Source: an uncultured Chloroflexia bacterium
GTDB taxonomy: Bacteria > Chloroflexota > Limnocylindria > Limnocylindrales > CSP1-4
DNA length: 64,000 nt
Assembly (NCBI GenBank): GCA_963713975.1
Contig: OY970218.1
Location: 2,800,189-2,864,188, forward strand
Direction: 5' to 3'
Position numbers and translations under genes: made by a program
In this document: piece after piece, positions 1 through 64,000 of the stretch
Layout of the letters: each line of letters begins with the position of its first letter
Position numbering within the stretch: the first letter of the stretch is position 1
Notes under the pieces: generated by a model
Databases searched by the model: none
What the model was told of the DNA's origin: nothing
Seen by the model: only the letters and a program-made list of their open reading frames with translations

Positions 1-1623
1 TGGTTCGTGAGGACCGCCCCGCTCGCGGCGGCGGCGCTCGAAGCCATGCGTGTGGGACACACCTCCATCCTCCCCGATCGCTTCGAGAAGGTGGGGGAGC
101 ACTGGATGACGACGATTCGCGACTGGAACGTGTCGCGCCAACTGTGGTGGGGCCATCGAATCCCGGCCTGGTTCTGCCCGGACGGTCACGCGACGGTCTC
201 CGCTGAGATGGACGGCCCGCCGGCGTGCGAGGTGTGTGGCAGGCCCGCAGCCGACCTGACCCAGGACCCCGACATCTTCGACACCTGGTTCAGCTCGGGG
301 CTGTGGCCGTTCTCGACCCTCGGCTGGCCGGATGCGACCGACGACATGGCCCGCTTCTACCCGGGCTCTGTGATGGAGACCGGCTACGACATCATCTTCT
401 TCTGGGTCGTCCGGATGATGATGCTGGGCATCGAGCTCGTCGGCGACGCGCCCTTCCACACGGTGTACCTGTCGGGCCTGATCCGGGACCCGTATGGCGC
501 GAAGATGTCCAAGACCAAAGGCAACACCGTGGACCCGCTGGGGACGATCGACGAGGTGGGCGCCGACGCCCTGCGCTTCGCCGTGGTTCACGGCACCACG
601 CCGGGCAATGACCAGCGCTTCGGGTCAGCCAAGGTCGAGAACGCCCGCAACTTCGCCAACAAGCTGTGGAATGCGACGCGGTTCGTGCTCGGCGCCCGGC
701 CCGGGTCCATCCCCGTGAACGCGGAGCGCCGCCTGCCCGATGCCCAACATCTCGGACCCGCCGACCGGTGGGTCCTCTCGCGCGCCGCCGCGACGACCGC
801 TGCCGTGGACCGGGCGATGGCCGATTACGGGTTCGGCGAGGTGACCCGGCTCCTCTACGACGCGATCTGGAACGAGTACTGCGACTGGGGCCTGGAGCTG
901 GCGAAGGTGCGCCTGTCCGACGCGTCGCTCCCGGACGCGGAACGGGAAGCCACCTGGTGGGCGCTGGTCGAGGCGCTCGACACCTACCTGCGGCTGCTGC
1001 ACCCCGTGATGCCCTTCATCACCGAACGCCTGTGGCAGGCGCTGCCGCACCGCGCGACGGATCCCGAACTGCTGATCGTGGCCCGCTGGCCGGCGGTGGG
1101 GGAACGGGACACCGAGGCGGAGACGCAGATCGGGGCGCTCGTGGACCTGGTCCGCGGGGTCCGCAACGCCCGCGCCGACGCCCGGCTGGAGCCGGCGTCG
1201 TGGCTGCCGCTGGATGTCTACGTGGAGCCGGAGCTCGGTCTCGCGCTGGAGGCGCTCCGCCCGGCTATCGAGCGGCTCGCACACGCCAGGCCGTTGCGCC
1301 GCCACCTCACCCGCGAGGCGCTCCACGGGACCGCGGGAGCGGGCGGGGCCGGGAACGGACCCGCCGGGCTGGCCGTCATTGCGGGGCCAACCGAGGCCAT
1401 CATCGCCACCGGTGGTGCCGACCCGGCGGCAGCCGAGGCCGATCGGATCCGGCTGGAGAAGGAGCTGGCCGACGCCGAACGCCTGCTGGACGCTGCCCGG
1501 GCAAGGTTGGCGAACGAGGCGTTCACCTCCAAGGCGCCCGCAGCGATCGTCGAAGGGGCCCGAGCTCGCGAGTTAGAGCTGGCCGAGCAGGTGGACCGGC
1601 TCCGCGAGCGGGTCGGCCGGTGA
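1..1623 (+). CDS. valS: Valine--tRNA ligase, C-terminal part (5' end lies outside the window)
   Basis: Open frame runs from the window edge. It carries the class I aaRS KMSKT motif (KMSKTKGN), the ValS-typical DTWFSSGLWPFSTLGWP editing/anticodon region, and the C-terminal coiled coil (EKELADAERLLDAARARLANEAF) found in ValS. Confidence 0.85.
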   Translation, partial: WFVRTAPLAAAALEAMRVGHTSILPDRFEKVGEHWMTTIRDWNVSRQLWWGHRIPAWFCPDGHATVSAEMDGPPACEVCGRPAADLTQDPDIFDTWFSSGLWPFSTLGWPDATDDMARFYPGSVMETGYDIIFFWVVRMMMLGIELVGDAPFHTVYLSGLIRDPYGAKMSKTKGNTVDPLGTIDEVGADALRFAVVHGTTPGNDQRFGSAKVENARNFANKLWNATRFVLGARPGSIPVNAERRLPDAQHLGPADRWVLSRAAATTAAVDRAMADYGFGEVTRLLYDAIWNEYCDWGLELAKVRLSDASLPDAEREATWWALVEALDTYLRLLHPVMPFITERLWQALPHRATDPELLIVARWPAVGERDTEAETQIGALVDLVRGVRNARADARLEPASWLPLDVYVEPELGLALEALRPAIERLAHARPLRRHLTREALHGTAGAGGAGNGPAGLAVIAGPTEAIIATGGADPAAAEADRIRLEKELADAERLLDAARARLANEAFTSKAPAAIVEGARARELELAEQVDRLRERVGR

Positions 1624-1681
1624 CCCGTCCCGCTGGTAGGATGGCGCCTGACCATCAGCAGGCCGTCACCGGGAGGACGCC

Positions 1682-2434
1682 GTGCCCCTCGAGTTCCTGA
1701 AGCGTCGCGGCGGAGACGCCGACAAGCCGGATCCCGCGACGCCGTCGGCTGCCCCCGCCGGGCTGCCCGAGGAAGTCGTCGCGCAGGAGTTCCAGCTCAA
1801 GCTGTACTACGCGGGCAAGAGCAGCGAGGGCGTGCGGATGCGCGCCGGCCCCCAGGCGCTTGCCGAGCTCCCCCGGATGCTCGAAGGCCTGACCCGCAAT
1901 GCGATCGAGACCGTCGATCCGCTGCCGCTCGAGTTCGCCCAGGCGGTGCCCGTGATCGCCCGTCCGTCCGAGGCGATGCAGTGGCTCAACGCCCACCACG
2001 AGCTGAGCCCCGTCACCCGTCATGCCCTCGTGGTGCTCGAATCCGTCGACGCCGTGGATCTCGCCTTCGACACCTTCGTGTGCACGCTGCTGGACGGCGA
2101 GACGGACACGTCCGGGTATCCCGAGTACAACGCGGTGGTGGGTGGCGTGGCGTCGCACTGGGACGAGGCCACCGGTGACATGATCGTCCGAGCGGTCGTC
2201 GGCTGGGGCGGCCGGGGGGTCCGGGGCGATACCGACCGGATCGCGCAGCGCCTGCTCTCCGGGATCCTGACCAATATCCTCGCCAGCCAGTTTGCGATGG
2301 GTCTCACCGAGGTGGATCGGCCGGTGCCGGCCGCCGGGCGCGGTGGCCTGGTCTGCGCCCACTGTGGCTTCGCGTCCGGCCATGAGCGAGCGTTCTACTG
2401 TCCCAAGTGCGGGATGCGGCTGCTCCGCGGCTGA
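1682..2434 (+). CDS. Hypothetical protein with C-terminal C4 zinc ribbon (CAHCG...CPKCG)
   Basis: 250-aa ORF with a GTG start 59 nt after the valS stop. I recognise no family; Cys-x2-Cys...Cys-x2-Cys at the C-terminus. Confidence 0.4.
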   Translation: MPLEFLKRRGGDADKPDPATPSAAPAGLPEEVVAQEFQLKLYYAGKSSEGVRMRAGPQALAELPRMLEGLTRNAIETVDPLPLEFAQAVPVIARPSEAMQWLNAHHELSPVTRHALVVLESVDAVDLAFDTFVCTLLDGETDTSGYPEYNAVVGGVASHWDEATGDMIVRAVVGWGGRGVRGDTDRIAQRLLSGILTNILASQFAMGLTEVDRPVPAAGRGGLVCAHCGFASGHERAFYCPKCGMRLLRG

Positions 2435-2446
2435 TCTCGTCACCTA

Positions 2447-2797
2447 TTGCTGAGCACCATGCCCGTCTACGACTACCTCTGCACCGCCTGCGACCATCGC
2501 GCCGACATCCTCCACGGGATCAACGATCCGGGGCCGAACTTCTGCCCCTCGTGCGGTGCCGATGGGACGATGCGCAAGCAGTTCGCCGCGCCCGCCGTCC
2601 ACTTCAAGGGTTCCGGCTGGGCCAAGAAGGACCGGGGTGGGACGTCGCGCTCGAGGAAGGCCGCGTCCGGGTCTTCCTCAGGGGACGAGGGTCACGAGTC
2701 CAAGGGCTCGGACGATGCCGCGTCGACGACAGCGTCCGCGGCCAAGCCCGAGGAGACCAAGCCCGCCGGCCCAAAGCCCACCGGCTCCAACGACTGA
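2447..2797 (+). CDS. FmdB-family zinc-ribbon regulatory protein
   Basis: N-terminus MPVYDYLCTACDH...FCPSCG is the FmdB/CxxC-x17-CxxC zinc-ribbon signature. The tail is basic, Ser/Gly-rich and low-complexity. Confidence 0.6.
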   Translation: MLSTMPVYDYLCTACDHRADILHGINDPGPNFCPSCGADGTMRKQFAAPAVHFKGSGWAKKDRGGTSRSRKAASGSSSGDEGHESKGSDDAASTTASAAKPEETKPAGPKPTGSND

Positions 2798-2806
2798 GGC
2801 TGCAGC

Positions 2807-3046
2807 ATGCCGTCCACTGCCGACTGGATCACGCTTGCCGAGGCAGCCGAGATCCTGGCTGCGGCGAACATCCACTTCCGCCCGGCGACGATCGGCAGCT
2901 GGGCTCGCACCGGCAGGCTCTCGAGCATCAAGCTGGGGGGTCGTCGCTACGTCCGCCGCGGCGAGGTGAAGGCGCTCGTCGCCGCCCCGCGCCGCGTTCG
3001 CGCCGATGCTATCCAGCCGGGCCTGTTCGAGGACCTGAGCGGCTGA
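2807..3046 (+). CDS. Helix-turn-helix DNA-binding protein (excisionase/MerR-like HTH_17 type)
   Basis: 79 aa with ITLAEAAEIL...ATIGSWARTGRL, typical of excisionase-family HTH. Start lies 10 nt after the FmdB stop. Confidence 0.5.
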   Translation: MPSTADWITLAEAAEILAAANIHFRPATIGSWARTGRLSSIKLGGRRYVRRGEVKALVAAPRRVRADAIQPGLFEDLSG

Positions 3047-3050
3047 CCGG

Positions 3051-3995
3051 ATGAACCCCGCCGGAGACGAGGATGGCAGCGTCGACCGGATGCGGCTGCT
3101 CGTCGAGCGGGTGGTCGCCCGAGTCGGAGGCCTTCCCGCGACCAGGACGCTCCTCGGTGTCCTTACGGCGTACGACGGAGCGGGCGGTGGACTGACGGCG
3201 GCGGGTCTCGCCTACACCTCGCTGATCGCCCTCTTGCCCGGGCTGCTCCTGATGGTCTCGATCTTCGGCCTGCTGATCGACGATCCGGGGACGCGTGAGC
3301 AGCTCGTGTCCGCGGTCGCCGAGGCGGTGCCGCCGCTGGAGGAGTTCGCGCGAGCGGCCTTCACGACGGTCAGCGCCGGCGCCGTGCCCGTCAGCATCAT
3401 CGCGGTCATCGGCCTGCTCTGGGGCTCCAGCCGCTTCTACGCTGCGCTGGACTACGCGTTCACGCGAATCTTCCACGATGGCCGAAAGCGGAACGAGATC
3501 GAGCGGACGATCCGCGGTGTCCTCGTGACGTTCCTGCTGGTCGCGGTGCCGCTCGGGGCGCTGTTGTTGAGCGTCTTCACGAGCTGGCTTGCGACGGTGA
3601 CGTCCGCAGGCATCGCGAGCCTGTTCCTGCAGGTGCTGTCGCCCGTGGGATCATTCCTGCTATTCGTCGCGGGGACGGTCCTCGTGTACCGGTACGTGCC
3701 CGCCAAGCACGTCCCCTGGAAGGTACTGCTCGGGCCGGCGATTCTGGTCGGCGTGGCCCTGGCTGGCTTCGCGCAGCTGTACGCCGTGTTCGCCCCGTTG
3801 CTGACAAAGATGGCCGCCATCTATGGCACGTTCGTGGCCTTTTTCGCCATCCTCGCGTGGCTCGCCATCAGCTTCAACCTCCTGCTATTCGGGGCGTGCT
3901 GGACTCGCGTGCGGGAGCAGGCGGGTTCGGGCGAGGATCCGGGTGATGGCAACGCACCGGCTGCCACGTTGCCGGGGCCGACGGAAGGCGGGTAG
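3051..3995 (+). CDS. YihY/BrkB-family inner-membrane protein
   Basis: 314 aa with about 6 TM segments. N-terminal region AGLAYTSLIALLPGLLLMVSIFGL and overall topology match the YihY (former RNase BN) family. Confidence 0.65.
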   Translation: MNPAGDEDGSVDRMRLLVERVVARVGGLPATRTLLGVLTAYDGAGGGLTAAGLAYTSLIALLPGLLLMVSIFGLLIDDPGTREQLVSAVAEAVPPLEEFARAAFTTVSAGAVPVSIIAVIGLLWGSSRFYAALDYAFTRIFHDGRKRNEIERTIRGVLVTFLLVAVPLGALLLSVFTSWLATVTSAGIASLFLQVLSPVGSFLLFVAGTVLVYRYVPAKHVPWKVLLGPAILVGVALAGFAQLYAVFAPLLTKMAAIYGTFVAFFAILAWLAISFNLLLFGACWTRVREQAGSGEDPGDGNAPAATLPGPTEGG

Positions 3996-3999
3996 GCGG

Positions 4000-5616
4000 T
4001 CAGCCCTGGCGGGTGCCACACCGGCGGCAGAACCGGGCGCTGGCCGACAGCGACAGGCCGCAGCTCACGCACGGCTGTGGCGTGGGTGGCGGGGCGACCT
4101 GGGCCTGTGCGGGCCGGGTGTCGCCACTGAGGACCTCGCGGGCCGACGCGGCCCATACGGATGCGGCGTCATCTCTCGGGATCAGCTGGCGACCGGCGAG
4201 CGTCGTCGGGACGTCACGCTGGCTGGCATGCCTGTTCCACAGTGGGGCCGCCGGCCACTGCGGAGCCGCACCTTCGTCGGGCGCAACGGTGAGCCACGGG
4301 CTGGCAACGGGCTCGGGCGTCGGTTGGACGGGAGGCGTCGTGGGTGGCGGCGGCGGAGCGGGAGGTGCCGGCCAGGTGGGCTGCGGGACGACGTCCTCGC
4401 GCGGCACCTCGGCTGCAGCGACGGGCTCGGGCTCCGGCTCGGCGACCAGTTCGGCCGCGACGGGCTCGGGCTCCGGCTCGGCGACCAGTTCGGCCGCGAC
4501 GGGCTCGGGCTCCGGCTCGGCGACCAGTTCGGCCGCGACGGGCTCGGGCTCCGGCTCGGCGACCAGTTCGGCCGCGACGGGCTCGGGCTCCGGCTCGGCG
4601 ACCAGTTCGGCCGCGACGGGCTCGGGCTCCGGCTCGGCGACCAGTTCGGCCGCGACGGGCTCGGGCTCCGGCTCGGCGACCAGTTCGGCCGCGACGGGCT
4701 CGGGCTCCGGCTCGGCGACCAGTTCGGCCGCGACGGGCTCGGGCTCCGGCTCGGCGACCAGTTCGGCCGCGACGGGCTCGGGCTCCGGCTCGGCGACCAG
4801 TTCGGCCGCGACGGGCTCGGGCTCCGGCTCGGCGACCAGTTCGGCCGCGACGGGCTCGGGCTCCGGCTCGGCGACCAGTTCGGCCGCGACGGGCTCGACC
4901 GCGGCGGCGTCCTCGCGCGGCACCTCGGCTGCAGCGACCGGCTCGGGCTCGGGCTCGGCGACCAGTTCGGCAGCGACGGGCTCGGGCTCGGGCTCGGCGA
5001 CCAGTTCGGCCGCGACGGGCTCGGGCTCGGGCGTCTCATCGGCGGCAACCTGGGCCTCGTAGGCTGCAAGCGCGTCCTCGAGCGATTGCCCCGGTGCAAC
5101 CCCGCGGACGCCAGCCGCGGACGCCGGCTCGGCATCGATCACGGCGGCGGTGCCCAGGGCCCGCGCCAGGCGCTCGGGTCCGAGATCGGCCTCGGGCCAG
5201 GCCCCGGCCTCGATGGCGGCAAGCACCTGCTCGTCGGGTGCGGCGTCATCGACAACGTCGACCGCCTCCGGTGCCGCCAGGTTGGCAGGCGCGAGGTCCG
5301 GCAGTGGTGAGCAGGTCAGGCAACGACCGTCCGGGGTGTTCCAGCAGTTCCCGCACGTGTACTGGCGACAGGTCAGGCAGAAGTTGAAGGTCTTGTGGAA
5401 CGCGTCGAGCTGATGCGAGGTGGCGCTGCGCTCCACCTCACTGCGCGCGTCGGCCATGGCCTCCGAGAGGCTGCTCTCGTCAGTCATGACGAAGTTGCGC
5501 AGGCCCTTCGACATGACGCGGACACGACCGATCCGCGACCGCTTTGGTGCGGCCGACTCGAAGGTGTATCGGGTACCGCACCGTTCGCAGAACGACTCGG
5601 TGAGGATCTCCGTCAT
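4000..5616 (-). CDS. Zinc-ribbon protein with internal 13-aa tandem repeats ([13 protein letters not shown], about 15 copies) and a Pro-rich tail
   Basis: Start ATG at 5616-5614 (MTEILTESF) sits 5 nt downstream of a GGGAG RBS. N-terminal double zinc ribbon (FCERCG...[13 protein letters not shown]...CLTCSP). C-terminal zinc ribbon (CVSCG...CRRCG). Overlapping plus-strand ORFs are repeat-induced shadows. Confidence 0.6.
4421..5035. repeat. Tandem array of a 39-bp unit (about 12 identical plus about 3 variant copies), in-frame in the minus-strand CDS
   Basis: Unit acgggctcgggctccggctcggcgaccagttcggccgcg repeats head-to-tail without spacers from about 4421 to about 4893. Variant copies (ggctcgggctcgggctcggcgaccagttcggcagcgacg) run to about 5035. 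Confidence 0.9.
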
Positions 5617-5776
5617 CGGGCTCCCGGTGGACAAGGCTTGACTCCCGGCACCTGCCGGGCGGGCCCAGAGTATAGGTCTCGAGTGAAGGCAGGGCTCGCA
5701 CCGAGGTACCGCGTCCCTGCGCCGTTGGTCCCGCCCGCAGGGTCGGCGGGCCTCCTCTGGTACGGTTCGCCGAGCC

Positions 5777-6733
5777 ATGGCTGTGCTTGCCGACCTGGAA
5801 CGGACCCTCGAACGCCTCTTCGAACGCTCGACTGCTCGGCTGTTCCGGGCCCGTCTCCAGCCCGTCCAGATCGAGCACCGCGTCGAGCGATCGATGGAGC
5901 GTGCCCGCGCCTCACGTGGGGGCCGGACCCTCGTGCCCGCCCGCTACCGGGTCCGGCTTCACCCTGCGGACATGGACGATGTCGTGGACCGGTCGGAGGG
6001 ACCGGAGGCGCTCGCCGGACGCCTGGCCGATGCCGCGCTCGCCTTTGCTCGCGGTCATGACTACCAATTGCCGTCACGCCCCATCGTCTTCCTCGTGGCG
6101 GACCCGTCCCTCCAGCGTGGCGTGGTCGAGGTCGATGCGGTCGTGACCGAGATCGCCGCACCTGCGCCGCTGGTTCCGGACATGCCGGTCGTGCCTGCCC
6201 GGGGCGTGGCCGACGGGGACGAGGCAGCCGGTGTGCCGGCGACAGGCGCGTCGCCCGTCGACCGCCCGGCCCTGAAGTTTGCGGGCGACGACCTGCTGCC
6301 CCAGCATGTGGACGCGCCGCCCGAGCCTGCAGTCCTCGTGGCCGCGGTTGGCGCGCCTGTGGCATCCGGCGTCGGCAGTGGCATCCGCGGTGACGGCACC
6401 CAGACCCTCGTCTTCAGGCGTCCAGCTCCCCCGCCGACCCGAGCGGTGCTCCGGGTGACCGGGCGGGACGGCAAGGAGCGCGTGGTCCAGGTTGATGGCA
6501 CGCCGATGACGGTCGGGCGCGCGACGGACAATGCCCTCGTGCTCGCCGACTCCCGTGTGTCACGGCACCACGCGCGCGTCCAGGCCCGGCGCGGGACGCT
6601 CGTGCTCACGGATCTGGGGAGCACCAACGGCAGCCGCGTCAACGGCGTTCGGGTGGACGAGTGCGCGCTGGGAACCGGCGACCGGATCCTGGTGGGCGAC
6701 ACGGTCCTGCTGGTCGAACAGCTCCCGGGCTGA
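5777..6733 (+). CDS. fhaA: FHA-domain protein FhaA (DUF3662 N-terminal domain + C-terminal FHA)
   Basis: N-terminus [16 protein letters not shown]...RLQPVQIEH is DUF3662. C-terminal FHA motifs (GR..DN.LVL.D..VSRHHA...[13 protein letters not shown]). First gene of the fhaA-fhaB-rodA-pbpA order conserved in Actinobacteria. Confidence 0.8.
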
Positions 6734-6736
6734 CGC

Positions 6737-7171
6737 ATGGATGGCTTCACGCTCACGCTATGGATCGGCCGGATCCTGTTCCTCGCGCTGCTCTACGTCT
6801 TCCTGTACGCGGTCGTCCGGGTGCTGCTGCGCGACCTGCGTGCTGCCTCACGCGGCCCGGCCGAGCTGGGGAGACTCGTGGTGCTCTCCTCGCCCCGCGG
6901 AGAGCCGCAGCCCGGCGCCTCGTATCCGCTCGATGCGGTGACGAGCCTGGGTCGCGACGTCAACAACGGGATCGTGCTCGACGACCCGTTCGCATCCACG
7001 GAGCACGCGGTGCTGACCTACCGCGGGCGCAACTGGTATCTCGAGGACCTCGCCAGCACCAACGGCACGTACGTCAACGGTGTCCCGGTCGGGGGTCTTG
7101 CCCCCCTCGGCTTCGGTGACGAGATCCAGGTGGGGGAGATCCGGTTCCGGCTGGATCGAGGCCGGGCATGA
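6737..7171 (+). CDS. fhaB: Membrane-anchored FHA-domain protein FhaB/FipA
   Basis: N-terminal TM helix (LWIGRILFLALLYVFLYAVV) followed by an FHA domain (GRDVNNGIVLDD...STNGTYVNG). Confidence 0.75.
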   Translation: MDGFTLTLWIGRILFLALLYVFLYAVVRVLLRDLRAASRGPAELGRLVVLSSPRGEPQPGASYPLDAVTSLGRDVNNGIVLDDPFASTEHAVLTYRGRNWYLEDLASTNGTYVNGVPVGGLAPLGFGDEIQVGEIRFRLDRGRA

Positions 7172-8619
7172 GCGCCGTCGCCCAGGCACGCCCCGCCCTG
7201 CGTCTTCTCATCCGGCCGCGCCCCCGCCAGACCGAGCTCATGCTGCTCGTGATCGTCGCGATCGCGCTGCTGGTCGGAGGAGCCTCGCTGGGAGCCACGC
7301 AGCGTTTGCGCGCCGCGACAGAGGCCGGCCAGACGGCGACATCGCTCGACTTCATGCCCCCCGACTCGCAGGGCCTCCTCGTCTACCTGGTGCTGCTGCT
7401 GCTGGTCCATGGCGCGTTCGTGCTGGCGGGCCGGCGAACGGACCAGATCCTGCTGCCCGCGGTCGCGATGCTCGGCGGGATCGGCCTGCTCCTGATGCAG
7501 CGGCTGCCGCAGGGCCTGGTGACGCAGGCGTACGGGTCGTCGGAGCTCGGTCTCGGCCAGCTCCAGCTTGCGTGGCTGATGATCTCGATGACGGTCGTCA
7601 CGATCCTCGCGCTCGCCGTCCGATCGGATGCATGGCTCCGGACGTACAAGTACACCTGGGCGGCAGCCGGCATCGGGCTGCTGCTGTTGACCTTCGTGTT
7701 CGGGTCCGACGTCAACGGGGCCAGGCTCACGCTGTCGATCGGGCCGCTCTCGGGTCAGCCTTCGGAGCTGCTCAAGGTGATCCTCGTGGTGTTCCTGGCT
7801 GGGTACCTTTCGGAGAACCGGGCGCTGCTGGCGGACGAGAGCACGCGGATCGGTCCCCTGCGCCTGCCGCCACTGCCGTACCTGGCGCCGATGGTGGCGA
7901 TGTGGGCGATCGCCCTCGGGATCGTGGTGGTCCAGCGGGACCTGGGGGCCGCCCTGCTGTTCTTCGCCGTGTTCCTCGCACTGCTCTACGTGGCCACCGG
8001 TCGCCCGAGCTACGTGCTGGGCGGGCTCCTGCTGTTCGTCGTGGGATCGTGGGTCCTGTACAACCTCTTCGGCCACGTCCAGGCGCGTGTCGACAACTGG
8101 CTGGATCCGTGGCGGGACCCGCTCGGATCCGGGTTCCAGGTCGTCCAGGCGCTCTATGCGTTCGGGCGCGGCGGGATGCTGGGCGTCGGTCTTGGTGCGG
8201 GCCTTCCCACCATCGGCGGACGCCTCCCGATCCCGGCCGTGCACACGGACTATCCCCTGGCTGCCTTGGGCGAAGAGCTGGGGCTGGCAGGACTGCTGGC
8301 GATCCTGGGGTTGTACGTCGTGGTGGTGTCGCGCGGGCTTCGGATCGCCGCCGCGGCACATGACGACTTCCGGGCCCTGCTGGCAGCCGGGCTGGCGCTC
8401 GTGATCGGGGTGCAGGCGTTCATCATCGCGGCGGGGAACCTGAAGCTGATCCCGCTCACCGGCATCACGTTGCCGTTCATCTCCTACGGCGGCTCGTCGC
8501 TGCTTGCCAACGCCGTCGTCGTGGGACTGCTGCTCGCCCTCTCCGATCCCGGGGCCGGGCCTCCCGCCGCGCCGCGGGATCGCCGGCGCGGGTTCCGACT
8601 GCGCAGGCGCGCCGCATGA
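7168..8619 (+). CDS. rodA: FtsW/RodA/SpoVE-family peptidoglycan glycosyltransferase (RodA-like)
   Basis: 10-TM SEDS protein. ATGA overlap with fhaB. Position in the operon corresponds to mycobacterial rodA. Confidence 0.8.
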   Translation: MSAVAQARPALRLLIRPRPRQTELMLLVIVAIALLVGGASLGATQRLRAATEAGQTATSLDFMPPDSQGLLVYLVLLLLVHGAFVLAGRRTDQILLPAVAMLGGIGLLLMQRLPQGLVTQAYGSSELGLGQLQLAWLMISMTVVTILALAVRSDAWLRTYKYTWAAAGIGLLLLTFVFGSDVNGARLTLSIGPLSGQPSELLKVILVVFLAGYLSENRALLADESTRIGPLRLPPLPYLAPMVAMWAIALGIVVVQRDLGAALLFFAVFLALLYVATGRPSYVLGGLLLFVVGSWVLYNLFGHVQARVDNWLDPWRDPLGSGFQVVQALYAFGRGGMLGVGLGAGLPTIGGRLPIPAVHTDYPLAALGEELGLAGLLAILGLYVVVVSRGLRIAAAAHDDFRALLAAGLALVIGVQAFIIAAGNLKLIPLTGITLPFISYGGSSLLANAVVVGLLLALSDPGAGPPAAPRDRRRGFRLRRRAA

Positions 8620-10238
8620 GCGGCCTGCGCGGCCCGGACGACCTGCCCGCGTTGGACGACGTGCCCACGCCGGCGGACGAAGGCGTCGGGGACACTGTGA
8701 CGCCGTCATCCCCGGGTCCGATCAGGAAGGTGACCCCCGTGGCGCCGCGTCGCTCGCGCTCGATCGGGTCGAACGTCTTCCGGACCGGGATTGCCGTGGT
8801 GTGCGGCTTCGCGATCCTGGCCGTCGGCGCCGGCTGGTGGCAGGTGGCCGAGGCCCAGAGGCTGTCCACCGCGCCCGACAACCCGGCAGTCATCGCCATC
8901 GCACGGCGGGCGGTTCGTGGGCCGATCATGGATCGCAACGGGCAGTGGCTGGCGCGCAGTGGCCGGGATGCCAACGGTGAGGCCACCCGCGAGTACCGCG
9001 ACGACGACATCAGTCCCGTGGTGGGCTACGCCTCGCGGAAGTACGGCACGGCCGGTCTCGAGCGTGCCTACAACACGGAGCTCCTCGGCCTGTCGGGCGC
9101 CGGCACGATCGGTGACCTGATGGGCAAGTTCGGCGTCACGTCGGACGACCCGCTCGGCCTGCAGCTCTCGCTGGACCTCAGGCTCCAGCGAGCGGCAGTG
9201 CGCGGTCTGGGGTCGGACAAGGGCGCGGTCGTCATGCTCGACCCGGCCACCGGCGAGATCCTGGCCATGGCATCGACGCCGGTGTACGACGCCTCGGCGA
9301 TCGCCGACCCGGCGACCGCGACCGCGACCTTCGAGCAGCTCCAGGCCGACGAGGACCGGCCCCTGCTGCCGCGCGCCACGCTGGGCCGCTACGTGCCTGG
9401 ATCCGTGTTCAAGATCGTCACCGGCATCGCAGGCCTGAACACGGGCGCGGTGAACGCTTCGACGACCTTCGAGGAGCAGCCGCCGGCCGAGACGAAGGGC
9501 CTCCTGGTCGAGGGCTTCCGCGTCCGCGATGGCCACCATCCCGAGACCGGTTCGACGGCGCTCGACCTGGCGGCTGCGACGGAGGTCAGCTGCAACATCT
9601 GGTATGCGCTGACCGGACTCGCGACCGGCGGCGATCGCCTGGTCGACCAGGCGGCGCGGCTCGGCTTCGGGGCTTCCATCCCGTTCGACCTGCCGACGGC
9701 GATCAGCCAGGTGACCTCCGGCAACGGCCAGGCGCCCGGCGGGTTCACCGACGACGCAGAGCTGGCATCGGCGTCCTTCGGGCAGGGCGAGACGTTCGTG
9801 ACCCCGCTCCAGATGGCCCTCGTGGCGGCGACGGTCGCGAACGACGGCGTGCTCATGAAGCCCCATGTGGTCACGGGCCTGACCGGCGATGGGCCCGGGG
9901 CCCGGACGATCGCACCCGAGACCTGGCGGCGGGTCCTGGGCGACGACGACGCCCGCACGCTCCAGGCCGCGATGCAGCAGGCGGTGGAGGGGGATCTCGG
10001 CCGCCAGTTCACCGCGGGCGCCAAGGTCGCAGGCGTTCCGACCGCCGGCAAGTCGGGCACAGCCGAACTGGGCGGCAAGGGCGAGCCCCACTCCTGGTTC
10101 ATCGGCTTCGCACCTGTCGAGAATCCGACGGTCGCGATCGCCGTCCTCGTCGAGCGGGGCGGCCGCGGAGGCGAGCGGGCGGCCCCGCTGGCGGGCGACC
10201 TGATGGAGCGGTACTTCGAGCTGTACGGGGCGCCGTGA
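8616..10238 (+). CDS. pbpA: Penicillin-binding protein 2-type transpeptidase (PbpA)
   Basis: SxxK (SVFKIV), SxN and KSGT(A) transpeptidase motifs. ATGA overlap with rodA. Confidence 0.8.
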   Translation: MSGLRGPDDLPALDDVPTPADEGVGDTVTPSSPGPIRKVTPVAPRRSRSIGSNVFRTGIAVVCGFAILAVGAGWWQVAEAQRLSTAPDNPAVIAIARRAVRGPIMDRNGQWLARSGRDANGEATREYRDDDISPVVGYASRKYGTAGLERAYNTELLGLSGAGTIGDLMGKFGVTSDDPLGLQLSLDLRLQRAAVRGLGSDKGAVVMLDPATGEILAMASTPVYDASAIADPATATATFEQLQADEDRPLLPRATLGRYVPGSVFKIVTGIAGLNTGAVNASTTFEEQPPAETKGLLVEGFRVRDGHHPETGSTALDLAAATEVSCNIWYALTGLATGGDRLVDQAARLGFGASIPFDLPTAISQVTSGNGQAPGGFTDDAELASASFGQGETFVTPLQMALVAATVANDGVLMKPHVVTGLTGDGPGARTIAPETWRRVLGDDDARTLQAAMQQAVEGDLGRQFTAGAKVAGVPTAGKSGTAELGGKGEPHSWFIGFAPVENPTVAIAVLVERGGRGGERAAPLAGDLMERYFELYGAP

Positions 10239-10286
10239 CCAGGGCCGGGTACGGCCAGGATCGACCAGGGGGTACGCTGCGCCACG

Positions 10287-10592
10287 ATGACCGACTCCAG
10301 CCGAGGACCCGCGACGCCCGCATCAGCTCCGCCGGCCGGCCCGGGCGCCCCCGCCCAGGAGCCAGCCCCCGTCCCGGAGCCCGCAGCTGCGACCACGACA
10401 CCGCCGACGCGTCCGCGGCCGATGATCGAACGGATCGGGATGGCCGCGATCGCGCTCGTGGTCGGGGCACTGTTCGCCATCGTCTCGGCGGCGGCGTTCA
10501 TCGGCGGCGAGCCGTTCCTCGGCGTGATGGGCGCGATGGGCCTCGTGATGGTCCTCTGGGTCGGAGGCATGACTCTGTTCAAGGGCCGCTAG
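10287..10592 (+). CDS. Small membrane protein, Pro/Ala-rich N-terminus, two TM helices
   Basis: 101-aa ORF directly downstream of pbpA. No recognisable family. Confidence 0.3.
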   Translation: MTDSSRGPATPASAPPAGPGAPAQEPAPVPEPAAATTTPPTRPRPMIERIGMAAIALVVGALFAIVSAAAFIGGEPFLGVMGAMGLVMVLWVGGMTLFKGR

Positions 10593-10776
10593 CCCAACGG
10601 ACGGGACCGACCGGCAGGGCCGGCGAGAACCTCTTTGACGGAGCGGTCGTACACTGGATCGAGCGGCATGACGTCGCCGCGTCCCGAGTCCCGTATGCGA
10701 CGTCACCTGCGGCCCGCTCCCGGCGTCAGTCGGGCATGGCACGGCGCGGCCCCAACCGCATGACGACGGGAGTCCG

Positions 10777-11760
10777 ATGAGCAGCATCCAGCAGGTTGGC
10801 GACAAGGTCCTGGCAAACGTCGAGCGCGTCATCGTGGGCAAGCACCACGAGGTCCGCCTGGCGCTCGTCGCGCTCATGTGCCGGGGTCACCTCCTGATCG
10901 AGGACGTGCCCGGCACCGGCAAGACGGTTCTGGCCAAGGCGATCGCCCGCAGCCTGGGCTGCACCTTCCGGCGCATCCAGTTCACCCCTGATCTCCTGCC
11001 GTCGGACGTGACCGGCCTGTCGATCTACAACCAGAAGACGCAGGAGTTCGAGTTCCGGCCGGGCCCGATCATGAGCCAGGTGGTCCTCGCGGACGAGATC
11101 AACCGCGCGACGCCCAAGACGCAGTCCAGCCTCCTCGAGTGCATGGAGGAACGGCAGGCGACCATCGATGGCGTCACCCACCCGATGCCGGACCCGTTCC
11201 TCGTGATCGCCACGCAGAACCCGATCGAGTATGAGGGGACGTTCGCGCTCCCCGAGGCGCAGCTCGACCGGTTCATGCTCCGGATCCGTCTGGGATACCC
11301 GGCCCTGCTCGACGAGGTGCTCATCCTCGACGAGCAGAAGCGGACCCACCCCATCGACGACCTCGCCGAGGTCTGTTCCGTGGACGAGCTGCGCGAGCTG
11401 CAGGCCGGGGTGCGCGAGATCTACGTCGACCCCGCCGTCAGCGATTACATCGTCCGCCTGGTGGCCTCCACGAGGTCCCACCCTGACGTCTACCTGGGCG
11501 CCAGCCCGCGCGGCTCGATCGCCCTGTATCGCTCCTCCCAGGCGCTTGCCGGGCTCCTCGGCCGCGACTACGTGATCCCCGACGACGTGAAGTCGCTCGC
11601 GGAGCCGGCGCTGGCCCACCGCGTGATCGTCAAGACGAGCTCGTCCATCCACGACGTCTCCTCGGGCCACGTCGTCCGCGAGCTGGTCGGGTCGACGCCG
11701 ATCGAGGCCGCCCGCCAGGCCGGCGGCCCTCGCGAGGTCAGCCCCGGCCGCGCCGGTTGA
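10777..11760 (+). CDS. MoxR-family AAA+ ATPase
   Basis: Walker A GTGKT within [22 protein letters not shown], and the MoxR-specific [17 protein letters not shown] region. GGGAG RBS. Confidence 0.85.
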
Positions 11761-11773
11761 CGGGTCGATCGCG

Positions 11774-12988
11774 ATGATCCGTCGCCTCCAGGTGCTCGTC
11801 ATCGCCGGCATCCTGGTCGTCGCGGCCTTCTCGACCGGGTGGGACTTCCTGTTCTTCCTGATCTACGTCGGGCTGCTGGTGGGCGGAGGCAGCTACGTCC
11901 TGACCCGGCTCGGGCTTGCGGATCTCGAGGCCGGATACGCCGTGAGCCAGTTGACCGCCCACGTCGGCGACCGGCTGCGGGTGACCTACACACTGCGCAA
12001 CACCGGCCGCATCCCCAAGCCATGGCTTGAGGTCCACAACCCCACGACGCTGCCGGGCGGCCTGCCCGGGCGCGCGCTTTCCCTGGGCAGTCGCCAGGAG
12101 CGCTCATGGCTCGTTCGCGCGGTGCTGGATCGTCGCGGCCACTATCGCGTCGAGCCGCTGCAGATCAGGACCGGCGACCCCTTCGGCTTCTTCGAGGCAG
12201 CGGCCGTGGTGGGGCAGGGGATCACCCTCGTGGTCTATCCGACCGTCGAGCCGCTGCCACTGTGGCGCCTGCCCCCGGCCAGCATCGAGGGCGCCCACGC
12301 GTCCCCTGAGCGGACCCTGCAGACCACGCCGCTGGCGACGACGGTGCGTCCCTACGAGCCGGGCGACTCGATGAACCGGATCCACTGGCGCAAGACGGCG
12401 CACCTCGGGGAGATCCAGGTCAAGGAGTTCGACCTGGAGCAGACGGCCGACGCGTGGATCTTCCTGGACCTCGACGCGGCGTTCGAGGCCGGCATCGGGG
12501 GCGATTCGACGACAGAGGTGGCCGTACGCGCGGCGGCGTCCATCGCGGACAAGGCGCTGGGCGAGAACCGGGCGGTGGGGATGACGGCCAACGGCCACCG
12601 CCTGACGGTCCTCCCGGCGGACCGCGGCCCCCGCCAGCGCCTCAAGATCCTGCAGCTCCTCGCGGCGGTGGAGGCGGACGGCACCACGCCGCTCGACGAA
12701 GCGTTGCTGACCAGCCTGGGCCGCCTGCGGCGAGGCATGACGGCGATCGTCATCACGGCGACCACGGACCCGTCATTCGTCCGGCCACTGGCTGCCCTGA
12801 AGGGCCGGGGGATCACCACCGTTGTCGTCGCCCTGGATGTCGCCGCCTATGAGCCGGCCGAGGATCCTGCCGAGGCGGATCTCCAGCGCCAGCATGCCCG
12901 GGCGCTGCGCCACGCCCTCGCGGAGTATCAGCTGGCCGCGTTCTCGATCGCCCCCCGGCAGCCGCTCGCAGAAGCCCTGGCACGATGA
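11774..12988 (+). CDS. DUF58-domain (vWA-like) protein, MoxR partner
   Basis: N-terminal TM, then the conserved DUF58 block (YEPGDSMNRIHWRKTA). Canonical position between MoxR and the transglutaminase. Confidence 0.75.
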   Translation: MIRRLQVLVIAGILVVAAFSTGWDFLFFLIYVGLLVGGGSYVLTRLGLADLEAGYAVSQLTAHVGDRLRVTYTLRNTGRIPKPWLEVHNPTTLPGGLPGRALSLGSRQERSWLVRAVLDRRGHYRVEPLQIRTGDPFGFFEAAAVVGQGITLVVYPTVEPLPLWRLPPASIEGAHASPERTLQTTPLATTVRPYEPGDSMNRIHWRKTAHLGEIQVKEFDLEQTADAWIFLDLDAAFEAGIGGDSTTEVAVRAAASIADKALGENRAVGMTANGHRLTVLPADRGPRQRLKILQLLAAVEADGTTPLDEALLTSLGRLRRGMTAIVITATTDPSFVRPLAALKGRGITTVVVALDVAAYEPAEDPAEADLQRQHARALRHALAEYQLAAFSIAPRQPLAEALAR

Positions 12989-15258
12989 GCGAGTCGCCCC
13001 TTCGACGGCCCGCGGAAGGGTGGGCCACCCTCGGCCTCGTGGTCGCAATCGCCCTCATCCTGGGCTGGGCCGTCGACGCCCCGGCCTGGGTGATCGGCCG
13101 CGGAGCCCTCACGGACGACCTGGCGCTGCTTGCCCTGTGCGGGGCTGCGGTCGGCTTCGTCGGCCCCAAGGTGGGCTGGGGGCGCTGGACGACGCACCTG
13201 GTGGGTGCGGCGCTCGCGGCGCTCGTCATCGCCATCGTTGCAGGCTGGGCGGAGCAACCTGGGGCCTCCGTCGCCGGGGCCTTCCGGATCACGGCCCATG
13301 GATCCACGGAGGCGTACCTCGACCTCGCGTGGCGCAGCCTGCCGCTCACCAGCCAGCACATCCACTACATCATGGTGCTGGGCGTGATCGTGTGGGGCAC
13401 CATGCAGTTCGCGTCGTACGCCGTCTTCGGCCACGGGCGGCCCCTGGGCGGGATCGTGGCCGTGGGCACGGTGCTTGTCGCGAACATGGCGCTAACCACC
13501 CAGCCGATGGCGTACCTGGTGGCCTTCACCGGGGCGTCGCTGTTCCTGCTGATCGAGATGCACGCCTTCGACGAGCGCTCCGCGTGGCTGCGCCGCCGGA
13601 TCGGCGACCCGTCGTCGCTCTCGGCGATGTACCTGCGTGGCGGCTCGTTGTTCATCCTGGTCACGCTGGTGGCTTCGATGCTGCTCACCCAGCGCGCCAC
13701 CTCGGCACCCCTCGCCGGCGCATGGAGCGGCGTCGACGACCAGCTGGTCCGGATCGGTCGTGAGGTCGGCCGCCTGTTCCCGGTGGGCGGCGACCTGCGT
13801 GGTGGCGGCGGGGTCAGCTTCGGCTCCACCGCCCTCATCTCGTCCCGCTGGTACAGCGACGAGGGCATCGCGTTCACCGCCACCGTGCCTCAGGACGCAA
13901 AGGGATGGAAGTGGCGCGCCGCGACCTACGACACGTTCATCCTGGGCGCATGGGTGCAGGGCGAGGTGACGACCGTCCCGGTACAGGCCGCCGTGCCGCT
14001 GCTCGCCGGCACACCGGAGGATCCTTCCCCCGACGTCACCACCGCGATCACGACCACGGTTCGCCCGGACGAGTACCGCGACACGCTCCTGCTGGCACCC
14101 GGGGCGCCCACGGTTGTCGACCGCGACGCCAACGTGCTCCTGATCGGATCGGACGGCTGGTTCGCGGGTGTCCAGCTGCCAGCGGGCCGCGCCGGGTACA
14201 CCGTCGAGAGCTCGGTCCTTCGCCTCGACGACGAGGAGGGGATCACCGGCAACGAGCTGCGCGCCTCGACCGAGGACTACCCGACAGACATCTCGGCGCG
14301 GTACACCACGGTGCCGGAAGGCGCGATGGGGCCCGACGCGCGCGCACTGCTCGCCACCATCCTCGAGGCCGCACGGACCACGGACCCCTATGACCTCGCC
14401 GTCACGATCCAGGACTACCTGCGGTCGGACGCCTTCAGCTACACCACGAACCTGACCGGGGTGCCGTGCGATTCTGCGAGCGCCGTCGAGTGCTTTGCCC
14501 GCACCCAGAAGGGGTACTGCCTCCACTACGCATCCACGATGGCGATCCTCCTGCGCGCCGCCGATCCCGGCAACCCCATCCCGACGCGGCTCGTCCAGGG
14601 GTTCCTGCCGGGAGCCCGCCAGGGTTCGACGGAGACCGTCACCAACAGGGGCGCCCATGCCTGGGTGGAGGTCTACTTCCCCGGCTACGGCTGGATCCCG
14701 TTCGACCCCACCGGCGGCGGCGTCGGCCAGCCGTCCGTGATCCCGGCCGGGCCTGAGGTGTCCGCCGCCCCGATCCCGAGTGGAACCGCCGGCCCGCGGG
14801 ACGTCCCGGACCCGACCCGTCGCGGCGAGGGCGTGACCGGCCCGGTTTCGCCCGGTCCCGGGGGATCGCAGCCCGGCGACCGGACGCTGCTCATCGTGAT
14901 CTCGGCGCTGCTCGCCCTGGTCGTCCTCGCCGCGGCGATCGCGGCATGGATGCGTGGTCCACGCGGCGAGGTCAGCCCGGAACTGGCCTGGCGATCGCTG
15001 TCACGGACGGCCTCGCGCCTCGGCTTCGCGCCGCGACCCACCCAGACGGTCTACGAGTACGCGGCGAGCCTCGGAGACCTGGTGCCCGTGGCCGGGGACG
15101 ATCTGCAGGTCGTGGCGGCCGCCAAGGTTGAGACGACCTATGCACGTGCGCGGCTGGGCCCATCACGCCTGGATGCGGTACGTGCCGCGAACCGGCGGCT
15201 GCGGGTCTCGCTGTTGCGCCTCGTACTTCGCCGGCCGCGGCGCCGGGCGGGTCGCTGA
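12985..15258 (+). CDS. Transglutaminase-like membrane protein (TgpA-like; DUF3488 N-terminal TMs + transglutaminase core)
   Basis: Multi-TM N-terminal domain. Papain-like core with the catalytic Cys in GYCLHYASTMAILLR. ATGA overlap with DUF58. Confidence 0.75.
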   Translation: MSESPLRRPAEGWATLGLVVAIALILGWAVDAPAWVIGRGALTDDLALLALCGAAVGFVGPKVGWGRWTTHLVGAALAALVIAIVAGWAEQPGASVAGAFRITAHGSTEAYLDLAWRSLPLTSQHIHYIMVLGVIVWGTMQFASYAVFGHGRPLGGIVAVGTVLVANMALTTQPMAYLVAFTGASLFLLIEMHAFDERSAWLRRRIGDPSSLSAMYLRGGSLFILVTLVASMLLTQRATSAPLAGAWSGVDDQLVRIGREVGRLFPVGGDLRGGGGVSFGSTALISSRWYSDEGIAFTATVPQDAKGWKWRAATYDTFILGAWVQGEVTTVPVQAAVPLLAGTPEDPSPDVTTAITTTVRPDEYRDTLLLAPGAPTVVDRDANVLLIGSDGWFAGVQLPAGRAGYTVESSVLRLDDEEGITGNELRASTEDYPTDISARYTTVPEGAMGPDARALLATILEAARTTDPYDLAVTIQDYLRSDAFSYTTNLTGVPCDSASAVECFARTQKGYCLHYASTMAILLRAADPGNPIPTRLVQGFLPGARQGSTETVTNRGAHAWVEVYFPGYGWIPFDPTGGGVGQPSVIPAGPEVSAAPIPSGTAGPRDVPDPTRRGEGVTGPVSPGPGGSQPGDRTLLIVISALLALVVLAAAIAAWMRGPRGEVSPELAWRSLSRTASRLGFAPRPTQTVYEYAASLGDLVPVAGDDLQVVAAAKVETTYARARLGPSRLDAVRAANRRLRVSLLRLVLRRPRRRAGR

Positions 15259-15271
15259 ACTCGCGCCGACA

Positions 15272-15324
15272 GGGACTACAGCGCCCCGTTCCCATGCGGC
15301 ACCGCCTGGGACTACAGCGCCCCG
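15272..15324. repeat. Direct repeat, 2 x 17 nt (gggactacagcgccccg), in a convergent intergenic region
   Basis: Copies at 15272-15288 and 15308-15324. The second overlaps the stop codon of the phosphatase gene. Confidence 0.5.
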
Positions 15325-16184
15325 GACCTGGCCCGCAGGTCTGCGGCCGCGCGGGCCTCCTCGTCCAGCAGCGTGGCGAGATGCTCGGACAGGTTTGCGG
15401 CCCGCACGACTGGACGCCCGCCACGGAGCTCGATCACCGTGATCCCGGTCAGTGCCATCGTGAACATCCAGAAGTGGGTGAGCGGGAGTCCGAAGAGGCT
15501 CAGCATCACGATCTTGAACACGCCGTCATGGCCCACAAGGATCGACCACGGCTGGCCGGCCTGTGGTCCGACACCCGGGTAGCCGCCAACCTGGGGACGG
15601 TCCAGCGTCCCGCGAGGGTAGTCGCGTCCAAGGCGCTCCAGCACGGCCGCGAGGGCCGGCCGAACACGCGCCTGGACCTGGGCGGGGGACTCGCCGCCCG
15701 GAGCCCAGACGTCCCACGGCCGACGGCGCCAGCCGGCGAGGGTGTCGGGCCAGCGGCGCGCGATCTCGTCGTGGGTGACCCCTTCCCATTCGCCCTGGCC
15801 GATCTCCAGCAGACCGGGTTCGGGACGGAGCGTCGGCGCCGGTCCGGCATCCGGGTTATCGCCGGCATCCCGGTCGATCGCCTCCGCGACGGCCCGTGCC
15901 GTCTCCGCGGTGCGGCCCAGCGGGGAATGGACGATCTCGATCGGCCGGCCGCCCGGGACTGGCAGCGCCGGAGACGCGTGCGGCCGGGCCAGGCGTTCCG
16001 CGGCCAGGGCCGCCTGACGGCGGCCCATGGGGGACAGGGGCGTCTCGCTCTGGCCCTGGAACCGGTTCTCGACGATCCACTCGGACTCCCCGTGGCGCAG
16101 CAGCACGAGCGTGGCGTCGATGCCCTCGGGGATCAGCGGCGGGGGAGCCGGGAGGGGACGCCCCGCCGTCTCGCCGTCGGTCAC
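15312..16184 (-). CDS. Histidine-phosphatase (phosphoglycerate-mutase-like) family protein; candidate phosphoserine phosphatase
   Basis: LVLLRHGESEW...RFQG catalytic RHG motif. GTG start overlaps the serA stop (GTGA). It is the C-terminal 291 aa of a 692-aa six-frame ORF whose upstream part is antisense to serA. Confidence 0.6.
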   Translation of the reverse strand: MTDGETAGRPLPAPPPLIPEGIDATLVLLRHGESEWIVENRFQGQSETPLSPMGRRQAALAAERLARPHASPALPVPGGRPIEIVHSPLGRTAETARAVAEAIDRDAGDNPDAGPAPTLRPEPGLLEIGQGEWEGVTHDEIARRWPDTLAGWRRRPWDVWAPGGESPAQVQARVRPALAAVLERLGRDYPRGTLDRPQVGGYPGVGPQAGQPWSILVGHDGVFKIVMLSLFGLPLTHFWMFTMALTGITVIELRGGRPVVRAANLSEHLATLLDEEARAAADLRARSGAL

Positions 16185-17764
16185 CGGGCGCCGTCCAGCC
16201 GGATCACCCAGGTGTCGATCGTCGCGTCGTCGGCCTGGATGGCCTCCACGACGGCGGGGGGAACGTCGTCGTCGAGGGCCAGCACCATGTACGCCTCCGC
16301 GCGCGGCGCAGACCGGGCGAGGGTCATGGAGCTGATGTTGACGTCGGCCGCCCCAAGGAGCGCGCCGACACGGCCGACCATTCCCGGGCGGTCCATGTGC
16401 TGGGAGATGAGCATGACGCCGGCCGGGGCAAGGTCCATGGCGTGCTCCTGCAGGCGCACCAGGCGTGCCTCGCCGTTGGCGACGGTCCCCGCGAGCGTGA
16501 CGGTCTGGCCCTCCGCCTCCGCGGTGATCGTCAGCAGCGAGGCGAAGACGTCCGCGTTGGAGGTCTTGCGCTCGACCACGTTGATGCCGCGGGCTTTTGC
16601 GAGCGTGGCGGCATTGACCAGGTTCACCCGTTCCTCCGTGTCCTGCTCCAGCAGGCCGCGGAGCACGGCAGCGGTCAGCGACGATGCGTCGTAGGCGGCA
16701 GGCTCGCCGGCGATCTCCAGGGTCAGCGTGCGGGGTGCCGTCCGGGCGAGCTGCGCCGCGAACCGGCCGAGCGTCTCGGCCAGCGGCAGATAGGGCGCGA
16801 TCACCTGGGCCGTCTCCGGGGTCAGCAGCGGCGCATTGACCGCATACCGTGCCGAGCGTCCGTCGAGCACGTCCAGGATCTGCTCGGCCACCTCCTCCGC
16901 CACCGCGACCTGTGCCTCGGCCGTGGAGGCGCCCAGATGCGGGGTCAGCAGGGTGTTGGGCGCGTCGAGGAGTGGCGATCCGGTGGGCGGCTCCGTGTTG
17001 TAGACGTCGATCCCGGCCCCGCCGACCTTGCCGGCCATGAGGGCGGCGGCGAGGTCCGCCTCGTCGATCACGCCGCCGCGAGCGACGTTGAGCAGCAGCA
17101 CGCCGGGCTTCATCCGGTCGATGACGGCCGCGTTGATGAGGCCGGTCGTGGACTTCGTCTTGGGGACGTGGACCGTGATGGCGTCCGAGCGCCCCACGAG
17201 ATCGTCGAAGGGCACCAGCTCCACGCCGAGGTTCGCGGCCTGCTCCGGCGTCACGAACGGGTCCGAACCCAGGACGATCATCTGCATCGCGTGCGCCCGC
17301 ACCGCGATGGCCTGGCCGATCTTGCCCAGGCCGACGATGCCCAGGGTCTTGCCGCGTACCTCGATGCCACTGAACTGCGAGCGCTTCCACTCGCCCCGGC
17401 GCATCGAGGCGTCGGCCGCGGCGGTCTTGCGGGCGAGGCCGAGCAGGAGTGCCAGCGTCAGCTCCGCGGCGGCGATCGTGTTGCCGGTGGGTGCGTTGAC
17501 GACGACGATGCCGGCCCGCGTGGCGGCCTCGAGGTCCACGTTGTCCACACCCACGCCCGCACGACCGATCACGACCAGGCGGGTGCCGGCGGCGATGAGC
17601 TCGGCGTCCACCTTGACCTGGCTGCGCACGACCAGCGCGTCGTACTCGGGCAGGATCGCGGCGATCTCGTCGCGGGGCAGGCCGAGCTTCTCGTCGACCT
17701 CATGGTGGCGGCGGAGCAGCTCGACGCCTTCGTCGGCGAGGGCCTCGACGATCAGGATCCTCAT
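16181..17764 (-). CDS. serA: D-3-phosphoglycerate dehydrogenase (with ASB and ACT domains)
   Basis: 527 aa. NAD-binding GxGxIG (GIVGLGKIGQAIA), catalytic R/H/E framework, C-terminal ACT domain. Typical long-form SerA. Confidence 0.9.
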   Translation of the reverse strand: MRILIVEALADEGVELLRRHHEVDEKLGLPRDEIAAILPEYDALVVRSQVKVDAELIAAGTRLVVIGRAGVGVDNVDLEAATRAGIVVVNAPTGNTIAAAELTLALLLGLARKTAAADASMRRGEWKRSQFSGIEVRGKTLGIVGLGKIGQAIAVRAHAMQMIVLGSDPFVTPEQAANLGVELVPFDDLVGRSDAITVHVPKTKSTTGLINAAVIDRMKPGVLLLNVARGGVIDEADLAAALMAGKVGGAGIDVYNTEPPTGSPLLDAPNTLLTPHLGASTAEAQVAVAEEVAEQILDVLDGRSARYAVNAPLLTPETAQVIAPYLPLAETLGRFAAQLARTAPRTLTLEIAGEPAAYDASSLTAAVLRGLLEQDTEERVNLVNAATLAKARGINVVERKTSNADVFASLLTITAEAEGQTVTLAGTVANGEARLVRLQEHAMDLAPAGVMLISQHMDRPGMVGRVGALLGAADVNISSMTLARSAPRAEAYMVLALDDDVPPAVVEAIQADDATIDTWVIRLDGAR

Positions 17765-18924
17765 CGCACCGCCTCCTCGCTCGCCACGAGCGCCTGTTGG
17801 GCCGCCGCCACGGCGGCTCCCGGCGTGACCTCGAGGCCGACCTCGATCGCGGTTGCCTCCATGGCGCCGATCGCGGCCAGGATGTCGTCGGTGGTGACCG
17901 AACCCAGGTGGCCGAGCCGGAAGATCCTGCCCTTGAGCTTGCCCTGCCCTCCCGCGAGGACCAGGCCGCGTCGCTTCAGCCCCGCGTTGAAGGCCTTCCA
18001 GTCGAGCGTCTCGGGAATCCAGGCTGCGGTGACGGTCCTGCTGGCCACGTCGTCCCCGGCGAGGAGATCGAAGCCCATGGCGCGGAGGCCGGCCCGCGTC
18101 ATCGTCTGGCAGGCAGCGTGACGGGTGAAGACCCCGTCGCCCTCGGCCTGCATCAGGCGGAGGCCCTCGTCGACCTGGTACATCACGGCAACGGCCGGGG
18201 TCCAGGGTGTCTCGCCGTTCACGGCCGTGTCACGGTGGCGCTTGAGGTCAAGGTAGAAGCGCGGCATCCGCGCGGTCTCGCCCGCGGCCCAGGCCCTCGG
18301 CCCCACTGCGGCCATGGCCATGCCCGGGGCGCTCATCCAGGCCTTCTGCGATCCCGTCACGACCAGGTCGAGGCCCCAGTCGTCCATCGCGAACGGGACG
18401 GCGCCCAGCGCCGAGATCGCGTCCACGAGGATCAGCGCGTCGGGTGCGACCTCGCGGATCGCTGCCGCCTGTGCGCCGATGTCGCTGGTGACGCCAGTCG
18501 AGGTCTCATTGTGGGTCAGGAGGACGGCCCGCAGGCCCGCGATCGCGGCCGCGGCTTCCCGCACCGCACCGGCCTCGGGTGCCCGGCCCCACTCGACCTC
18601 GAGCCTGGTCACGGCGGCGCCGTAGACCTCGGCAACCTTGGCGAACCGGTCGCCGAAGGAGCCCATGGTGACGGCCAGGACGGCGTCGCCGGGCGACAGG
18701 ACGTTGACGACCGCCGCCTCGAGGGCACCGGTGCCCGCGCAGGTGAGGAGGATCACCTCGTGCTGCGTGCCGAAGAAGGGCTTCATGCCGGCCTCGACCC
18801 GCCGCAGGAGCGACTTGAACTCGTCGCCACGGTGGTTGACCATCTGGCGTCCGCCGGCCTCCCGCACGGTGGGCGGGAGGGCGGTGGGCCCGGGGATGCG
18901 GAGGTTGGGTTCGAAGCGGGTCAT
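17761..18924 (-). CDS. Class V (PLP) aminotransferase, SerC-type or serine-glyoxylate-aminotransferase-like
   Basis: MTRFEPNLRIPGPT N-terminus and the ...GSQKAW... PLP-lysine region of class V aminotransferases. AGGAG RBS 9 nt upstream. Stop overlaps the serA ATG (ATGA). Confidence 0.75.
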   Translation of the reverse strand: MTRFEPNLRIPGPTALPPTVREAGGRQMVNHRGDEFKSLLRRVEAGMKPFFGTQHEVILLTCAGTGALEAAVVNVLSPGDAVLAVTMGSFGDRFAKVAEVYGAAVTRLEVEWGRAPEAGAVREAAAAIAGLRAVLLTHNETSTGVTSDIGAQAAAIREVAPDALILVDAISALGAVPFAMDDWGLDLVVTGSQKAWMSAPGMAMAAVGPRAWAAGETARMPRFYLDLKRHRDTAVNGETPWTPAVAVMYQVDEGLRLMQAEGDGVFTRHAACQTMTRAGLRAMGFDLLAGDDVASRTVTAAWIPETLDWKAFNAGLKRRGLVLAGGQGKLKGRIFRLGHLGSVTTDDILAAIGAMEATAIEVGLEVTPGAAVAAAQQALVASEEAVR

Positions 18925-18998
18925 GGGGGAAGTCTCCTGGGTCGCAAGGGGATGCCCTGCATGGTGCCCGACGTGACACGATGCGTCCACCAAGGTAT

Positions 18999-19012
18999 AT
19001 ATGACGTCATAT
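18999..19012. promoter_or_regulatory. 14-bp perfect palindrome ATATGACGTCATAT overlapping the vapB start codon; probable antitoxin autoregulatory operator and divergent promoter element
   Basis: The only AT-rich stretch (tatatatgacgtcatat) in this part of a very GC-rich window. It lies between the divergent serine operon and vapBC. Confidence 0.35.
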
Positions 19013-19259
19013 GGCCACGATCCGGACGACGATCCTCCTCGATGCCGACCTGATGGACCGGCTCGAACGCCACGTGCGCCGGCAGTCCAGCACCAAGACC
19101 GCCGTGATCGGGGCCGCGATCGAGGCGTGGCTGGACTCCCACGAGGCCACCCCGGAGTTCCCGTTCCTGGGGATCGGACGCAGCTCCCATGGCCGTCTCT
19201 CGCTGGACGGGCGATCGGTCACGCGGCGCGAGGCGGGCCGGCGACCCGGGGACCGCTAG
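19011..19259 (+). CDS. vapB: Ribbon-helix-helix antitoxin (VapB/CopG-like)
   Basis: 82 aa. N-terminal RHH (TTILLDADLMDRLERHVRRQSSTKTAVIGAAIEAWL). Its stop abuts the PIN gene start. Confidence 0.6.
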   Translation: MATIRTTILLDADLMDRLERHVRRQSSTKTAVIGAAIEAWLDSHEATPEFPFLGIGRSSHGRLSLDGRSVTRREAGRRPGDR

Positions 19260-19673
19260 GTGGCGATCCTGCTCGACCCGTCGGCGGTGGTGGCGGCAGC
19301 CGACGTCTCGGATCTCAACCACCGCGCGGCGGTCGCCTGGTTCTCACGGGCCGATGAGCCGCTGCTGCTCGGGGCACTCGGTCTCGCAGAGCTGGACCTG
19401 CTGCTCCAGCGGGAGCTGGGAGCGGCCGCGACGGATGCGGTGATCCAGGCGGTCATCGCGGACGCGATCCGCCTGGTCCCGCCCACGACGGAGGACCTGG
19501 CCCGCGCGGTGGTCCTCATGCGGGAAGCGGCCGAGCATCGGCCGAGGCTCGCGGACGCGCTGCTCGTGGCCAGCTCGGAGCGGCTCGGCGTCCGTCGGGT
19601 TGCCTGCTTCGATCGGCGGCCACTCGCGGTCTTCCGGCCGCGCCACGTGCGGAACCTCGACTTCGAGCCCTAG
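19260..19673 (+). CDS. vapC: PIN-domain toxin (VapC-like ribonuclease)
   Basis: 137 aa. Conserved N-terminal Asp (ILLDPSAVVA) and downstream acidic residues of the PIN fold. GTG start 1 nt after the vapB stop. Confidence 0.6.
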   Translation: MAILLDPSAVVAAADVSDLNHRAAVAWFSRADEPLLLGALGLAELDLLLQRELGAAATDAVIQAVIADAIRLVPPTTEDLARAVVLMREAAEHRPRLADALLVASSERLGVRRVACFDRRPLAVFRPRHVRNLDFEP

Positions 19674-19679
19674 GAATCG

Positions 19680-19705
19680 AAACGGGGCCGGCGGACCGGC
19701 CCCGT
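19680..19705. terminator. Bidirectional stem-loop (11-bp perfect stem AACGGGGCCGG, 4-nt loop) between convergent vapC and the RDD gene
   Basis: aacggggccgg-cgga-ccggccccgtt is a perfect inverted repeat. No strong U-tract. Confidence 0.4.
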
Positions 19706-19739
19706 TCGTTGGGCTGCTGGGGGTGGATCGCCGGACGCG

Positions 19740-20456
19740 CTAGGCGACGCGCTTGACGACCACCGTGCTGGCCTTGAGGTCATGGAAGCCCTGGCGCTTG
19801 GCGTGCTGGGACGTCGTCCAGATGAGGAACACGAAGTAGGCGAAGGTCGCGAGGCTGATCAGCGTGCCCAGGATCGCGATGTCGGTCGCTCCAAGCACCA
19901 TCTGGACCACGCTGGCCAGGACGAAGACGCCGTACAACCAGCCCCAGCGAGCGATCGCCTGGTTGCGGGTGAGGGTGGCGCCGTCGGCTGCGTTCACCGT
20001 CTGGAGGTTGAGGGCCTTCTGGCCCAGGGATGCCCGCATCGCGGGATTGGTCCAGCCCCACACGAAGTAGACCGCAGACAGGAACAGGGTCGCGGCACTC
20101 AGCAGGAAGGTCGCGATGAGCACGAGGAAGAACCCGCCGGTGAGCAGGAACCCGAACAACAGCGCTCCCAGGGCGATCGAGATGAACGCCGACAGGATCC
20201 CAAGCAGGATGGCATCGATGATGAAGGCGATGACGCGGGTGGTGAGGTCCGCGTACACGATCCCCGGCGCAGGGCCGGCGGCGGCTGCCACGGGCTGGTA
20301 GTTGGACGGGACCTGGAAGCCGGCCGGCGCCTGCCCCTGAGCGGGCGGAGGCGGTGTCTGCCAGCTGCCGCCGTCCTGGGGCGGCGCCTGGGCGGGCGGT
20401 GGCGCCTGCGGAGGCGGAGCCTCAGGAGTCGGAGCACCCTCGATGGGATCTGACAT
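19740..20456 (-). CDS. RDD-family membrane protein with Pro-rich N-terminus
   Basis: N-terminal low-complexity PPPQAPPPAQAPP region. Then a YADLTTRVIAFIIDAILLG-type RDD domain with 3 TM segments. Confidence 0.65.
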   Translation of the reverse strand: MSDPIEGAPTPEAPPPQAPPPAQAPPQDGGSWQTPPPPAQGQAPAGFQVPSNYQPVAAAAGPAPGIVYADLTTRVIAFIIDAILLGILSAFISIALGALLFGFLLTGGFFLVLIATFLLSAATLFLSAVYFVWGWTNPAMRASLGQKALNLQTVNAADGATLTRNQAIARWGWLYGVFVLASVVQMVLGATDIAILGTLISLATFAYFVFLIWTTSQHAKRQGFHDLKASTVVVKRVA

Positions 20457-20711
20457 CGTCTACCTCCCTGTCCGGCTCCCCGTGGGCCGGGATCACGCCA
20501 GCATAGATCGCCGCGCGACGCGTGGGTAGCCCATTTGTGCGTGCGGTTCCGTTGCGCAACACTGGCGACGGCGTCGTGGCCGAAACATGAATCTCGCGAT
20601 TGAATCGACCCGAGTTCGGTCAACCACGGTCAGACGGGTTGAATCCGGGCGTGATCGTGTCATGATCGAGGCGTCAGACATCCCCGCAAGCCCTCAGGAG
20701 TCGAGCATAGA

Positions 20712-21020
20712 ATGCGTATCCGCAGTGCCAAGATCGAGGAGTTGACGCCCATCAAGCGTGAGCGCGCACTGTCACCCCGGCAGCTCGCGGCGCTGCAGCG
20801 CGACGAGGAGATCCGCAAGGCTCTGGCCCGCCTCAAGAGCGACGACGACATCATCGCGATCGAGCTCGACCCGGCCGAGAAGATCCCCACCATGCGCGCG
20901 GCCGTGAAGAAGGCGATCGCCGCGCACAGGCCGGGAACGTCGATGGCCATCCGCGGCCGGACGATCTATGTCTCCACCGGCAGCCTGCCGGGTGGTCGCG
21001 GACGCAAGCCAAAGGCCTGA
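20712..21020 (+). CDS. Hypothetical small basic protein
   Basis: 102-aa ORF. No family recognised. Confidence 0.3.
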   Translation: MRIRSAKIEELTPIKRERALSPRQLAALQRDEEIRKALARLKSDDDIIAIELDPAEKIPTMRAAVKKAIAAHRPGTSMAIRGRTIYVSTGSLPGGRGRKPKA

Positions 21021-21100
21021 CCGGGGCGCGCCGGGGGCGTCGCATGCAGGTCGTGTCACGCGTCTCTGGTGCCTGAGCCACCCGCGGAGGCAGCCCCACG

Positions 21101-22030
21101 ATGTCCACCCGATCCAGGCGCCACATTCCGTGGGCGCGACTCGCGCTGGTCGCGGCCGTGCTGGCTGCGGTCGCCGTGGTGGCGGTCTGGGCCAACGTCC
21201 TGGGGGCCGCCGACAGGCTGGCCGGCGTCGCCCGGCGCATCGAGCTGTTCATCGACCCGCCGCCGGACCGTCCGATCGACGAGGCGATCTTGGTCACGCC
21301 CCGGCCGATCCCGACGGCGGCACCCGCGTCCTCGGCCGCTCCCTCGCCCGTGATCGTGCTCGCACCCGGGCGGACGGCCGCTCCCTCGCCCAGCCCGTCC
21401 CCGTCCCCGCGGCGGGTCGCGGTGGATGTGGACCTGCTCAAGAACCCCGCCAGACGGTTCGTGTCCCAGGTCGACCACGAGTGGTGCGCGGTCGCCGGCA
21501 CTCAGATCGTGCTCGCCATCAACGACAAGGCCCCTGTGACCAACGCCTTCCAGCGGGAGCTCGCGGGTCGCATCGAGGAGTGGGAGAGTCGGCGCGACAG
21601 CCGGAACGGCGGCTGGGGGCCGGCCGCGATGGTCGCGGCCCTCGAGGCGTACGGCGTCCACGGCTACGAGGTGCGTGCCTACCAGACCCGCCAGGACGCG
21701 CTGAGCGATGCCGCCCGGACGATCGGATCGCTCCGTGCCCCGGTGCTGCTGCTCGCCTGGCGTGGCGCGCACACCTGGGTCATGACCGGCTATCGGGCGG
21801 ACGCCGACCCGTTGGTGTTCGAGGACGCGAAGGTCAGCGGCGCCTACATCCTCGACCCGTGGTACCCGAGCGTCTCGTCGATCTGGGGTCCGTCCGACCC
21901 GCCGGGGACGTTCCAGGACATGGCGGAGATGCGCCGCAACTACCTGCCGTGGGATCGGCCCGAGGGCAAGTACCCGTCCCGCGACGGCCTGTTCATCGCG
22001 GTGGTGCCAACGGAGCCGCTCAGCCGGTAG
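21101..22030 (+). CDS. Membrane-anchored protein with C39-like (papain-fold) cysteine peptidase domain
   Basis: N-terminal TM, Ser/Pro-rich linker (SPSPSPSP). Q...HEWCAVAG (Gln/Cys), WRGAHTWVMTGY (His) and ILDPWYP (Asp) are arranged as in Peptidase_C39-like domains. Confidence 0.45.
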   Translation: MSTRSRRHIPWARLALVAAVLAAVAVVAVWANVLGAADRLAGVARRIELFIDPPPDRPIDEAILVTPRPIPTAAPASSAAPSPVIVLAPGRTAAPSPSPSPSPRRVAVDVDLLKNPARRFVSQVDHEWCAVAGTQIVLAINDKAPVTNAFQRELAGRIEEWESRRDSRNGGWGPAAMVAALEAYGVHGYEVRAYQTRQDALSDAARTIGSLRAPVLLLAWRGAHTWVMTGYRADADPLVFEDAKVSGAYILDPWYPSVSSIWGPSDPPGTFQDMAEMRRNYLPWDRPEGKYPSRDGLFIAVVPTEPLSR

Positions 22031-23396
22031 GTCCGGCAGCCACCGGTCCGTCGCCTCGATGCACGCGCCGGCCGAGCGCCAGGCCCTGCAGGACCACCCG
22101 GACCGCGGTCCCGGCTGCGAACCCCAGCGGGATCGCGAGCACGCCGGCGGGCTCGAGGAACACCAGCGTCGTCGCGATCGTGACCCCGAACCCCGCCAGC
22201 GACGCGAGCACCGGCAGGACGGTGTTGTGGGTCGCGTACAGGCCGCGTGCCGTCAGGTGACCGAGTGCGTCGAAGGGCACGGCTAGGGCGAAGACAGCCA
22301 GCACTGCCGAGGTCGTGCGGACGTCCTCCTCGTCGAAGGCACCGCCACCGAGGAGCACCTCGATCGCCAGCCCGCCGACGATCGCCAGCCCGATCGCCGC
22401 CGCCACGCTGAACAGCCCGATCGTGATGGCGTTGCGCCGCACCTCGCGCCAGAAGCCGGATCGATCGCCCGCTGCCCACGACGTGGACAGGCCGGGGAAG
22501 GCGGCCAGCGCGATGGACACCCCGAACAGGGCCACCGGCACGCTCTGGAAGTTGCGCGCGAAGCTCACCGACGAGACGCTGCCGGCGGCGAGCGTGGTCG
22601 CCACGCTGGTGAAGAACAGGAACGTGAGCGGCTCGATGGGGTGACTGAGCATCTTGGGCACCATCAGGCGCAGGAACTCGTGCAGGGCCGGCATGTGGAG
22701 ATCGAGGCGTGGACGGATCCGCACCGACGACTGGCGCACGATCCCGATGACGCGGATCCCGAGATGGAGGACGGCGCCCATCACCGCTCCCACGGCCGCT
22801 GCCCGGATCCCCATCGAGTCGTGGAACAGCAGGGTGCCGGCGACGATGCCGACGTTGTAGAGGATCGGCGCCAGCGCGTAGTACAGGAACCGGCGCTCCG
22901 CGACCAGGATCTCGCCCAGCGCGATCGAGGCCGCGAACAGGACCGGCGTCACGAGCATCAACTGGAACAGCTCGAGGTACCGGGCGCGATTGGCGGCGTC
23001 GAACCCGGGGGCGATGAGGTTCGCGGTCTCGGGCGCAACGATCAGCAGCAGCAGGCAGACGACCGACATCACCAGTACGGCGAGGGTGAGGACCGTCTGG
23101 GCGAACCGCGACGCGGCGTTGGGGTTGTCGCGGCCGAGCGACGTGAACACGGGCACGAACGGGGCCGTCAGGCCGGAGGCGACGAGCACGTCCAGGGCCA
23201 GCTCGGGCAGGACGAAGGCCGCGTTGTAGGCGTCGAGCTCGGCGCCTGCGCCGTATGTTCTGGCGAAGATCCGGTCCCGCATCAGGCCGGCGGCGTAGCT
23301 GGCGAAGGTCAGGATCGCCAGCAGGATGGCGCCCTGGGGCAGGAAGCGTGCCGACAGCGCCCGGATCGCCAGCATCGGTCCCGTCGTCCTCCGCAT
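22020..23396 (-). CDS. murJ: Lipid II flippase MurJ (MviN)
   Basis: 14-TM MOP-superfamily protein with the MurJ N-terminal signature (ASYAAGLMRDRIFARTYGAG...LDAYNAAFVLP). Confidence 0.8.
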   Translation of the reverse strand: MRRTTGPMLAIRALSARFLPQGAILLAILTFASYAAGLMRDRIFARTYGAGAELDAYNAAFVLPELALDVLVASGLTAPFVPVFTSLGRDNPNAASRFAQTVLTLAVLVMSVVCLLLLIVAPETANLIAPGFDAANRARYLELFQLMLVTPVLFAASIALGEILVAERRFLYYALAPILYNVGIVAGTLLFHDSMGIRAAAVGAVMGAVLHLGIRVIGIVRQSSVRIRPRLDLHMPALHEFLRLMVPKMLSHPIEPLTFLFFTSVATTLAAGSVSSVSFARNFQSVPVALFGVSIALAAFPGLSTSWAAGDRSGFWREVRRNAITIGLFSVAAAIGLAIVGGLAIEVLLGGGAFDEEDVRTTSAVLAVFALAVPFDALGHLTARGLYATHNTVLPVLASLAGFGVTIATTLVFLEPAGVLAIPLGFAAGTAVRVVLQGLALGRRVHRGDGPVAAGPTG

Positions 23397-23496
23397 CGCC
23401 GCAGGCGCGGCGCCGGCCCTTCAGACGCGGCGCGCTCCACCGATGGGACGGTACCCGGTCGAGAAGGCTGGTGGAGGTCCCGGCGACCGCCCGCGG

Positions 23497-25014
23497 CTAC
23501 CCCTCGGCGTCGCGCCGCTCGGTGTCCGCGAGCTTCCGGCGACTCTCCTCGCGGGCTCGGGTGAGCTTGCCCGATGCGCCCATCCCGTCACCCGCCGGTC
23601 CCGGCACGGGGTCGCGCGGCGTCCGGCCGGCGGCCCGTGCCGCCTCGCGCTCGCCCGTCCGGAAGGCCATTCGCTCGCCGATCGTCCGCTCGTAGCCCTG
23701 GTCCGACGGCAGGTAGTAGCGGCGGTCCGCAAGCTCGTCCGGCAGGTACTGCTGGTCAACGTCGTGCCCGGCGAACTCGTGCGGGTAGCGGTAGCCGACC
23801 CCGATCCCATGGTGCTTCATCCGGCGGTCCGCGGCGTTGCGCAGGTGGTTCGGGACGGGGAGCGAGCCACGTTCCACGACGTCACCGGCGGCCATCCAGT
23901 AGCCACCGCCGGAGCGGTTCGACTTGGGCGCCGTGGCGATGTAGATGGCCGCCTGCGCCATGGCGTAGGAGGCTTCCGGAAGGCCGATGTAGTCGAGGGC
24001 CTGCGCCGCCGCGACCGCAACCTGGAGCGCACGCGGGTCGGCGTTGCCCACGTCCTCCGATGCGCTGATGATCAGCCGTCGCGCGATGAACCTGGGGTCC
24101 TCGCCGGCCGCGATCATCGCCGCCAGCCAGTAGAGCGCGGCGTCCGGGTCGTTGCCGCGCAGGCTCTTGATGAAGGCGGACACAGTGTCGAAGTGTCCGT
24201 CGCCGGCCCGGTCGTAGCCGAGCACGCGCTGCTGGGCCGCGCCCTCGACATGGGCGAGGGTGGGGGAGAGGTGGCCATCGGGATCGACGGCGTCGTCGTC
24301 CTCCGCCAGGGCCACCGAGCCCTCGAGGATGTTGAGGGCCTGGCGCGCGTCGCCGCCCGCCACCTCCACCAGGTGCTCGAAGGGTTCCTGGGCCATCGCC
24401 ACGCCGCCACGCGGCCCGAACGCCCCGGCCAGGCCCCGCTCGGGATCCTCCAGCGCGCGCCGGCAGATCGCGGCCACGTCGTCGTCGGTCAGGGGTTCCA
24501 GCCGCCACACCCGCATCCGGGAGAGGAGCGCGGAGTTGACCTCGAAGTAGGGGTTCTCCGTCGTCGCCCCGATCAGGGTGACGGTGCCGTCCTCGACATG
24601 CGGCAGCAGTGCGTCCTGCTGGGCCTTGTTGAACCGATGGATTTCGTCGATGAACAGGACCGACCGTCCACCGTGGAGCGCCAGGCGGTCCTGGGCCTCG
24701 GCGATGGTCGCCCTGACCTCAGCGACGCCCGACATGACGGCAGAGACGGTGCGGAACTCGGCACCGACGGCGTCCGCGAGCAGGCGGGCGAGTGAGGTCT
24801 TGCCGGTGCCCGGCGGCCCCCACAGCAGCATCGAGGCCAGGTGGCCACGGGCGGTCGCGCGCCGGAGCGGGCCCCGCTCGCCGACCAGGTGACCCTGGCC
24901 CACGAACTCGTCGAGCGTGCGCGGGCGCATGCGGGCGGCAAGCGGCTGTCGCTCGGGCGGTGGCTTGAACAGAGCTTCGGGACGGGCGCCGGGAACGGCG
25001 CGCCTGGGCGGCAT
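23497..25014 (-). CDS. rarA: Replication-associated recombination protein A (RarA/MgsA AAA+ ATPase)
   Basis: [17 protein letters not shown] Walker A, sensor motifs, and the MgsA C-terminal domain. Has an extra approximately 50-aa basic C-terminal tail. Confidence 0.85.
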   Translation of the reverse strand: MPPRRAVPGARPEALFKPPPERQPLAARMRPRTLDEFVGQGHLVGERGPLRRATARGHLASMLLWGPPGTGKTSLARLLADAVGAEFRTVSAVMSGVAEVRATIAEAQDRLALHGGRSVLFIDEIHRFNKAQQDALLPHVEDGTVTLIGATTENPYFEVNSALLSRMRVWRLEPLTDDDVAAICRRALEDPERGLAGAFGPRGGVAMAQEPFEHLVEVAGGDARQALNILEGSVALAEDDDAVDPDGHLSPTLAHVEGAAQQRVLGYDRAGDGHFDTVSAFIKSLRGNDPDAALYWLAAMIAAGEDPRFIARRLIISASEDVGNADPRALQVAVAAAQALDYIGLPEASYAMAQAAIYIATAPKSNRSGGGYWMAAGDVVERGSLPVPNHLRNAADRRMKHHGIGVGYRYPHEFAGHDVDQQYLPDELADRRYYLPSDQGYERTIGERMAFRTGEREAARAAGRTPRDPVPGPAGDGMGASGKLTRAREESRRKLADTERRDAEG

Positions 25015-25039
25015 GGGGCGATGGTAGGCCCCGGCGGCG

Positions 25040-25438
25040 TCAGGCGCCGATCGGGATCACCTTGGTGACGTCGATCAGGATCCAGAGGACGAACAGGATG
25101 CCGAGCAGCAAGCTGGCGATCTTGACGATCTCCTTCACGTCGCGCGCGACGTAGGCGTATTCGACCGCCTCGCTCGCCGCGAGGGAGCCGGTCCGTCCGC
25201 TGGTGACCTCGCGTGAGCTGCGGTCACGGCTGCGAGTGCGAGCCTGCTCGGCGGCCTTCTCCTGGGCGAGGAGGTCGGCCTCGAGCTGCGCGGCGCGCTC
25301 GAGCTCCGCGTCGGAGAGTCCGGCGGGCTTGGAGGTGACGGCTGCCGGGGCGGCGGGAGCGGGCGTGGGGGACGCGGTCCGTCGCTCGATTCGCCGGCGC
25401 TGGCCGGGACGGCTGCTTCCGCGGGCGCGCTTCGCCAT
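25040..25438 (-). CDS. Hypothetical protein with C-terminal TM anchor
   Basis: 133 aa from ATG at 25438. Basic N-terminus, coiled-coil-like middle, hydrophobic C-terminus (IASLLLGILFVLWILI). Confidence 0.3.
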   Translation of the reverse strand: MAKRARGSSRPGQRRRIERRTASPTPAPAAPAAVTSKPAGLSDAELERAAQLEADLLAQEKAAEQARTRSRDRSSREVTSGRTGSLAASEAVEYAYVARDVKEIVKIASLLLGILFVLWILIDVTKVIPIGA

Positions 25439-25638
25439 GGCTCGGTCGGGGCCTCCACTGGGCGGCGGTCGCGGGCGCGACGCCGTCGGCGGGAGAGGAT
25501 ACACCGGTCGGCGATCCAGGGGCCTTCACGCGCTCTGTCCCGACCACGCCTGCCTGGCTACCGGGCCACGCGGGGAGTGCGTGGGGGGAGGGGATCGGCT
25601 GCTATCCTCGACCCGCCCCGCTCCACAGAGGACCCGCA

Positions 25639-26160
25639 TTGGACGACCTGAACCAGCTCGTGATTGACAACGCCGGCGCTATCGCGCTGGTCCTGGGCCT
25701 GGTCTGCCTCGTGCTCCTGGTGGCGGTGCTCCTGCTGGTCCGGCGGACCTCACGCCTCGATCAGCGGCTCGCCGGGATGACCAGGGGCGGCGACGGCAAG
25801 AGCCTGGAATCGACCCTGGAAGCGCACCTGGACAAGGTGTACGCCGTCGCCCGGCAGGTGGACGAGCTGGGCGCTCGAACCACGGTCCTGGAGCGGACGC
25901 AAACCTTCGCCTTCCAGCGGCACGGCCTCGTCCGCTACAACCCGTTCGAGGACACCGGCGGCAACCAGAGCTTCGCGCTCGCGCTGCTGGACCAGCATGG
26001 CGACGGGTTCGTCATCAGCAGCCTGCACACGCGCACGGCGACCCGCGTCTACGGCAAGGCGATCAACGGCGGCAAGGCGGAGGCAGCTCTGTCGGACGAG
26101 GAGGCGGAGGCGTTGCGCCTGGCGCTGGCCTCGGGAGCGGGACCCGCGAAGGCCGACTGA
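25639..26160 (+). CDS. DUF4446-like protein (N-terminal TM, conserved LVRYNPFEDTGGNQSFALALLD core)
   Basis: 173 aa. The motif pattern matches my recollection of the DUF4446 family. Confidence 0.4.
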   Translation: MDDLNQLVIDNAGAIALVLGLVCLVLLVAVLLLVRRTSRLDQRLAGMTRGGDGKSLESTLEAHLDKVYAVARQVDELGARTTVLERTQTFAFQRHGLVRYNPFEDTGGNQSFALALLDQHGDGFVISSLHTRTATRVYGKAINGGKAEAALSDEEAEALRLALASGAGPAKAD

Positions 26161-26214
26161 TTCCATGCGACCCGTGACACCGGAGCTGGCACGGGCTCGT
26201 ACCAGGATCGGGTC

Positions 26215-29200
26215 GTGCCTGCATCGCGACGCGTCCCCACCCCCTTCCCAGTCACCGTTCACCACGCGTCGTCGGAGGGTGGCGTGAGGCAGCGTGGCGG
26301 GCGGTCGGAACCCCCGCCGCTCGTCCAGATCCCGGTGTGGGGATCAGCTGATGAGCCCGCCGACGACGGACCGGCCGCGGAGGGCACGGATCAGCTCCTC
26401 GACGGGCTGAACCCGGAGCAGCGGCGCGCGGTCCGGCACGGGGACGGGCCTCTGCTGGTGGTCGCGGGCGCCGGCACCGGCAAGACGCAGGTCATCACCC
26501 GGCGCATCGCCTGGCTGATTGCGACGAGGCGCGCCCGCCCGTCGGAGATCCTTGCGCTCACGTTCACGGACCAGGCCGCCGACGAGATGCAGGTCCGCGT
26601 GGACCAGCTGGTCCCGTACGGCTACACAGACACCGCCATCTCCACGTTCCACGCCTTCGGGGACCGCCTGGTGCGGGAGTTCTCGCTGGAGCTGGGTCTG
26701 CCGACCGATGTCCGCGTCTTCTCGCGACCGGAGACGGTGGTGTTCCTGCGCGAGCACCTGTTCGAGCTCGGCCTGGACGAGTACCGGCCCCTGGGGGATC
26801 CGACCAAGTTCCTGGACGCCCTGGCGACCCTGTTCTCACGCGCGAAGGACGAGGACGTGGCGCCCGAATCCTTCCTCGCCCATGCCTCCCGCCTCGAGGC
26901 GGATGCCGCGGCCGGGGTTGCCGGGCCGGACGCGGATGCCGACGCGATCGCGGCCCTGGCCGAGGAGGCCCGGCGGCGTACCGAGCTTGCCCGGGCCTAT
27001 GCTGTCTACCAGCGCCTGCTCGCGGAGAGCGGTGCCATCGATTTCGGCGACCAGGTGTCCCTGGCGCTGCGGCTGCTGCGCGACTCGCCATCGGCGCGGG
27101 AGCGCATCCAGGAGCGGTTCCGCTACCTCCTGGTGGACGAGTTCCAGGACACGAACCGGGCGCAGGCGGAGCTCGTCGCCCTGATCGCTCAGCGGCACCG
27201 CAACGTGACCGTGGTGGGGGACGACGACCAGTCGATCTACAAGTTCCGCGGCGCCGCAATCAGCAACATCCTCGAGTTCCGGGAGCGCTACCGCAACGCC
27301 AAGGTGGTCGTGCTGCGGCGGAACTACCGCTCCCGGGCCCCGATCCTCGACGCGGCGTATCGCCTCGTCCGCCACAACGACCCGGACCGCCTCGAGGTCC
27401 GGGCAGGCATCGTCAAGAAGCTCGTCGCCGAGCGCGGCAGCGGTGACGCCCCGGCCGTCCGCCACGAGGTCTTCGTCAGCGGTGCCGAGGAGGCCGACTG
27501 GATCGCCGCCGACATCGCGGCGCGCATGCGTGACGGGGCCTCCCCGCGCGACGTCGCCGTCCTGGTGCGCGCCAATGCGGCTGCGGATCCTGTGCTCCGG
27601 TCGCTCAACCTCGAGGGCATCCCGTGGCGCTTCTCCGGCACGAGTGGCCTCTACGCACGGCCGGAAATCCGGCTGCTGCTGTCGTTCCTGCGCGCGATCG
27701 CGGACCCGAACGCCTCGGTGGACGTGTATGGCCTGGCGGCCTCGGAGCTGTACGGCCTCGGTGGGGAGGACCTGACCGGCATCGTCAACATGGCCCGCCG
27801 TCGCAACCGGAGCGTGTTCGAGATCCTCGAGGAGCTGGGCCGCCAGCCCGGGATCCTGCGGCTCTCGCCGGAGACGCGGGCGAGTGCCGCCCGGCTGGTG
27901 GAGGACCTCCAGACGCACGTCGCGCTTGCCCACGAACGCCCGGCGGGCGAGGTGCTGTACGCATTCCTGCGCGGGTCGGGATGGCTCAAGCGCCTCGCGG
28001 AGACGGAGACGGTGGCCGCGGAGGGGACCCTGTCCAACATCGCTCGCTTCTTCGACATCGTCCGCGCGCAGTCGTCGCTGCTCGCCGACGATCGTGCGGT
28101 GTTCTTCGCCCGCCATCTGCAGACGCTGATCCAGGCGGGCGACGACCCGCCCACGGCCGACATCGACCCCGATGCCGATGCGGTGGCCGTGATGACCGTC
28201 CACAAGGCCAAGGGCCGCGAGTTCCCTGTGGTCTACCTGCCGGGCCTCGTGAGCGGCCGCTTCCCGGCGATCGGGCGGCGTGAGCCACTGCCGTTGCCGC
28301 TGGAGCTCGTCAACGAGACCCTGCCCGAGGGCGACTACCAGCTCCAGGAGGAGCGCCGCCTGTTCTACGTCGGCATGACCCGGGCTCGCGACGAGCTGGT
28401 GCTGTCGCACGCCGCCGATTACGGCGGACAGCGCGCCAGGCGGGTGTCGCCGTTCGTGCTCGAGGCGCTGGACCTGCCGGTCGCGGCCGGTGCGAGCGGG
28501 AGCGGCGCGAAGACCACATCGCCCTTGGAGCGGATCGAGTCGCAGCAGCGCCCGGAGGCGTCGCCGGTCGCCCCGCGAACCCGGGACGGGGAGCCCCTGA
28601 CCCTCTCGTTCTATGCGATCGACGACTACCTGACCTGCCCGCTCAAGTACAAGTACGCCCACCTCCTGCGGGTCCCGCTCGCCCCCCACCACTCGATCAT
28701 CTACGGCTCGGCCCTCCATGCCGCCGTGTCCGAGTTCCACAAGCGGCACGCCCGCGGGATCGTGATGTCCGAGGACGACCTCGTCGCCGCATTCCTCGCC
28801 GCCTGGAGGTCCGAGGGCTTTCTGTCGCGTGACCACGAGGAGGCTCGTCTCGAGGCCGGCCGGACGTCCCTGCACCGGTTCCGGGAGGAGCAGCTGGCAC
28901 CGGGAGCCGTCATCCCGGCCTACGTGGAGCGCGAGTTCAGCTTCCTGCTGGACGGGGATCGCGTGCGCGGTCGCTACGACCGCGTGGACATCATCCCGCG
29001 CGACGGCGATGTCGTGGAGACGACGCGAGTGTTCGACGACGACGCGTCGGCGGACGTCGTGGCGCCCACGCTGTTCTCGTACCCGGAGCGGGTGGTCATC
29101 ACGGACTACAAGTCGTCCGACGTGCGAGATCCGGCCAAGGCACGCCAGCGCGCTAGGGACTCGCTCCAGCTGTCGATCTATGCGATGGGCTACGAGGCAA

Positions 29201-29418
29201 TGACCGGGCGCATGCCGGACGCGGTCGCGCTCAACTTCCTCGAGACCGGGCTGGTTGGAACCGCTCCGGTGGATCGCAAGCGGCTCGACAAGGCGAGGGA
29301 GTCCATCCGCACCGCGGCGGCGGGTATCCGGGCCCGCGTGTTCACGCCCAAGCCCGCCCACATGGCCTGCAGCTACTGCGCGTTCCGGGAGATCTGCCCG
29401 GCTAGCGTGGTCCGCTGA
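26215..29418 (+). CDS. UvrD/PcrA-type SF1 helicase fused to C-terminal Cas4/AddB-like Fe-S PD-(D/E)XK nuclease (AdnB-like, solitary)
   Basis: Walker A GAGTGKTQV, DEFQD Walker B, motifs III-VI. C-terminal nuclease has DYK / D...D residues and a four-Cys cluster (YLTCPLKY ... CSYCAFREIC). Start is ambiguous (GTG 26215 or GTG 26335). Confidence 0.8.
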   Translation: MPASRRVPTPFPVTVHHASSEGGVRQRGGRSEPPPLVQIPVWGSADEPADDGPAAEGTDQLLDGLNPEQRRAVRHGDGPLLVVAGAGTGKTQVITRRIAWLIATRRARPSEILALTFTDQAADEMQVRVDQLVPYGYTDTAISTFHAFGDRLVREFSLELGLPTDVRVFSRPETVVFLREHLFELGLDEYRPLGDPTKFLDALATLFSRAKDEDVAPESFLAHASRLEADAAAGVAGPDADADAIAALAEEARRRTELARAYAVYQRLLAESGAIDFGDQVSLALRLLRDSPSARERIQERFRYLLVDEFQDTNRAQAELVALIAQRHRNVTVVGDDDQSIYKFRGAAISNILEFRERYRNAKVVVLRRNYRSRAPILDAAYRLVRHNDPDRLEVRAGIVKKLVAERGSGDAPAVRHEVFVSGAEEADWIAADIAARMRDGASPRDVAVLVRANAAADPVLRSLNLEGIPWRFSGTSGLYARPEIRLLLSFLRAIADPNASVDVYGLAASELYGLGGEDLTGIVNMARRRNRSVFEILEELGRQPGILRLSPETRASAARLVEDLQTHVALAHERPAGEVLYAFLRGSGWLKRLAETETVAAEGTLSNIARFFDIVRAQSSLLADDRAVFFARHLQTLIQAGDDPPTADIDPDADAVAVMTVHKAKGREFPVVYLPGLVSGRFPAIGRREPLPLPLELVNETLPEGDYQLQEERRLFYVGMTRARDELVLSHAADYGGQRARRVSPFVLEALDLPVAAGASGSGAKTTSPLERIESQQRPEASPVAPRTRDGEPLTLSFYAIDDYLTCPLKYKYAHLLRVPLAPHHSIIYGSALHAAVSEFHKRHARGIVMSEDDLVAAFLAAWRSEGFLSRDHEEARLEAGRTSLHRFREEQLAPGAVIPAYVEREFSFLLDGDRVRGRYDRVDIIPRDGDVVETTRVFDDDASADVVAPTLFSYPERVVITDYKSSDVRDPAKARQRARDSLQLSIYAMGYEAMTGRMPDAVALNFLETGLVGTAPVDRKRLDKARESIRTAAAGIRARVFTPKPAHMACSYCAFREICPASVVR

Positions 29419-29421
29419 GCC

Positions 29422-30327
29422 GTGCCGCAGCTGGGAGCTGCCGCGCGCGCAGCGCTTGACGCCGTCCTTTCGGGGGCCTCGTCAGGGGCGGTCCTCGAGG
29501 CCGACAACCTCGACGTCCTGGCAGGGATGCCGGACAGCGCCGTCGACCTCGTGTATGCAGACCCTCCCTTCGCCACGGGTGCCCGGCAGCGCCTGGTCTC
29601 GATCCGGACCGGAGTCGGCGACCGGACACGCCCGGGGTTCCGGGGTGACACGGTGGCCTGGGAAGCCGTCAGCGATCTCGCCTGGGATGACGATCTGCCG
29701 CTCGACCAGCACCTGGTCCAGCTCGCGGCTCGGGTCAGGGAGGTCCACCGCGTGCTGGCGGCGCACGGATCGTTCTACCTGCACGTGGACTGGCGGACCG
29801 CCCACCACGCACGCCTGCTCCTCGACGAGGTCTTCGGCCCTGAACGGTTCCTCAACGAGATCGTCTGGGCATATGACTACGGCGGCCGATCCCGGGACCG
29901 CTGGCCGCGCAAGCACGACACGATCCTGTGGTACGCGAAGGGCGACCGCTGGCTGTTCGACCGGGAGGCGATCGACCGTATCCCGTACCTGGCGCCGGGC
30001 CTCGTCGGGCCCGAGAAGGCGGCGCGCGGCAAGCTCCCGACGGACGTGTGGTGGATGACGATCGTGCCCCCCGCCTCCGCAGAGCGGACCGGCTACCCGA
30101 CCCAGAAGCCGGTTCGCCTGCTGGAGCGGATCGTCGCGGCCTCGAGCCGGCCGGGCGACCTGGTGCTGGATCCGTACGCCGGCTCGGGGACGACGGGCGT
30201 CGCTGCCCACCGCCTGGGGCGCCGCTGGCTGCTGGTCGATCGCAACCCGCAGGCCGTCGAGATCGCGCGGATGCGGCTGGCGAGGACCGACGCCGGGCCG
30301 GACGACGGGAAGGGGAGCGAGAAGTGA
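29422..30327 (+). CDS. Beta-class DNA N4/N6-methyltransferase (DPPF motif IV precedes FxGSGTT motif I)
   Basis: DLVYADPPFATG (motif IV) and LVLDPYAGSGTTGVAA (motif I) in beta-class order. GTG start 4 nt after the helicase-nuclease stop. Confidence 0.8.
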   Translation: MPQLGAAARAALDAVLSGASSGAVLEADNLDVLAGMPDSAVDLVYADPPFATGARQRLVSIRTGVGDRTRPGFRGDTVAWEAVSDLAWDDDLPLDQHLVQLAARVREVHRVLAAHGSFYLHVDWRTAHHARLLLDEVFGPERFLNEIVWAYDYGGRSRDRWPRKHDTILWYAKGDRWLFDREAIDRIPYLAPGLVGPEKAARGKLPTDVWWMTIVPPASAERTGYPTQKPVRLLERIVAASSRPGDLVLDPYAGSGTTGVAAHRLGRRWLLVDRNPQAVEIARMRLARTDAGPDDGKGSEK

Positions 30328-31133
30328 TCCGGGCCGTCACCCTGGACTTCGGGAACACGCTCGTGCCGGTCTCGGCAGCCGGACTGCGTGGCGTGGTCGA
30401 GCAGACCGCCGAGGGGATCGCATCCCGCCTGGGTCCCTTCGCCGTCGACGACGTCCGGCTCGCCTGGGCCGAGGAGCGGGACCGCCAGTTCCGCGAGGAG
30501 ATCCCGCAATTCCGGGAGGTGGACCTGGCCCAGCGCATCGTCCGGATTCTCGCCCGGCTGCGGGGCATGGCGCCGCCGCCCCGGGACCGGCACTGGGACG
30601 ACGATGCGGCGGCCGGCCTCACCTCTGCCGCCGAGGTTGCATGGGCGGTGGATGTCTACTCGCGGGCGTTCGTGACGTCGCTGGTCCCGGACCCGGCGGT
30701 CGGACCCCTGCTCCGGCGGCTCGCCGCCAGCTACCAGGTCGCCATCCTGTCCAACTGGCCGCTTGCCCTCACGATCGATCGCTACGTCGAGGCCGCGGGC
30801 TGGGCGCCGCATCTCTCCGCGGTGATCGTGTCCCAGCGGGTCGGTGCCATCAAGCCACACCCTGCGATCTTCGCGGCGGCCCGCGATGCCCTGGGCGGCC
30901 CCAGACCGGGCGAGATCATCCATGTTGGTGATGACTGGGCCGCGGATGTCGTGGGTGCCAAGCGGGCCGGCTGGCTCGCGGCCTGGGTCCGGAGCAGGCC
31001 GGAGGATTCCCCACTGCCGGCTTCCGATCGGGACAATGCCGTGGAGCCGGACCTCGAGATTCACGCGCTGGACGGCCTCGAGGGCGCGTTGCTCGCCCTG
31101 ACACGGGCGCCCGGAACGGTCCCGCCTCGGTAG
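30324..31133 (+). CDS. HAD-superfamily hydrolase (haloacid dehalogenase-like)
   Basis: Motif I LDFGNTL, motif III/IV region ...GDDWAADVVGAKRAG. GTG start overlaps the MTase stop (GTGA) with a GGGGAG RBS. Confidence 0.65.
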   Translation: MIRAVTLDFGNTLVPVSAAGLRGVVEQTAEGIASRLGPFAVDDVRLAWAEERDRQFREEIPQFREVDLAQRIVRILARLRGMAPPPRDRHWDDDAAAGLTSAAEVAWAVDVYSRAFVTSLVPDPAVGPLLRRLAASYQVAILSNWPLALTIDRYVEAAGWAPHLSAVIVSQRVGAIKPHPAIFAAARDALGGPRPGEIIHVGDDWAADVVGAKRAGWLAAWVRSRPEDSPLPASDRDNAVEPDLEIHALDGLEGALLALTRAPGTVPPR

Positions 31134-31143
31134 ACTCGCCTCC

Positions 31144-31518
31144 ATGGAGGCACGCGACCGCATTGCCAACGTCGCCCTGCTCGTCGCGGCGGGCGTGGCG
31201 TGGATCCTCGTCGCGATCCTCGTCACGACGCGTGACCCGTATCAGGACGCGATGGCGGGCTATTCGGGTGCCCTCCTGCTGGGGCTGGCCATGTGGCTGA
31301 CGGCCGTACCGCTGGCCTGGCTCGTGGTGTTCGCGAGGCACCGTCGCATCGCGTACAACGGCGACTGGGCGAGGGCGGCGCGACGCGGCGCCTGGATCGG
31401 ACTGTTCGTGACCGTCCTCGTCATCCTGCGGCTCGTCGATGCGTTCCAGCTCCCAATCGTCCTGTTCCTCGCCGCCATCTTCGTTGTCGCCGAGATCACC
31501 CTCTCGGCTGAGCGCTAG
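31144..31518 (+). CDS. Hypothetical 4-TM membrane protein
   Basis: 124-aa hydrophobic ORF. No family recognised. Confidence 0.3.
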   Translation: MEARDRIANVALLVAAGVAWILVAILVTTRDPYQDAMAGYSGALLLGLAMWLTAVPLAWLVVFARHRRIAYNGDWARAARRGAWIGLFVTVLVILRLVDAFQLPIVLFLAAIFVVAEITLSAER

Positions 31519-31526
31519 GAGCTCCC

Positions 31527-32738
31527 ATGACCCAATCGCCGATCGCCGCACGTCCTGCCGAGCCGTTCGCGGACGCCAAGGCCCGGGCCGCGGCCGCGGT
31601 GGAGGCCGCTCGGGACGAGATCCTCGCCCTGAGCCACCGGATCCACGCCAACCCGGAACCCGCATTCGAGGAGCACCAGGCCTCGGCATGGGTGGCCGAG
31701 GCCGTGGCCGCGCACGGGTTCGCGGTCGAGCGCCCGGCGGGGAGCCTGGCGACCGCGGTGCGGGGCCGGATCACGGGTGGCAAGGGCCCGGACGGGGCCC
31801 GTATCGGCATCCTGGCGGAGTACGACGCGCTCCCTGGCCTGGGTCACGGCTGCGGGCACAACACGATGGCCTCGTCCGGCGTGGGCGCCGCGATCGCCCT
31901 GGCCGCCCTGCGTGACGAGTGGGCGGGCGAGGTCGTGTTCCTGGGCACGCCCGCGGAGGAGCGGGGGAGCGGCAAGGAGATCATGCTCCGCGACGGCCTG
32001 TTCGAGGGCCTGGACGCCGCGCTGCTGTTCCACCCGAGCCACAGCAACCACGTCGAGATCGCCCCCCTCGCCTCCGAGGACGTCACGGTGATCTTCAAGG
32101 GGCTCCAGTCGCACGCTGCCTCGGAGCCGTGGGCGGGGAAGAACGCCCTCGACGCGATGATCGCGCTGTTCGTCTCGGTGGGCCTCTGGCGCCAGCAACT
32201 GCCTCCGCACTGCCGGGTGCACGGGATCATTGCCGAGGGTGGCACCGCCGCGAACATCATCCCGGATCGCACCCGTGCGTGGTTCATGATCCGGAGCGCC
32301 GACCAGACCTTCTACGACGACGTCATGAAGCCGCGCTTCATCGAGCTGTGCAAGGCCGCCGCCCTGGCTTCGGGCGTGGAGGTCGAGGTCGAGTTCTCCG
32401 GGTACGCGAGCACCATGAAGCACAACCGGACTCTGGCTGCCCGCTGGCTCGCCAATGCGGAGCCGTACGGGATCGTGGACGAGGGCAAGGACCTGGACGC
32501 GGGGTCCACGGACATGGCCAACGTCTCGTGGGCCCTGCCCGCGATCCACCCTGAGCTGTCGATCACGGAGGTCCACACCGCCGGTCACACCCCGGAGTTC
32601 CGCGACGCCGCCGCCCGGCCGCTGGCAGACCGGACCGTCCTGCTCGCGGCCACCCTTGTCGCACAGACCGCGCTCGATCTGCTCCTCGATCCGACGCTGG
32701 TCGATGAGGCCTGGCGGGAGTTCCGCGGAGAGGGATAG
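31527..32738 (+). CDS. M20D-family amidohydrolase (N-acyl-amino-acid/hippurate hydrolase-like)
   Basis: Metal-binding GHGCGHN, EE catalytic pair region, dimerisation domain layout typical of M20D. Confidence 0.75.
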   Translation: MTQSPIAARPAEPFADAKARAAAAVEAARDEILALSHRIHANPEPAFEEHQASAWVAEAVAAHGFAVERPAGSLATAVRGRITGGKGPDGARIGILAEYDALPGLGHGCGHNTMASSGVGAAIALAALRDEWAGEVVFLGTPAEERGSGKEIMLRDGLFEGLDAALLFHPSHSNHVEIAPLASEDVTVIFKGLQSHAASEPWAGKNALDAMIALFVSVGLWRQQLPPHCRVHGIIAEGGTAANIIPDRTRAWFMIRSADQTFYDDVMKPRFIELCKAAALASGVEVEVEFSGYASTMKHNRTLAARWLANAEPYGIVDEGKDLDAGSTDMANVSWALPAIHPELSITEVHTAGHTPEFRDAAARPLADRTVLLAATLVAQTALDLLLDPTLVDEAWREFRGEG

Positions 32739-32887
32739 CGGGGCGGTTCGTCCCGGCCGGACGCGCTACCATGCCGCCCTGCGCGCCCCGCCGGGCGGCG
32801 GACCCAAACCGGCGGCGCCCACGCTCACGGCGGAGCAACGACCAGGACCCGGCAGCGGGACCGGCGAGCCGCCACGGAGGTTCACCA

Positions 32888-33949
32888 GTGGCCGAGCGTC
32901 CCAACGACCCGGGCGGCCCCGACTTCGCGGCGCGCAACGGCTGGGATCAACCGTACGAGGCGTTCAGCGAGTTCGACCTGCCCACCTACGTCGGCCTGCC
33001 GACGTTCATGAAGCTTCCCTGGGTTCCCGACCCGGCCGACATCCGGGCCCGCAAGGCCGACGTGGCGATCATCGGCGCTCCCTTCGACGACGCCGTCAGC
33101 CATCGCCCCGGTGCCCGGTTCGGGCCACGCGCGATCCGCGAGGCGCAGTACACGACGGGTTCCATCCACTCGCTCCAATTGGGCGTCGAGCCGTTCGAGG
33201 TCCTCACGGTGGTGGACGCCGGCGACGCCAACATCATCCCGGCCTGGATCGAGCGCGCCCATACCTTCATCTACCGCAAGGTCCACGAGGTGGCGGCGAC
33301 CGGCGCGATCCCGATCGTCCTCGGGGGTGACCACTCCATAACGTGGCCCTCGGCAACGGCCGTCGCGGAGGTCCGCAGGCCGGGCAGCATCGGCATCGTC
33401 CACTTCGACGCCCACGCGGACACCGCAGACGAGGACTGGGGCGTGCTGGCCGGGCACGGGACACCGATGCGCCGCCTGATCGAGTCGGGCGCGGTCAAGG
33501 GGCGCAACTTCGTGCAGGTCGGGCTGCGCGGCTACTGGCCCCCGGTCGAGACGTTTGAGTGGATGCGCGAGCACGAGCTCCGGTGGCACCTGATGCGCGA
33601 GGTCGAGGAACGTGGCGCAGAGGCCGTCATCGACGACGCGATCGCCGAGGCGCTCGACGGGCCCGATGCGATCTATATCTCCGTAGACATCGACGTCATC
33701 GATCCCGGGATGGCACCGGGTACCGGCACGCCCGAGCCCGGTGGCTTCCTGCCGCGTGAGCTGCTGCGGGCCGTCCGTCGGGTCGCGGGAGCCGTCGAGA
33801 TCGCGGGCATGGACATCGTGGAGGTGTCACCGCCGTACGACCATGCGGAGGTGACGGCGATGGCCGCCAACCGCGTGGCTCTGGAGGCCATCTCCGCGCT
33901 GGCGGCGAAGCGCCTGGCGGGACATCCGGTCCGCTTCGAGCGGCCGTGA
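32888..33949 (+). CDS. speB: Agmatinase/ureohydrolase (arginase family)
   Basis: Mn-binding motifs GGDHS, DAHADT, SVDIDVIDP. GTG start with a GGAGG RBS 7 nt upstream. The six-frame ORF is longer but its N-terminal 39 aa are low-complexity. Confidence 0.75.
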   Translation: MAERPNDPGGPDFAARNGWDQPYEAFSEFDLPTYVGLPTFMKLPWVPDPADIRARKADVAIIGAPFDDAVSHRPGARFGPRAIREAQYTTGSIHSLQLGVEPFEVLTVVDAGDANIIPAWIERAHTFIYRKVHEVAATGAIPIVLGGDHSITWPSATAVAEVRRPGSIGIVHFDAHADTADEDWGVLAGHGTPMRRLIESGAVKGRNFVQVGLRGYWPPVETFEWMREHELRWHLMREVEERGAEAVIDDAIAEALDGPDAIYISVDIDVIDPGMAPGTGTPEPGGFLPRELLRAVRRVAGAVEIAGMDIVEVSPPYDHAEVTAMAANRVALEAISALAAKRLAGHPVRFERP

Positions 33950-34734
33950 GCGGCGCCGGCGAGACGGTCTCGGCGGCACTTGCCCGCCTCTACGACCTGG
34001 ACCTGTCCGAGGACCCGGGGGACCTGGACCTCCTCCTGGCGCTGGCCGCCCGGTCCGGCGGGCCGGTGCTGGAGCTGGCCGTGGGGTCCGGTCGGCTGGC
34101 GGTGCCACTGGCGGCGGCCGGCCACGAGGTCACCGGCGTGGACCTGGACCAGTCGATGCTGGCCAGGGCCGCCGGGCGGGCCGATGCCGCCGGGCCCGAA
34201 GTCGCACGACGGCTGCGGCTGGTCCACGGCGACGCGCGCACCATCCGCCTGAACGACGCGGGTGCGTACGGGCTCGCCTGCATCCCGCTCAACTCGATCT
34301 TCCTGATGGGGACCCGCGCGGACCAGGCCGCGGCCGTGGCCACCCTGGCGGCGCACCTCGCGCCCGGCGGCATCGCGCTCGTCGATGCCTGGCTGCCCGA
34401 CGCGGAGGACCTGGCCCGGTACGACGGCCGCCTGGTGCTGGAGTGGGTGCGCGGTGACCCGGACAGCGGCAGGACGGTGACCAAGTCCTGCAGCGCGCTG
34501 TACGACGCGACGACCGCGTCGGTCGCTCTCACGACGCTGTTCGAGGAAGGCGACCCCGGCCAGCCACCGGTCCGGTGGGTGCGGGTGGACCGCCTCCGGC
34601 TCGTGGGCCCGGACGAGCTCGCGGCCTTCGCCGAGGCGGCCGGCCTGTCGGTCGAGACCCTGGCGGGCGACTACGAGCTGGGTGGCCTGGAGGCCGGTGC
34701 GGACCGGGTCGTGATGGTCGCGCGAAAGGCCTGA
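33946..34734 (+). CDS. Class I SAM-dependent methyltransferase
   Basis: Motif I VLELAVGSGRLAVPLA and post-I acidic residue. Overlaps the agmatinase stop. Confidence 0.65.
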   Translation: MSGAGETVSAALARLYDLDLSEDPGDLDLLLALAARSGGPVLELAVGSGRLAVPLAAAGHEVTGVDLDQSMLARAAGRADAAGPEVARRLRLVHGDARTIRLNDAGAYGLACIPLNSIFLMGTRADQAAAVATLAAHLAPGGIALVDAWLPDAEDLARYDGRLVLEWVRGDPDSGRTVTKSCSALYDATTASVALTTLFEEGDPGQPPVRWVRVDRLRLVGPDELAAFAEAAGLSVETLAGDYELGGLEAGADRVVMVARKA

Positions 34735-34826
34735 CCCCGGGACCCGCCAGGACCCCCTCGTCTGCGCGGCATTGGGACCATCGGCACGTGGGTTCACCGG
34801 GGGTGCTGCGTGGTAGAGTCGGCCCG

Positions 34827-35963
34827 ATGGCTGACCAGATCCGCCTCCTCGTCGTCGAGGACGTCCCCCAGGTTGCCCAGTACATCCGCGGGCTGCTCAA
34901 CTCGCAGTCCACGATCAAGCTGCTGGACGTCGTCAGCGACGGCAACCAGGTGCTGGGCCTGATTTCGGAGCTGCGGCCCGACGTCGTGCTCGTGGACGCG
35001 CTCCTCCAGGGCCGCGTGAAGGGCATGTCCGTCGTGGACAAGATCCACCAGTCCGGCCAGCCCGTCCCCGTGATCGTGCTCACCGTTCCCCAGAAGCCCA
35101 TCGTTGCTGACCCCGCGAGCGGCGTGCACGGCGTGCTGGCAATGCCGTTCACGGGCTATGAGCTGGTCACGCGCCTCCAGCAGGTCAACCAGGCGTCACA
35201 GGCGACGGAGGGCGGTCACCTGGCGCGGATGATCACGATCTTCGCCCCCAAGGGCGGGGTGGGCAAGACGACCCTGGCCTTCAACCTCGCCGTCGCCATC
35301 GGCCAGGCGGGCGCGCGGACGGTGCTCATCGACGGCAGCCTGCAGTTCGGCGACATGCGGGCCCTGCTCAAGGTGCCGCTCGAGGCCCCCTCGCTGCTGG
35401 ACCTGCCCACGGACCGCATCGCGGAGTCGGATCTCGCCGATGTCCTGTGGCGGGACCCGTCCGGGATCGACATCCTGCTGGCACCGCCGCGGGTCGAGAT
35501 GGCCGAGATGGTCACCGTCCGGGACGTCGAGAAGACCCTGTCCCTGCTGCGTCGCGTCTACGAGGTCGTCATCGTCGACACGCCGGCGGTGGTCAGTGAC
35601 ACCAACCTCGCGTTCCTCGACGCCTCGGACACGATCCTCGAGATCGTCACCTACGACTCCACGGCCATCCACAGCACGATGGTGATGGCCGACGCGTTCC
35701 GCATGATCGGCTACGCCCCGACCAAGGTCCACTACCTGGTCAACCGCGCGGACTCCACCGGAGGGCTGGACCCCGAGGTCCTGTCCCGCGCCCTCGGGCG
35801 TGTCCCGGAGCACCGGGTGAGCTCCGGCGGCGCCCTGGTGGTCCGGGCCAACAACGAGGGCATCCCGTTCGTGCTGGCGGACCCCAGCGCGGAGATCAGC
35901 CAGGACATCGTCCGGACGGCAGCGGAGCTCGTGCGCCGGCCCGCCCCGGTGGCGGCGCGGTAG
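34827..35963 (+). CDS. Response-regulator receiver domain fused to ParA/MinD-type P-loop ATPase (CpaE/TadZ-like architecture), orphan
   Basis: N-terminal REC fold (IRLLVVEDV...VVLVDALL). C-terminal deviant Walker A (ITIFAPKGGVGKTTLAFNLA) and MinD/ParA motifs. Confidence 0.65.
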   Translation: MADQIRLLVVEDVPQVAQYIRGLLNSQSTIKLLDVVSDGNQVLGLISELRPDVVLVDALLQGRVKGMSVVDKIHQSGQPVPVIVLTVPQKPIVADPASGVHGVLAMPFTGYELVTRLQQVNQASQATEGGHLARMITIFAPKGGVGKTTLAFNLAVAIGQAGARTVLIDGSLQFGDMRALLKVPLEAPSLLDLPTDRIAESDLADVLWRDPSGIDILLAPPRVEMAEMVTVRDVEKTLSLLRRVYEVVIVDTPAVVSDTNLAFLDASDTILEIVTYDSTAIHSTMVMADAFRMIGYAPTKVHYLVNRADSTGGLDPEVLSRALGRVPEHRVSSGGALVVRANNEGIPFVLADPSAEISQDIVRTAAELVRRPAPVAAR

Positions 35964-35972
35964 CAGCCGGGC

Positions 35973-36893
35973 GTGTCTGACCCGCGACCCATCGGCGTCT
36001 TCGATTCCGGCGTCGGCGGCCTCACCGTCCTGCGCGAGATCCTGCGCCGATCCCCGCATGAGTCCACCATCTACCTGGGCGACAACGCCCGCGCCCCGTA
36101 CGGGACCCGTTCCGACGACGAGGTGCGCCGGTTCTCGATGGAGGCGCTCGACGAGCTGGCCGGACGCGACGTCAAGGTGCTCGTGGTGGCCTGCAACACG
36201 TCGACGGCCGTGGCCCTCCGTGATCTTCGAGCCCGCTACGACCTGCCGGTGCTGGGAGTCCTGCGTCCGGGTGCCGCCGCGGCCGCCCTGGCTACGCGCA
36301 ACCGGCGTGTCGGCGTGATCGCCACACCCGCCACGGTCCGCTCGCACGCGTACTTCGACGCCATCAAGGACGAGAACCCGGCCGTCGAGGTCTACGAGCA
36401 CGCCACGCCTCGGTTCGTGCCACTGGTCGAGGCGGGAATCCTTGCCGGCGACGAGCTCGAGGCCATCGTCGAGGAGGACCTGGCGCCGCTGCTGGGCGAG
36501 CGCGACGGTGCCGGCGAGTTCGTGTTCCCGCGGCCGCCGTCGGCCAAGATCGACACGCTGCTCCTGGGCTGCACCCATTACCCACTGCTGCGGCCGATCC
36601 TCGCCCGGGTCGTGGGCGACCGGGTGGCGATCGTCGATTCGGCGACGGCGACCGCGGCGACGCTGGCGGAGCTGCTGTCGGTGAACGGCCTCGAGGCGCC
36701 GGGAACGACGCGTGGCACCGCGGCGGATCCCGGGGCGGCCGGGCACTCCCGCCCGGCCGAGCGCTACGACACCCCGCCCGTCCATGTCCAGATCACGACG
36801 GGCGACGTCGGGCGCTTCGCCGCCGTGGCGTCGCGGATGTTCGGGGATGCGTTTCCGGACGTGACGTCGGTGGAGCTGGGAATCGCCGGCTGA
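35973..36893 (+). CDS. murI: Glutamate racemase
   Basis: FDSGVGGLTV, VVACNTST (Cys1), GCTHYPLL (Cys2). Confidence 0.85.
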   Translation: MSDPRPIGVFDSGVGGLTVLREILRRSPHESTIYLGDNARAPYGTRSDDEVRRFSMEALDELAGRDVKVLVVACNTSTAVALRDLRARYDLPVLGVLRPGAAAAALATRNRRVGVIATPATVRSHAYFDAIKDENPAVEVYEHATPRFVPLVEAGILAGDELEAIVEEDLAPLLGERDGAGEFVFPRPPSAKIDTLLLGCTHYPLLRPILARVVGDRVAIVDSATATAATLAELLSVNGLEAPGTTRGTAADPGAAGHSRPAERYDTPPVHVQITTGDVGRFAAVASRMFGDAFPDVTSVELGIAG

Positions 36894-38131
36894 TGCCCCC
36901 GGGCGAACGTCCCGCGGACGCCGGCGCCAGGCGGGTCTCCGACGAGCGCCTGTGGCAGGCAGGGTTCCTGGTCGGTTCCGTGCTGGGTGCCGCGGTGACC
37001 ATCGCCGGACGCCGGATCGAGCGCGGTGCGCGCGAGGCGGGCCTGGTCGACTGGCGCCGGGTCGAGGAGATTGCCACGCGACGTCTGCAGCGTGCCCCTG
37101 GGGCGCTCACCGCGCAGGAGCTGCGGGCGACCGAGGTTGACTACGCGGCGACGATGGCGCGCGTCACGCCGGCACTCGCCAGGCACCTGGGCACGGATCT
37201 GCCCGGCGTCGTGGAGCGCGTGGACGTGGTGGACCGGGGTGCCTGGGTCCGAGCGAACACGTCGGCCTTCGCGGCGCTCGTCGGCAGGCTGGAGACCGGG
37301 CTCCTGGAGCAGATGCTGCCGCCGGGGAGTGGCGTGACCAAGGCCACGATGACCCTCGCCAACCGGTGGGTCACGACGCGCCAGCTGGGGCTCCTCCTGG
37401 GGTTCATGGGCCAGCGGGTGCTCGGTCAGTACGACCTGGCCCTGCTGTCCACTGAGACCACGCCGGGCCGCCTGCTGTTCGTCGAGGAGAACATCCGCAA
37501 CACGGCGCGCGTCATGGGGGTGCCGCTGGCGCCGTTCCGGACCTGGATCGCCCTGCACGAGACCACCCATGCCTTCGAGTTCGAGGCGCATCCATGGCTT
37601 CGGCCGTACCTGGCCGGGCACCTCGAGCGACAGATCGCGCTGTTCGGCGGTGACACCGGATCGCTGGGGCGGGAGACGGCCAAGGCCCTGGGGGCATCGC
37701 TCCGGGGCCGGGGCCGCGACGACGACCAGCACTGGCTGGAGCGCCTCATGTCCGATGAGCAACGGCGGCTGTTCCGCGAGACCCAGGCGGTGATGAGCCT
37801 CCTGGAGGGGTTCTGCGACCATGTCATGGACCAGGTCGGCAAGGACCTGGTCCCGGGCGTGGAACAGATCTCCGCCCGGTTCCACGGCCGCCGCGAGCAA
37901 CGCACCCCCTTCGAGCGGGCCATGATGCGGATCACCGGCATGGACCTCAAGATGGACCAGTACCGTAAGGGGGAGGCGTTCGTCGCCGGCATCGAGCGCC
38001 TCGCCGGGGCCGCCGCACTGCGACAGCTCTGGGCAGGCCCCGAGACGTTGCCGACGGCGGACGAGATCGAACGACCGGACGCTTGGGTCCGGCGGATGGG
38101 GCTCTCGCAGCCCGAAGGAGGCACCGCGTGA
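36893..38131 (+). CDS. Zinc-dependent metalloprotease-like protein (DUF2342-type, HEXXH)
   Basis: LHETTHAFEFEAHPW HEXXH motif in a roughly 410-aa actinobacterial-type conserved hypothetical. Confidence 0.5.
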   Translation: MPPGERPADAGARRVSDERLWQAGFLVGSVLGAAVTIAGRRIERGAREAGLVDWRRVEEIATRRLQRAPGALTAQELRATEVDYAATMARVTPALARHLGTDLPGVVERVDVVDRGAWVRANTSAFAALVGRLETGLLEQMLPPGSGVTKATMTLANRWVTTRQLGLLLGFMGQRVLGQYDLALLSTETTPGRLLFVEENIRNTARVMGVPLAPFRTWIALHETTHAFEFEAHPWLRPYLAGHLERQIALFGGDTGSLGRETAKALGASLRGRGRDDDQHWLERLMSDEQRRLFRETQAVMSLLEGFCDHVMDQVGKDLVPGVEQISARFHGRREQRTPFERAMMRITGMDLKMDQYRKGEAFVAGIERLAGAAALRQLWAGPETLPTADEIERPDAWVRRMGLSQPEGGTA

Positions 38132-39192
38132 CCCAGGGCCCCTCGCACATACCCGGACCGGGATCCGGCCCCGGCGGGGTGCCCGCGGCGATCGCGCTGA
38201 CGCCGATCCTGGCCGCCCGGTACCGGGCGCGGGATCTCGCGGCGATCCAGGCGGCGGCGCCCGGTGCCCGGATCGTGAGCATCGGCTTCGATGGACACCC
38301 GGACGGCCCGCTCGACGACGTGGAGGTCATGCTTCGCGGCCGCTTTCCTGCGGACCTGTTCGACCGGATCCTGGCCCGGGCGCCCGATCTGCGCTGGGTC
38401 CACTCCGCCACGGCGGGCGTGGAGCGGGTCCTGACCCCGTCCAGCCGCGCCCGCGGCCTGGTGATCACGAACGCGCGCGGCGTCTTCTCGCGGCCGATCG
38501 CGGAGTATGTGGTGCTGATGATGCTGGCGGTGTCGCGCCGGTTGCCGTCGCTCCTTGAGCTCCAGGCCGAGCGGACCTGGCAGCCGCTCGAGTCGCGCGA
38601 GCTGCGGGACGTCACCGTGGGGATCGTGGGCCTGGGGTCGATCGGGCGAGCGGTCGGTGCGCTGGCGACCGCGTTCGGGTGTCGCGTGATCGCCACGCGA
38701 CGGCGCCCCGAGGCGGGTTCCCATGGCCTGGACGGGCCCGGCGACGAGCCCTATCTCGGCTCCGTGATGCTGGATCGGGTCCTCGCTCCGGAACAGCTGC
38801 CGGAGCTCCTGGCCGAGAGCGACTTCGTCGTGCTGGCGGCACCGCTCACCGAGGACACGCACGGGTTGATCGGCGAGGAGGCCATCGGCTGGCTCAAGCC
38901 CGGGGCGTGGGTGATCAATGTCGCCCGCGGCGAGCTGATCGACGAGCGGGCGCTTGCCCGGGCGCTCGGGGACGGGCGACTCGGAGGCGCCGTCCTGGAC
39001 ACGTTCCGCGAGGAGCCCCTGCCGCCGACGTCGCCCCTGTACGACCTGCCGAACGTGATCCTGACGCCGCACACGTCGTGGTCGTCCACGCGGGTGCTGG
39101 ATCGTTCCGTGGACCTGTTCTGCGACAACCTCCGGCGCTACGCGGAGGGCCGGCCGCTGGTCAACGTCGTGGACCCGGACGCAGGGTACTGA
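38128..39192 (+). CDS. D-isomer-specific 2-hydroxyacid dehydrogenase, NAD-binding
   Basis: GIVGLGSIGRAVG Rossmann motif and catalytic R/E/H pattern. GTG start overlaps the upstream stop (GTGA) with a GAAGGAGG RBS. Confidence 0.7.
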   Translation: MTQGPSHIPGPGSGPGGVPAAIALTPILAARYRARDLAAIQAAAPGARIVSIGFDGHPDGPLDDVEVMLRGRFPADLFDRILARAPDLRWVHSATAGVERVLTPSSRARGLVITNARGVFSRPIAEYVVLMMLAVSRRLPSLLELQAERTWQPLESRELRDVTVGIVGLGSIGRAVGALATAFGCRVIATRRRPEAGSHGLDGPGDEPYLGSVMLDRVLAPEQLPELLAESDFVVLAAPLTEDTHGLIGEEAIGWLKPGAWVINVARGELIDERALARALGDGRLGGAVLDTFREEPLPPTSPLYDLPNVILTPHTSWSSTRVLDRSVDLFCDNLRRYAEGRPLVNVVDPDAGY

Positions 39193-39291
39193 GCCCGGGG
39201 GTCGGGGGCTCAGGGGCGCTCTCCACCAGCGTGGACGCCCGCCGAGGCCCCCGCCGTCCCACGAGGAGCCGCCCGCCGGTAGCATCAGGCC

Positions 39292-40395
39292 ATGCAGATT
39301 GCCATCGTCGGTCTCGCCGGATGCGGCAAGACAACCGTCTTCAACACCCTCACCCGCGGGCACGCCGAGACCGGCGGGTACGGCGGGCTCCAGCTCAACG
39401 TGGGGGTCGTCAAGGTGCCCGACGATCGCCTGGACAAGCTGGCCGCCGTCTTCGAGCCGAAGAGGATCGTCCACGCCGACGTGACCTATGTGGACCTGCC
39501 GGCCCCTCCGGCGTCCCGCGAGGGCCACGTGGGGACGGACGAGCTCCCCGCCGAGCATCTCGCCCGGCTGCGCGATGCCGACGCCATGATCCACGTCGTC
39601 CGGGCCTGGGACAGCGCCGCGCATCCCCACCTTTCGGGCTCCGTCGACCCGATGCGGGACCTCGAGAACCTGGATCTCGAGTTCATCCTCGCGGACCTGG
39701 CCATGATCGAACGGCGGCTGGAGCGGCTCCAGGGAAGCGGGCGGCACGGGACGCCGGCAGAGCGTGAGGCCAACGAGCACGAGGGGGCCATCCTCGCCCG
39801 TCTGCGGCCGGCGCTCGAGGCCGGTCGGCCGATCCGCGACGAGGCACTCGACCCGGACGAGGAGAAGGCCCTGCGGGGCTTCCGCTTCCTCACCCAGAAG
39901 CCCGTGCTCGTCCTGCTCAACGTCGGCGAGGGCGAGCTGGCCCAGGCACCCACGCTGATCGAGACGGTCCGCGCCGGCTACGACCACCGCCGCGCGATGG
40001 TGGACGCCCTGTCGGCCAGGATCGAGATGGAGCTTGGCGAGCTCGAACCCGACGAGGCGGCCGTGTTCATGGAGGAGCTCGGGCTGGCCGAATCCGCCCT
40101 GGACCGCGTGATCGGTCTCTCGTACCGGCTGGTCGGGCTCATCTCGTTCCTCACCGCGGGGCCGGATGAGGTCCGTGCATGGCCGATCCCGGAGGGATCG
40201 AATGCCGTGGATGCTGCGGGTGTCATCCACACGGACCTGGCGCGGGGCTTCATCAGGGCCGAGACGATCGCGTACGAGGAGCTCCTGGCCATGGGCTCCA
40301 TGGCGGAGGCCCGCAAGCACGGCAAGGTCCGCTCCGAGGGCAAGACGTACCAGGTGCGGGACGGCGACGTGATCGAGGTCCTGTTCAGCCGGTAG
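39292..40395 (+). CDS. ychF: Redox-regulated ATPase YchF (Obg-family)
   Basis: MQIAIVGLAGCGKTTVFN G1 motif and C-terminal TGS domain. Confidence 0.9.
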   Translation: MQIAIVGLAGCGKTTVFNTLTRGHAETGGYGGLQLNVGVVKVPDDRLDKLAAVFEPKRIVHADVTYVDLPAPPASREGHVGTDELPAEHLARLRDADAMIHVVRAWDSAAHPHLSGSVDPMRDLENLDLEFILADLAMIERRLERLQGSGRHGTPAEREANEHEGAILARLRPALEAGRPIRDEALDPDEEKALRGFRFLTQKPVLVLLNVGEGELAQAPTLIETVRAGYDHRRAMVDALSARIEMELGELEPDEAAVFMEELGLAESALDRVIGLSYRLVGLISFLTAGPDEVRAWPIPEGSNAVDAAGVIHTDLARGFIRAETIAYEELLAMGSMAEARKHGKVRSEGKTYQVRDGDVIEVLFSR

Positions 40396-40413
40396 GCATC
40401 ACCGGCGGCTCGG

Positions 40414-40758
40414 TCAGTTGGGGCGGCCCTCGTCGAGCTGGAGGTCCGCAAGGATCCCGGCGTAGTCGACGTCTTCGCCGCTGTCGTCGAGGTCCGCGAG
40501 GAAGTTCTCGTCCTCCTCTTTGGACACGTTGACGGCGGCCGTCAGCCGGTCATCGGAGACGGCGATGAAGCCGTAGTCCCGCTCCAGCTCCTCGGCGATC
40601 GCCTCCACGAGGGTGGCCTGGTCGAAGGTGTCCACAACGCGCCGCCGGATGGACTGGACGATGTCGAAGAAGTCCTCCGCGTCCATCTCCTCCTCGCGGG
40701 CGAGAAGGAGATCCGCGAAGACGTCATCATCGCCCTCGTGCAGCTCGTAGAAGTGCAT
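40414..40758 (-). CDS. Small highly acidic hypothetical protein
   Basis: 114 aa from ATG 40758. Asp/Glu-rich. The longer six-frame ORF upstream is probably non-coding. Confidence 0.35.
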   Translation of the reverse strand: MHFYELHEGDDDVFADLLLAREEEMDAEDFFDIVQSIRRRVVDTFDQATLVEAIAEELERDYGFIAVSDDRLTAAVNVSKEEDENFLADLDDSGEDVDYAGILADLQLDEGRPN

Positions 40759-40861
40759 GATTATGGACCTCGGTCGAAGGCGGCCGGGCAGTGCCGCCGG
40801 CGCTCGTTGTGCGTGGAGCGGTAAGTATAGACGGGCCCCTAGGGAGCCCGGCGGAGGACCG

Positions 40862-41776
40862 ATGAGCGAAGCACCGCAGGTGGTGGTCGTCGGCGCGGCG
40901 TGTCGTGATCTCGTGGATGACGACGAGCGCGGCTGGCGGCTCGGCGGTGGGGCATCGTATTCCGCTCTGGCGCTCGCCCGGCTGGGCCTCCGGGTGGGTG
41001 CGCTCGTCGTGGCCGACGAGCTCGCAGCGGGCTCGCGGGAGCTGAACACCATCCGCGACGCGGGGGTCGACGTCCGCGTGGTGCCGGGCAGCCGCGGCCC
41101 GATCTTCATCAACATCGAGACGCCGGACGGGCGCATCCAGCAGACACCGCAGGTATCCGACCTCGTGGACCCGGGGGCTCTTCCGCCCGCGTGGCGGGAC
41201 GCGGGGGCATGGATGTTCGCGCCGGTGGCCGCCGAGGTCCACGACGCATGGGCGGACGTGCCGCGCGCGGATGCGCTCGTCGGCCTTGGCTGGCAGGGCC
41301 TGCTCCGCGTGCTCCGGAGCGGCGCTCCCGTCCATCACCTGTCGCCGTCCCAGTCGCCGGTGGTCCGGAGGGCAGACCTGATCGGGGTGGGCAGCGACGA
41401 CGTGGATGCCGTGACGACCCCGGCGGATCTCGCCGGCCTGATGCACCCGGGCGCCACGCTGCTGTTCACGGATGGCGTGCACGGCGGCACGGCCTACAGG
41501 GTGGGCGATCGACCGGTCGACCTCGAACCGCGTCACTGGCACAGCATCCCGATCGAGAAGTACGTGGACCCGGTGGGTGCCGGCGACACGTTCCTCGCCG
41601 CCGTGTTCGCGGCGTGGGTCGATCCGGCCATCACGGCGGGATGGAGCGGCCCCGATCCGGACCTCCGCCTGGGCGCCGCCTGCGGCTCGCTGATCCTCGA
41701 GGGTCCCGGGGTATTCGGCGTGCCGTACCTCGCGGACGCCATGCGCAGGATGCACGGAGGCGACAACCCGGACTGA
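40862..41776 (+). CDS. PfkB-family carbohydrate/nucleoside kinase
   Basis: N-terminal VVVVGAACRDL and C-terminal DPVGAGDTF anion-hole motif. GGAGG RBS. Confidence 0.7.
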   Translation: MSEAPQVVVVGAACRDLVDDDERGWRLGGGASYSALALARLGLRVGALVVADELAAGSRELNTIRDAGVDVRVVPGSRGPIFINIETPDGRIQQTPQVSDLVDPGALPPAWRDAGAWMFAPVAAEVHDAWADVPRADALVGLGWQGLLRVLRSGAPVHHLSPSQSPVVRRADLIGVGSDDVDAVTTPADLAGLMHPGATLLFTDGVHGGTAYRVGDRPVDLEPRHWHSIPIEKYVDPVGAGDTFLAAVFAAWVDPAITAGWSGPDPDLRLGAACGSLILEGPGVFGVPYLADAMRRMHGGDNPD

Positions 41777-41785
41777 CCAGGGGCG

Positions 41786-43267
41786 TCAGGTGCCCGCGGG
41801 TGCCTCGCTGCGGCGGATCCGTGCCGCGAGCCTCGCGCCACGGCGCTGTAGATCGGCCTCCAGGCGTGGATGCGCCCGGCCGGCGAGACGCAGGCGCTCG
41901 AGCAGGCGCCAGGCCGTGCGGGTCGCTGCGAGGGCGCCACCTGGGTCGTGCAGGCGGTGCTCGCGCAGCTTCGCGACCTCGATCCAGGCGATGGCCCCGA
42001 GCCCGCCGCCACCGGCCGCCGCGGTCTGCCAGGCCTCGGCGGCCTCCGCCCATCGCCCGAGGCGCTTGAGCGTGCGAGCCCGTTCTGCCGCGAGCCGCTC
42101 GTCCGTCCAGCGGTCCGACGCGGTGTCCCATGCGGCCGTGGAGGGCGAGGGCCCCATCGAGCCGCCGCGTCCACCGGCGAGCTCGCCCCGCCACCCGGAG
42201 CGTGGTGCAACACCACCGAAGTGCGGCTGGACACGCGGCGACCACCAGGCGTTCCGTTCCTCGTGGGCGGCATCGCGAGCAACCGACGGGCGCACCGGCG
42301 AGCGCCCGAAGGGGTCCCGGATGGGTGGGGTCGAGGCAAGCGCGTCGTCCAGGCACTCGAGCGCCTCGTCGTGCCGCCGCTCCCGGGCATAGGCGCGGGC
42401 CAGGCCCGCCAGGTCACCCCGGGGCGCCTCGTGGCGCGTGGTCCGGTCCGTGTACCTGTGCTCGATGTGCCCCAGCAGGAGCCCCAGCGACCGGACGTCC
42501 TTCTCGTTGTGGATGACGACGCCCGCGAGGGGCTCGATGGGCCCGCCGCGGAGTACGTCCAGGTAGAGGGACGGGATCTCCCAGCCCTCGACGTCACCCA
42601 CGCGTGACACGCCGAGAAGGTCCTCCTCGACGGTCCGCAGGCGGGCGTTCTCCATGCGGTGCCTGAAGACGCGGCGCACGAACGGCAGCAGGTCCAGGTG
42701 GCCGGCGTGAGCGGGCGCGGGCCGGCCGGCGAGGCGGTAGCGGGCCTCGATCAGGGGCCAGTCGAACCCACGCCCGTTGTAGGTGACCAGCCATGTGTCC
42801 GGCGTCACCCAGCGGGCGATCTCCGCGAGCATGGCCGGCTCGTCCGCATGATCCGGGAGGAGGAGCTGGGTCTGGAGGAACGAGGATCCCTCCCAGCGGC
42901 CCATGCCGACCAGGAAGGCGAGGGTGCCGGCAGCCGTGGCGAGCCCCGTGGTCTCGGTGTCCAGGCAGACGAGGGGAGCGTCGGCGGGCGGGTGGCCGGG
43001 CAGGAGGGCAAGACGCACGCGGTCGACCGGGATGTCCACGGGTGGCACGACCCGCCGGACGAGCAGCGAGCCATCATCCACGGTGACATCGGCCCCGAGG
43101 GCCGCCGCCAGTCGCGCCGCGAGCGCCGGGCTGCGGCGCCCGGCGAACGGGGCCCGCGCCGGCTCCTGGTCCGGCCCCACCGGCGCCCCGCCGGCCCGCC
43201 CGAGCGTCGCACGCAGGTTCGCGAGCCGCCGCTCGCGCGTGACCGGCCCGACGGCCTCGACGGTCAT
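41786..43267 (-). CDS. MrfB/YprB-like DEDD 3'-5' exonuclease with C-terminal TPR-like region
   Basis: RNase-H-like exonuclease motifs (LVCLDTETTGL; YNGRGFDWP). Start overlaps the upstream helicase stop. C-terminal helical repeats. Confidence 0.6.
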   Translation of the reverse strand: MTVEAVGPVTRERRLANLRATLGRAGGAPVGPDQEPARAPFAGRRSPALAARLAAALGADVTVDDGSLLVRRVVPPVDIPVDRVRLALLPGHPPADAPLVCLDTETTGLATAAGTLAFLVGMGRWEGSSFLQTQLLLPDHADEPAMLAEIARWVTPDTWLVTYNGRGFDWPLIEARYRLAGRPAPAHAGHLDLLPFVRRVFRHRMENARLRTVEEDLLGVSRVGDVEGWEIPSLYLDVLRGGPIEPLAGVVIHNEKDVRSLGLLLGHIEHRYTDRTTRHEAPRGDLAGLARAYARERRHDEALECLDDALASTPPIRDPFGRSPVRPSVARDAAHEERNAWWSPRVQPHFGGVAPRSGWRGELAGGRGGSMGPSPSTAAWDTASDRWTDERLAAERARTLKRLGRWAEAAEAWQTAAAGGGGLGAIAWIEVAKLREHRLHDPGGALAATRTAWRLLERLRLAGRAHPRLEADLQRRGARLAARIRRSEAPAGT

Positions 43268-45636
43268 GCGACCGCCTCCCGCCGCACCAGCCCGGCACCC
43301 AGCGCGGCGAGGAGGCGGAGCGCGAGCGCCTTACCGTCCACCTCCGGCTCCAGGCGCGGTCCGGTGCAGGCCGGGCAGCCGGCCTCGCAGGGACAGGCGG
43401 CGATCAGGTCCACGGCCCCTGCCACCAGCTCGTCGTGCCGGTCGAACAACCGCTCGGACAGGCCCACGCCGCCCGGCATCGCCTCGTACAGGTAGATCGT
43501 GGGTGCCTCGTGGTGCGGGGACCGGACCTGGGCGACGAGGCCCAGGTCCCGGGGATCCACCATCAGCAGGACCGCGGCCACGGCCTGGATGGCCCGCCCG
43601 GCCCCGATCAGCGCCACGTCCAGCTCGTCCCGCCTCCAGCCGGCGGCGGCCGCGTCCGCCGTGAGCCAGTAGGCCGTGGTCTGCAGCTCGATCTCCGGCA
43701 GGTCGATGGGACCCCAGCCCACGTTCTCGTCCGTGACGAACTTGAGCTTCTTGTAGAGGGTCACGAGACTCGCGACCATGACCTCGCCGTGGACGCGCGT
43801 GCCGCCGGTTGCGGGGGCCGTCGCGAACACGTCGAGCGGCTTGAGGGTCACGGCGCGGTTGGCGTAGGTGTAGTGGTCCGCGTCGATCCGGTGGACATAG
43901 GCCTTGCGCTCGCCCCATTCGAGGCGGTCCACGTGGAACTGCGCCGACTCGTGCATGTAGATCGCGTGCTGGTGGACGAGGACCTGGGCGGAGAAGAGAT
44001 CCACCTCGCCGAGCACCCTGGGGCGGTCCGGCGTCGTGTCGATGATCACGACGTTCTCGGGGGCGGCGGAGCGCAGCGAGATCTCCGAGGCGGGGAAGTT
44101 CTCCGAGCTCCAGTACCAGCGTCCATCGTCGGCCTGCCGCACGTGGCCGCCTTCACCCAGGAAGGCGAGCAGGTCGTCCGCCGGTCCCGGCCCGAACCAC
44201 TCCCCGGGCTCGAACGGCAGCTCGAACGTTGCCGCGCGGATGTGGGCGAGCAGGACGTGGAGGTTGTCGGGGTCCAGCCGGGCTTCCTCGGGTCGCCCGC
44301 CGAGGACGAACTCCGGGTGATGGATGACGTATTGGTCCACGGGGGCCGGCGACGCGACCAGCACGGCGACGCTGACGTCGCCCCTGCGGCCGGCCCTGCC
44401 CATCTGCTGCCAAGTGGCGGCGATGGATCCCGGGTAGCCGGCAAGGACCGCCACGTCCAGCCGACCGATGTCCACGCCGAGCTCCAGTGCGTTCGTGCTG
44501 ACAACGCCCAGGACCTCGCCGTCCCGTAGCCCGCGCTCGATCGATCGTCGTTCCGTGGGCAGGTAGCCGCCCCGGTAGCCCCGGATCCGACTCCGGGGGC
44601 CAAGGTCCTGACGCAGCGTCTCGCGCAGGTTCGAGAGCATGATCTCGACCGCCACGCGGCTCTTCCCGAAGACCACGGTCTGGCGCCCGGCGCGGAGGAA
44701 CGGGATCGCCCACCGCTGGGCCAGCGTCAGGGCGGACCCGCGCGCCCCGGTGGCGCCGTCGATGATCGGGGGGTCCACCAGCAGCAGGTGCTTCTCGCCC
44801 GCCGGGGCCCCGTTGCGGTCGATGAGGCGGGCGGGCCGCCCGGTCAGCGTCTCGGCCAGCTCCGCCGGGTTCCCGATGGTGGCCGAGCAGCACACGATGA
44901 CGGGGTGCGAGCCGTAGTGCGCGCACAGCCGCAGCAGGCGCCGCAGCACGTTGGCGACGTGCGAGCCGAACACCCCGCGGTAGGTGTGGAGCTCGTCGAT
45001 GACGATCACGCGAACTTGCTCGAACAGTTGGAACCACTTGGTGTGGTGGGGGAGGATTGCCGAATGGAGCATGTCGGGGTTCGTGACGACGACCTGCCCG
45101 GCCTTGCGGATCGCCGAGCGGATGGGTGCCGGCGTGTCCCCGTCGTAGCAGGCCGAGGAGACCTGCAGCCCGGCATCCCGGACGAGTTCCCCGAACTCGG
45201 CGACCTGGTCCTGGCCCAGGGCCTTGGTGGGGAACAGGAACAGCGCTCGTGCCGAGGGGTCCTCCGCGAGCGCCTGGAGCACCGGCACGGTGTAGCAGAG
45301 CGACTTGCCGGATGCGGTCGGGGTGACCACGACGACGTCCTGCCCGTCGTGCACCGCCTCGATCGCGTCTGCCTGGTGGGTGTAAGGGCGCTCGATGCCG
45401 CGTCGTGCGAGGCCACCCCTGATTCTCGGGTCCAGCCACGCGGGCCACTCCCCATGCTCCGCGGCACGAGCCGCGCGCACCTCGTGATGGACGACGCCAC
45501 GGGCGAGTGACGGCTCCGAGAGCAGGTGCTCCAGCACGTCCCGGGTGCTGGCTGGGGCGTAGGTGCGCATCTGCCGTCTCCGGTCTGATATCGAACGGAT
45601 GATCGAATTGAACGCGAGTCTACGACAGGCTGGCAA
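43264..45636 (-). CDS. MrfA/YprA-like DExH-box helicase with C-terminal DUF1998 four-Cys domain
   Basis: Motif I TPTASGKSL, DEAH-like DELH, helicase C motifs, and the C-terminal ACPCEAGCPAC metal-binding cluster characteristic of DUF1998. Confidence 0.75.
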   Translation of the reverse strand: MPACRRLAFNSIIRSISDRRRQMRTYAPASTRDVLEHLLSEPSLARGVVHHEVRAARAAEHGEWPAWLDPRIRGGLARRGIERPYTHQADAIEAVHDGQDVVVVTPTASGKSLCYTVPVLQALAEDPSARALFLFPTKALGQDQVAEFGELVRDAGLQVSSACYDGDTPAPIRSAIRKAGQVVVTNPDMLHSAILPHHTKWFQLFEQVRVIVIDELHTYRGVFGSHVANVLRRLLRLCAHYGSHPVIVCCSATIGNPAELAETLTGRPARLIDRNGAPAGEKHLLLVDPPIIDGATGARGSALTLAQRWAIPFLRAGRQTVVFGKSRVAVEIMLSNLRETLRQDLGPRSRIRGYRGGYLPTERRSIERGLRDGEVLGVVSTNALELGVDIGRLDVAVLAGYPGSIAATWQQMGRAGRRGDVSVAVLVASPAPVDQYVIHHPEFVLGGRPEEARLDPDNLHVLLAHIRAATFELPFEPGEWFGPGPADDLLAFLGEGGHVRQADDGRWYWSSENFPASEISLRSAAPENVVIIDTTPDRPRVLGEVDLFSAQVLVHQHAIYMHESAQFHVDRLEWGERKAYVHRIDADHYTYANRAVTLKPLDVFATAPATGGTRVHGEVMVASLVTLYKKLKFVTDENVGWGPIDLPEIELQTTAYWLTADAAAAGWRRDELDVALIGAGRAIQAVAAVLLMVDPRDLGLVAQVRSPHHEAPTIYLYEAMPGGVGLSERLFDRHDELVAGAVDLIAACPCEAGCPACTGPRLEPEVDGKALALRLLAALGAGLVRREAVA

Positions 45637-45833
45637 CCGCGCGTGCCACCTTGGCTGTCACGGCCCACGCGGCGGTCCGCGTTGCGGCTCGCGAATCGCC
45701 GGACGGCGATCGAGTTGACAGCCGAATCGGGCGCAGCTACCCTCGGGTCATGGTTCGCTCCGCTCGACGCACCGGCACCGCACGCGTCGCGTCCGATGCC
45801 GCCGGTGCGCCGGCACTCGGACCCCAGGAAGCG

Positions 45834-46301
45834 ATGTCCGGCCAGTCTGCCGCGGGTGCGCTGGCGAACCTGTCGGACCTGCCCGTGGCGGGCCTGACGC
45901 GGCGCCGGATCGCGCTCCTGCTTGCCGCCCTCGTGGCGGCCTGGGTGATCGTGCTGTTCGCCCGCCAGGTGGGCGAGGCCAGCGAGGCGACGGCACGTGC
46001 CGACGCGATGCGCCTTGCGAACGTCCGGCTCGAGTCGGACGTCACGGCGCTCGAGGCGGAACTCGAGCTGATCCAGAAGCAGGCCTACATCTCGCAGGCC
46101 GCACGCGAGTACCGGCTGGGCTCGACGATGGAGATCCCGTTCGCGATCGAGGATGGCGCCGCCCCCCTCGGTGACGACGCTCCGGGATCCGCCGCGAGTC
46201 GTCTGGGCACGAGCGACGCCCCCTCCACGCCGCTCGACGCGTGGGCCAGGCTCCTGTTCGGCGAGCCCGTCAGGGCTCCGGGTGCGGTCGCCGGCGACTG
46301 A
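45834..46301 (+). CDS. Septum-formation-initiator (FtsB/DivIC-like) protein
   Basis: Single TM followed by a coiled coil and the ...AREYRLG... motif. Alternative upstream start at 45750. Confidence 0.5.
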   Translation: MSGQSAAGALANLSDLPVAGLTRRRIALLLAALVAAWVIVLFARQVGEASEATARADAMRLANVRLESDVTALEAELELIQKQAYISQAAREYRLGSTMEIPFAIEDGAAPLGDDAPGSAASRLGTSDAPSTPLDAWARLLFGEPVRAPGAVAGD

Positions 46302-46504
46302 CGCGAGCCTCGCGGGGCGGCGTCCTGTAGGCGGGCATGTCGCTCGATCCCAGGTGCTAGCCCACCCGATGCGCTCACCCGTCTACCGGTCCGATCGGCC
46401 TTCCCGTCGTCGGGACGGGGCCCTATGCTGAACCGATACGCCGGTGTTCGGGTGACCCGCGTCCGTGTCGTCGACGCGCCCGAGTAGCGAGCGAGCCAGT
46501 CGGA

Positions 46505-47089
46505 GTGCCAGGGGAGGATGGTCGGCGCCGGATGATCGAGATCCCCGTAGAGGACTACGTCTTCGCGTTCGCCGCCCTCGTGGGTGGCGTGCTGCTCCTG
46601 TTGACCGTCGTCTTCGATGACATTTTGGGTGGGATCCTGGATTCGTTCGGGCTCGAGTTCGGCGGCACGTCGGTCACGCCGCTGCTGCTCGGGTTCATCG
46701 CCATGTTCGGAGCGGGCGGACTGGTTGCGACGCAGGTCTTCGACGTCCATGGCGGCCAGGCCGCGCTCGTCGCGGCCATCTCCGGGGTCGCGGGAGCGGC
46801 CCTGGCCGGCGGGCTGTTCGCCTGGTTGCGGCGATCCGAGAGCGAGGAGCCTTTCTCGCTGGCGGATCTCGTCGGCGACAGCGGCTACGTGAGCGTCGGC
46901 ATCCCGGCCGGGCGCTACGGCAGCGTGCTCGTCCACGCCGAGGGCCAGGCCCACGAGTTTGCAGCAACCTCGGGCGCCGAGATCGCGGCGGGGACCACCG
47001 TCCGGATCACGGGTATCGCCGGGACGGGGTTGCTGGTCGAGCCGGCAGGGCAGACCGTGCCCGCCGCGCCTGCCGATCCCGCGCAGTAG
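46505..47089 (+). CDS. NfeD-family membrane protein, short form (TM bundle + C-terminal OB-fold)
   Basis: Hydrophobic N-terminal half. C-terminal OB-like domain (GYVSVGIPAGRYGSVLVHAEGQAHEFAA). Directly upstream of the flotillin gene. Start uncertain (46505 or 46532). Confidence 0.55.
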   Translation: MPGEDGRRRMIEIPVEDYVFAFAALVGGVLLLLTVVFDDILGGILDSFGLEFGGTSVTPLLLGFIAMFGAGGLVATQVFDVHGGQAALVAAISGVAGAALAGGLFAWLRRSESEEPFSLADLVGDSGYVSVGIPAGRYGSVLVHAEGQAHEFAATSGAEIAAGTTVRITGIAGTGLLVEPAGQTVPAAPADPAQ

Positions 47090-47116
47090 CGCCCGGAACC
47101 AGGAGGGGTTGAGATC

Positions 47117-49240
47117 GTGGATGCACTGTTCGACATCGTAGGGAGCGGGACGCTCGCGCTCCTGTTCGTCATCGTCGTCATCGTCCTGCTGGTGGCCTAC
47201 ATCACGGGCCGGTTCAAGGTCGCGGGCGCGAACGAGGCCCTCGTGCGCACCGGAGGGCTGGTGAGGGCCCCGGCCCAGCTCAAGGTGGTTCGCGCGGGTC
47301 GCGTCGTCGTGCTCCCGCTCGTCCACAAGCTGGGCAAGCTGCACCTGTCGGCCAGGCTGATCGAAGTGTCCCTGTCGGACGCGGTCACCCAGCAGGGCAT
47401 CAAGGTGGCCGTCCAGGGCGTCGCGACGGTCAAGATCGGCGGCGACGACGAGTCGATCCGCAACGCCGCAGAGCGGTTCGTGGATCGCGAGGACCAGATC
47501 GAATCGATCGTCAAGAACGTGCTCGAGGGGTCGCTGCGCTCGATCGTGGGCACGCTGACCGTCGAAGAGCTCAACTACGACCGCCAGAAGTTCCAGCAGG
47601 AGGTCCAGAGCGCGGCCAAGGGCGACCTCGCCACGTCGGGCCTGACGATCGACAACTTCACGATCCAGGCCATCCGCGACGAGGTTGGCTACATGGACCT
47701 CATCGGCCAGCAGGAGACGGCCCGTCGCGAACGGGACGCGCGGATGGCCAAGGCCACGGCCGATCAGGAGGCAGCGGTCCGGGAGGCGGAGGCCCAGCAG
47801 ATCAAGCTCAACGCCCAGCGCGACGTCTCCCTCCGCCAGGCGGAGGTCATCGCGCTCACCGCCGCCGCCGAGGCGAAGGCCGCACAGGCCGGTCCGCTGG
47901 CGGATGCCGAGGCCCAGCAGGAGGTCACCCGGCGCCAGACCGAGCTCGCCCAGCTCCAGGCGGACCGCACCCAGAAGGAGCTGATCGCCAGCACCATCCG
48001 GCCGGCGGAGGCCGAGGCGGAGGCACAGATCCGGCGCGCCGAGGGCGACAAGGGCGCCCGGATCGCGCAGGCCCAGGCGGAGGCCGAGCGCGTCAAGCTC
48101 GCCGGCCAGGCCGAGGCGTCCGTGAACGTCACCATGGGCGAGGCACAGGCCCGGGTGACCATGGTCAACGCGGAGGCGATCGCCAAGCAGACGACGCTCG
48201 AGGGCAACGCCGAGGCCGGCATCACCTTCACCAAGGGCGAGGCCGAGGCCAAGGCGCTGGCCCTCCGAGCCGATGCCTACCGGCAGTTCAACGAGGCGGC
48301 CATCATCTCGACGGTCCTCTCGATGCTGCCCGAGATCGTGCGCGCTGCCGCCGAGCCGCTCTCGCACATCGACAGCCTGACCGTCCTTTCCTCCGAGGGC
48401 GCCTCCGACGTCGTCAAGACGACGACCCGGACGCTGGCGGAGGCATCCGCGTCCGTGAAGGGCCTCACGGGCATCGACATCCCGGAGCTGCTGAACAGCG
48501 CCCTGGGCAGCAACGCACCCGCCAAGGGCCCGGTCGTCGTCAAGGCGAAGCGCCAGTCCAACGAGGACGAGGGGTCCGGCGGCGGCGGTACCTCCGGCAC
48601 CGGCGGCACCCCGCCCCCATCGGGCTCCGGTCCGGCACCGGCAGCTCCCGAAGGCGGTGAGTCCGCGAGCGCCAGTCCGCCCGTTGGCGTCGAGCCCCCC
48701 GCGAGCGTCGAGCCACCCAATTCGCCTGCGGGCCAGACCCCGTCCGTCGTCAAGCCGACGCCGGCCGTCAAGCCGACGCCGGCCGTCAAGCCGACGCCGG
48801 CCGTCAAGCCGACGCCGGCCGAGCGCTTCGAAGCGGCGTCCAGGGCGATGGAGGCATCGCTGTCGCGGGCCACGGCTCCGCCCGCGTCGGCCCTCGGCGG
48901 GCTCACGTCGCCCATGCCCCCCCTGCCTCCGGTGAGCGACATGAGACCGGGCGACAAGCGGAAGGCCGCGATGGCCGCGGCCGGGGCGATCGGGATCAGC
49001 GAGTCGACCACGCTCAGCGAGTCCGCCCAGCGGCTGGCCGAGGAGCTGATCCGGGTCCCCGGGATCGAACGGTTCGGCAGCACGCGGCTGCGTGACCTGG
49101 ATCGCGGTGGGCCGAGGTCGCTGCGGAACCTGTGGGGCGCTACCCGCGACGAGCTCTCGACCCGCTATGGGGACGTCACGATCGGGATGCTGCTCGACGC
49201 CTACGGTCGGGAGCACGGCCAGGGCGGACCGCCCCAGTAG
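47117..49240 (+). CDS. Flotillin-family SPFH/band-7 protein with long Ala/Glu coiled coil and Pro-rich repeat tail
   Basis: N-terminal TM, SPFH domain, extended AEAEAQ... coiled coil. AGGAGG RBS before the GTG start. Confidence 0.8.
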   Translation: MDALFDIVGSGTLALLFVIVVIVLLVAYITGRFKVAGANEALVRTGGLVRAPAQLKVVRAGRVVVLPLVHKLGKLHLSARLIEVSLSDAVTQQGIKVAVQGVATVKIGGDDESIRNAAERFVDREDQIESIVKNVLEGSLRSIVGTLTVEELNYDRQKFQQEVQSAAKGDLATSGLTIDNFTIQAIRDEVGYMDLIGQQETARRERDARMAKATADQEAAVREAEAQQIKLNAQRDVSLRQAEVIALTAAAEAKAAQAGPLADAEAQQEVTRRQTELAQLQADRTQKELIASTIRPAEAEAEAQIRRAEGDKGARIAQAQAEAERVKLAGQAEASVNVTMGEAQARVTMVNAEAIAKQTTLEGNAEAGITFTKGEAEAKALALRADAYRQFNEAAIISTVLSMLPEIVRAAAEPLSHIDSLTVLSSEGASDVVKTTTRTLAEASASVKGLTGIDIPELLNSALGSNAPAKGPVVVKAKRQSNEDEGSGGGGTSGTGGTPPPSGSGPAPAAPEGGESASASPPVGVEPPASVEPPNSPAGQTPSVVKPTPAVKPTPAVKPTPAVKPTPAERFEAASRAMEASLSRATAPPASALGGLTSPMPPLPPVSDMRPGDKRKAAMAAAGAIGISESTTLSESAQRLAEELIRVPGIERFGSTRLRDLDRGGPRSLRNLWGATRDELSTRYGDVTIGMLLDAYGREHGQGGPPQ
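48749..48820. repeat. 4 x 18-bp tandem repeat (gtcaagccgacgccggcc, encodes VKPTPA) inside the flotillin tail
   Basis: Perfect head-to-tail copies. Confidence 0.8.
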
Positions 49241-49293
49241 TCACACGGGCACAGGCGATCCAGCAGGGCGGCCGCGAGGCCGCCCTGCTGCGT

Positions 49294-50169
49294 TCAGCGG
49301 AGCATCCGGCTGGCGATCTCCCCGGCGAGCCCGCACGCATCCTGCGAGCCTGTGCCGGTGCCGAACGCCGCCGGGTCGATCAGGCTGACGTAGACGAGGC
49401 TGCTCCCCGAGCGCACAAGGATGCCGGCCGCGCCGAACTCGGAGAACGCGGTGCAGAACGCCTCGTCGCCCAGCCCGGTCACGTCGCCGTCGAGGTAGCC
49501 CTGTTCCTGAGCGGTCCGGCGGGCGCCCTGGAACTCACCCGCGGCATCGCCGCCGTCCTGCCGGGCGACACGACCCGTCGTGGATGTCTCGCTGGCTCCG
49601 ACGATCCAGCAGTCGGGCGCATCGGGGATCACGCGCTTGTCCAGCACGACCTGGCCGATCGTGGCGTCCGCGATCCCGCCGATCGGCAGCGCCTGGGAGT
49701 CGGAGCCCAGCACCTGGGCCAGGTCGTCGTCGGAGACGAGCTCGCAGGTCTTGGCGGTCCCGTCCAGGTTAATGCCGATGTCGTTCGCGAACGACGCGCC
49801 GAGGATGCCGATCCCGATGACCCCGAGGATCGCGAGCACCACCAGGATGCCGCCGACGATCAGGCAGGCCTTGAGGCACCCGTTGCCGGAGCTGGCGGGC
49901 TGTGGGTTCCAGGAGCCGGCCGGGGGTGTCCCGGGCGGAGGAGCCCAGACGCCGGGCTGTTGCGGGGGCGATCCCCATTGACTGCCGCCCGGCTGGGCTG
50001 GCGGCAGGGTGGGTCCCTGGCCGGCCGTTTCCGCTCCACCCCATTGGGACGGCGCCGGCGGCGGGACGAGCTCCGCGGGCCACTCGCCGGCCGTCGCGGG
50101 CGGTCCGCTGGCCCGATCCGGGACGGGTCCGGACCCGGGCACGCCGCTTCCAGGTGCATCGCTGGACAT
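49294..50169 (-). CDS. Hypothetical membrane protein (Pro-rich N-terminus, one TM, Cys-containing extracytoplasmic domain)
   Basis: 291-aa ORF. The overlapping plus-strand ORF is GC-rich noise. Confidence 0.4.
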   Translation of the reverse strand: MSSDAPGSGVPGSGPVPDRASGPPATAGEWPAELVPPPAPSQWGGAETAGQGPTLPPAQPGGSQWGSPPQQPGVWAPPPGTPPAGSWNPQPASSGNGCLKACLIVGGILVVLAILGVIGIGILGASFANDIGINLDGTAKTCELVSDDDLAQVLGSDSQALPIGGIADATIGQVVLDKRVIPDAPDCWIVGASETSTTGRVARQDGGDAAGEFQGARRTAQEQGYLDGDVTGLGDEAFCTAFSEFGAAGILVRSGSSLVYVSLIDPAAFGTGTGSQDACGLAGEIASRMLR

Positions 50170-50307
50170 CGAACCCTCCCGCGGTGAGCTGCATTGCTGG
50201 GGGCCATTCTGGGGCGTTGACGGGATTACGTCACGCGCTCGGGCCGGCCAGGGCGAGGCGCGTGCCGGCCGCCCGGCGACGGGATCTGGTCTACAATCCT
50301 CGGCCGT

Positions 50308-50382
50308 GGCAGGGTAGCTCAGTGGCAGAGCAAGCGGCTCATAATCGCTAGGTCGCTGGTTCGAATCCAGCCCCTGCTACCA
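50308..50382 (+). tRNA. tRNA with CAT anticodon (tRNA-Met; tRNA-Ile2/lysidine type cannot be excluded)
   Basis: Hand-folded cloverleaf: acceptor ggcaggg/ccctgct (G1-U72), D arm gctc-agtggca-gagc, anticodon arm agcgg-ctCATaa-tcgct, variable aggtc, T arm gctgg-ttcgaat-ccagc, discriminator A, encoded CCA. Confidence 0.85.
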
Positions 50383-50399
50383 CACCTCGCGGACGAAGG

Positions 50400-50430
50400 C
50401 GCCCGGGTCCCAGTGCCCGGGCGTTCGTGT
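50400..50430 (+). terminator. Hairpin (8-bp GC stem cgcccggg/cccgggcg) followed by a U-rich tract, immediately 3' of the tRNA
   Basis: cgcccggg-tcccagtg-cccgggcg-ttcgtgtgt. Confidence 0.35.
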
Positions 50431-50620
50431 GTCGCCGATACGTGGTGAAACCTGAACCTCGCCTTACGGCCACGCGGCCCATCCATCGGCGATGCTGGCC
50501 CGTACAGGCAATGGTGATCGGGGCCGCGGCCGGCGTTGCCGGGCCGGGATGACCCCGACGGTATACTCCCTCGGACGCCGGCGTCCCCCGTCGGCACTGT
50601 CGGACTCGGAGGCGCTCCGT

Positions 50621-52555
50621 TTGAACGCAAAGTTCCTGCGCAACGGGATCGTGATGCTCGTCCTCGTGGCGGGGACGGTCGTGCTGCTCTACACGTGGGT
50701 CCAGTCGTCCGCCCCCCAGCCGCAGAAGGGGTACTCGGAGTTCTACGACGCCGTCAAGGCCGGCACCGTCTCCAAGGCCGTCCAGGATGGTGAGACGCTC
50801 GAGGTGACACCGAAGACCGGCGGCACGTACACAGTGGTGGTGCCGAACTCGATCACCGGTGACGTCTACTCCGACATGCAGAAGGCGTCGGCGGCCGGCG
50901 GCCAGTCAACGGTGCCGGAGTACTCGAAGAAGCCCACGGCCGACACGTCGTGGATCGGCCTGCTCCTGACGGGCCTGCTGCCCCTGATCGTGATCGGCGG
51001 CTTCATCTTCTTCATGATGCGCCAGGCCCAGGGCACCAACAACCAGGCGATGTCCTTCGGCAAGAGCCGGGCCCGCATGTTCCTCGGCAACAAGACGGTG
51101 GTGACCTTCGCCGACGTCGCCGGTGTGGACGAGGCCAAGATGGAGCTCCAGGAGGTGGTGGAGTTCCTCAAGTACCCCGAGAAGTTCAACTCGCTTGGCG
51201 CGCGCATCCCGCGCGGCGTGCTCCTGGTGGGCCCTCCCGGGACGGGCAAGACGCTGATGGCGCGGGCCGTGGCCGGCGAGGCCGGCGTGCCGTTCTTCAG
51301 CATCTCCGGCTCGGAGTTCGTCGAGATGTTCGTGGGCGTCGGTGCCAGCCGCGTACGTGACCTGTTCGACCAGGCCAAGCGCAACAGCCCGTGCATCGTG
51401 TTCGTGGACGAGATCGACGCGGTCGGCCGCCAGCGTGGCGCCGGGCTCGGCGGGTCCCATGACGAGCGGGAGCAGACCCTCAACCAGATCCTGGTCGAGA
51501 TGGATGGCTTCGACACCGCCACCAACGTGATCGTCGTCGCGGCCACCAACCGCCCTGACGTCCTGGACCCGGCCCTGCTGCGGCCCGGACGCTTCGACCG
51601 CCAGGTCATCCTGGACCGGCCGGACATGAAGGGTCGCACGGCGATCCTCAAGGTCCACACCAAGGGCAAGCCGCTCGACAAGACCGTGGTGGTGGAGGAG
51701 GTCGCGCGCCAGTCGCCCGGCTTCTCCGGTGCCGACCTTGCGAACCTGGTCAACGAGGCCGCGATCCTGGCCGCCCGGCGCAACAAGAAGGTCGTCGGCA
51801 TGAGCGAGTTCTCCGAGGCCCTCGAGCGCATCGTTGCCGGCCCGGAGCGCAAGAGCCGGGTCATCAGCGACGACGAGAAGCGGATCATCGCCTTCCATGA
51901 GGGCGGTCACGCCGTCGTGCAGCGGATCCTCCCGAAGTGCGACCCGGTCGCGAAGGTCACGGTCATCAGCCGCGGCATGGCCCTCGGCTACACGATGGCC
52001 CTGCCCACCGAGGACCGCTACCTCCAGAGCAAGACGGAGTTCGAGGACAAGATCGCGGGCCTCCTCGGCGGCAACGTCGCGGAGCGGCTCGTGTTCGGCG
52101 ACACGACGACAGGTGCGAGCAACGACATCGAGAAGGCAACCGATCTCGCGCGCCGTATGGTGACCGAGTTCGGCATGAGCGACCGCCTCGGGCCACTGTC
52201 GTTCGGCAAGCGTGACGAGATGGTCTTCCTGGGCCGGTCCATGGGCGAGCAGCGCGACTACTCCGACAACGTCGCGATGATGATCGACGAGGAGGTCAGG
52301 GCGATCATCGACCGGGCCTACGTGCGCGCCACCGAGGTCCTCACCCAGCATCGGGACCGCCTCGACCGGCTGGCTGAGAAGCTCATCGCCGAGGAGACCG
52401 TGGACGCCTCGGAGTTCGAGAAGCTGTTCGACGACCTGCCGCCCAAGGAAGGGCGCTTCGCGGGGATCCCGCACATCGTCGCCCCGGGCACGGAGGGCGG
52501 GACATCGATCGGGCCCGGCACTCCAGCACCCAACCCTTCGCCGCAGCCGGCCTGA
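50621..52555 (+). CDS. ftsH: ATP-dependent zinc metalloprotease FtsH
   Basis: TTG start (GGAGG RBS 9 nt upstream) giving an FtsH-type N-terminus. AAA+ [17 protein letters not shown] zinc site. The six-frame ORF extends 43 codons further upstream without support. Confidence 0.9.
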
Positions 52556-52695
52556 GCCGCGCCGGCGGCGCACGACCCGACGGCGGACCTCCTGGGGTCC
52601 GCCGTTCTCGTTCGCGACAGCCGCATCACACCGCATCTCCGGGGTGCCGTCGCGCTACGATCACGCACGCCGCCCCAACAAGCCCTGGAGACCCC

Positions 52696-54117
52696 ATGAC
52701 AGACCCGCATGCCGCCCCCGGCGCGACCCCCATCGACATGGCCGTCGAGGCCGCGCTCGAGGCATCGCGCGATGCCCGCACCGAGGCGCTCCTCGAGTTC
52801 GCCCGGATCCCGAGCGTGTCGGCGCTGCCGGAGCACGCCGGCGACATGGTACGGGCGGCCGAGTGGGTTGCGGAGCGGCTCCGGGGGGTCGGCGCGACGG
52901 ATGTCGAGGTGTCGCCGACGGAGCTCCACCCGATCGTCTACGGGCGGATCCACGAGGCCCCTGGTGGCCCGACTGCGCTCGTGTACTGCCACTACGACGT
53001 GCAGCCTGTCGACCCCATCGACCTGTGGGATACGGCCCCGTGGGAACCCTTCGTCAAGGACGGACGGTTCGTGGGCCGGGGCGTGGCTGACGACAAGGGC
53101 CAGCTGGTCATGCACCTGTCGGCGCTCGAGGCCCTGCGATCGGTCGGGAAGGCGCCGGCGGTCAACCTCACCTTCGTGTTCGAGGGCGAGGAGGAGTACG
53201 GGTCGGCCAGCCTCTACACCTGGATCGAGGCCAACCGCGACCGGCTGTCCGCGGACGTCGCGATCATCAGCGATACCGGCTACTTCGAGGGCAACCTGCC
53301 CGCGATCACCGTCGGCCTGCGCGGGATCATGTATGCGCAGATCGATGTGGAACTGTCACCGGTCGACCTGCATTCGGGCATGTACGGGGGCACGGTGGCG
53401 AACCCCGCCAACGCTTTGGCCGGGATCATCGCAGCGCTCAAGGGCCCGGACGGGCGGGTCCGCATCCCGAGGTTCTACGACGATGTCGTTGCCCTCACCG
53501 ACGACGAGCGTGCGGCGATGGCCGCCCTGCCGTTCGACGAGGAGGAGTACCGCGCCGACATCCCCGTCCCGCAGCTCGTGGGCGAGGCGGGCTGGACCAC
53601 GCTCGAGCGCAAGGGAGCGCGACCCACCCTGGACGTGAACGGCATGTGGAGCGGGTTCCAGGGCGAGGGGGCCAAGACGATCATCCCGGCCCATGCCCAC
53701 GCCAAGGTCTCGACCCGCCTTGTCGCCGACCAGGACCCCGCCAGGGTGTACGCGGCGTTCGCGGAGTTCGTGGCGGAGATCGCGCCGCCGGGCGTGACGG
53801 TCAGCACCTCGTACATCCACGGCGGCGAGCCGTCACTGACCCCCATGGATCACACTGCGACCAGGGCCGCGGCGCGGGCCCTCGAGGCGGTTCACGGGAG
53901 GAAGCCCGTCTACATCCGCGAGGGCGGCTCGATCCCGGTGACGGCCGCGTTCGACCACACCCTGGGCCTGCCGGTCGTGCTGCTCGGCTTCACGCAGCCC
54001 GCGTGCAACGCGCACGCGCCGAACGAGTACCTGCTGGTCGAGAACTTCGAGCTGGGGACCCGCGTGATCGTGCGCTTCTGGGACGAGCTCGCAAGTACCT
54101 TCGGCGGATCCAGGTAG
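52696..54117 (+). CDS. M20/M25/M40-family dipeptidase (PepV/ArgE/DapE-like)
   Basis: YCHYDVQP, GRGVADDKGQ, EGEEEYGS metal ligands. Confidence 0.75.
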   Translation: MTDPHAAPGATPIDMAVEAALEASRDARTEALLEFARIPSVSALPEHAGDMVRAAEWVAERLRGVGATDVEVSPTELHPIVYGRIHEAPGGPTALVYCHYDVQPVDPIDLWDTAPWEPFVKDGRFVGRGVADDKGQLVMHLSALEALRSVGKAPAVNLTFVFEGEEEYGSASLYTWIEANRDRLSADVAIISDTGYFEGNLPAITVGLRGIMYAQIDVELSPVDLHSGMYGGTVANPANALAGIIAALKGPDGRVRIPRFYDDVVALTDDERAAMAALPFDEEEYRADIPVPQLVGEAGWTTLERKGARPTLDVNGMWSGFQGEGAKTIIPAHAHAKVSTRLVADQDPARVYAAFAEFVAEIAPPGVTVSTSYIHGGEPSLTPMDHTATRAAARALEAVHGRKPVYIREGGSIPVTAAFDHTLGLPVVLLGFTQPACNAHAPNEYLLVENFELGTRVIVRFWDELASTFGGSR

Positions 54118-54195
54118 TCCCGGGGGGTAGCGGCGCGCTGCAAACCCGGTGCTAGGATGCACCCACGGCTATCGATCGCGGGAGGACCGGCGCAC

Positions 54196-55272
54196 GTGAC
54201 AACCGAGACGGGGGCGGGGGCGACACAGCAGGCGTCCTGGCGTTTTGAAGGACCGAACGGGAGCATGGCGCCCCGATCGGCCATCGAGGTGCTGGTCGAT
54301 CTCAACGAGAAGGTTGCGGGCGGCAAGGTGGGGGAGTACCAGCCGGTGCCGCTGGGCTTCACGCCGCTCGACAAGACCATCGGGACCGGCCTCCGCGCGG
54401 GCGAGCTCCTGCTCATCGGCGGGGCGCAGGGAACCGGCAAGACGACGATGGCGCTGCAGATGGCGCGCAACGTCGCGTCCGGCGGCCAGGCGAACGTGCT
54501 GTACATCTGCTTCGAGCACGACGAGCTGTACCTGTTGAACCGGCTGATTGCCGCCGAGTCCGCGCTCGCCCACCTGCCCCACAAGACCGGTGCGATCAAG
54601 ATCCAGGACGTCCGCAAAGAGATCCTGGGCACCTGGATGGCCGAGGGCGGCGGTGTCGCCCAGCTGGCCGCCAACCCGCGCCTGCGGCCGTCGCTGGACC
54701 GGATCGCCCGCTACGGCCAGAACCTGTTCCTGCTCCGCGGCTCACAGACCGCGAGCACGATCGACGGGATGCGCCAGCTCATCCGGCAGCATCGCGAACT
54801 GTCCGGAGACCGTCGCCTGGTCGTGGTCGTGGACTATCTCCAGAAGGTGCCGGTCATCCCCGAGCCCGTGAGCGAGTCGGAGAAGGTGACCTTCGTCGTC
54901 AACGGCCTCAAGGACATCGCCCTGTCCGAGGACGTGCCGATGATCGCGATCGTCGCGGCGGACAAGGAGGGCCTCAAGGCCTCGCGCCTCCGCAACTACC
55001 ACCTGCGCGGGTCGTCGGCGATCAACTACGAGGCCGACATCATCCTGATCCTGAACGAGAAGTACCAGATCGTTGCCAAGGTCAACATCGAGTTCAACCC
55101 GTACCAGGCGCAGCGCTTCCGGGACTGGGTGATCGTCTCGGTGGAGAAGAACCGCGGCGGCCAGGACGCGGTGGACCTGGAGTTCGAGAAGCACTTCGAG
55201 TTCTCCTGCTTTGACCCCAACGGGCGGACGGTGCAGGAGAAGCTGATCGAGGAGCGCCTCTACAACGACTGA
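54196..55272 (+). CDS. Stand-alone DnaB-C-terminal-like RecA-fold ATPase (no DnaB N-terminal domain)
   Basis: GFTPLDKTIGTGLRAGELLLIGGAQGTGKTT Walker A, VVVVDYLQ Walker B. DnaB H4-like LKDIALSEDVPMIAIVAA...NYHLRGSSAINYEADIILIL. GTG 54196 with a GGAGGA RBS; alternatives 54157 or 54265. Confidence 0.55.
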   Translation: MTTETGAGATQQASWRFEGPNGSMAPRSAIEVLVDLNEKVAGGKVGEYQPVPLGFTPLDKTIGTGLRAGELLLIGGAQGTGKTTMALQMARNVASGGQANVLYICFEHDELYLLNRLIAAESALAHLPHKTGAIKIQDVRKEILGTWMAEGGGVAQLAANPRLRPSLDRIARYGQNLFLLRGSQTASTIDGMRQLIRQHRELSGDRRLVVVVDYLQKVPVIPEPVSESEKVTFVVNGLKDIALSEDVPMIAIVAADKEGLKASRLRNYHLRGSSAINYEADIILILNEKYQIVAKVNIEFNPYQAQRFRDWVIVSVEKNRGGQDAVDLEFEKHFEFSCFDPNGRTVQEKLIEERLYND

Positions 55273-55591
55273 GGTTCCGAATTCGAGCCGCGGGGGGTCT
55301 CGCTACCTCGTGCGCCGGACGTACGGCTTCCGGCGCTGGGCGGCGACCTGATGCGCAGGACGCACGGCTGAGGCTGCCGCCGGACGCCAGGCAGTGCCTG
55401 GATGCCTGCCACGCACATGCGACGCACGTCGGCGACGATGGGCCGCGGAACAATGTGCGCGTGACGCACGGGCCGGTCGGAATCGGCATGGCCCACGTGC
55501 CAGGGCCGGGGCGGATCGTGATCTGGACCGGCTCGCTCCCGTGACGACGCCGGCCTCGTTCGGGCTGTACCGGGCACGGTAGAGTTCGCGC

Positions 55592-56110
55592 ATGACCAAC
55601 CCCAATGCCGACCGCTTCCCGGGCGTCGTCGAGATCGTCGTTGAGATCCCGCGGGGAAGCCGCAACAAGTACGAGTTCGACGAGGTAGCCGGTGTCTACC
55701 GACTGGACCGGGTCCTGTCGTCGGCCGTGTTCTACAACTTCGACTACGGCTTCATCGAGGGGACGCGGGCCGATGACGGCGATCACACGGACGCCCTCCT
55801 GATCATCGACGAGCCGACCTTCACGGGCTGCCACGTCTGGGCGCGTCCGATCGGCGGGCTGGAGATGCGCGACGAGAAGGGCTTCGACTTCAAGACGCTG
55901 TGCGTCGCCGTGCACGACCCTCACCAGCAGCACATCGAGCGCCTCGAGCAGATGCGCCCGCACCGGCTCGTCGAGATCGAGCACTTCTTCAACACCTACA
56001 AGCTGCTCGAGGAGAAGGACGTCGATGTGGTGGGCTGGCGGGATCGGGATCGCGCGCTCGAGGTGCTGACGGCGGATCGCGTGCGCTACCGGCGCGAAGT
56101 TGGTGGCTGA
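55592..56110 (+). CDS. ppa: Inorganic pyrophosphatase (family I)
   Basis: VVEIPRGSRNKYE and DGDHTDAL motifs. Confidence 0.9.
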   Translation: MTNPNADRFPGVVEIVVEIPRGSRNKYEFDEVAGVYRLDRVLSSAVFYNFDYGFIEGTRADDGDHTDALLIIDEPTFTGCHVWARPIGGLEMRDEKGFDFKTLCVAVHDPHQQHIERLEQMRPHRLVEIEHFFNTYKLLEEKDVDVVGWRDRDRALEVLTADRVRYRREVGG

Positions 56111-56690
56111 GCGCCCGGACCGACTGTTCGTCGCGGTGCCGCTGCCACCGGCGCCGCTGGCGGCCTGCAAGGCGCTGATCGAGGGCGTTCGCGCCGGACC
56201 GCTCGGTGACGTGCCCCGTTGGGTCCACGTCGACAACCTCCACCTGACGGTGCGCTTCCTGGGCGAGACACCGCCCGAGCTCACTCCGGATGCCGCGCTG
56301 GCCGTCCAGGACGCGATCACGGGTGCGCGGGCGTTCGAGGTCGTCCTCGCCGGGGCCGGCGCTTTTCCGGAGGCGCGCAAGCCGCGCGCGCTGTGGCTGG
56401 GCATTGAACGAGGCGCCGGGGAGCTGGGCGCACTCATGGATGCGCTGGACCCCGCGCTGGAGCCCCTCGGCTGGCCGCGCGATGACCGCCCGTACCGCCC
56501 GCACCTGACGGTCGCGCGCCTGGATCGCTCGTCCATCGCCTCGTCCGGCGCAGTCGCCGACGAACTGCGGACGGCCGCCGCCGACTGGAGGACGTCCTTC
56601 CGGGCGGACCGTGTGGTCCTCTACCGCAGCCACCTCGGGGGCGGACCGCCCCGCTACGAGCCGCTGGTCGAGGTGGCGCTGGAGCCCTGA
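56100..56690 (+). CDS. thpR: RNA 2',3'-cyclic phosphodiesterase (2H phosphoesterase, ThpR/LigT)
   Basis: Two H-x-T-x motifs (HLTVRFLG, HLTVARL). Confidence 0.75.
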   Translation: MVAERPDRLFVAVPLPPAPLAACKALIEGVRAGPLGDVPRWVHVDNLHLTVRFLGETPPELTPDAALAVQDAITGARAFEVVLAGAGAFPEARKPRALWLGIERGAGELGALMDALDPALEPLGWPRDDRPYRPHLTVARLDRSSIASSGAVADELRTAAADWRTSFRADRVVLYRSHLGGGPPRYEPLVEVALEP

Positions 56691-56776
56691 GCTTCGCCCG
56701 CGTGTTGCCCCTGTGCGGCAGGACGCGCTAGGCTCCGGGGGCTCTCCCCGTCCACCCACCCGGAGGTCGCCACCTG

Positions 56777-58150
56777 ATGGCCAGTGTCAATTCCCGCCGG
56801 ACCAAGTTCGTGCTCGACGAGGACCGGATCCCGCGGGCCTGGTACAACATCGCGGCCGACCTGCCCGTGGTGCCTCCGCCGCCCCTCCATCCGGGCACCG
56901 GCCAGCCGATCGGCCCTGCCGACCTCGCGCCCCTGTTCCCAATGGCGCTGATCCTCCAGGAGGTCAGCTCGGATCGCGAGATCGAGATCCCGGACCCGGT
57001 CCGCGACGCCTACCGGCTCTACCGCCCGTCGCCGCTGCATCGCGCCCACCGCCTCGAGGCTGCGCTCGATACGCCGGCCCACATCTACTACAAGTACGAG
57101 GGCGTGAGCCCGGCCGGCAGCCACAAGCCGAACACGGCCCTGCCGCAGGCGTTCTTCAACAAGGAGGAGGGCGTCAAGCGGCTCGCGACGGAGACCGGGG
57201 CTGGGCAGTGGGGGAGTGCGCTCGCGTTCGCGGGTTCCGTCTTCGGTCTCGAGGTCAAGGTCTACATGGTCAGGGCGAGCTACGACCAGAAGCCGTACCG
57301 CCGGATCCTGATGGAGACCTACGGAGCGTCGGTCGTGGCCAGCCCCAGCCCCACCACGAACTATGGCCGGCGGGTGCTGGCGGAGACGCCCGACTCGAAC
57401 GGCTCGCTCGGGATCGCGATCAGCGAGGCGGTCGAGGACGCGGCGACCCGCGACGACACGAAGTACTCGCTGGGTTCCGTCCTCAACCACGTGATGCTCC
57501 ACCAGACGGTGATCGGGCTCGAGGCCCAGGAGCAGATGGCGATGGCCGGCGAGGAGCCGGACGTGATCGTGGCCTGCGCCGGGGGAGGGTCCAACTTCGC
57601 CGGGCTGACTTTCCCGTTCGTCGGTCGGAACCTGCGGGGCGAGGCGACCTACCGGGTCATCGCCGCGGAGCCCGAGGCCGCACCGTCGCTCACCCGCGGC
57701 ATCTACGCCTACGACTACGGGGACACGGGCAAGATGGCCCCGATCGTCAAGATGCACACGCTCGGGTCCGAGTTCATGCCGGAGCCGATCCACGCGGGCG
57801 GCCTGCGCTACCACGGCATGTCGCCGCTCGTCTCCCTGCTCAAGGAGCATGGCCTGATCGAGGCACGCAGCGTGCACCAGCGGGCCTGCTTCGAGGTCGG
57901 GGTCCAGTTCGCGCGCGCCGAGGGGATCCTGCCGGCGCCGGAGAGCACGCACGCGATCAAGGTTGTCGTGGACGAGGCGATGGAGGCCAAGGAGGCCGGC
58001 GAGCCGAGGGTGATCCTGTTCAACCTGTCCGGGCACGGCCACTTCGACCTGGCGAGCTACGAGCGGTACCTGCAGGGCTCCCTGGAGGACTACGAGTACC
58101 CCGCCGACAAGGTCGCCCAGGCGCTGTCCGCCCTGCCCCGGGTCGGCTGA
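56777..58150 (+). CDS. TrpB2-type tryptophan synthase beta-like PLP enzyme
   Basis: PLP lysine in PAGSHKPNTA, N-terminal extension and the EPEAAPSLTRG insertion typical of TrpB2. Confidence 0.8.
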   Translation: MASVNSRRTKFVLDEDRIPRAWYNIAADLPVVPPPPLHPGTGQPIGPADLAPLFPMALILQEVSSDREIEIPDPVRDAYRLYRPSPLHRAHRLEAALDTPAHIYYKYEGVSPAGSHKPNTALPQAFFNKEEGVKRLATETGAGQWGSALAFAGSVFGLEVKVYMVRASYDQKPYRRILMETYGASVVASPSPTTNYGRRVLAETPDSNGSLGIAISEAVEDAATRDDTKYSLGSVLNHVMLHQTVIGLEAQEQMAMAGEEPDVIVACAGGGSNFAGLTFPFVGRNLRGEATYRVIAAEPEAAPSLTRGIYAYDYGDTGKMAPIVKMHTLGSEFMPEPIHAGGLRYHGMSPLVSLLKEHGLIEARSVHQRACFEVGVQFARAEGILPAPESTHAIKVVVDEAMEAKEAGEPRVILFNLSGHGHFDLASYERYLQGSLEDYEYPADKVAQALSALPRVG

Positions 58151-58172
58151 CCGGGCGCGGGGACATCTACCG

Positions 58173-58439
58173 GTGCCCAAGCTCGCGTGTCGCGCATGCG
58201 GCCGGGAGGTCTACACGGCGGCGTCGCTGGATTCGCTGTTCGCCGAGGAGCGTCGGTGCCCACGTTGTGGCGCGCTCCTGGACCCGGAACGTCGACTCAC
58301 GGACCGCCGCCAGCACGTGCGACGAGTCAACCCGCCGGACGCGCCGGGCCCGCCCGATGAGACCGGTGAACGCCGCATTGGCGAGCGGCGCCGGGGCCGA
58401 CGACGATCCGGTGAGACGGGTACGTGGCCGGGCCGCTGA
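58173..58439 (+). CDS. Small Arg-rich zinc-ribbon protein
   Basis: CRACG...CPRCG. 88 aa. Speculative coding call. Confidence 0.3.
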   Translation: MPKLACRACGREVYTAASLDSLFAEERRCPRCGALLDPERRLTDRRQHVRRVNPPDAPGPPDETGERRIGERRRGRRRSGETGTWPGR

Positions 58440-58480
58440 GCAGAACGCACAGGCGCGGCAGCGTCCCCGATAATCGGGGC

Positions 58481-59353
58481 ATGCAGATCACCTTCCTGGG
58501 TCTCGGGCTGATCGGGGGTTCGATCGCACGCGCCGTGCGCCTCTCGCCCGCGTACGAGGGTGCGAAGGTGGTCGCTTGGACGTCGTCCGGGGACGGCCCC
58601 AGGGGTGCACTGGCGGCCGGCATCATCGACGAAGCGGCGGACGATCCAGCCATGGCGCTCGCCGGCGCCGACCTGGTCGTCCTGGCGGCTCCCCCAGTTG
58701 CCTGCGTGTCGCTCGTGCGTCGCCTGGGCGACGACCTCCGGGCCGCGCTGGCGGATGGGGCGACGGTGACCGACGTGGCGTCCACGAAGGCCGCGCTGAC
58801 GGCGGCGGCCCGCGAGGCACGGATCCCGTGGGTGGGCGGCCATCCCATGGCGGGCCGCGAATCGAGCGGGTTCGAGGCCGCCGACCCGGAGCTGTTCGCC
58901 GGCCGGCCCTGGGTGCTCACGGAGGCCGTCGGGGGCGGCGATCCGGAGGCCGTCCGGACGCTCGCGCTCGCCTGCGGCGCGCGCCCGGTCGCGCTCGACG
59001 CGGATCGCCACGACCGCCTGGTGGCGTCCATCAGCCACCTCCCGTTGCTGGCATCCGTCGCGCTGGTCGAGGCCGTCGCTGGGACCGGTGGGCCCTCGGG
59101 CCCGGACTGGGCCGCCGCGATCACGCTGGCCGCGGGAGGCTGGCGCGACACGACACGACTGGCCAGGGGCGACGCCACCATGGGCGCGGAGATCGCGGCC
59201 ACCAACGCACCCGCCATCGCCGAGGCCCTGCGCCGCTACCGCGACCGGATCGACGAGTGGCTCACGCTGCTCGAGGCGACGCCCGCGCCGGACACGGAGG
59301 TGCTCCGGCACCGCCTGGCGGCCGCGCGGGAGCGCCTGGACGAACCGGCCTGA
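58481..59353 (+). CDS. tyrA: Prephenate dehydrogenase
   Basis: MQITFLGLGLIGGSIA Rossmann and catalytic GGHPMAG. Confidence 0.7.
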   Translation: MQITFLGLGLIGGSIARAVRLSPAYEGAKVVAWTSSGDGPRGALAAGIIDEAADDPAMALAGADLVVLAAPPVACVSLVRRLGDDLRAALADGATVTDVASTKAALTAAAREARIPWVGGHPMAGRESSGFEAADPELFAGRPWVLTEAVGGGDPEAVRTLALACGARPVALDADRHDRLVASISHLPLLASVALVEAVAGTGGPSGPDWAAAITLAAGGWRDTTRLARGDATMGAEIAATNAPAIAEALRRYRDRIDEWLTLLEATPAPDTEVLRHRLAAARERLDEPA

Positions 59354-59934
59354 TGGGCAACCCTGACGAGCTGGTGCTGGTGGTGCCGCGCGCCGTCCTG
59401 ATGGACCGCGAGGGCTGGCTCGGGGTCCGCCGCGGCGGGGTCGATGCGGCCCTCGACGTCGTGGCGCGCGAAGGGTTCTTCATGCGCCGCGGCGATGCCG
59501 AGGATGATCCGTCCCACAAGCAGGTGATCCCGTACCTCGTGCTGCGCGACGGCGAGCGGTGGTTCCTCATGCGGCGCACCCGGGCCGGCGGCGACGCGCG
59601 CCTCCACGACATGTGGTCGATCGGGGTTGGCGGCCACCTGAACCCGGGGGACGGTGACATCCCTGGCGGGCTCCGGCGCGAGTGGGCCGAGGAGCTGGAT
59701 GCGTCGTTCGTCCCGGAGTTTGCGCCGGTCGGCCTCCTCAACGACGATTCCACGGCCGTCGGCGCCGTCCATGTCGGTTTCGTATACGTGGCGGACGCCG
59801 CCGGCCGGGCCGTCCGGATCCGGGAGGCGGACAAGCTGGAGGGCAGCTTCGTGACCGGAGCTGAGGTGGCTGCCGTTCGCGATGACCTGGAGACGTGGAG
59901 CCGGCTCGCGTTCGACGTGCTGGCCGAGTCGTGA
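59353..59934 (+). CDS. NUDIX-like hydrolase
   Basis: Degenerate Nudix box ...GGLRREWAEELD. ATG overlaps the tyrA stop by 1 nt. Confidence 0.45.
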   Translation: MGNPDELVLVVPRAVLMDREGWLGVRRGGVDAALDVVAREGFFMRRGDAEDDPSHKQVIPYLVLRDGERWFLMRRTRAGGDARLHDMWSIGVGGHLNPGDGDIPGGLRREWAEELDASFVPEFAPVGLLNDDSTAVGAVHVGFVYVADAAGRAVRIREADKLEGSFVTGAEVAAVRDDLETWSRLAFDVLAES

Positions 59935-59990
59935 CCCGGTAGGGCGCAGCGGCACGCGACGCCCGACCCGCCCGGTGAGATACTCGGACC

Positions 59991-61385
59991 GTGCCCATGG
60001 CTGATCGAACGCGCGCCGTCCGTCACCGGGTCGCCCACGCCGTCCTGCTGCTGGGCGTCCTGCTGCTGGGCGTGACCGGCGTGGCGCAGGCCACCGGGGC
60101 GGAGGCGGTCGTCCTCACCGCGAACGGGGTCGTGGACGACGCGCTCGCGGGCTATCTCGAGGAGGGCGTTGCCACTGCCGCCGCGGATGGTGCCGCCGCG
60201 GTGGTCGTGGAGCTGGACACGCCCGGCGGCAGTCTTGACGCCACCAGCCGGATCCGCAAGGCATTCCTGGCATCGACGGTGCCGGTGATCGTGTGGATCG
60301 CGCCGTCCGGCGCCCGCGCCGCCAGCGCCGGCACGTTCATCACGCTGGCCGGGAACCTCGCCTACATGGCGCCCGGCACCAACATCGGCGCCGCGACGCC
60401 CGTCAGCAGCACCGGCGAGGACATCCCCGGCACCATGGGCGAGAAGGTCCTCAACGACTCGATCGCGGCCATCTCCGCCACGGCCGAGGCGCGCGGACGG
60501 CCCGTTGACTGGGCGGTGTCCACCGTTGCGGAGGCCCGCTCGTACACGGCGAGCGAGGCCGTTGCCGCGGGCGCCGTGGACGGCATCGCGGAGACGTTGG
60601 ACCAGGTGCTGGCGGCCGCCGATGGTGAGACGGTGACCGTGGCCGGTGGCACCCCCGTCACCCTGGATCTCGCGGGGGCCACGGTGGTCGAGACCCCGAT
60701 GGGTCCCGTCCTGGGCTTCCTGCACCTCCTGTCCGATCCGAACATCGCGTTCCTCCTGTTCGTCGTGGGCGTGCTGGGCCTCGCGACCGAGCTGATCAAC
60801 CCGAACCTCGTCACCGGGTTGCTGGGTGCCCTCGCACTGCTCCTGGCGTTCGTGGGGTTCGGGAGCCTGCCGCTCAACGTGGCCGGGGTGCTGCTCGTCG
60901 CATTCGGCTTCATCCTGTTCGTCCTCGAGACCCAGATCGTGAGCCACGGCCTGTTGATGCTGGGCGGGATCGTGTGCCTCGCGCTGGGTGCGGCGGCCCT
61001 GTACACGGCGCCGATGACCCCGACCGGCCCGCTCGTCGCGGTGGCGCCGCCCGTCATCGCGGCCGTCACGGTGACGATCGGCGGGCTCATGGCGCTGATC
61101 GCGGTCGCGGCCGTCCGCACGCGGCGGATGGGGACGACGACCGGTACCGTGGGCTCCGTGGTCCCAACCGGGACCGAGGGCGTCGTCCGGGCTCCGCTGG
61201 CGCCGGGCGGCACCGTGTACCTCGCCGGCGAGACCTGGAGCGCCCGCACCCCGGACGAGCGGAGCCTGCCCCGCGACACACCCGTCCGATTGATCGCCTT
61301 CGACGGCCTCACCGCCCTCGTGGAACCCGTCGACGCCCAGCCCGATCCATCCCGGCCGACCCCGTTGATCGCCGACCGTCCCTAG
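59991..61385 (+). CDS. NfeD-family protein, long form (ClpP-class serine protease domain + TM + OB-fold)
   Basis: N-terminal ClpP-like fold (VELDTPGGSLDATSRI...SAGTFITLAG), central TM bundle, C-terminal OB domain. Confidence 0.7.
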   Translation: MPMADRTRAVRHRVAHAVLLLGVLLLGVTGVAQATGAEAVVLTANGVVDDALAGYLEEGVATAAADGAAAVVVELDTPGGSLDATSRIRKAFLASTVPVIVWIAPSGARAASAGTFITLAGNLAYMAPGTNIGAATPVSSTGEDIPGTMGEKVLNDSIAAISATAEARGRPVDWAVSTVAEARSYTASEAVAAGAVDGIAETLDQVLAAADGETVTVAGGTPVTLDLAGATVVETPMGPVLGFLHLLSDPNIAFLLFVVGVLGLATELINPNLVTGLLGALALLLAFVGFGSLPLNVAGVLLVAFGFILFVLETQIVSHGLLMLGGIVCLALGAAALYTAPMTPTGPLVAVAPPVIAAVTVTIGGLMALIAVAAVRTRRMGTTTGTVGSVVPTGTEGVVRAPLAPGGTVYLAGETWSARTPDERSLPRDTPVRLIAFDGLTALVEPVDAQPDPSRPTPLIADRP

Positions 61386-61399
61386 CCCCGGAGGACCCC

Positions 61400-62308
61400 A
61401 TGGAGCTCGTCATCGCCCTCGTCACGCTCGCGGTCATCGCCGGGATCCTGCTGATGATCCTGTACCTGTCGGTGCGGGTCGTGCAGCAGTACGAGCGGAT
61501 GGTCGTCTTCCGCCTGGGCAAGACCAACGAGAAGATGGTGCGCGAGCCGGGCCTCAGGTTCCTGGTCCCCGTCGTGGACCGGCCAGTGAAGGTGGACATG
61601 CGCGAGCAGTTCATCGAGGTCCCGAGCCAGACGACCATCACCAAGGACAACGCCCCGATCAACGTCGACTTCCTGATCTACTGGCGCATTGCGGACGCGC
61701 TCAAGAGCGTGGTCAACGTGGCCAACTTCCCGGGCGCCCTCCAGGGCGTGGCGACCACGACGCTGCGTGCCGTCATCGGCGACATCCTGCTCGACGACGT
61801 CCTGTCCAAGCGCGAGCAGATCAACGAGGTCCTGCGGACGAAGCTGGACGAGGTCACCGAGCGCTGGGGCGGCAAGATCACGACCGTCGAGATCCGCGAG
61901 ATCACGCCGCCCCGCGACGTACAGGACGCGATGAACCGGCAGCTGTCCGCGGAGCGGACGCGGCGCGCCGTGATCACCGAGTCCGAGGGTGCCCGGCAGT
62001 CCGCGATCAACGTCGCCGAGGGCCAGAAGCAGTCGGAGATCCTGAAGGCCGAGGGCGAGCGCCAGGCGGCCATCCTCCGGGCCGAGGGGTTCAGCCAGGC
62101 GCTCGAGCGGATCTACGCCGCCGCCCACCAAATCGACGAGAAGACGATGGCCCTGCAGTACCTCGACGCGCTCAAGCAGTTGGGGACAAGCCCGTCGACC
62201 AAGTTCGTCATCCCGACCGAGTTCACCCGCCTGGCCGACCAGATCGGCGGATACGTTGACCGCGGCATGACGGCACGACCTGACCAGGAGAACGGGGACG
62301 CCCGCTGA
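61400..62308 (+). CDS. SPFH/band-7 stomatin-like protein
   Basis: N-terminal TM plus SPFH core (YERMVVFRLGK...TKDNAPINVDFLIYWRI). GGAGG RBS. Confidence 0.8.
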   Translation: MELVIALVTLAVIAGILLMILYLSVRVVQQYERMVVFRLGKTNEKMVREPGLRFLVPVVDRPVKVDMREQFIEVPSQTTITKDNAPINVDFLIYWRIADALKSVVNVANFPGALQGVATTTLRAVIGDILLDDVLSKREQINEVLRTKLDEVTERWGGKITTVEIREITPPRDVQDAMNRQLSAERTRRAVITESEGARQSAINVAEGQKQSEILKAEGERQAAILRAEGFSQALERIYAAAHQIDEKTMALQYLDALKQLGTSPSTKFVIPTEFTRLADQIGGYVDRGMTARPDQENGDAR

Positions 62309-63285
62309 TGCGGCGAGTCCTGCTGGTGGCGACGGCTCCGGTCGTCGCCCTGGCGGCGGTGGGGCCCGTGGTGGACGGTCTCGCCCGACGACTCGCCGAC
62401 GCCCCTCGCCGGCTGCCGGAGGAGTCCGGCATGGCGCCGGCGCTCGACCGGATGGGCGGTGAGGTGGTCCGGCTCCGGTCGCGTGACGGCCTGCGCCTCT
62501 CGGGCCGCTGGCTGGCAGCGGAGCCCGGCGGTGACGACTGGGCCCCGGACCCGCGCGAGGCCATCGTCCTGCTGCACGGTTACAGCGGGTCGGTCACGCC
62601 GGACCTCGTCGAGTTGGGACCGTTCCTCCGCCGGACCGCCGCCGTGCTGGGACTCGACTTCCGGGGGCACGGCGGGTCCGACGACGCGCCGACCACCTTC
62701 GGCCTCAACGAGATCGAGGATGTGGCCGGCGCGCTGGCGTGGCTGGGGGAACGGGGAATCCGGCGCGTGGCGCTCGTCGGCTCGTCGATGGGCGGAATCA
62801 CGGCGATCGCCGCCGTCGCGGTGCTGGGCGACGGTCGGCTTCCGTCGGCCGACATGGACCCCGATTCCCCGGCGTCCGCCGTCGATGCGCCGCGTCCGCG
62901 GATCGTGGCGGTCGTGGCGGACTCGGTGACACCCGAGCTGGACCTGGTCGTCGCGAACCGGCTGCGGGTTCCGTTCGGGCGTCGGATCGCCGGGCAGGCC
63001 TTCGCCCGGATGGCTCGCAACGTGGGCGGCGATCCGCGTGCGACCCAGCCGATCGCCGTGATCGGCCTGCTCGAGGACGTGCCGCTGCTGCTGATCCACG
63101 GCGGCCGCGACCGGACCGTGCGCATGGCGGACGGTCGCCGACTGGCGGCCGCTGCCCCGCCCGGGACCCGCCACCTGGTGATCGAGGCGGCCGACCACGG
63201 TCAGGGCCACGCGGTGGATCCGGCGGCCTACGAGGGGGCGGTGGCCGGCATCCTCCGCGAGGGCTTCCGAGCCGGTCGGGCCTAG
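62308..63285 (+). CDS. Alpha/beta-hydrolase-fold protein
   Basis: HGYSGS oxyanion region, GSSMGG nucleophile elbow, C-terminal Asp/His. ATG overlaps the stomatin stop (TGATG). Confidence 0.65.
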   Translation: MRRVLLVATAPVVALAAVGPVVDGLARRLADAPRRLPEESGMAPALDRMGGEVVRLRSRDGLRLSGRWLAAEPGGDDWAPDPREAIVLLHGYSGSVTPDLVELGPFLRRTAAVLGLDFRGHGGSDDAPTTFGLNEIEDVAGALAWLGERGIRRVALVGSSMGGITAIAAVAVLGDGRLPSADMDPDSPASAVDAPRPRIVAVVADSVTPELDLVVANRLRVPFGRRIAGQAFARMARNVGGDPRATQPIAVIGLLEDVPLLLIHGGRDRTVRMADGRRLAAAAPPGTRHLVIEAADHGQGHAVDPAAYEGAVAGILREGFRAGRA

Positions 63286-63287
63286 CG

Positions 63288-63477
63288 TGGGCGCTTCATT
63301 GGTTCGTTCGACGACGCGGCGATCATCGCCGCGACCCTGGACCCGCCGCCTGGGCGCCTGGGCTTCACCCGCTGGTCGACGCGGCTGCTGGCCCGGCACC
63401 TTCATGTCGGGGACGCCACGGTGGCCCGGGCGTGGCGCCGGTACCACGTCCAGCCGTGGCGGCGGGAGACGTTCTGA
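63288..63477 (+). pseudogene. IS630-family transposase N-terminal (HTH) fragment; remnant
   Basis: 62-codon frame ...PPGRLGFTRWSTRLLARHLHVGDATVARAWRRYHVQPWRRETF* resembles the IS630/Tc1 transposase N-terminal winged-helix region. No DDE domain, no inverted repeats found. Confidence 0.4.
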
Positions 63478-63801
63478 GTTCACGACCGAACCGGTCCTCG
63501 AGGCGGTGTTGTCGCGGTAGTGCTTCGCCGGATCCCGACCCGATTCGCCCACGAGGGACCGCGCCGCCGGCTGGTCCCCATACCGTGGAGGCGGCCGGCA
63601 TACACGATCCAGCGCAATGTCGCGACAGGATACGCTCCAATTCAGACGCATCCAGGGCCCCGTTCCCGCGAACTGCCCCACAATCCATGGCTGCCGTCGA
63701 GCCGGTATCGTTGGCGGATGCCCACCACTCCGAACATCGTCATCCCTCCAGACAGCCCGGCGGCCTACTCGATCCAGCAGGGTCGCGCCCGCCGCGCGGC
63801 C

Positions 63802-64000
63802 GTGCCGCGACGCAGCCATGCGGCCTGGATGCCAACTGCCGATCGAGCGGACCCCGTATCGATGATGATCGCCACGAACGACGGGCGACTCCCGGAGCTC
63901 GTGCCGATCCGGATCGGCCGCATGGTTGGGTCACCCTTCGCATTCCTGCGTGGGTCGGCCGGGGCGATGGCGGCCGATCTGGCGACGACCCCGCACATGG
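63802..64000 (+). CDS. DUF2252-family protein, 5' end (continues beyond window; start uncertain)
   Basis: ...PRRSHAAWMPTADRADPV...RLPELVPIRIGRMVGSPFAFLRGSAGAMAADLATTPH matches the conserved N-terminal block of DUF2252 proteins. In-frame conservation extends upstream of any ATG. Confidence 0.35.
   Translation, partial: MPRRSHAAWMPTADRADPVSMMIATNDGRLPELVPIRIGRMVGSPFAFLRGSAGAMAADLATTPHM

Follow-up and report, generated by a model that had tools for sequence, protein, structure and literature searches.

A conserved protein family of Ca. Limnocylindria with Cys-rich ends and an in-frame minisatellite in its acidic linker

A tandem array of 39-bp units lies at positions 4418-5035 (about 618 bp) of the window, that is, of the whole 64-kb stretch of DNA analysed here. 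It is inside a gene for a 538-aa protein, on the minus strand. Does such an array belong to a real protein, what is its place there, and does the position of the gene beside cell-wall genes say anything about its function?

The array and the gene that carries it

Tandem Repeats Finder placed the array at 4418-5032 (period 39, 15.5 copies, 93% matches, score 1058), in agreement with the 4421-5035 given by an earlier, sequence-only reading of this DNA; the runner-up array in the window scored 101. The head-to-tail copies far exceed chance. About 15 identical copies had been claimed; the tandem array stood, but only 12.3 copies, with the coding-strand unit CTGGTCGCCGAGCCGGAGCCCGAGCCCGTCGCGGCCGAA, are perfect, and they are followed by an interruption and about 2.5 diverged copies (Table 1). 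Full units of this older block have 1-2 substitutions relative to the main unit, all of them synonymous. The sequence that closes the array (4392-4422) recurs without change in the 31 nt at 4908-4938, a sign that array and end-piece were duplicated as one segment.

Thirty-nine base pairs are 13 codons, the ORF is intact across the array, and the minus strand encodes the 13-aa repeat peptide 13 times, so the proposed in-frame repeat was borne out. The gene is coding, because the GC content of its third codon position is 0.86 (vs 0.56 at position 2), the full units differ by synonymous changes only, and the N-terminal domain and the C-terminal region are conserved. The sequence-only reading had tied coding to conserved zinc-ribbon termini; both termini are conserved in the homologs, and coding holds. 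The array is genuine: a coding minisatellite that stays in frame. Long ORFs in other frames that overlap it were dismissed as GC-rich repeat artefacts. The start codon at 5616 is conserved across all homologs; a longer ORF from 5778 was ruled out, since the homologs all begin with MTEILTES and fhaA holds 5777 onward on the other strand.

The encoded protein has a pI of 4.05. No signal peptide was found in it and no transmembrane segment (maximum 19-residue hydropathy 0.83). Searches of Pfam and NCBIfam with the whole protein and with its N-terminal domain gave no match above threshold, and PDB sequence searches with the single sequence and with a profile gave no match. Its best reading is a cytoplasmic, two-module zinc protein.

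Table 1. Features of the minisatellite gene and its neighbours (window coordinates)
Feature	Coordinates	Strand	Description
BrkB/YihY-family membrane protein	3051..3995	+	Convergent neighbour; syntenic in most loci too
Gene for soluble acidic protein	4000..5616	-	538 aa, uncharacterised family; ORF and translation
Putative C-terminal zinc ribbon	4003..4077	-	C516-x2-C519-x10-C530-x2-C533
Pro-rich C-terminal region	4129..4395	-	aa 408-496; conserved Trp motifs QPTW, PW..AP, PxWPxxPxW and WAASxxEVL helix
Array end-piece	4392..4422	-	First copy of the 31-nt duplicate; encodes a 10-aa stretch
Perfect block of array	4418..4897	-	480 bp; 12.3 head-to-tail 39-bp copies, zero mismatches
Interruption within array	4898..4938	-	41 bp, non-repeat
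Older block of array	4939..5035	-	About 2.5 diverged copies
Conserved 14-residue motif	5053..5094	-	aa 175-188; overlaps predicted helix aa 179-193
WPEADL motif	5182..5199	-	aa 140-145; conserved in alignment of 52 intact orthologs
N-terminal domain	5302..5616	-	aa 1-105; eight Cys in 4 x CxxC and H74, all invariant
Divergent intergenic region	5617..5776		160 bp between this gene and fhaA; several conserved boxes
Stem-loop CCCGGCAGGTGCCGGG	5644..5659	-	In presumed 5' UTR; folding of individual loci
TATACT box	5669..5674	-	-10-like; in 80/83 loci, 55-73 nt before start codon
fhaA	5777..6733	+	FhaA_N and FHA domains (Pfam 80.4 and 63.3 bits); divergent neighbour
fhaB-like FHA-domain protein	6737..7171	+	
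FtsW/RodA (SEDS) glycosyltransferase	7168..8619	+	Pfam 248.5 bits
PbpA-type class B penicillin-binding protein	8616..10238	+	

The two ends and the linker

The N-terminal domain is 66-92% identical across loci. Its invariant cysteines form the CxxC pairs C10/13, C80/83, C88/91 and C99/102, and several of its threonines are invariant as well. It had no significant match in Pfam, among PDB sequences or among solved folds; the Foldseek matches include ZapA chains, at non-significant probabilities of 0.07-0.16. The sequence-only reading had called this end a double zinc ribbon. Zinc-ribbon Pfam models, DZR (PF12773) among them, gave no match to aa 1-108, where the best models were Fer2_3 (E 0.055) and B-box (E 0.064), and 'unclassified 8-Cys domain' is the more fitting description of this end.

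Structure prediction of both ends, which that reading had suggested, gave a confident ribbon at the C-terminus and a different fold at the N-terminus. A full-length AlphaFold2 run with a mixed alignment was poor for the N-terminal domain; a separate run on the domain alone was usable and moderately confident (pLDDT 79). The predicted fold has a beta-hairpin knuckle, a long helical hairpin (28-44, 50-76) and further knuckles. Most likely, two zinc ions are bound by the eight cysteines around the helical hairpin; Fe or an Fe-S cluster could take their place, in keeping with the weak match to Fer2_3.

The CxxC-x10-CxxC pattern proposed for the C-terminus is present, with both knuckles, and is nearly invariant in the intact orthologs; AlphaFold2 gave it a pLDDT of about 90. 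The window sequence scores below the Pfam gathering thresholds (22.3 vs 25 bits for Zn_Ribbon_1, and 20.7 vs 27 and 21.4 vs 27.3 for the other two of the PF13240/PF13248/PF12773 set), and many orthologs bear a precomputed PF13240 match. It appears to be a classic four-Cys zinc ribbon, with zinc as its probable ligand. In the Pro-rich region that precedes it, AlphaFold2 predicts a helix at 484-496.

The linker of the window protein comprises 205 aa, of which 63 are acidic and one is basic. A predicted helix at aa 179-193 (AlphaFold2, pLDDT about 90) stops just before the array, and the repeat region is modelled without secondary structure at a pLDDT of about 42-55, low values being a weak sign of disorder. 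The linker is predicted to be disordered and may give the protein a flexible, polyanionic tether or spacer. The only Pfam model that matched the repeat was Lysostaphin N-terminal repeats (PF25533; E 2.5e-6, 27.9 bits), far below its gathering threshold of 60.

Orthologs and gene neighbourhood

Species genomes with an ortholog number at least 579, and each bears the label Chloroflexota or Ca. Limnocylindrales. Of the 770 representative clusters that the family search gave, 465 lie at E<=1e-30 and about 130 form a weak tail at E 1e-10 to 1e-3. All the loci examined belong to one class, Limnocylindria (soil and freshwater Chloroflexota), and 53 of the 83 have a single intact ORF with both ends. 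An apparent fusion to a glycosyltransferase fragment (P0099, on a 2.4-kb contig) was judged a chimera.

The suggested search for homologs with other repeat numbers revealed that 77 of 81 genes (80 orthologs and the window gene) carry arrays of their own in the same linker, differing in units and copies. The period was divisible by 3 in 155 of the 160 arrays; unit lengths vary between species, and the repeat peptides share an EPEP..VAA core. Over the orthologs the linker is composed of 26% A, 16% P, 14.5% E and 0.2% K. Arrays are denser in the gene than in its flanks (1.26 vs 0.25 per kb) and cover more of it (14.7% vs 1.4%). The proposal of a spacer of variable length was supported: orthologs from intact loci measure 316 to 756 aa, the longest in the protein library being 818 aa, and close relatives differ only by in-frame indels within the linker (27, 24, 42 and 24 nt between L014 and L029). 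The window array is not a one-off; it sits in an unremarkable linker that evolves fast, as part of an uncharacterised family. This repeat variation was seen between species only; an exact 39-mer scan and a degenerate, peptide-coded scan of metagenome contigs gave 0 matches each, and no conspecific sequence was found.

The neighbouring fhaA, fhaB, rodA and pbpA are all above the Pfam cutoff and have the same order in homologous loci. Downstream of the PBP gene the window has a small ORF, MoxR, DUF58 and a transglutaminase. The operon in the window has no pstP, pknA or pknB, fhaB being directly followed by ftsW/rodA and the PBP gene, and no HRDxKPxN Ser/Thr kinase motif occurs anywhere in the 64 kb. 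The divergent region of 160 bp that the sequence-only reading had described was confirmed, and the zinc-protein gene is divergent from the operon in 83/83 loci. Across loci this region measures roughly 160-230 bp, and its conserved boxes persist even at an FhaA identity of about 40%. A scan for generic sigma-70 promoters and terminators found no full promoter and no terminator. RNAalifold gave compensatory changes in 4/5 pairs of the stem-loop, and Rfam gave no family match on 3900-6000. From the conserved synteny and intergenic boxes, the gene may be co-regulated with the cell-wall operon, as the sequence-only reading had proposed.

Interpretation and comparison with known systems

The reading that we favour, and consider rather probable, is that the array is a disordered polyanionic spacer that turns over in frame within a conserved cytoplasmic two-ended zinc protein of Ca. 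Limnocylindria. An acidic Ala/Pro/Glu/Val linker would join the N-terminal 8-Cys domain to the C-terminal region of Pro/Trp motifs and zinc ribbon. The linker would turn over quickly, perhaps by replication slippage or by unequal recombination between repeat units, and selection would act on frame and on EPEP..VAA-type composition and leave the unit length, the number of copies and the overall length free. In the window, a short array may have been duplicated together with its end-piece, with a later, recent expansion of one unit giving the 12.3 perfect copies. The protein might be an adaptor or scaffold with the FhaA/FhaB-FtsW/RodA-PBP module; this step is the weakest, and comes from synteny only. 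That the window holds no Ser/Thr kinase motif counts against the favoured reading.

The array could be real and its copy number in the assembly an artefact, whether collapsed, expanded or a consensus of a mixed population. Short reads cannot resolve 480 bp of perfect 39-bp periodicity. A contig end cuts 11 of the orthologous genes, with 6-8 of these ends in or next to an array, which upholds the claim that such arrays are assembly-sensitive, and 18 orthologs, all from long-read MAG assemblies, are frameshifted in the gene. The window sequence crosses the array without a break and its gene is intact and in frame, but the intact ORF is uninformative on copy number because any copy number keeps the frame. 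Comparably long arrays in many independent assemblies (57 bp x 11.6 in L059, 21 bp x 17.9 in L064, 18 bp x 18.4 in L049) argue against an artefact, and we hold one to be unlikely. Perfect repeats and many frameshift-split orthologs would also be expected of a contingency locus or of a variable protein exposed at the surface, with repeats that switch expression or vary an antigen. This we find hardly credible: with a unit that is a multiple of 3, as in nearly all arrays of the family, copy changes cannot switch the frame; the frameshifts, found only in long-read MAG assemblies, fit homopolymer errors; and a surface protein would be at odds with the missing signal peptide and membrane segment.

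More weight, though clearly less than to the favoured reading, goes to a protein unrelated to cell-wall synthesis that has inherited its gene order, for example a zinc- or iron-dependent regulator (a redox sensor, or a factor binding RNA polymerase or sigma) with an acidic tail. The conserved order may be a matter of shared ancestry and not of function, because a single class supplies all the loci and BrkB/YihY, on the gene's other flank, is syntenic as well. Linker length and FhaA length do not co-vary (rho 0.03, FhaA lengths being crude estimates), and the weak Fer2_3 match points the same way. Against this, no regulator family gave a significant match, and the divergent arrangement and conserved boxes persist where FhaA itself has diverged. 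Synteny is moreover lost further out, with valyl-tRNA synthetase in the window vs an amylase and an ABC transporter in L003, which speaks against mere inheritance of gene order. At the other extreme, the protein could be a class-specific component of elongation or division. Its two ends would dock on FhaA/FhaB and on the FtsW/RodA-PBP synthase or the membrane, and the EP-repeat linker would be a length-tunable tether or 'ruler' whose expansion and contraction set the spacing or reach of the synthase between lineages. Docking might involve phosphothreonine, because several threonines of the N-terminal domain are invariant. We consider this quite improbable, more so than a copy-number artefact.

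If synteny does mean function, the family would be an unrecognised partner of the FhaA/FhaB-SEDS-PBP module, on which, to our knowledge, nearly all work has been in Actinobacteria. With such a partner in a large, uncultured Chloroflexota class, nature would then supply linkers of graded length (316 to >800 aa) on which the role of spacers could be probed. Otherwise, this is a textbook low-complexity linker evolving through in-frame repeat turnover, a feature of a familiar type in a family not studied before. In practice, metagenome assemblies of Limnocylindria repeatedly break or acquire frameshifts in this gene, and annotations often split it into two 'partial hypothetical' proteins; with the full architecture known, annotators can repair such gene calls.

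Mycobacterial FhaA (Rv0020c) has a globular N-domain, an unstructured linker of about 300 aa and an FHA domain (PMC11898655). It resembles the window protein in its two modules on a long linker, predicted to be disordered in the window protein too, and in the same conserved fhaA-fhaB-rodA-pbpA neighbourhood; the two are not homologous, FhaA having FhaA_N and FHA domains and no Cys-rich ends. In Mycobacteriales, pstP, pknA and pknB lie within this operon (PMC11898655), whereas the Limnocylindria operon of the window does not have them adjacent. The Lysostaphin N-terminal repeats are likewise 13-residue, acidic, A/E/V/P-rich tandem units, but they are the propeptide of a secreted enzyme, and the resemblance is one of period and composition, not of ancestry. 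Generic zinc ribbons (PF13240 Zn_Ribbon_1, PF12773 DZR) correspond to the C-terminal CxxC-x10-CxxC with its confident AlphaFold2 ribbon; the N-terminal 8-Cys domain fits no zinc-ribbon model.

The proline-rich spacer of TonB consists of Glu-Pro and Lys-Pro runs, is extended and non-globular, and varies in length between species. Like the putative spacer of the window protein, it is rich in Glu-Pro and lies between two functional ends, but TonB is anchored in the membrane, spans the periplasm, carries a KP half that is basic, lacks zinc modules, and is unrelated in sequence. Bacterial coding minisatellites (VNTRs), with documented strain polymorphism, include the Ser-Asp regions of staphylococcal surface proteins and MIRU-VNTR loci. 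They share with the window array head-to-tail, near-identical in-frame units that expand, contract and break short-read assemblies; most known ones are in surface proteins or intergenic, whereas the window protein is, on our reading, cytoplasmic and its polymorphism is between species. Linkers of division proteins (the C-terminal linker of FtsZ, the P/Q linker of ZipA) are constrained in composition and free in sequence and length, and act as entropic tethers in machines of the cell envelope. The window protein is not homologous to these and is tied to division or elongation by synteny only; what its linker has in common with theirs is a composition that is kept while sequence and length are free.

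An in-frame array in a polyanionic protein

Tandem Repeats Finder (TRF) reported a single strong array in the window gene (4418-5032; period 39, 15.5 copies, 93% matches, score 1058); the runner-up across the whole 64-kb window scored 101. A unit-by-unit reading of the minus strand and a strict-periodicity test defined the parts listed in the table. The 13-residue repeat peptide is encoded 13 times, and the array is firmly established as real, in-frame coding sequence. Because its 480 bp lack any substitution, the 12.3-copy block is likely to be recent. The 31 nt at 4908-4938 are an exact copy of the array-closing sequence at 4392-4422. This identity indicates that an ancestral short array, together with an end-piece encoding 10 residues, was duplicated first; one unit would then have expanded in the promoter-distal copy.

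The ORF (4000-5616, minus strand) encodes 538 aa. A longer ORF reaching 5778 was rejected, since the homologs all share the N-terminal start M(T/P)... and fhaA begins at 5777 on the opposite strand. GC content at codon positions 1, 2, and 3 is 0.82, 0.56, and 0.86; that of the window (71%) fits the class average of 68.9% for Limnocylindria (PMC10608941). The protein has a pI of 4.05 and no hydrophobic segment (19-residue hydropathy maximum 0.83), and the repeat region (205 aa) contains 63 acidic residues versus one basic. Judged from its sequence, the product is a predicted soluble, cytoplasmic, polyanionic protein.

Features of the gene, its protein, the control region, and the neighbours (window positions, or residues where marked aa)
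Feature	Position	Strand	Remarks
BrkB/YihY membrane protein	3051-3995		downstream of the gene, convergent
Array, perfect block	4418-4897	minus	480 bp, strict 39-bp periodicity, 12.3 copies
Array, interruption	4898-4938	minus	no repeat unit
Array, further block	4939-5035	minus	about 2.5 copies, each with 1-2 synonymous substitutions versus the main unit
G-rich ribosome-binding site	5621-5625
Stem-loop CCCGGCAGGTGCCGGG in the presumed 5' UTR	5644-5659	minus	after the TATACT box
TATACT hexamer	5669-5674	minus	80/83 loci, 55-73 nt ahead of the start codon
Conserved box CCGAGGTACC	5701-5710		fhaA side
Conserved box CGTTGGTCCC	5723-5732		fhaA side
Conserved box CTCTGGTACGGTT	5755-5767		fhaA side, ends 10 nt short of the fhaA start codon
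fhaA (FhaA_N + FHA)	from 5777	plus	upstream of the gene, divergent
fhaB-like FHA protein, FtsW/RodA SEDS protein, PbpA-type PBP	with fhaA within 5777-10238	plus	after fhaA
Small ORF, MoxR ATPase, DUF58, transglutaminase			after the PBP gene
N-domain	aa 1-104		invariant C10, C13, C80, C83, C88, C91, C99, C102, H74
WPExDL	aa 140-145		conserved block
14-residue motif	aa 175-188		conserved block
QPTW	about aa 412		conserved block
PW..AP and PxWPxxPxW	aa 440-460		conserved blocks
WAASxxEVL	aa 488-496		conserved block
C-terminal ribbon	aa 516-534		conserved block

Repeat turnover and conserved ends across the family

The window array is one case of a family-wide pattern. TRF found at least one array in 77 of 81 sequences (80 orthologs and the window gene), with unit lengths that vary by species (15, 18, 21, 24, 27, 30, 36, 39, 42, 48, 57, 60, 63, 66 bp and more). 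The arrays of some orthologous loci are no less prominent than that of the window: L049 (18 bp x 18.4, 100% matches), L059 (57 bp x 11.6), L064 (21 bp x 17.9), L042 (36 bp x 12.6), L060 (18 bp x 11.6), and L011 (42 bp x 5.7, 99% matches). In a control comparison, array density was 1.26 per kb in the gene and 0.25 per kb in the flanks (798 kb), a fivefold difference; arrays covered 14.7% of the gene versus 1.4% of the flanks. Periods were divisible by three in 155 of 160 cases. The translated units have a common core, e.g., EPVAEA; alanine accounts for 26% of the pooled linkers, proline for 16%, glutamate for 14.5%, valine for 9%, and lysine for 0.2%. Among close relatives, indels are restricted to the linker: L014 and L029, with 90% overall identity, differ by 27, 24, 42, and 24 nt, and L064 carries 459 nt more than its relative L050. 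These comparisons firmly establish species-to-species turnover of the linker repeats under a preserved reading frame and composition; slippage or unequal recombination is its probable source. A search for conspecific sequence found none, the top N-domain DNA identity being 87%.

The comparison set comprised 80 species loci and three others. In 53 of these 83, the N-domain and the C-terminal ribbon lie on a single intact ORF (316-756 aa); the longest members in the protein library reach 818 aa. The conserved blocks in the table were read from an alignment of the intact proteins, in which the stretch of about aa 190-405 is unalignable. Conservation of the two-ended protein is firmly supported. 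The sequence-only reading, which had described an in-frame array flanked by zinc ribbons, was largely right in spirit; the array is genuine.

The N-terminal 194 aa retrieved 352 proteins, the named ones all from Chloroflexota or Ca. Limnocylindrales MAGs and many labelled "partial." The C-terminal 136 aa retrieved 122, mainly short fragments that bear the label "zinc ribbon domain-containing protein." An N-domain profile search of 1.84 billion representative clusters found 770 (E ≤ 1e-30 in 465), and the gene is encoded in at least 579 genomes (one-genome-per-species contigs). The family is uncharacterised and class-restricted, with an unclassified 8-Cys domain: the N-domain had no match in Pfam, NCBIfam, or PDB sequences, nor in a Foldseek fold search (lowest E-value 2.2). 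Among the non-significant Foldseek hits to its model (ma9c0c622cf14, aa 1-125) were the ZapA chains 2mmv, 1t3u, and 9isk (probability 0.07-0.16), a lead only.

AlphaFold2, run on a mixed alignment, predicted both the C-terminal ribbon (pLDDT about 90) and a helix at aa 179-193 with confidence but assigned the repeats no secondary structure (pLDDT about 42-55); the linker is probably disordered. Modelled alone (127 sequences), the N-domain reached pLDDT 79 (>90 at aa 70-100), with C10 and C13 on a β-hairpin (6-19), two helices (28-44, 50-76), and short strands (77-88) around the other CxxC pairs. The protein is likely to bind zinc.

A trouble spot in assembly and annotation

Both the assembly and the annotation of MAGs run into systematic trouble at this gene. 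A contig end cuts it in 11 of the 83 loci, and 6-8 of these truncations terminate inside or next to an array, which upholds the earlier remark that the array is assembly-sensitive. In L012, L035, L036, L063, L072, and L076, mainly short-read contigs end in or a few bases from linker arrays, making the gene a recurrent assembly break point. In 18 loci, every one a long-read MAG assembly, the gene is split by frameshifts (L003, L004, L017, L019, L021, L023, L026, L032, L033, L039, L042, L043, L049, L054, L055, L059, L061, and L064), probably homopolymer errors in GC-rich repeats. Public gene calls therefore give separate N- and C-terminal "hypothetical" fragments; the library proteins P0028 and P0156, from one 4.15-Mb chromosome, are an example.

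Control region, neighbours, and known systems

Several blocks of the 160-bp region between the gene and fhaA are conserved among loci, which indicates a conserved, constrained control region for the two genes, whose co-regulation is putative. The stem sequence differs between species, with compensatory changes at four of five predicted pairs; an Rfam search of the region, stem-loop included, found no family. A generic promoter scan found no full sigma-70 site. The three fhaA-side boxes may be promoter or operator elements of fhaA.

All 83 loci have an FhaA gene upstream, read from the opposite strand, with FhaB and FtsW after it wherever the contig reaches; BrkB is downstream in 67. This divergent synteny, invariant within a single class, weakly suggests that the protein acts together with FhaA, FhaB, the SEDS protein, and the PBP, although the BrkB side is conserved too. 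Linker length did not co-vary with FhaA length in a crude test (rho 0.03, n = 44).

Further ORFs lie beyond BrkB. An FmdB-type zinc-ribbon protein (2459-2797, plus strand; Pfam Zn_ribbon_8, 44 bits) has a low-complexity, Ser/Gly/Lys-rich tail, and several orthologous loci have arrays scoring at least 150 at 0.3-1.3 kb past the BrkB gene, about the expected site of its putative counterpart. A 250-aa ORF (1682-2434, plus strand), which matched no Pfam family, ends in a CxxC...CxxC ribbon (CAHCG...CPKCG) and is thus a third zinc-ribbon protein inside 4 kb. A small HTH_17-like ORF (2807-3046, plus strand; 26.9 bits, cutoff 27) stops immediately ahead of the BrkB/YihY start (3051).

In Mycobacteriales, pstP, pknA, and pknB accompany the fhaA-fhaB-rodA-pbpA operon (PMC11898655), whereas the Limnocylindria fhaA-fhaB-ftsW/rodA-PBP cluster, in the window and homologous loci, has none of them adjacent; a canonical kinase motif was sought in the window and none was found. 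Behind the cluster lies a conserved MoxR-DUF58-transglutaminase trio. The sole Pfam hit of the repeat, Lysostaphin_N, fell below threshold (27.9 bits against 60); like the window repeat, it is a 13-residue acidic repeat. As a feature it belongs to a well-known type, the acidic low-complexity spacer that evolves by in-frame minisatellite turnover.

Follow-up and report, generated by a model that had tools for sequence, protein, structure and literature searches.

A UvrD-Cas4-type helicase-nuclease and an orphan DNA methyltransferase in what is likely a vertically inherited core-genome array of Limnocylindria-type Chloroflexota

Within the 64-kb stretch of DNA analyzed here (the window), the longest open reading frame at positions 26215 to 29418 of the plus strand encodes a stand-alone UvrD-Cas4-type helicase-nuclease of 1067 aa, whose best PDB matches are PcrA/UvrD and which carries the Pfam domains UvrD-helicase (PF00580; 7.5e-74), UvrD_C (PF13361; 1.8e-40), and PDDEXK_1 (PF12705; 1.3e-29). 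The length of 1067 aa given in the sequence-only reading is that of the longest frame; since GGAGGG lies 4 nt 5' of a GTG at 26284, and a database protein (P0001) that is 100% identical has 1044 aa, this GTG is probably the true start, giving a protein of 1044 aa. The SF1A (UvrD/PcrA-like) motor core spans positions 26407 to 28413 of the plus strand (aa ~65 to 733). Its Walker A, DEFQD, and motif III are intact (GAGTGKT at aa 85, DEFQD at aa 308, and GDDDQSIY at aa 335), and G85 to T91, D308/E309, Q339, and R345, among others, are invariant in the family alignment. The C-terminal domain (28600 to 29415, plus strand) is a Cas4/AdnAB/AddB-type PD-(D/E)XK nuclease defined by the PDDEXK_1 match, with a partial match to NCBIfam TIGR00372 cas4 (4e-9), a four-cysteine Fe-S signature (C808, C1052, C1055, and C1061), and the (near-)invariant residues D922, D964-x-K966, and Q985/Y989; a clade-specific insert of ~30 aa separates nuclease motifs II and III. 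Alignments of 33 and 19 family members show the Fe-S cysteines and the catalytic residues of the nuclease to be conserved, and the earlier statement that the ATPase and nuclease residues are intact is borne out. The description of the protein as AdnB-like fits the nuclease domain, whose closest solved relatives are AdnB (3e-16) and AdnA (6e-14), followed by AddB (2e-6) and Cas4 (1.5e-5), but not the motor, which is nearer to PcrA/UvrD (~300 bits) than to AdnB (~180) or AddA (~98).

The next gene (29422 to 30327, plus strand) encodes an orphan beta-class N6/N4 DNA methyltransferase (MTase) of 301 aa (PF01555, N6_N4_Mtase; 2.7e-46). Motif IV (DPPF, ~aa 47) precedes motif I (DPYAGSGTTG, ~aa 250), both invariant in the clade, and this order places the enzyme in the beta class, as the sequence-only reading had proposed from the DPPF motif. 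It matches the PADLOC model MTase_II PDLC03300 at 1.5e-106, versus ~1e-30 for Type III models, and its closest relatives include M.RsrI (5e-27); judging by the DPPF motif and these relatives, the enzyme is probably adenine specific (N6). Whether it belongs to a known housekeeping orphan family such as CcrM had been raised earlier. CcrM and YhdJ were both rejected, the scores lying below the NCBIfam equivalog cut-offs (91 bits against 830 for CcrM; 97 against 292 for YhdJ, PRK11524). Identity to phage and plasmid MTases does not exceed 40%. Among the called genes from ~10.8 to 52.6 kb, Pfam and PADLOC found no restriction or specificity gene, in agreement with the earlier reading, with the qualification that divergent restriction endonucleases can escape HMMs.

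Downstream, a HAD-IA family hydrolase of 269 aa is encoded at 30324 to 31133 on the plus strand (Pfam HAD Hydrolase, 1.5e-16; NCBIfam). The sequence confirms both junctions described earlier: a 3-nt spacer separates helicase and MTase (TGA-gcc-GTG), and the HAD start overlaps the MTase stop codon (GTGA). Such close spacing is generic in this genome, since the window has 40 co-directional gene pairs, of which 19 lie no more than 10 nt apart. The HAD gene is followed by a tightly packed, co-directional continuation (31144 to 33949, plus strand) encoding a 124-aa protein, an M20 amidohydrolase, and an agmatinase-family enzyme (Pfam, NCBIfam), which have no functional relation to the helicase, MTase, or HAD genes, and no terminator-like site was found on the plus strand between 24.9 and 35 kb. 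Upstream lie a DUF4446 protein (25639 to 26160, plus strand; Pfam 2.4e-42) and, in divergent orientation, the recombination-associated AAA+ ATPase RarA/MgsA (23497 to 25014, minus strand; Pfam MgsA_C 3e-63, NCBIfam). The window consists of housekeeping genes of uniform GC, and no mobile-element genes were found in it. The suggested search with defense-system HMMs, performed with PADLOC, returned no complete named system, only generic GajB-like and MTase_II matches; neither GajA nor a partner gene of BREX, DISARM, or Dnd occurs among the 10 neighboring genes.

Limnocylindria-type Chloroflexota, the clade of the window, gave 12 loci on long contigs. They share the order rarA, p154, DUF4446, helicase, MTase (where present), HAD, p124, M20, and agmatinase, an array of roughly 10 genes in which DUF4446 is the upstream neighbor of the helicase at 12/12 loci and HAD its syntenic downstream neighbor with or without the MTase between them. 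The MTase occupies its slot at eight loci (the window, L002, L010, L086, L088, L089, L090, and L091), always at a helicase junction of at most 3 nt or overlapping, and is missing from four (L001, L003, L004, and L008), in which helicase and HAD abut or overlap. No gene covaries with the MTase; the relatives lacking it keep every other gene of the array. MTase and helicase identities to the window track each other (85/85, 79/81, 80/79, 79/79, 79/80, 79/82, and 65/66%, respectively). In the helicase tree, the MTase-minus lineages fall between MTase-plus ones, and in the MTase tree, 299 of 300 bootstraps separate the helicase-linked MTases, that of L010 included, from the rest. Taken together, the two trees indicate a putative single ancestral insertion of the MTase, followed by at least two losses at the locus. 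Conservation of the helicase-MTase-HAD neighborhood, which the sequence-only reading had offered as a check, is limited to this one Chloroflexota clade, and within it the helicase-MTase adjacency is conserved no better than that of unrelated neighboring genes of the array. The adjacency nevertheless persists to ~65% protein identity at a tight junction, and some benefit from co-expression is conceivable.

Elsewhere, the MTase occurs in other company. Among metagenome loci, the helicase lies upstream in 30/30 cases that include upstream sequence and have an MTase 74 to 86% identical to that of the window, and in 0/48 where identity is 60 to 70%. The latter MTases come from Dormibacterota (Dormibacteria) and Acidimicrobiia and have pirin/MFS/HIT, Mdh/MTHFR/PurH, or APH-kinase genes as neighbors, with no helicase-nuclease and no recognized restriction gene at their loci. 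By sequence, this is a distinct and strongly conserved predicted orphan MTase lineage common to Limnocylindria-type, Dormibacteria, and Acidimicrobiia genomes.

The helicase-nuclease likewise has a wider family. UvrD-Cas4 fusions form the largest pfam12705 branch in a computational description from 2017 (Hudaiberdiev et al., PMC5704561), where they were reported to be monophyletic and often stand-alone and were proposed as ancillary defense components. Some of these genes adjoin Type III Mod/Res or Dcm/Vsr genes (PMC5704561), a precedent for a methylation link that counts against the explanation we prefer below. Our homologue search gave 18,396 representatives (50%-identity clusters) at an E value of ≤1e-30, plain UvrD-like helicases included. 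The top 150 cluster representatives are overwhelmingly ~950 to 1070 aa long, align through the nuclease domain, and outscore plain UvrD. By architecture and residues, the helicase-nuclease is a probable member of the already described stand-alone UvrD-Cas4 family. The earlier reading was right that the gene is single, tblastn revealing no second paralogue across the 64-kb window, but its solitary state is no anomaly, being normal in this very large family. Patescibacteria, Acidobacteriota, Methylomirabilota, and other groups contributed 19 distant loci with a full-length homologue; the neighbors there are housekeeping genes (thiolase, PheRS, RmuC, DciA, RarA-like, and HrcA/GrpE), and tblastn, phmmer, PADLOC, and a motif search found an MTase near the helicase at 0/19.

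Overall, we consider it likely that the locus is a vertically inherited core-genome array of Limnocylindria-type Chloroflexota and not a dedicated system. The helicase-nuclease, which combines an SF1A 3'-5' PcrA/UvrD-type motor and an Fe-S PD-(D/E)XK nuclease in one polypeptide, would most likely have a housekeeping role in the unwinding and trimming of DNA ends or stalled-fork/recombination intermediates. We infer this role from the domain content and from neighboring genes of replication, recombination, and housekeeping, since, to our knowledge, the fusion family has neither a biochemically characterized member nor a solved structure. The MTase would have been inserted once between helicase and HAD in the ancestor of the clade, without its own promoter or an obvious Shine-Dalgarno sequence, and termination-reinitiation from the helicase frame probably accounts for its translation. 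Thereafter it would have been inherited vertically under purifying selection, with clean loss on at least two occasions, and may mark the chromosome by stand-alone epigenetic methylation, as its relatives in Dormibacteria and Acidimicrobiia presumably do with no helicase-nuclease nearby. HAD and the downstream genes appear to be merely syntenic.

The sequence-only reading had instead proposed a module, either for self/non-self discrimination or for methylation-coupled repair. The evidence, namely an MTase lost at least twice with the helicase kept, its absence from all 19 distant loci, its helicase-free lineage in Dormibacteria and Acidimicrobiia, and the generic nature of tight spacing, does not support this idea and largely matches the refuting conditions that the reading itself had named. 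In the repair version, which we regard as unlikely, m6A would provide strand or age discrimination for post-replicative repair by the helicase-nuclease, as Dam does for MutH/UvrD, with the operon coordinating expression. The UvrD-like motor, the recurrence of RarA and other replication/recombination genes near family members, and the long-lived, translationally coupled adjacency within the clade are compatible with it. Nevertheless, the helicase has the same features, the nuclease insert included, in MTase-plus and MTase-minus lineages, Pfam detects no methyl-reading domain in it, the MTase lineage lives independently elsewhere, and unrelated neighbors are conserved equally well. A broader proposal is that in this clade the UvrD-Cas4 protein and the coupled m6A MTase might form a minimal methylation-aware DNA-surveillance pair, for which MTase-losing lineages would have compensated otherwise; we hold this to be quite improbable. 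If true, methylation would guide the AdnB-like, single-chain resection enzyme, through protection of self DNA or through strand discrimination.

A two-gene restriction-modification-like defense module, in which the MTase marks self and the UvrD-Cas4 enzyme loads on invading DNA that lacks the methyl mark and degrades it, is in our judgment very improbable. The tight coupling kept at all MTase-plus loci, the published neighborhoods and ancillary defense proposal (PMC5704561), and the generic PADLOC matches speak for it. However, four lineages keep the helicase-nuclease and its synteny with no MTase at the locus, where a methylation-sensitive nuclease would attack self DNA. The MTase-free distant loci and the helicase-free MTase lineage also oppose it; moreover, the locus is core, syntenic, and compositionally uniform rather than a defense island, both genes evolve slowly and vertically, and PADLOC gives no complete system. 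We find no good evidence for a new defense system. A degenerate AdnAB/AddAB-type resection enzyme whose partner subunit was lost or lies outside the window, suggested by the AdnB/AdnA-like nuclease and an overall architecture equal to one AdnB-like subunit, can practically be dismissed: no paralogue occurs in the window or next to the gene at the 12 clade loci, the 19 distant loci offer only a UvrD-like gene on the opposite strand at L013 (614 aa, too short to include a C-terminal nuclease domain), the motor is closer to PcrA/UvrD, and conservation across phyla marks the solitary architecture as a family in its own right.

The locus is a cautionary case: where a genome is compact and high in GC, neither start/stop overlap nor gene adjacency implies that the genes form a functional module. 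The UvrD-Cas4 branch sampled here (Chloroflexota, Patescibacteria, Acidobacteriota, and Methylomirabilota) sits in housekeeping contexts and not in the defense contexts emphasized in 2017, which makes this large stand-alone family a candidate for DNA end processing by a single polypeptide in phyla that have received little study. The orphan MTase lineage, in turn, could be responsible for a methylation motif shared throughout the clade, which long-read metagenomes already in existence could reveal.

Compared with known systems, the protein shares with AdnAB (AdnB; PDB 6ppu, 6ppr, and 7sjr) a UvrD-like motor and a C-terminal RecB/Cas4-type nuclease with cysteine ligands, but AdnAB is an obligate heterodimer from two adjacent paralogues, whereas the window has a single gene; an AdnAB/AddAB heterodimer was rejected, no second subunit gene being present in the 64-kb window or beside the helicase at the 12 clade loci. 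Over residues ~60 to 750, the top matches in both sequence and fold are PcrA/UvrD/Rep SF1A helicases, all of whose motifs are present, but these lack the C-terminal nuclease, and the window protein scores 430 bits against a PcrA NCBIfam equivalog cut-off of 911. The helicase core also matches the PADLOC UvrD-like models for GajB of Gabija; however, the window has no GajA OLD-family nuclease and GajB has no C-terminal Cas4-type nuclease, and the match is generic UvrD-core similarity. Type II restriction-modification was rejected, as the HMM search found no restriction endonuclease family in the called genes from ~10.8 to 52.6 kb, and so was Type III, the helicase being SF1 UvrD-type and not SF2 Res and the 301-aa MTase best fitting Type II models. 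With the UvrD-Cas4 family, the protein shares the fusion, in one gene, of a UvrD-like SF1 helicase at the N terminus to a PF12705 Cas4-like Fe-S nuclease at the C terminus, the four-cysteine signature and PD-(D/E)XK residues, and the frequent stand-alone state with no CRISPR association. Unlike the conserved contexts of PMC5704561 (Type III Mod/Res; Dcm/Vsr), which are absent here, its subfamily, as sampled, lies in housekeeping contexts, and the local MTase is short, Type II-like, and of the beta class. That MTase has the fold, the DPPF motif, and the IV-before-I order of orphan beta-class Type II N6-adenine MTases (relatives of M.RsrI, CcrM, and YhdJ; PF01555), shares with them the absence of a cognate endonuclease, and in its vertical, clade-wide conservation resembles other clade-concordant orphan MTases (PMC8919816).

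The three co-directional genes proposed by the sequence-only reading were confirmed by ORF listing, GC3-based gene calling and Pfam. The longest ORF of the helicase-nuclease spans 26215-29418 (+, 1067 aa), and it is followed by the DNA methyltransferase (MTase; 29422-30327, +, 301 aa, Pfam N6_N4_Mtase) and by a HAD hydrolase (30324-31133, +, 269 aa). The junctions are as tight as had been described, with a 3-nt spacer between helicase and MTase (TGA-gcc-GTG) and a 4-nt overlap between MTase and HAD (GTGA). The helicase-nuclease likely starts at the GTG at 26284, since a GGAGGG lies 4 nt upstream and this start matches the 1044-aa database protein. The MTase start has no obvious Shine-Dalgarno sequence, and ribosomes that have finished the helicase ORF probably reinitiate there. 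Such reinitiation is expected for a gene that sits in an operon with no promoter of its own and does not by itself imply joint function. The GC content is ~71% across the whole window, and 19 of its 40 co-directional gene pairs lie no more than 10 nt apart; 14 seem to overlap, with over-extended start calls probably behind a few large overlaps. The dense packing runs on from the DUF4446 gene via M20 and agmatinase genes to a SAM-methyltransferase gene, and a promoter/terminator scan, otherwise uninformative, found no terminator-like site on the + strand between 24.9 and 35 kb.

As seen in its Pfam domains (UvrD-helicase, UvrD_C and PDDEXK_1), the helicase-nuclease joins a helicase motor to a nuclease. 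It carries the helicase motifs (Walker A GAGTGKT, DEFQD and GDDDQSIY) and all four cysteines (C808/C1052/C1055/C1061), and the PD-(D/E)XK residues D922, D964-x-K966 and Q985/Y989 are conserved in family alignments. The motor is nearest to PcrA/UvrD/Rep (~300 bits), against ~180 for AdnB and ~98 for AddA. Using a C-terminal-domain profile built from 19 diverse homologues, the nuclease domain matched the solved structures of AdnB (3e-16), AdnA (6e-14), AddB (2e-6) and Cas4 (1.5e-5); single-sequence phmmer with this domain gave no matches in the PDB. These scores bear out the architecture first described for the protein. The full-length AlphaFold model was poor (pLDDT 58.8, pTM 0.37, shallow alignment), and the Foldseek result from it may be taken as weak corroboration. 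Nuclease motifs II (GRxDRVD) and III (DYK) are separated by an insertion of ~30 aa (28987-29085, aa ~925-957) in the Limnocylindria-type members, with or without the MTase, and in none of the distant members aligned. The C-terminal CxxCx5C cysteines are partly or wholly missing in two CPR members (L017 and L018, Patescibacteria); some lineages with reduced genomes may have dispensed with the Fe-S cluster.

The absence of a second, paired subunit had been read as an anomaly. There is indeed no second helicase-nuclease paralogue in the 64-kb window, but this solitary state is the norm in the family. A search of 50%-identity cluster representatives at E<=1e-30 gave 18,396 matches, plain UvrD-like helicases included; the best 150 of these were almost all 950-1070 aa long, aligned through the nuclease domain and were 35-53% identical, and the family is thus a very large one of single-gene enzymes. 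The UvrD-Cas4 fusion has been described as the largest branch of pfam12705 and monophyletic, with genes that stand alone or lie beside Type III Mod/Res or Dcm/Vsr genes, and proposed to serve as an accessory to repair or defence (Hudaiberdiev et al. 2017, PMC5704561). Nothing beyond that paper turned up in the literature on later UvrD-Cas4 work or Limnocylindria methyltransferases.

Next, the genomic contexts of distant family members were inspected. Among the matches listed, a contig scan with helicase patterns gave at least 2 in-clade and ~19 distant full-length loci; ~60 further loci were plain UvrD/PcrA and were left out. The distant sample comprised 19 full-length loci outside the Limnocylindria-type clade, labeled Patescibacteria, Acidobacteria, Methylomirabilia, Thermotogae and Gammaproteobacteria in their records. 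Homologues of the MTase, HAD and DUF4446 genes were found within ~8 kb in none of the 19, and no ORF of these loci carried MTase catalytic-motif combinations. MTase and restriction endonuclease models were likewise absent from the best 25 of 75 PADLOC-matched families at these loci; weak single matches could be hidden among the others. The 141 neighboring ORFs were mostly housekeeping (thiolase, PheRS, RmuC, DciA, RarA-like, HrcA/GrpE). RmuC and DciA each recur close to distant family members at three loci. In the clade, RarA/MgsA is encoded close to the helicase-nuclease (23497-25014, -, in the window), and at an unrelated low-GC locus a true RarA (45% identical, 2.7e-108; L016:12118-13371) lies ~1.2 kb downstream of a family member. 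The recurrence of RarA, RmuC and DciA hints at a role in replication or recombination.

Within the clade, the database protein itself has no contig on record, so the context was taken from the loci of relatives, the nearest named ones being Candidatus Limnocylindrales. At 12 long-contig loci, with helicases 63-87% identical to that of the window, we found a common array of rarA (-), a 154-aa gene (-), DUF4446, helicase-nuclease, the MTase at some loci, HAD, a 124-aa gene, M20 amidohydrolase and agmatinase. The MTase occupies its slot in the window and at L002, L010, L086, L088, L089, L090 and L091. It is gone from L001, L003, L004 and L008, where the helicase ORF runs right up to or into the start of HAD and no remnant is left. 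Helicase and MTase stay adjacent no more consistently than do the unrelated neighbor genes. The identities of MTase and helicase to those of the window move together, from 85/85 down to 65/66%, and this close tracking indicates that the MTase has been inherited vertically under purifying selection. In the helicase tree, the MTase-minus loci L003, L004 and L001 are sister to the MTase-plus crown, and the pair of L010 (with MTase) and L008 (without) branches deeper. The L010 helicase-nuclease is split over two reading frames (L010:9658-9680), and rarA is likewise split in L001, L003 and L008; the splits could stem from frameshift errors in assembly and need not mark pseudogenes.

The MTase belongs to the beta class, as first assigned, with motif IV (DPPF) N-terminal to motif I. 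Scanning metagenomes with the clade MTase alignment gave 80 loci. For MTases 74-86% identical to that of the window, the helicase-nuclease lay directly upstream in all 30 loci with upstream sequence, and HAD lay downstream wherever the contig reached. For MTases 60-70% identical (within L092-L171, e.g., L093, L121, L141 and L169), neither gene was found within 5 kb at any of 48 loci, which come from Candidatus Dormibacterota and Acidimicrobiia and show recurrent metabolic contexts (pirin/MFS/HIT; malate dehydrogenase/MTHFR/PurH-PurN; APH-type kinase). This suggests an orphan MTase broadly conserved across high-GC soil and peat lineages. In the MTase tree, the helicase-linked enzymes, including the deep-branching L010, were separated from the 60-70% group in 299 of 300 bootstraps, and a scenario of two separate insertions at this position was rejected on this basis. 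Most parsimonious is one insertion between the helicase and HAD genes in the clade ancestor, followed by at least two clean losses. A recent horizontal or mobile origin was also rejected, given a composition equal to that of neighboring genes, phage and plasmid relatives that are distant (<=40% identity) and co-divergence with the helicase. A metaepigenome study (PMC8919816) offered no sequence link to the window MTase. Compared with the crown-clade MTases (window 29422-30324), that of L010 (L010:11175-12035) shows an indel and substitutions at alignment columns ~100-125, between motif IV and the conserved core; this stretch may be the target-recognition region, and the specificity may differ.

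The wider surroundings were also searched. Between ~10.8 and 52.6 kb, Pfam and PADLOC revealed no restriction, specificity or mobile-element genes, and the encoded proteins include MoxR/DUF58, SerA, MurJ, RarA, M20, agmatinase, YchF and FtsH. A MoxR AAA+ ATPase/DUF58/transglutaminase-like-DUF4129 triplet with overlapping stops and starts (10777-15258, +) has the layout typical of MoxR-associated operons. An adjoining pair at 41786-45636 (-) encodes a 790-aa DEAD/Helicase_C helicase bearing an MrfA Zn-binding (MZB/DUF1998) domain and a 493-aa RNase_H_2-superfamily exonuclease with TPR. It resembles the MrfA/MrfB (YprA/YprB) mitomycin-repair pair, and the COG1205/YprA family has been treated alongside Cas4-like nucleases (PMC5704561).

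We consider it likely that a housekeeping helicase-nuclease, an independent orphan MTase and bystander genes share this locus. The helicase-nuclease would combine, in one polypeptide, an SF1A motor of 3'-5' polarity and an Fe-S PD-(D/E)XK nuclease, putatively processing DNA ends or replication/recombination intermediates. The MTase, probably N6-adenine specific, would mark the chromosome independently of the helicase, as gene loss at the clade slot and the helicase-free contexts indicate; HAD and the downstream genes would be syntenic bystanders. The sequence-only reading had instead proposed a defence-like or methylation-coupled repair module. Coupling to methyl-directed repair appears unlikely, and a methylation-sensing restriction-like pair quite improbable. 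Both could draw on the reports of other UvrD-Cas4 genes beside modification genes; however, four lineages and every distant relative examined keep the helicase with no MTase at the locus, two other lineages keep the MTase with no helicase nearby, and the adjacency of the two is unexceptional. A degenerate AdnAB/AddAB is highly improbable, since the solitary form is that of a very large single-gene family already described (PMC5704561).

Overall, two points of interest remain: the very widespread, uncharacterized UvrD-Cas4 family is found in housekeeping contexts, and three high-GC soil and freshwater lineages share a conserved orphan MTase lineage. Both the helicase-nuclease and the MTase belong to known kinds of protein, and their arrangement is synteny specific to the lineage, not a new system.

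Follow-up and report, generated by a model that had tools for sequence, protein, structure and literature searches.

A probable mrfA-mrfB operon of the Limnocylindrales (Chloroflexota) with two candidate regulatory modules in its promoter

The window analysed here, a 64,000-nucleotide stretch of a contig from an uncultured Chloroflexia bacterium, contains two overlapping genes on the minus strand, for which open reading frames were found at 43264..45636 (790 aa from a TTG) and 41786..43267 (493 aa). The first is mrfA, an SF2 DExH helicase gene of the YprA/MrfA family. The original prediction gave the helicase 790 aa. A frame of that length is present, but translation almost certainly begins with the ATG at 45570, giving a gene of 768 aa (43264..45570, minus strand), because a GGAG (45578..45581) lies 7 nt upstream of this ATG, the deposited gene call has 768 aa, and the alignment with MrfA (PDB 6znp) begins downstream of it. 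The TTG-initiated form to 45636 was rejected; its 22-aa N-terminal extension is spurious. As judged from 8un9, Pfam and an AlphaFold2 model, the second gene, mrfB (41786..43267, minus strand), encodes a DEDDh 3'-5' exonuclease that is extended at the N-terminus and has a TPR tail at the C-terminus. The overlap predicted between the helicase stop and the next gene was borne out by the sequence read: it is a 4-nt ATGA on the minus strand (43264..43267), where the junction reads ...GCA TGA / ATG ACC..., and a Shine-Dalgarno sequence, GGGAGG, is at 43275..43280. An ATGA overlap of this type implies translational coupling of mrfA and mrfB.

The helicase aligns colinearly with B. subtilis MrfA/YprA (6znp; E 7e-249; residues 37-776 against 10-747), with 50.4% identity and 6 gap columns over 736 columns. 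Four Pfam domains follow one another on the minus strand. The RecA1 (DEAD) domain is at 44866..45381 (PF00270, 6e-34) and contains, in the numbering of the 790-aa frame, the Walker A motif TPTASGKS (K111), motif II DELH (214-217) and motif III SAT (251-253). In 768-aa numbering these residues would lie at a constant offset of +7 from MrfA K82, D185/E186 and S222. RecA2 (Helicase_C; PF00271, 1.3e-12) is at 44380..44694, with motif VI QQMGRAGR at residues 410-417, and a winged-helix domain of the Hrq1/MrfA type is at 44065..44277 (PF22982, WHD_HRQ1, 3.3e-07; 31.7 bits, cutoff 27). The last is the Zn-binding MZB (DUF1998) domain at 43363..43596 (PF09369, 3.8e-19), which covers profile positions 3-80 of 80 and contains the four-Cys cluster CPCEAGCPAC (43366..43395). 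The assignment of ACPCEAGCPAC to DUF1998 in the original prediction thus holds: its cysteines (Cys 748/750/754/757, 790-aa numbering) match, residue for residue, all four cysteines of the 6znp chain, and these are the Zn ligands of B. subtilis MrfA (PMC7797055). None of the helicase motifs I, II, III and VI is disrupted, and the four Zn-cysteines are intact as well.

The nuclease matches the MrfB core of PDB 8un9 (E 3e-28, 40% identity in the core) and the RNase_H_2 family (PF13482, 9.8e-30), in agreement with the RNase-H fold that had been proposed from its DTETTGL and YNGRGFDWP motifs; the two stretches are LDTETTGL (residues 102-109) and TYNGRGFDWP (162-171). The catalytic core (residues 99-269; 42461..42973, minus strand) was delimited by residue mapping to MrfB. 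All of the DEDDh residues are kept, in line with the DEDD exonuclease of the original prediction, D103, E105, D169, H253 and D257 corresponding to D107, E109, D172, H258 and D262 of the B. subtilis enzyme (catalytic residues from PMC11194089), and wedge residue L109 corresponds to L113. Across 50 diverse relatives, neither these five residues nor the Leu wedge vary. An AlphaFold2 model (pLDDT 84.4, pTM 0.81) shows an N-terminal extension like that of MrfB, the exonuclease core and, as the helical repeats of the original prediction, three TPR hairpins (283-311, 389-417 and 421-461) with a capping helix (467-488). A Foldseek search of the PDB with this model returned 8un9 at the top, followed by exonuclease domains of B-family polymerases, the same structural neighbours as reported for MrfB in PMC11194089; TPR proteins were also among the fold matches. 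In Pfam the TPR-like tail (residues 283-488; 41804..42421, minus strand) gives a single match at threshold (TPR_2, residues 287-314, 28.0 bits, cutoff 27). A432, E436, R476 and R479 are conserved in the C-terminus. Between TPR1 and TPR2, alignment and model place a lineage-specific insert of ~70 aa (residues 317-386; 42110..42319, minus strand), rich in Gly, Pro, Ser and Arg and predicted to be disordered, with pLDDT < 50 at residues 327-332 and 335-374. The insert is missing from >80% of the distant relatives of ~410 aa. The characterised MrfB proteins have no such disordered insert in their TPR tails, which was counted against the MrfAB reading.

The pairing of the two genes extends across phyla. 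A helicase gene is directly upstream of mrfB on the same strand at 63 of 77 testable genome loci, among them all 47 testable loci of the set L001-L048, from 46 Chloroflexota and one Dormiibacterota MAG; paired loci are also present in Paenibacillus, Clostridia, Symbiobacterium, Acidobacteriota, Myxococcota and Atribacterota. At the other 14 an MrfB-like gene has no helicase nearby, so pairing is not obligatory across the family. Across the order Limnocylindrales, synteny is kept both in the operon and in the housekeeping genes beside it, and GC content is flat over the region. The predicted PfkB kinase does flank the operon (3.7e-13), while for the gene called FtsB-like the DivIC match stays below threshold (E 0.0019; 18.4 bits, cutoff 28.9). 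The description of the locus as a high-GC Gram-positive copy was wrong, since both the syntenic genomes and its nearest relatives belong to the Chloroflexota (Candidatus Limnocylindrales). Published criteria define MrfA homologs by DExH, the C-terminal domain and four Cys, and MrfB homologs by the catalytic residues (10.1101/426304); all of these are present in the window pair. It is therefore highly probable that the locus is a translationally coupled mrfA-mrfB operon, the Limnocylindrales ortholog of the B. subtilis MrfAB excision-repair module, in keeping with the MrfAB architecture of the original prediction.

Comparison of orthologous promoters identified a LexA (Cheo)-type box, CGATCATCCGTTCG, at 45592..45605 on the minus strand. 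It has one mismatch to CGAAC-N4-GTTCG and is 21 nt upstream of the mrfA ATG. According to Fernandez de Henestrosa 2002, as cited in PMC4951493, the LexA of Chloroflexi binds GAAC-N4-GTTC. A box of this type, with at most one core mismatch, is present in 39/43 orthologous promoters, compared with 2-2.6% of control 70-mers, and it carries its information content chiefly in the two arms. Clades with a LexA of this specificity have the box, and the promoters of the Myxococcota, Acidobacteriota and Atribacterota loci lack it. Eleven nucleotides upstream of the box is a -10-like hexamer, TAGACT (45617..45622, minus strand), which orthologs keep as TAGACT or TACACT 20-22 nt after a palindrome described below; a consensus scan of the mrfA promoter found no canonical -35. 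In the Limnocylindrales clade the mrfAB operon thus appears to be damage-regulated, through a candidate LexA-type operator downstream of the TAGACT -10. The searchable literature gave no account of yprA/mrfA being under LexA control. In the window the left arm of the box is degenerate, GATC for GAAC, and the nearest relatives have GATC or GCTC. SOS repression may consequently be weak or lost in this genome.

Ortholog footprinting suggests that the promoter contains a second, separable module (45627..45661, minus strand), made up of the palindrome GTGACAGCCAAGGTGGCAC (45643..45661), 10 nt, and the hexamer CAGCCT (45627..45632). The palindrome, GTGMCA-N7-TGKCAC, is present with fixed spacing in 33/43 mrfA promoters, and an nAnnnT hexamer follows it by exactly 10 nt in 29/29. 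Perfect matches to the palindrome number 2 in the window, against 0.02 expected. In 1.55 Mb the full palindrome-N10-nAnnnT module occurs 39 times, always in the same orientation, and 38 of these occurrences are upstream of mrfA, mrfB or a gene for a UvrD-PD-(D/E)XK helicase-nuclease; before this last gene it is conserved in 6/6 close orthologs. The module would therefore be common to mrfAB and the UvrD-PD-(D/E)XK gene. At three sites the palindrome directly follows a stop codon: at 26174 in the window (a DUF4446 gene) and at the mrfA genes of two other loci (L041 and L044).

Are these motifs operators? Or, is their sequence kept simply by common descent, the palindrome being an RNA hairpin or the remnant of a terminator? 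All of the promoters compared are orthologous, so that their conservation could be partly inherited, and the scan for LexA boxes in the window alone was not significant (7 found, 3.3 expected). The positions behind a stop codon would also suit a terminator. Yet divergence has left the flanking positions with about 0.1-0.3 bits where the arms hold 1-2.5 bits, and the spacers vary while the arms are retained. A hairpin is made less likely by A/C variants that change one side of the palindrome only and so disrupt base pairing. The fixed orientation of the module and its recurrence upstream of a non-homologous gene family likewise favour operators, and we consider descent or RNA structure unlikely as the explanation.

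The function of the proteins can be read in more than one way. By homology to characterised proteins, MrfA would be a monomeric 3'-to-5' SF2 DNA helicase whose OB-CON-MZB 'canopy' closes over the loading strand, the four-Cys Zn-binding MZB being required for activity. It would unwind or translocate past a bulky lesion, in B. subtilis a mitomycin C mono-adduct or intrastrand crosslink, and the displaced damaged strand would be degraded by MrfB, a predicted DEDDh 3'-5' exonuclease that would depend on Mg2+ and that has a Leu wedge and a TPR tail, the latter perhaps a scaffold for protein or DNA. The pathway would be independent of UvrABC. These biochemical activities, a physical interaction of MrfA with MrfB and, above all, the lesion specificity are attributed to the window pair by analogy. 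In B. subtilis, cross-complementation succeeded with close relatives only, and P. aeruginosa homologs failed (10.1101/426304), so that for so distant a phylum a role specific to mitomycin is only presumed. The pair might instead be a genuine MrfA/MrfB with a broader or different task in genome maintenance, acting without excision of mitomycin-type adducts on stalled forks, on gaps, on other lesions, whether bulky or oxidative, or on recombination intermediates as Hrq1/RecQ4 do. MrfA has no intrinsic specificity for mitomycin-damaged DNA (PMC7797055), the promoter module is common to mrfAB and an enzyme of the end-processing type, and the insert in the TPR scaffold could alter protein partners. 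Against this, the two proteins are highly conserved relative to those of B. subtilis (50% and 40% identity), including every residue functionally tested there, and mitomycin-type natural products could occur in soil, where Limnocylindrales are common in metagenomes. A changed task is accordingly quite unlikely. Far more improbable still is that the helicase forms the core of a YprA-family anti-phage system (DISARM, Dpd, Druantia, ARMADA or similar) in which the exonuclease would be the effector. Several defence systems are built around DUF1998/YprA helicases (10.1101/2025.09.15.676423), and PADLOC matched BrxH, SngC, DruE, DpdF and DrmA models to the helicase core. However, these matches span only the generic RecA core, those to DrmA models being weak and partial (6.7e-16 over residues 210-438), and the helicase, colinear with MrfA, lacks the domain insertions known from YprA proteins of the defence branch. 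In the published phylogeny the MrfB-associated helicases sit in the repair branch. No DrmB, PLD nuclease, BrxHII, PglX or DNA methylase was found within about 10 kb of the operon, in line with the original prediction, and the order-wide synteny of the locus and its housekeeping neighbours is unlike a mobile defence island. The flat GC content also speaks against this reading. The preference for MrfAB-type repair over DISARM therefore stands.

Among known systems, DISARM DrmA/DrmB has an SF2 core and DUF1998 fold in common with the window helicase, pointing to a distant shared origin within the YprA family. In DISARM, however, DUF1998 is encoded by a separate gene (10.1101/2025.09.15.676423), OB-CON-DUF1998 forming DrmB beside a PLD nuclease and methylase, whereas in the window it is fused to the helicase. 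The winged helix matches the Pfam model named for yeast Hrq1 (RecQ4-like), a MrfA homolog that also lowers mitomycin C sensitivity (PMC7797055); Hrq1 is eukaryotic, lacks an MrfB-type operon partner and is much more distantly related. The actinobacterial DECH helicase model TIGR03817, of the same YprA/DUF1998 family as M. smegmatis SftH, is matched over nearly its full length, but at 644 bits, below the cutoff of 874, the window helicase is not an equivalog. SftH is a characterised solo homolog, a monomeric 3'-5' helicase (PMC7797055), so that the scarcity of work outside Firmicutes remarked on in the original prediction applies to the pair only. B. subtilis MrfA and SftH are only 33% identical (PMC7797055), compared with 50% for MrfA and the window helicase. 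With B. subtilis MrfA (YprA; PDB 6ZNP/6ZNQ/6ZNS) the likeness is full-length and colinear, in the domain order NTR-RecA1-RecA2-WH-OB/CON-MZB, the helicase motifs, the four Zn-cysteines and the position of mrfB next in the operon. The window gene differs in its host, Chloroflexota instead of Bacillota, in its 4-nt overlap with mrfB, in a promoter with a LexA-type box and extra palindrome module, and in that its helicase activity is predicted. B. subtilis MrfB (YprB, PDB 8UN9) has identical DEDDh residues, the Leu wedge in the exonuclease core, the long N-terminal extension before beta-1 and a tail of three TPR hairpins and a capping helix; the 493 aa of the window protein, against 413 residues (construct 33-413, PMC11194089), reflect the lineage-confined insert. 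The pair is an ordinary, clear-cut copy of the known MrfA helicase and MrfB exonuclease, and its sole novelty is the promoter.

The helicase of the original prediction, a minus-strand ORF of 790 aa at 43264..45636 with a TTG start, is present, as are all of the sequence motifs quoted from it and from its partner. Its length, however, was revised. GGAG is found 7 nt before an ATG at 45570, the deposited gene call is 768 aa, and the homology to MrfA begins downstream of this codon. On these grounds the ATG at 45570 is more likely to be the translation start, the 790-aa form was dropped, and mrfA is taken here as 43264..45570 (768 aa). The protein contains DEAD (6e-34), Helicase_C (1.3e-12) and WHD_HRQ1 (Hrq1-type winged helix) Pfam domains, with the MZB domain PF09369, formerly DUF1998, fused to the helicase C-terminus (3.8e-19, profile positions 3-80 of 80). 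Helicase motifs I, II, III and VI are intact (TPTASGKS, DELH, SAT and QQMGRAGR). The counterparts of TPTASGKS, DELH and SAT residues in Bacillus subtilis MrfA, K82, DE185-186 and S222, are needed in vivo (10.1101/426304). The C-terminal cysteine cluster had been assigned to DUF1998, and in the alignment C748, C750, C754 and C757 (790-aa numbering) do fall on the four cysteines of the B. subtilis MrfA/YprA structure 6znp, where they are Zn ligands (PMC7797055).

When compared with solved structures, the helicase matches B. subtilis MrfA/YprA end to end (E 7e-249, residues 37-776 on 10-747), with 50.4% identity over 736 columns and 6 gap columns. The WH-OB-CON region is colinear with that of MrfA in this alignment and is without the BrxA-like or Zn-binding modules that have been described as insertions in the defence-branch YprA helicases (10.1101/2025.09.15.676423). 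Within the YprA family, the helicase belongs to the repair branch. Its score against NCBIfam TIGR03817, the actinobacterial DECH helicase, is below cutoff (644.3 bits versus 874.1), and by score it is not an equivalog of the TIGR03817/SftH clade.

The exonuclease gene, mrfB, is on the minus strand at 41786..43267 and encodes 493 aa; together the two ORFs occupy exactly the stretch originally given. All five DEDDh residues expected of this protein are found when it is aligned to MrfB: D103, E105, D169, H253 and D257 correspond to MrfB D107, E109, D172, H258 and D262, and L109 corresponds to the wedge residue L113. In MrfB the five have been demonstrated to be catalytic by experiment and L113 has been described as a wedge (PMC11194089). 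The DEDDh residues and L109 are invariant among 50 representatives with 28-68% identity to the query, from a family of 4659 representative clusters at E <= 1e-10. Judged from the alignments, the pair is a Chloroflexota MrfAB ortholog in which each residue that has been tested for function in B. subtilis is conserved.

An AlphaFold2 model of the 493-aa protein (pLDDT 84.4, pTM 0.81) has as its best PDB structural match 8un9, the B. subtilis MrfB core; next in rank are B-family polymerase exonuclease domains, TREX/ExoI and TPR proteins. Residues 1-98 of the model form an N-terminal extension before the first catalytic strand, with strands at 60-78. Pfam TPR_2 gives one match, at threshold; the modelled tail has hairpins at 283-311, 389-417 and 421-461 and a capping helix at 467-488. 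MrfB is described with three TPR and a cap (PMC11194089), and the layout of the modelled protein is the same. The additional length relative to relatives of ~410 aa comes from one insert of ~70 aa at residues 317-386 (window 42110..42319), which is lineage-specific, Gly/Pro/Ser/Arg-rich, non-canonical, predicted to be disordered and situated between TPR repeats 1 and 2. It is missing in more than 80% of distant members and is carried by only some relatives of 43-68% identity, with a mean occupancy of 0.37. The insert marks a spot where the TPR scaffold tolerates change, which bears on the role of the MrfB TPR domain. Among the relatives, one 686-aa protein (P0110) combines MZB (PF09369) with RNase_H_2 (PF13482), through either a natural fusion of a helicase C-terminus to MrfB or a merged gene call across an ATGA-type overlap.

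The two genes of the window share a 4-nt ATGA overlap at their junction (...GCA TGA / ATG ACC...), and a GGGAGG Shine-Dalgarno sequence is present 7 nt 5' of the mrfB ATG. Through a 14-sequence alignment, 80 loci encoding MrfB relatives were fetched and each was then searched with the helicase. Upstream DNA is usable in 77 of them, and in 63 of these 77 a helicase gene of the same strand directly precedes the mrfB-type gene, including all 47 testable loci of L001-L048, which are from 46 Chloroflexota and one Dormiibacterota MAG. The same order is found in Paenibacillus, Clostridia, Symbiobacterium, Vicinamibacteria, other Acidobacteriota, Myxococcota and Atribacterota. The remaining 14 have no helicase within 7 kb (fetched upstream DNA ~2.6-7 kb); these solo MrfB-like loci (L049, L051, L052, L058, L059, L061, L062, L064, L066, L067, L069, L072, L074 and L079) come from Clostridia, Acidobacteriota, Zixibacteria, Sumerlaeia and others.

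Within the Limnocylindrales, the order nfeD, DivIC-like gene, mrfA, mrfB, pfkB is kept. Of the two flanking genes that had been named, the PfkB kinase is confirmed, its gene being transcribed convergently with mrfB and ending in a stop codon at a distance of 9 nt; on the other side a divergent gene of 216 aa is present where an FtsB-like gene was claimed, but its DivIC match is sub-threshold. Out to ~10 kb on each side, the region also encodes a zincin peptidase, a 2-hydroxyacid dehydrogenase, YchF, a small acidic ORF, NfeD, flotillin, FtsH, M20 peptidases, an arginase-family enzyme, a small-molecule methyltransferase, a CpaE-like ATPase and a racemase. The conservation of the outer neighbours indicates that this behaves as a core chromosomal locus and not as a defence island, and the mrfAB operon is fixed across the whole order along with its housekeeping neighbours. 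GC is flat across the region at ~0.70-0.74. The host had been called a high-GC Gram-positive; the high GC is correct, but for both proteins the nearest relatives carry a Candidatus Limnocylindrales or Chloroflexota annotation, and the closest syntenic loci are nearly all from Chloroflexota/Limnocylindrales MAGs, Limnocylindrales being an order of the Chloroflexota. The organism is known solely from metagenome-assembled genomes.

Some of the neighbouring genes have features of their own. The NfeD-flotillin pair is at 46505..49240, and the 707-aa flotillin has a Pro/Ala/Ser-rich C-terminal region with a tandem repeat, (KPTPAV)x4. A gene for a response-regulator receiver with a ParA/AAA_31 domain (CpaE/TadZ-like) is at 34575..35963, ~6 kb past the 3' end of mrfB; no other pilus or secretion genes are among the ORFs scanned. 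The name of the TIGR03817 model refers to an actinobacterial neighbourhood of helicase and secretion genes. Farther away, at 54157..58473, a 371-aa DnaB_C/KaiC-like P-loop protein has a weak PADLOC mad8 match (1.5e-07), and the adjoining ORFs of 480 aa and 620 aa have no Pfam or PADLOC match.

Could the helicase instead belong to an anti-phage system? PADLOC matches to it are to the generic core only, and Pfam scans of all neighbours within ~10 kb found none of the DISARM partners (DrmB as a separate DUF1998 protein, the PLD nuclease DrmC, a DNA methylase). The argument originally made against DISARM therefore stands, and the mrfA helicase is not a DISARM component. The single methyltransferase in the ~10-kb range, ~7 kb away, is a 262-aa protein of the class-I small-molecule type. 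A type II N6/N4 DNA methylase does occur ~11.5 kb from mrfAB, where it adjoins a different gene: at 26215..30327, 3 nt separate a 1067-aa UvrD-helicase + PD-(D/E)XK nuclease gene from the gene for this 301-aa methylase (PADLOC MTase_II 1.5e-106) behind it. Neither a restriction enzyme nor GajA can be seen next to the pair, and the methylase may be an orphan or part of a system. We considered the UvrD-nuclease and methylase as a defence system linked to mrfAB and rejected it: the GajB matches are generic ones to UvrD-type helicases, GajA is lacking and the pair is ~11.5 kb off.

The promoter of mrfA was investigated by aligning the 160 nt upstream of the gene from 43 orthologous Limnocylindrales loci. 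The palindrome CGAAC-N4-GTTCG is found 26-55 nt 5' of the start codon. A LexA-type (Cheo-type) box with no more than one core mismatch is present in 39 of the 43 promoters and a perfect one in 19, compared with rates of 1.9-2.6% and 0.07-0.26%, respectively, in shuffled or random 70-mers. The arms of the box carry 1-2.5 bits of information and the flanks 0.1-0.3 bits, and roughly two-thirds of the ~30 perfect sites in 1.03 Mb are at mrfA promoters. The copy in the window (45592..45605, minus strand) has one mismatch, GATC for GAAC, and by itself is not significant; the left arm is likewise degenerate (GATC or GCTC) in the nearest relatives. Perfect or one-mismatch boxes are also present 5' of mrfA in the Symbiobacterium, Paenibacillus and Clostridia loci, and were not found in those of Myxococcota, Acidobacteriota and Atribacterota. 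In Firmicutes and Actinobacteria, GAAC-N4-GTTC serves as the LexA box (PMC4951493), and it is bound by the LexA of Dehalococcoides (Chloroflexi), the sole LexA tested experimentally in the work cited there (PMC4951493). Neither the window nor the fetched loci contain a lexA or recA gene against which the box could be cross-checked, and our literature search found no report of LexA control of yprA/mrfA. The box in 39 of 43 promoters is evidence, independent of homology, that mrfAB responds to DNA damage.

A second palindrome, GTGMCA-N7-TGKCAC, is present in 33 of the 43 mrfA promoters. Its centre is 52-54 bp from that of the LexA box in 26 promoters, with a range of 46-77. Exactly two perfect matches occur in the window, where 0.02 are expected: one in the module at the mrfA promoter (45627..45661) and the other at 26174..26192 (module 26174..26208), 5' of the UvrD-nuclease gene (26215..29418). 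The latter is kept in all five close metagenome orthologs with upstream DNA (L081, L082, L084, L086 and L128) and in none of the distant orthologs. A hexamer, nAnnnT, follows the palindrome at exactly 10 nt in 29 of 29 mrfA and 6 of 6 UvrD-nuclease promoters and is found at none of the neighbouring offsets. In 1.55 Mb there are 39 copies of the full module, every one of them sense-oriented. Of these, 38 precede mrfA, mrfB or the UvrD-nuclease gene; those 5' of mrfB are in two genomes (L044, from ~1989, and L048, from ~6806). In L022 and L034 the module is 24 nt farther from the TAGACT + LexA unit, which suggests that mrfA has two separable promoters. The UvrD-nuclease start codon is ~6 nt after the hexamer, and the transcripts of this gene therefore look leaderless.

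Other explanations of the palindrome were weighed. A sigma-54 reading of TGGCAC...TTGC in the promoter was rejected, since the orthologs lack the TTGC and the spacing does not fit, being off by one. An ordinary -35 element was rejected too: the left and right arms of the palindrome are 23 nt and 10 nt from the hexamer, and a consensus scan found no sigma-70 promoter. Inverted arms might also form an RNA hairpin, yet this is unlikely because one-sided variants break the pairing. The palindrome might instead belong to the divergent DivIC-like gene, and synteny alone cannot tell that gene from mrfA. The fixed distance is, however, to the mrfA hexamer, and the DivIC-like gene appears to have a promoter of its own ~95 nt away, TTGACA-17 nt-TACCCT at 45715..45752 (+), the -35 of which is the conserved TGTCAAC block of the orthologous loci; assignment of the palindrome to this gene is unlikely. 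An in-frame ATG at 45750, 6 nt after the -10 hexamer, suggests that the DivIC-like gene has a leaderless mRNA and a product of 183 aa rather than 216 aa.

Every sequence-level hallmark of MrfA and MrfB, including those used by their discoverers, was found in the pair, upholding its original reading as MrfAB: domain architecture, signature residues and coupling of the two genes in an operon are all there. By homology, MrfA would be a 3'-5' DNA helicase in which the MZB drives an OB-CON canopy over the loading strand (PMC7797055), and MrfB would be a Mg2+-dependent DEDDh 3'-5' exonuclease (PMC11194089). The B. subtilis proteins interact, are epistatic to each other and deal with mitomycin C mono-adducts or intrastrand crosslinks by a route that is independent of UvrABC, and distant homologs failed to complement the mutants (10.1101/426304). 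We infer the helicase and nuclease activities for the window pair, and a common lesion specificity only weakly because of this failed complementation. On its own the gene pair is little more than one further, well-supported point in the phyletic distribution. Its conserved residues and the fixation of the operon across the order lend support to the published picture, in which the YprA helicases linked to MrfB make up a repair branch of housekeeping character, separate from the defence branch. Only the promoter architecture and the TPR insert go beyond prior description.

For the promoter, we tentatively propose an arrangement that we regard as possible rather than probable. Limnocylindrales mrfAB would have a LexA-repressed promoter and, separable from it, a second, likewise damage-related promoter without a -35 element consisting of palindrome-N10-nAnnnT. 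The latter would act as operator for a regulator that is independent of LexA and as yet undescribed, with mrfAB (in some genomes through a copy directly 5' of mrfB) and the UvrD-nuclease gene forming a small DNA-repair regulon. The module is a handle for finding both regulator and regulon in a lineage that is not yet culturable. Two known systems invite comparison. The RecA-NDp motif of PafBC is non-palindromic, and this type of site is kept as a loose analogy only; a DriD-type site was rejected, the published DriD site, ATACGTCCGTTTCTGGCGCA, being unrelated to the palindrome. The proposed LexA-independent arrangement is like PafBC of mycobacteria and DriD of Caulobacter in logic, but not in sequence.

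Follow-up and report, generated by a model that had tools for sequence, protein, structure and literature searches.

The DnaB-type motors known to date are the replicative helicases, which carry an N-terminal collar, and RadA, which carries a zinc finger and a Lon-like domain. In DnaB, the linker between the two domains docks on the adjacent subunit, the Gln of motif H3 couples ATP sensing to DNA binding, the Arg of the LRESG loop contacts DNA, and the Lys/Arg finger of KQRNG, which has its RadA counterpart in KNRFG, acts in trans. Superfamily 4 (SF4) forms that consist of the helicase domain only, namely the helicase domain of T7 gp4, the ATPase domain of G40P, the C-terminal domain of H. pylori DnaB and RSF1010 RepA, come from phages or plasmids or are fragments made in the laboratory. 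KaiC is a RecA-fold ring ATPase with tandem domains, and ArlH/FlaH, a KaiC-like protein of about 230 aa, is a RecA-superfamily ATPase encoded in type IV filament operons, beside the genes for a VirB11-type ATPase and platform components. Archaeal loci for type IV filaments often encode a secondary ATPase of the FlaH/KaiC type; in the Epd pili, with which Tad shares its gene organization, this ATPase is FlaH (PMC4858521, PMC6668835).

The protein described here (X) is encoded on the forward strand at positions 54196-55272 of the window, which is the entire stretch of 64,000 nucleotides of Chloroflexota DNA that we analyzed. It is a stand-alone DnaB-type ATPase of 358 aa, composed of a linker helix and a C-terminal motor domain. 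Two candidate starts (ATG at 54157 and GTG at 54196) share the stop that ends at 55272. The GTG was taken as the true start because each of the 15 related loci inspected has a Shine-Dalgarno sequence ahead of the equivalent GTG (in the window GGGAGGA, 54180-54186, forward strand, 9 nt 5' of the GTG, with the same spacing in the 15 loci), and the ATG was excluded because in-frame stops occur just 5' of the GTG in several related loci. The coordinates proposed in the initial annotation were therefore exact, and the motif string that it quoted was recovered in the protein, with LKDIALSEDVPMIAIVAA at residues 238-255 and RGSSAINYEADIILIL at residues 271-286. The GC3 of X (0.93, in a window of ~71% G+C), its median dN/dS of 0.127 (83 pairs with orthologs) and the existence of orthologs that are 82-97% identical mark it as a genuine gene and not a chance open reading frame. 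A search at the X locus found no promoter-like or terminator-like sites. The sole Rfam match was a tRNA-Met at 50308.

Pfam DnaB_C (PF03796) matched residues 64-347 of the 371-aa open reading frame (E = 8.2e-25) and the DnaB N-domain (PF00772) gave no match at E<=1 in the same Pfam search, which bears out both the C-terminal ATPase motifs and the missing N-domain that had been claimed for this gene. Only ~27 residues precede the linker helix, no extra domain flanks the RecA-fold motor on either side, and the protein ends at residue 358. As judged from its sequence, X is the motor half of a DnaB-type (SF4, RecA-fold) protein without the primase-binding collar. It is about 20% identical to DnaB and also differs from it in having Ala for Gln in H3, EH for EM in H1a, a family-specific C-terminal extension and, in the clade of the window, an N-terminal hairpin; furthermore, its gene lies outside a replication context. 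With respect to RadA/Sms, X lacks both the N-terminal C4 zinc finger and the C-terminal Lon-like domain, and its structure is nearer to DnaB than to RadA.

No curated NCBIfam family fits X, since its scores lie far under the cut-offs for DnaB, RadA, KaiC and ArlH. The DnaB equivalog TIGR00665 scored 76.7 bits (cut-off 385.25), and every other DnaB equivalog model also stayed far below its own cut-off. The RadA model TIGR00416 reached 28.9 bits (cut-off 403) over residues 66-120 only, the KaiC model NF006799 24.9 bits (cut-off 408), and the ArlH model 17.6 bits (cut-off 215). X thus has no full-length match in these characterized families, and the affiliation with RadA- or KaiC-like families that the initial annotation had entertained must be given up. 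The Pfam KaiC/ATPase model (PF06745) did match X with 32.8 bits, over residues 66-140; this likeness covers only ~75 residues of the Walker A region, and X is a single-domain protein where KaiC is tandem. The comparison table of X was headed by DnaB (29.8), followed by T4 gp41 (27.5), RadA (24.7), Twinkle (24.0), T7 gp4 (23.1), KaiC (22.4), FlaH (18.5) and RSF1010 RepA (17.1), an order that identifies X as a DnaB-type motor and not as an ATPase of the KaiC/FlaH type. The best solved-structure relatives by sequence were C-domains of DnaB (E about 1e-11), and the nearest structural relatives were all DNA helicases.

Motifs were assigned by alignment to Geobacillus/Bst DnaB (2r6a), E. coli DnaB and G40P, and all lie on the forward strand. 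The protein opens with a β-hairpin, WRFEGPNGS (residues 16-24, 54241-54267), with strands at 17-19 and 22-24 by DSSP on the predicted model; it is present in the window clade and, by eye, also in the relatives P0122, P0129, P0130 and P0155. The linker helix (residues 28-43, 54277-54324; helix 29-41 in the model) corresponds to the inter-domain linker of DnaB and aligns to about residues 159-175 of G40P/DnaB; Foldseek alignments of about 320 columns take it in as well. Walker A or H1 (GGAQGTGKTT, residues 75-84, 54418-54447, with K82 and T83) is 97-100% conserved in every clade. In H1a (CFEHD, residues 105-109, 54508-54522), E107 falls on the catalytic Glu in the SLEM motif of DnaB (2r6a), and the His that follows it (H108) is specific to the X family. 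Walker B or H2 (VVVVDYLQKVP, residues 209-219, 54820-54852, with D213) was delimited by alignment and conservation. The H3 region (IAIVAADKEG, residues 250-259, 54943-54972) was placed by alignment to Bst DnaB and a clade table that includes E. coli DnaB; here Ala254 takes the place of the DnaB sensor Gln throughout the family, and D256 is conserved. The H4 loop and its strand (HLRGSSAINYEADIILIL, residues 269-286, 55000-55053) carry R271, which aligns with the Arg of DnaB LRESG and is conserved at 100% in the window clade, the clade ~70% identical to X and the clade that bears the N-domain, and at 73-97% in other clades. In VEKNRGG (residues 316-322, 55141-55161), K318 and R320 align with the Lys/Arg finger KQRNG of DnaB. 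Finally, the C-terminal extension (FDPNGRTVQEKLIEERLYND, residues 339-358, 55210-55269) is specific to the family, is predicted with pLDDT of 94-98 to about residue 350, and contains P341, G343 and L350, which are nearly invariant family-wide. In the window clade, Walker A, E107, Walker B, the H4 loop HLRGSS and the finger EKNRGG show 97-100% conservation; across the family they are mostly conserved too. The C-terminal motor of DnaB was thus found in X with its RecA fold, motifs H1 to H4 and Arg finger, the replacement of the H3 Gln by Ala being the exception. Retention of the linker helix and the trans-acting fingers implies, by reference to the established structure of DnaB, that X would be an oligomeric ring. 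Taken together, the fold, the family membership and the oligomeric nature of the ATPase are very probable.

X belongs to a large family. A search of 1.84 billion cluster representatives returned 229 clusters at 50% identity (E<1e-30), mostly of 320-370 aa, 33-50% identical to X and for the most part without a collar; the few named members are labelled Chloroflexota or Acidimicrobiia. A first alignment of 31 members (A1, 30-71% identity), which was too diverse for use in a locus scan, contains the invariant residues G54, D59, G65, G81, Q88, R116, D213, K239, A242, D281, K289, K318 and R320. X carries the family signature over its full length, i.e., CYEHD, VDYLQKVP, HLRGSSAxxYEAD, EKNRxG and the C-terminal FDPxG...L. 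One clade retains the N-domain: P0135 (491 aa) and P0138 (519 aa) match PF00772 and have motors 48-49% identical to that of X, and ~37 clusters at 90% identity (457-586 aa, from unclassified metagenome-assembled genomes, MAGs) group with them. The three loci of this clade that were inspected all lie in ordinary chromosomal or housekeeping contexts. Its relationship to X indicates that the X-type motor derives from DnaB and occurs in collar-bearing as well as collar-less forms, and we consider X, from its sequence relationships, to be a member of an uncharacterized cellular family descended from DnaB. Other apparent N-terminal additions were discarded. The extensions of P0009, P0012 and P0121 are of low complexity and look like mis-called starts, and an MshEN/T2SSE_N domain suspected in the N-extension of P0130 gave way to a sub-threshold DUF4388 match, the only one yielded by Pfam.

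The taxonomic distribution of X revealed a core gene. In a collection with one genome per species, a relative is encoded in 557 stretches; the best 80 of these, which were inspected, all come from Limnocylindrales or Chloroflexota MAGs with one X per genome, so that at least 80 Limnocylindrales species genomes have an ortholog (82-97% identity). The best 120 database clusters are all 84-94% identical to X, measure 355-375 aa, bear only generic annotation and derive from MAGs labelled Chloroflexota or Ca. Limnocylindrales; looking up the exact sequence of X returned no record. Members of the window clade keep the gene order ftsH - M20 - X - ppa - ligT. In the window, these forward-strand neighbors are ftsH (50492-52555 as listed, the true start possibly lying later) and the M20 peptidase gene (52696-54117) upstream, and ppa, encoding inorganic pyrophosphatase (55592-56110), and a gene for a LigT-like 2'-5' RNA ligase or phosphoesterase (56100-56690) downstream. 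The end of M20 and the start of the X match are 121-443 bp apart in 83 related loci, and the distance from X to ppa varies from 26 to 3621 bp. In the sister clade (~70% identity), ftsH is immediately upstream of X and ligT remains downstream. The M20 and pyrophosphatase neighbors named in the initial annotation, and its placement of X on a chromosome amid housekeeping genes, were thus confirmed, but the view of X as an orphan oddity was not: soil Chloroflexota (Limnocylindria) have X as a single-copy core gene that is syntenic in at least 80 Limnocylindrales species and has a large cellular family behind it. X is also the most constrained gene of its neighborhood. Over the 83 loci, median amino acid identity to the window gene and median dN/dS were 88.7% and 0.127 for X, 82.5% and 0.195 for the TrpB-like protein (TrpB2), 81.7% and 0.189 for ppa, 80.5% and 0.239 for FtsH, and 62.5% and 0.414 for M20; median identity was 52.9% for prephenate dehydrogenase and 47.6% for LigT.

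The genomic context of the more distant relatives is of another kind. When loci were binned by identity to X and their flanks examined for CpaF, TadB, TadC or Flp genes, none of the 91 loci at >=80% identity (1.38 Mb of flank) and none of the 23 loci at 60-80% (87 kb) had such a gene, so that pilus genes were found in 0/114 loci of X's own clades (about 1.46 Mb), and the window has none either. Below 60% identity, Tad/Flp genes flanked 40 of 63 loci (534 kb), and 29 of the 41 loci with at least 3 kb of flank, in which the relatives are 33-52% identical to X; four of the 12 loci without Tad genes in this last set are N-domain forms. In contigs labelled Acidimicrobiia, the family gene follows tadC by 2 nt and ends the series Flp-TadE-RcpC-CpaE-CpaF-TadB-TadC. 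In a clade ~50% identical to X, one member of which is labelled Thermomicrobiaceae, it sits within complete Tad operons, flanked by a VWA-TadC fusion and the prepilin peptidase gene (RcpC-CpaE-CpaF-TadB-VWA/TadC-X-Peptidase_A24 in P0419 and P0424), and locus L120 shows the order TadC, an ICMT-like gene, X and prepilin peptidase. A Flp gene follows P0130 (48% identical to X), and in other distant loci cpaF is immediately upstream of the family gene. No Flp-like small open reading frame was found between X and ppa in the window, and no DNA-processing gene consistently adjoins X or its Tad-linked relatives. Encoding inside pilus operons points more naturally to a component of the pilus machine than to a DNA motor. 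In monoderm bacteria, the family may represent a motor component of the Tad pilus that derives from DnaB, has gone unrecognized and is the bacterial counterpart of ArlH. The likeness to ArlH/FlaH lies in the filament-operon context, which is a property of relatives below 60% identity and not of X or the 114 loci of its own clades.

Of the 83 related loci, 45 have an orphan gene that combines REC and ParA-like domains (CpaE-like) at a distance of 5-9 kb downstream of X. A second CpaE query gave 54 hits in the same 83 loci, the window itself among them; the copy in the window is at 34575-35963, ~18 kb upstream of X. This gene was rejected as a sign of linkage between X and pili. No Tad operon turned up close to X in the window clade.

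In a neighbor-joining tree, the window clade, the N-domain clade and the clade with the Thermomicrobiaceae-labelled member grouped together, with the other Tad-linked lineages outside that group and the Tad-linked members on long branches; the root of this tree is unreliable given a single distant outgroup and uneven rates. The window clade may have escaped from a Tad operon, or its free-standing state may be older than recruitment to the pilus, and both histories are compatible with the data. The N-terminal hairpin that, by eye, the window clade appears to share with the Flp-adjacent P0130 favors the escape.

How X acts can be read in several ways. We tentatively prefer, at somewhat less than even confidence, a hexameric DnaB-type motor that would work on DNA outside the replication fork. 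Its ring assembly, trans-acting fingers and DNA substrate are inferred from the residue-by-residue match to DnaB and RadA. Subunits would form the ring through the linker helix, ATP would be hydrolyzed at subunit interfaces by Walker A K82/T83, E107 and D213 with K318/R320 acting in trans, and the H4 loop (R271-G-S-S) would translocate a strand along the central channel; X would then be, in Limnocylindria, a housekeeping motor on DNA off the fork, with a RadA-like role in recombination, repair or the processing of incoming DNA. The helicase elements retained in X (all except the H3 Gln, and with the H4 Arg included), the DNA helicases that make up its nearest structural relatives, the related clade that still bears the helicase collar, and the unusually strong constraint on a gene that lies outside a pilus context argue for this motor; the family-wide replacement of the H3 Gln by Ala254 speaks against it. 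The radA entry (K04485) is missing from the pooled freshwater KO list of Limnocylindria, a weak lead only, since dnaA (K02313) is missing too and the list is consequently incomplete. The main rival, which we regard as rather unlikely, casts X as an accessory ATPase of the Tad pilus supplied in trans, a RecA-fold ring that would bind or modulate CpaF/TadA. It draws on the pilus linkage of the nearest non-orthologous relatives (L120, P0419, P0424 and P0130, 48-52% identity), on the more distant members found 2 nt after tadC or directly after cpaF, on the archaeal precedent of secondary ATPases, and on the pooled KO lists of CSP1-4 (Limnocylindria), where cpaB, cpaE and cpaF appear for both freshwater and sediment, and tadB and tadC appear for freshwater but are not among the sediment entries listed. 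However, none of the 114 loci of X's own clades has a pilus partner, X evolves more slowly than FtsH where Tad-linked members sit on long branches, and Tad occurs in only about a third of Chloroflexota genomes (PMC12488501) whereas all top-ranked Limnocylindrales species genomes contain X. A signalling ATPase or autokinase of the KaiC kind, i.e., a nucleotide-state switch acting on a housekeeping factor such as FtsH without translocation, is improbable. The PF06745 match, the loss of the H3 sensor Gln and the FtsH-X linkage kept in both the window clade and the 70% clade would accord with such a switch, but the match is confined to the Walker A region, X keeps the DnaB-specific linker helix, H4 Arg and KxR finger, no KaiB- or KaiA-like partner is encoded near X, and the linkage to FtsH may be just inherited gene order.

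X could be the replicative helicase of Limnocylindria, a collar-less ring in a lineage without canonical DnaB, and its single copy, a constraint typical of an essential gene, its intact DnaB motor motifs, the housekeeping contexts of the related N-domain clade and the JGI label 'replicative DNA helicase' all agree with this role. Only X matched E. coli DnaB by tblastn in the window and related loci, which cover one neighborhood and are uninformative on whole genomes. Yet relatives of X belong to pilus operons in MAGs that carry the labels Thermomicrobiaceae and Acidimicrobiia, lineages with cultured members that have canonical dnaB, and the role would demand displacement of DnaB together with loss of the DnaG-binding collar, for which we know of no precedent in bacteria. 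We therefore judge it very improbable. The K02314 entry in the Limnocylindria KO lists (PMC13212565, BlastKOALA) would argue against it as well, but is ambiguous because it could be X itself. The expectation voiced in the initial annotation, that truncated DnaB-like ATPases are usually borne by phages or plasmids, fared worst. X does match generic PHROG DnaB-like models (phrog_19, E = 2.4e-33), PADLOC returned one hit (mad8, weak, E = 1.4e-07), and a distant relative, P0279, adjoins portal and capsid genes, all of which would suit a truncated phage DnaB or a phage, plasmid or defense-island remnant. Against this, the best relatives of X in IMG/VR are only 22-29% identical, and PLSDB holds no family member: with P0419 as query there was no match at E<=1e-20, and with P0280 there was one generic DnaB_C match (26% identity). 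In addition, no integrase or mobile-element genes flank X in the window, the rest of which has housekeeping content, the GC content of X fits the host, and its chromosomal position is the same in at least 80 species under strong purifying selection. Conservation and synteny effectively refute a mobile-element relic, the probability of which we consider negligible.

Full-text searches of the literature brought up neither a DnaB-like ATPase encoded in Tad loci nor chromosomal DnaB paralogs that lack the collar, and a survey of archaella and Tad systems in Chloroflexota (PMC12488501) makes no mention of a DnaB-like ATPase. The family of X and its Tad linkage are new: the motor is of DnaB type, and its architecture and context are not those of the systems described before. 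Beside the replicative helicases and RadA, X constitutes a third, natural and collar-less form of the DnaB-type motor, which, unlike the helicase-domain-only SF4 forms cited at the outset, is a chromosomal and vertically inherited core gene, more constrained than FtsH within one bacterial class. The Tad linkage of its relatives suggests either a new accessory motor of monoderm Tad pili, which would parallel ArlH/FlaH in the archaeal systems ancestral to Tad, or a pilus-coupled DNA motor. If X were replicative after all, another route for primase recruitment and another helicase loader would be implied. Finally, given that JGI labels such proteins 'replicative DNA helicase', counts of dnaB in surveys of Chloroflexota genomes may mislead.

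Divergent members of the family of the stand-alone DnaB-type ATPase encoded in the window, with 33-52% identity to that protein, are housed in operons for Tad/Flp pili. Within these operons the family gene lies 3' of tadC, 5' of the prepilin peptidase gene, or directly 3' of cpaF, as exemplified by the related loci L085 (8001-9005), L176 (10001-11074), L177 (10001-11068) and L120 (about 1420-2474), and the same embedding recurs in many of the loci L092-L154. We found no account of family members in Tad/Flp operons in the literature searched. The operons of L176 and L177 also encode a platform protein TadC of 618-655 aa with a fused N-terminal von Willebrand A domain (VWA and T2SSF domains; 7987-9954 and 8090-9946, respectively). 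Another family member, P0130, is extended at its N-terminus by about 100 aa (residues 1-110); this stretch holds two repeats resembling helices of the MshEN/T2SSE_N type, and Pfam returned only a sub-threshold match to DUF4388 for it; a Flp pilin gene is located 3' of the P0130 gene (L172, 3012-3188).

In one clade of the family the DnaB N-terminal domain and the motor domain typical of the window ATPase are joined in single proteins of 457-586 aa. This clade comprises P0135, P0138 and P0284-P0318 (loci L084, L173 and L175), originates from unclassified '[bacterium]' MAGs, and occupies chromosomal surroundings without Tad linkage; the motor domains of P0135 and P0138 are 48-49% identical to that of the window protein. 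The sole phage-like neighborhood seen for the family was locus L088, in which portal-like and major-capsid-like genes come after the gene for P0279, a protein with about 39% identity to the window ATPase (9256-17077).

JGI/IMG names several collar-less family members, P0004, P0007 and P0018 among them, 'replicative DNA helicase', and counts of dnaB based on product names would include the window gene. In the pooled KO list of CSP1-4 (Limnocylindria) genomes from freshwater, K04485 (radA/sms) is missing and so is K02313 (dnaA); K02314, K02315, K02316 and the Tad genes are present (PMC13212565, Source Data sheet 'Figure 2a,b'). This list is evidently incomplete, and the possible absence of radA is a weak lead toward the role of the window ATPase.

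The window itself contains an orphan CpaE/TadZ-like protein, composed of a response-regulator receiver and a ParA/MinD-like domain (34575-35963, + strand), with no other Tad genes nearby. Among the 83 related loci searched, 45 have the homologous gene 5-9 kb downstream of the ATPase gene instead, and this difference in position indicates that the region has been rearranged. A second CpaE query gave 54 matches, one of which was the window itself.

The window also encodes an MrfA-like helicase (DEAD, Helicase_C, WHD_HRQ1 and MZB zinc domains) followed by an RNase_H_2/TPR protein (41786-45636, - strand), an arrangement that resembles the MrfAB mitomycin-repair pair. Homologous helicases occur upstream of ftsH in the comparison loci L001 and L002, and the RNase_H_2 partner is visible in L001. 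An AddA-like protein of 1067 aa, in which a UvrD-type helicase and a PD-(D/E)XK nuclease are fused, is directly followed by an N6/N4 DNA methyltransferase (26215-30327, + strand).

The remaining features noted all lie on the + strand. An FHA-RodA/FtsW-PBP cell-wall cluster (6737-10238) is followed 3' by a MoxR AAA+/DUF58/transglutaminase-like trio (10777-15258). Two SPFH systems are present. One is a flotillin-like protein of 707 aa (47117-49240), and the other pairs an NfeD protease-like membrane protein with an SPFH/Band 7 protein encoded 3' of it (59991-62308); since the two ORFs listed for this pair overlap, the SPFH/Band 7 gene probably starts later. A tRNA-Met (CAT) gene (50308-50382) lies just upstream of ftsH, the true start of which is also probably later, because its listed ORF of 687 aa exceeds the orthologs by about 40-50 aa at the N-terminus. 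Finally, a small zinc-ribbon protein of 88 aa (58173-58439) is encoded between a TrpB-like PLP enzyme and prephenate dehydrogenase, and L001 has an unannotated 95-aa ORF at the equivalent position.
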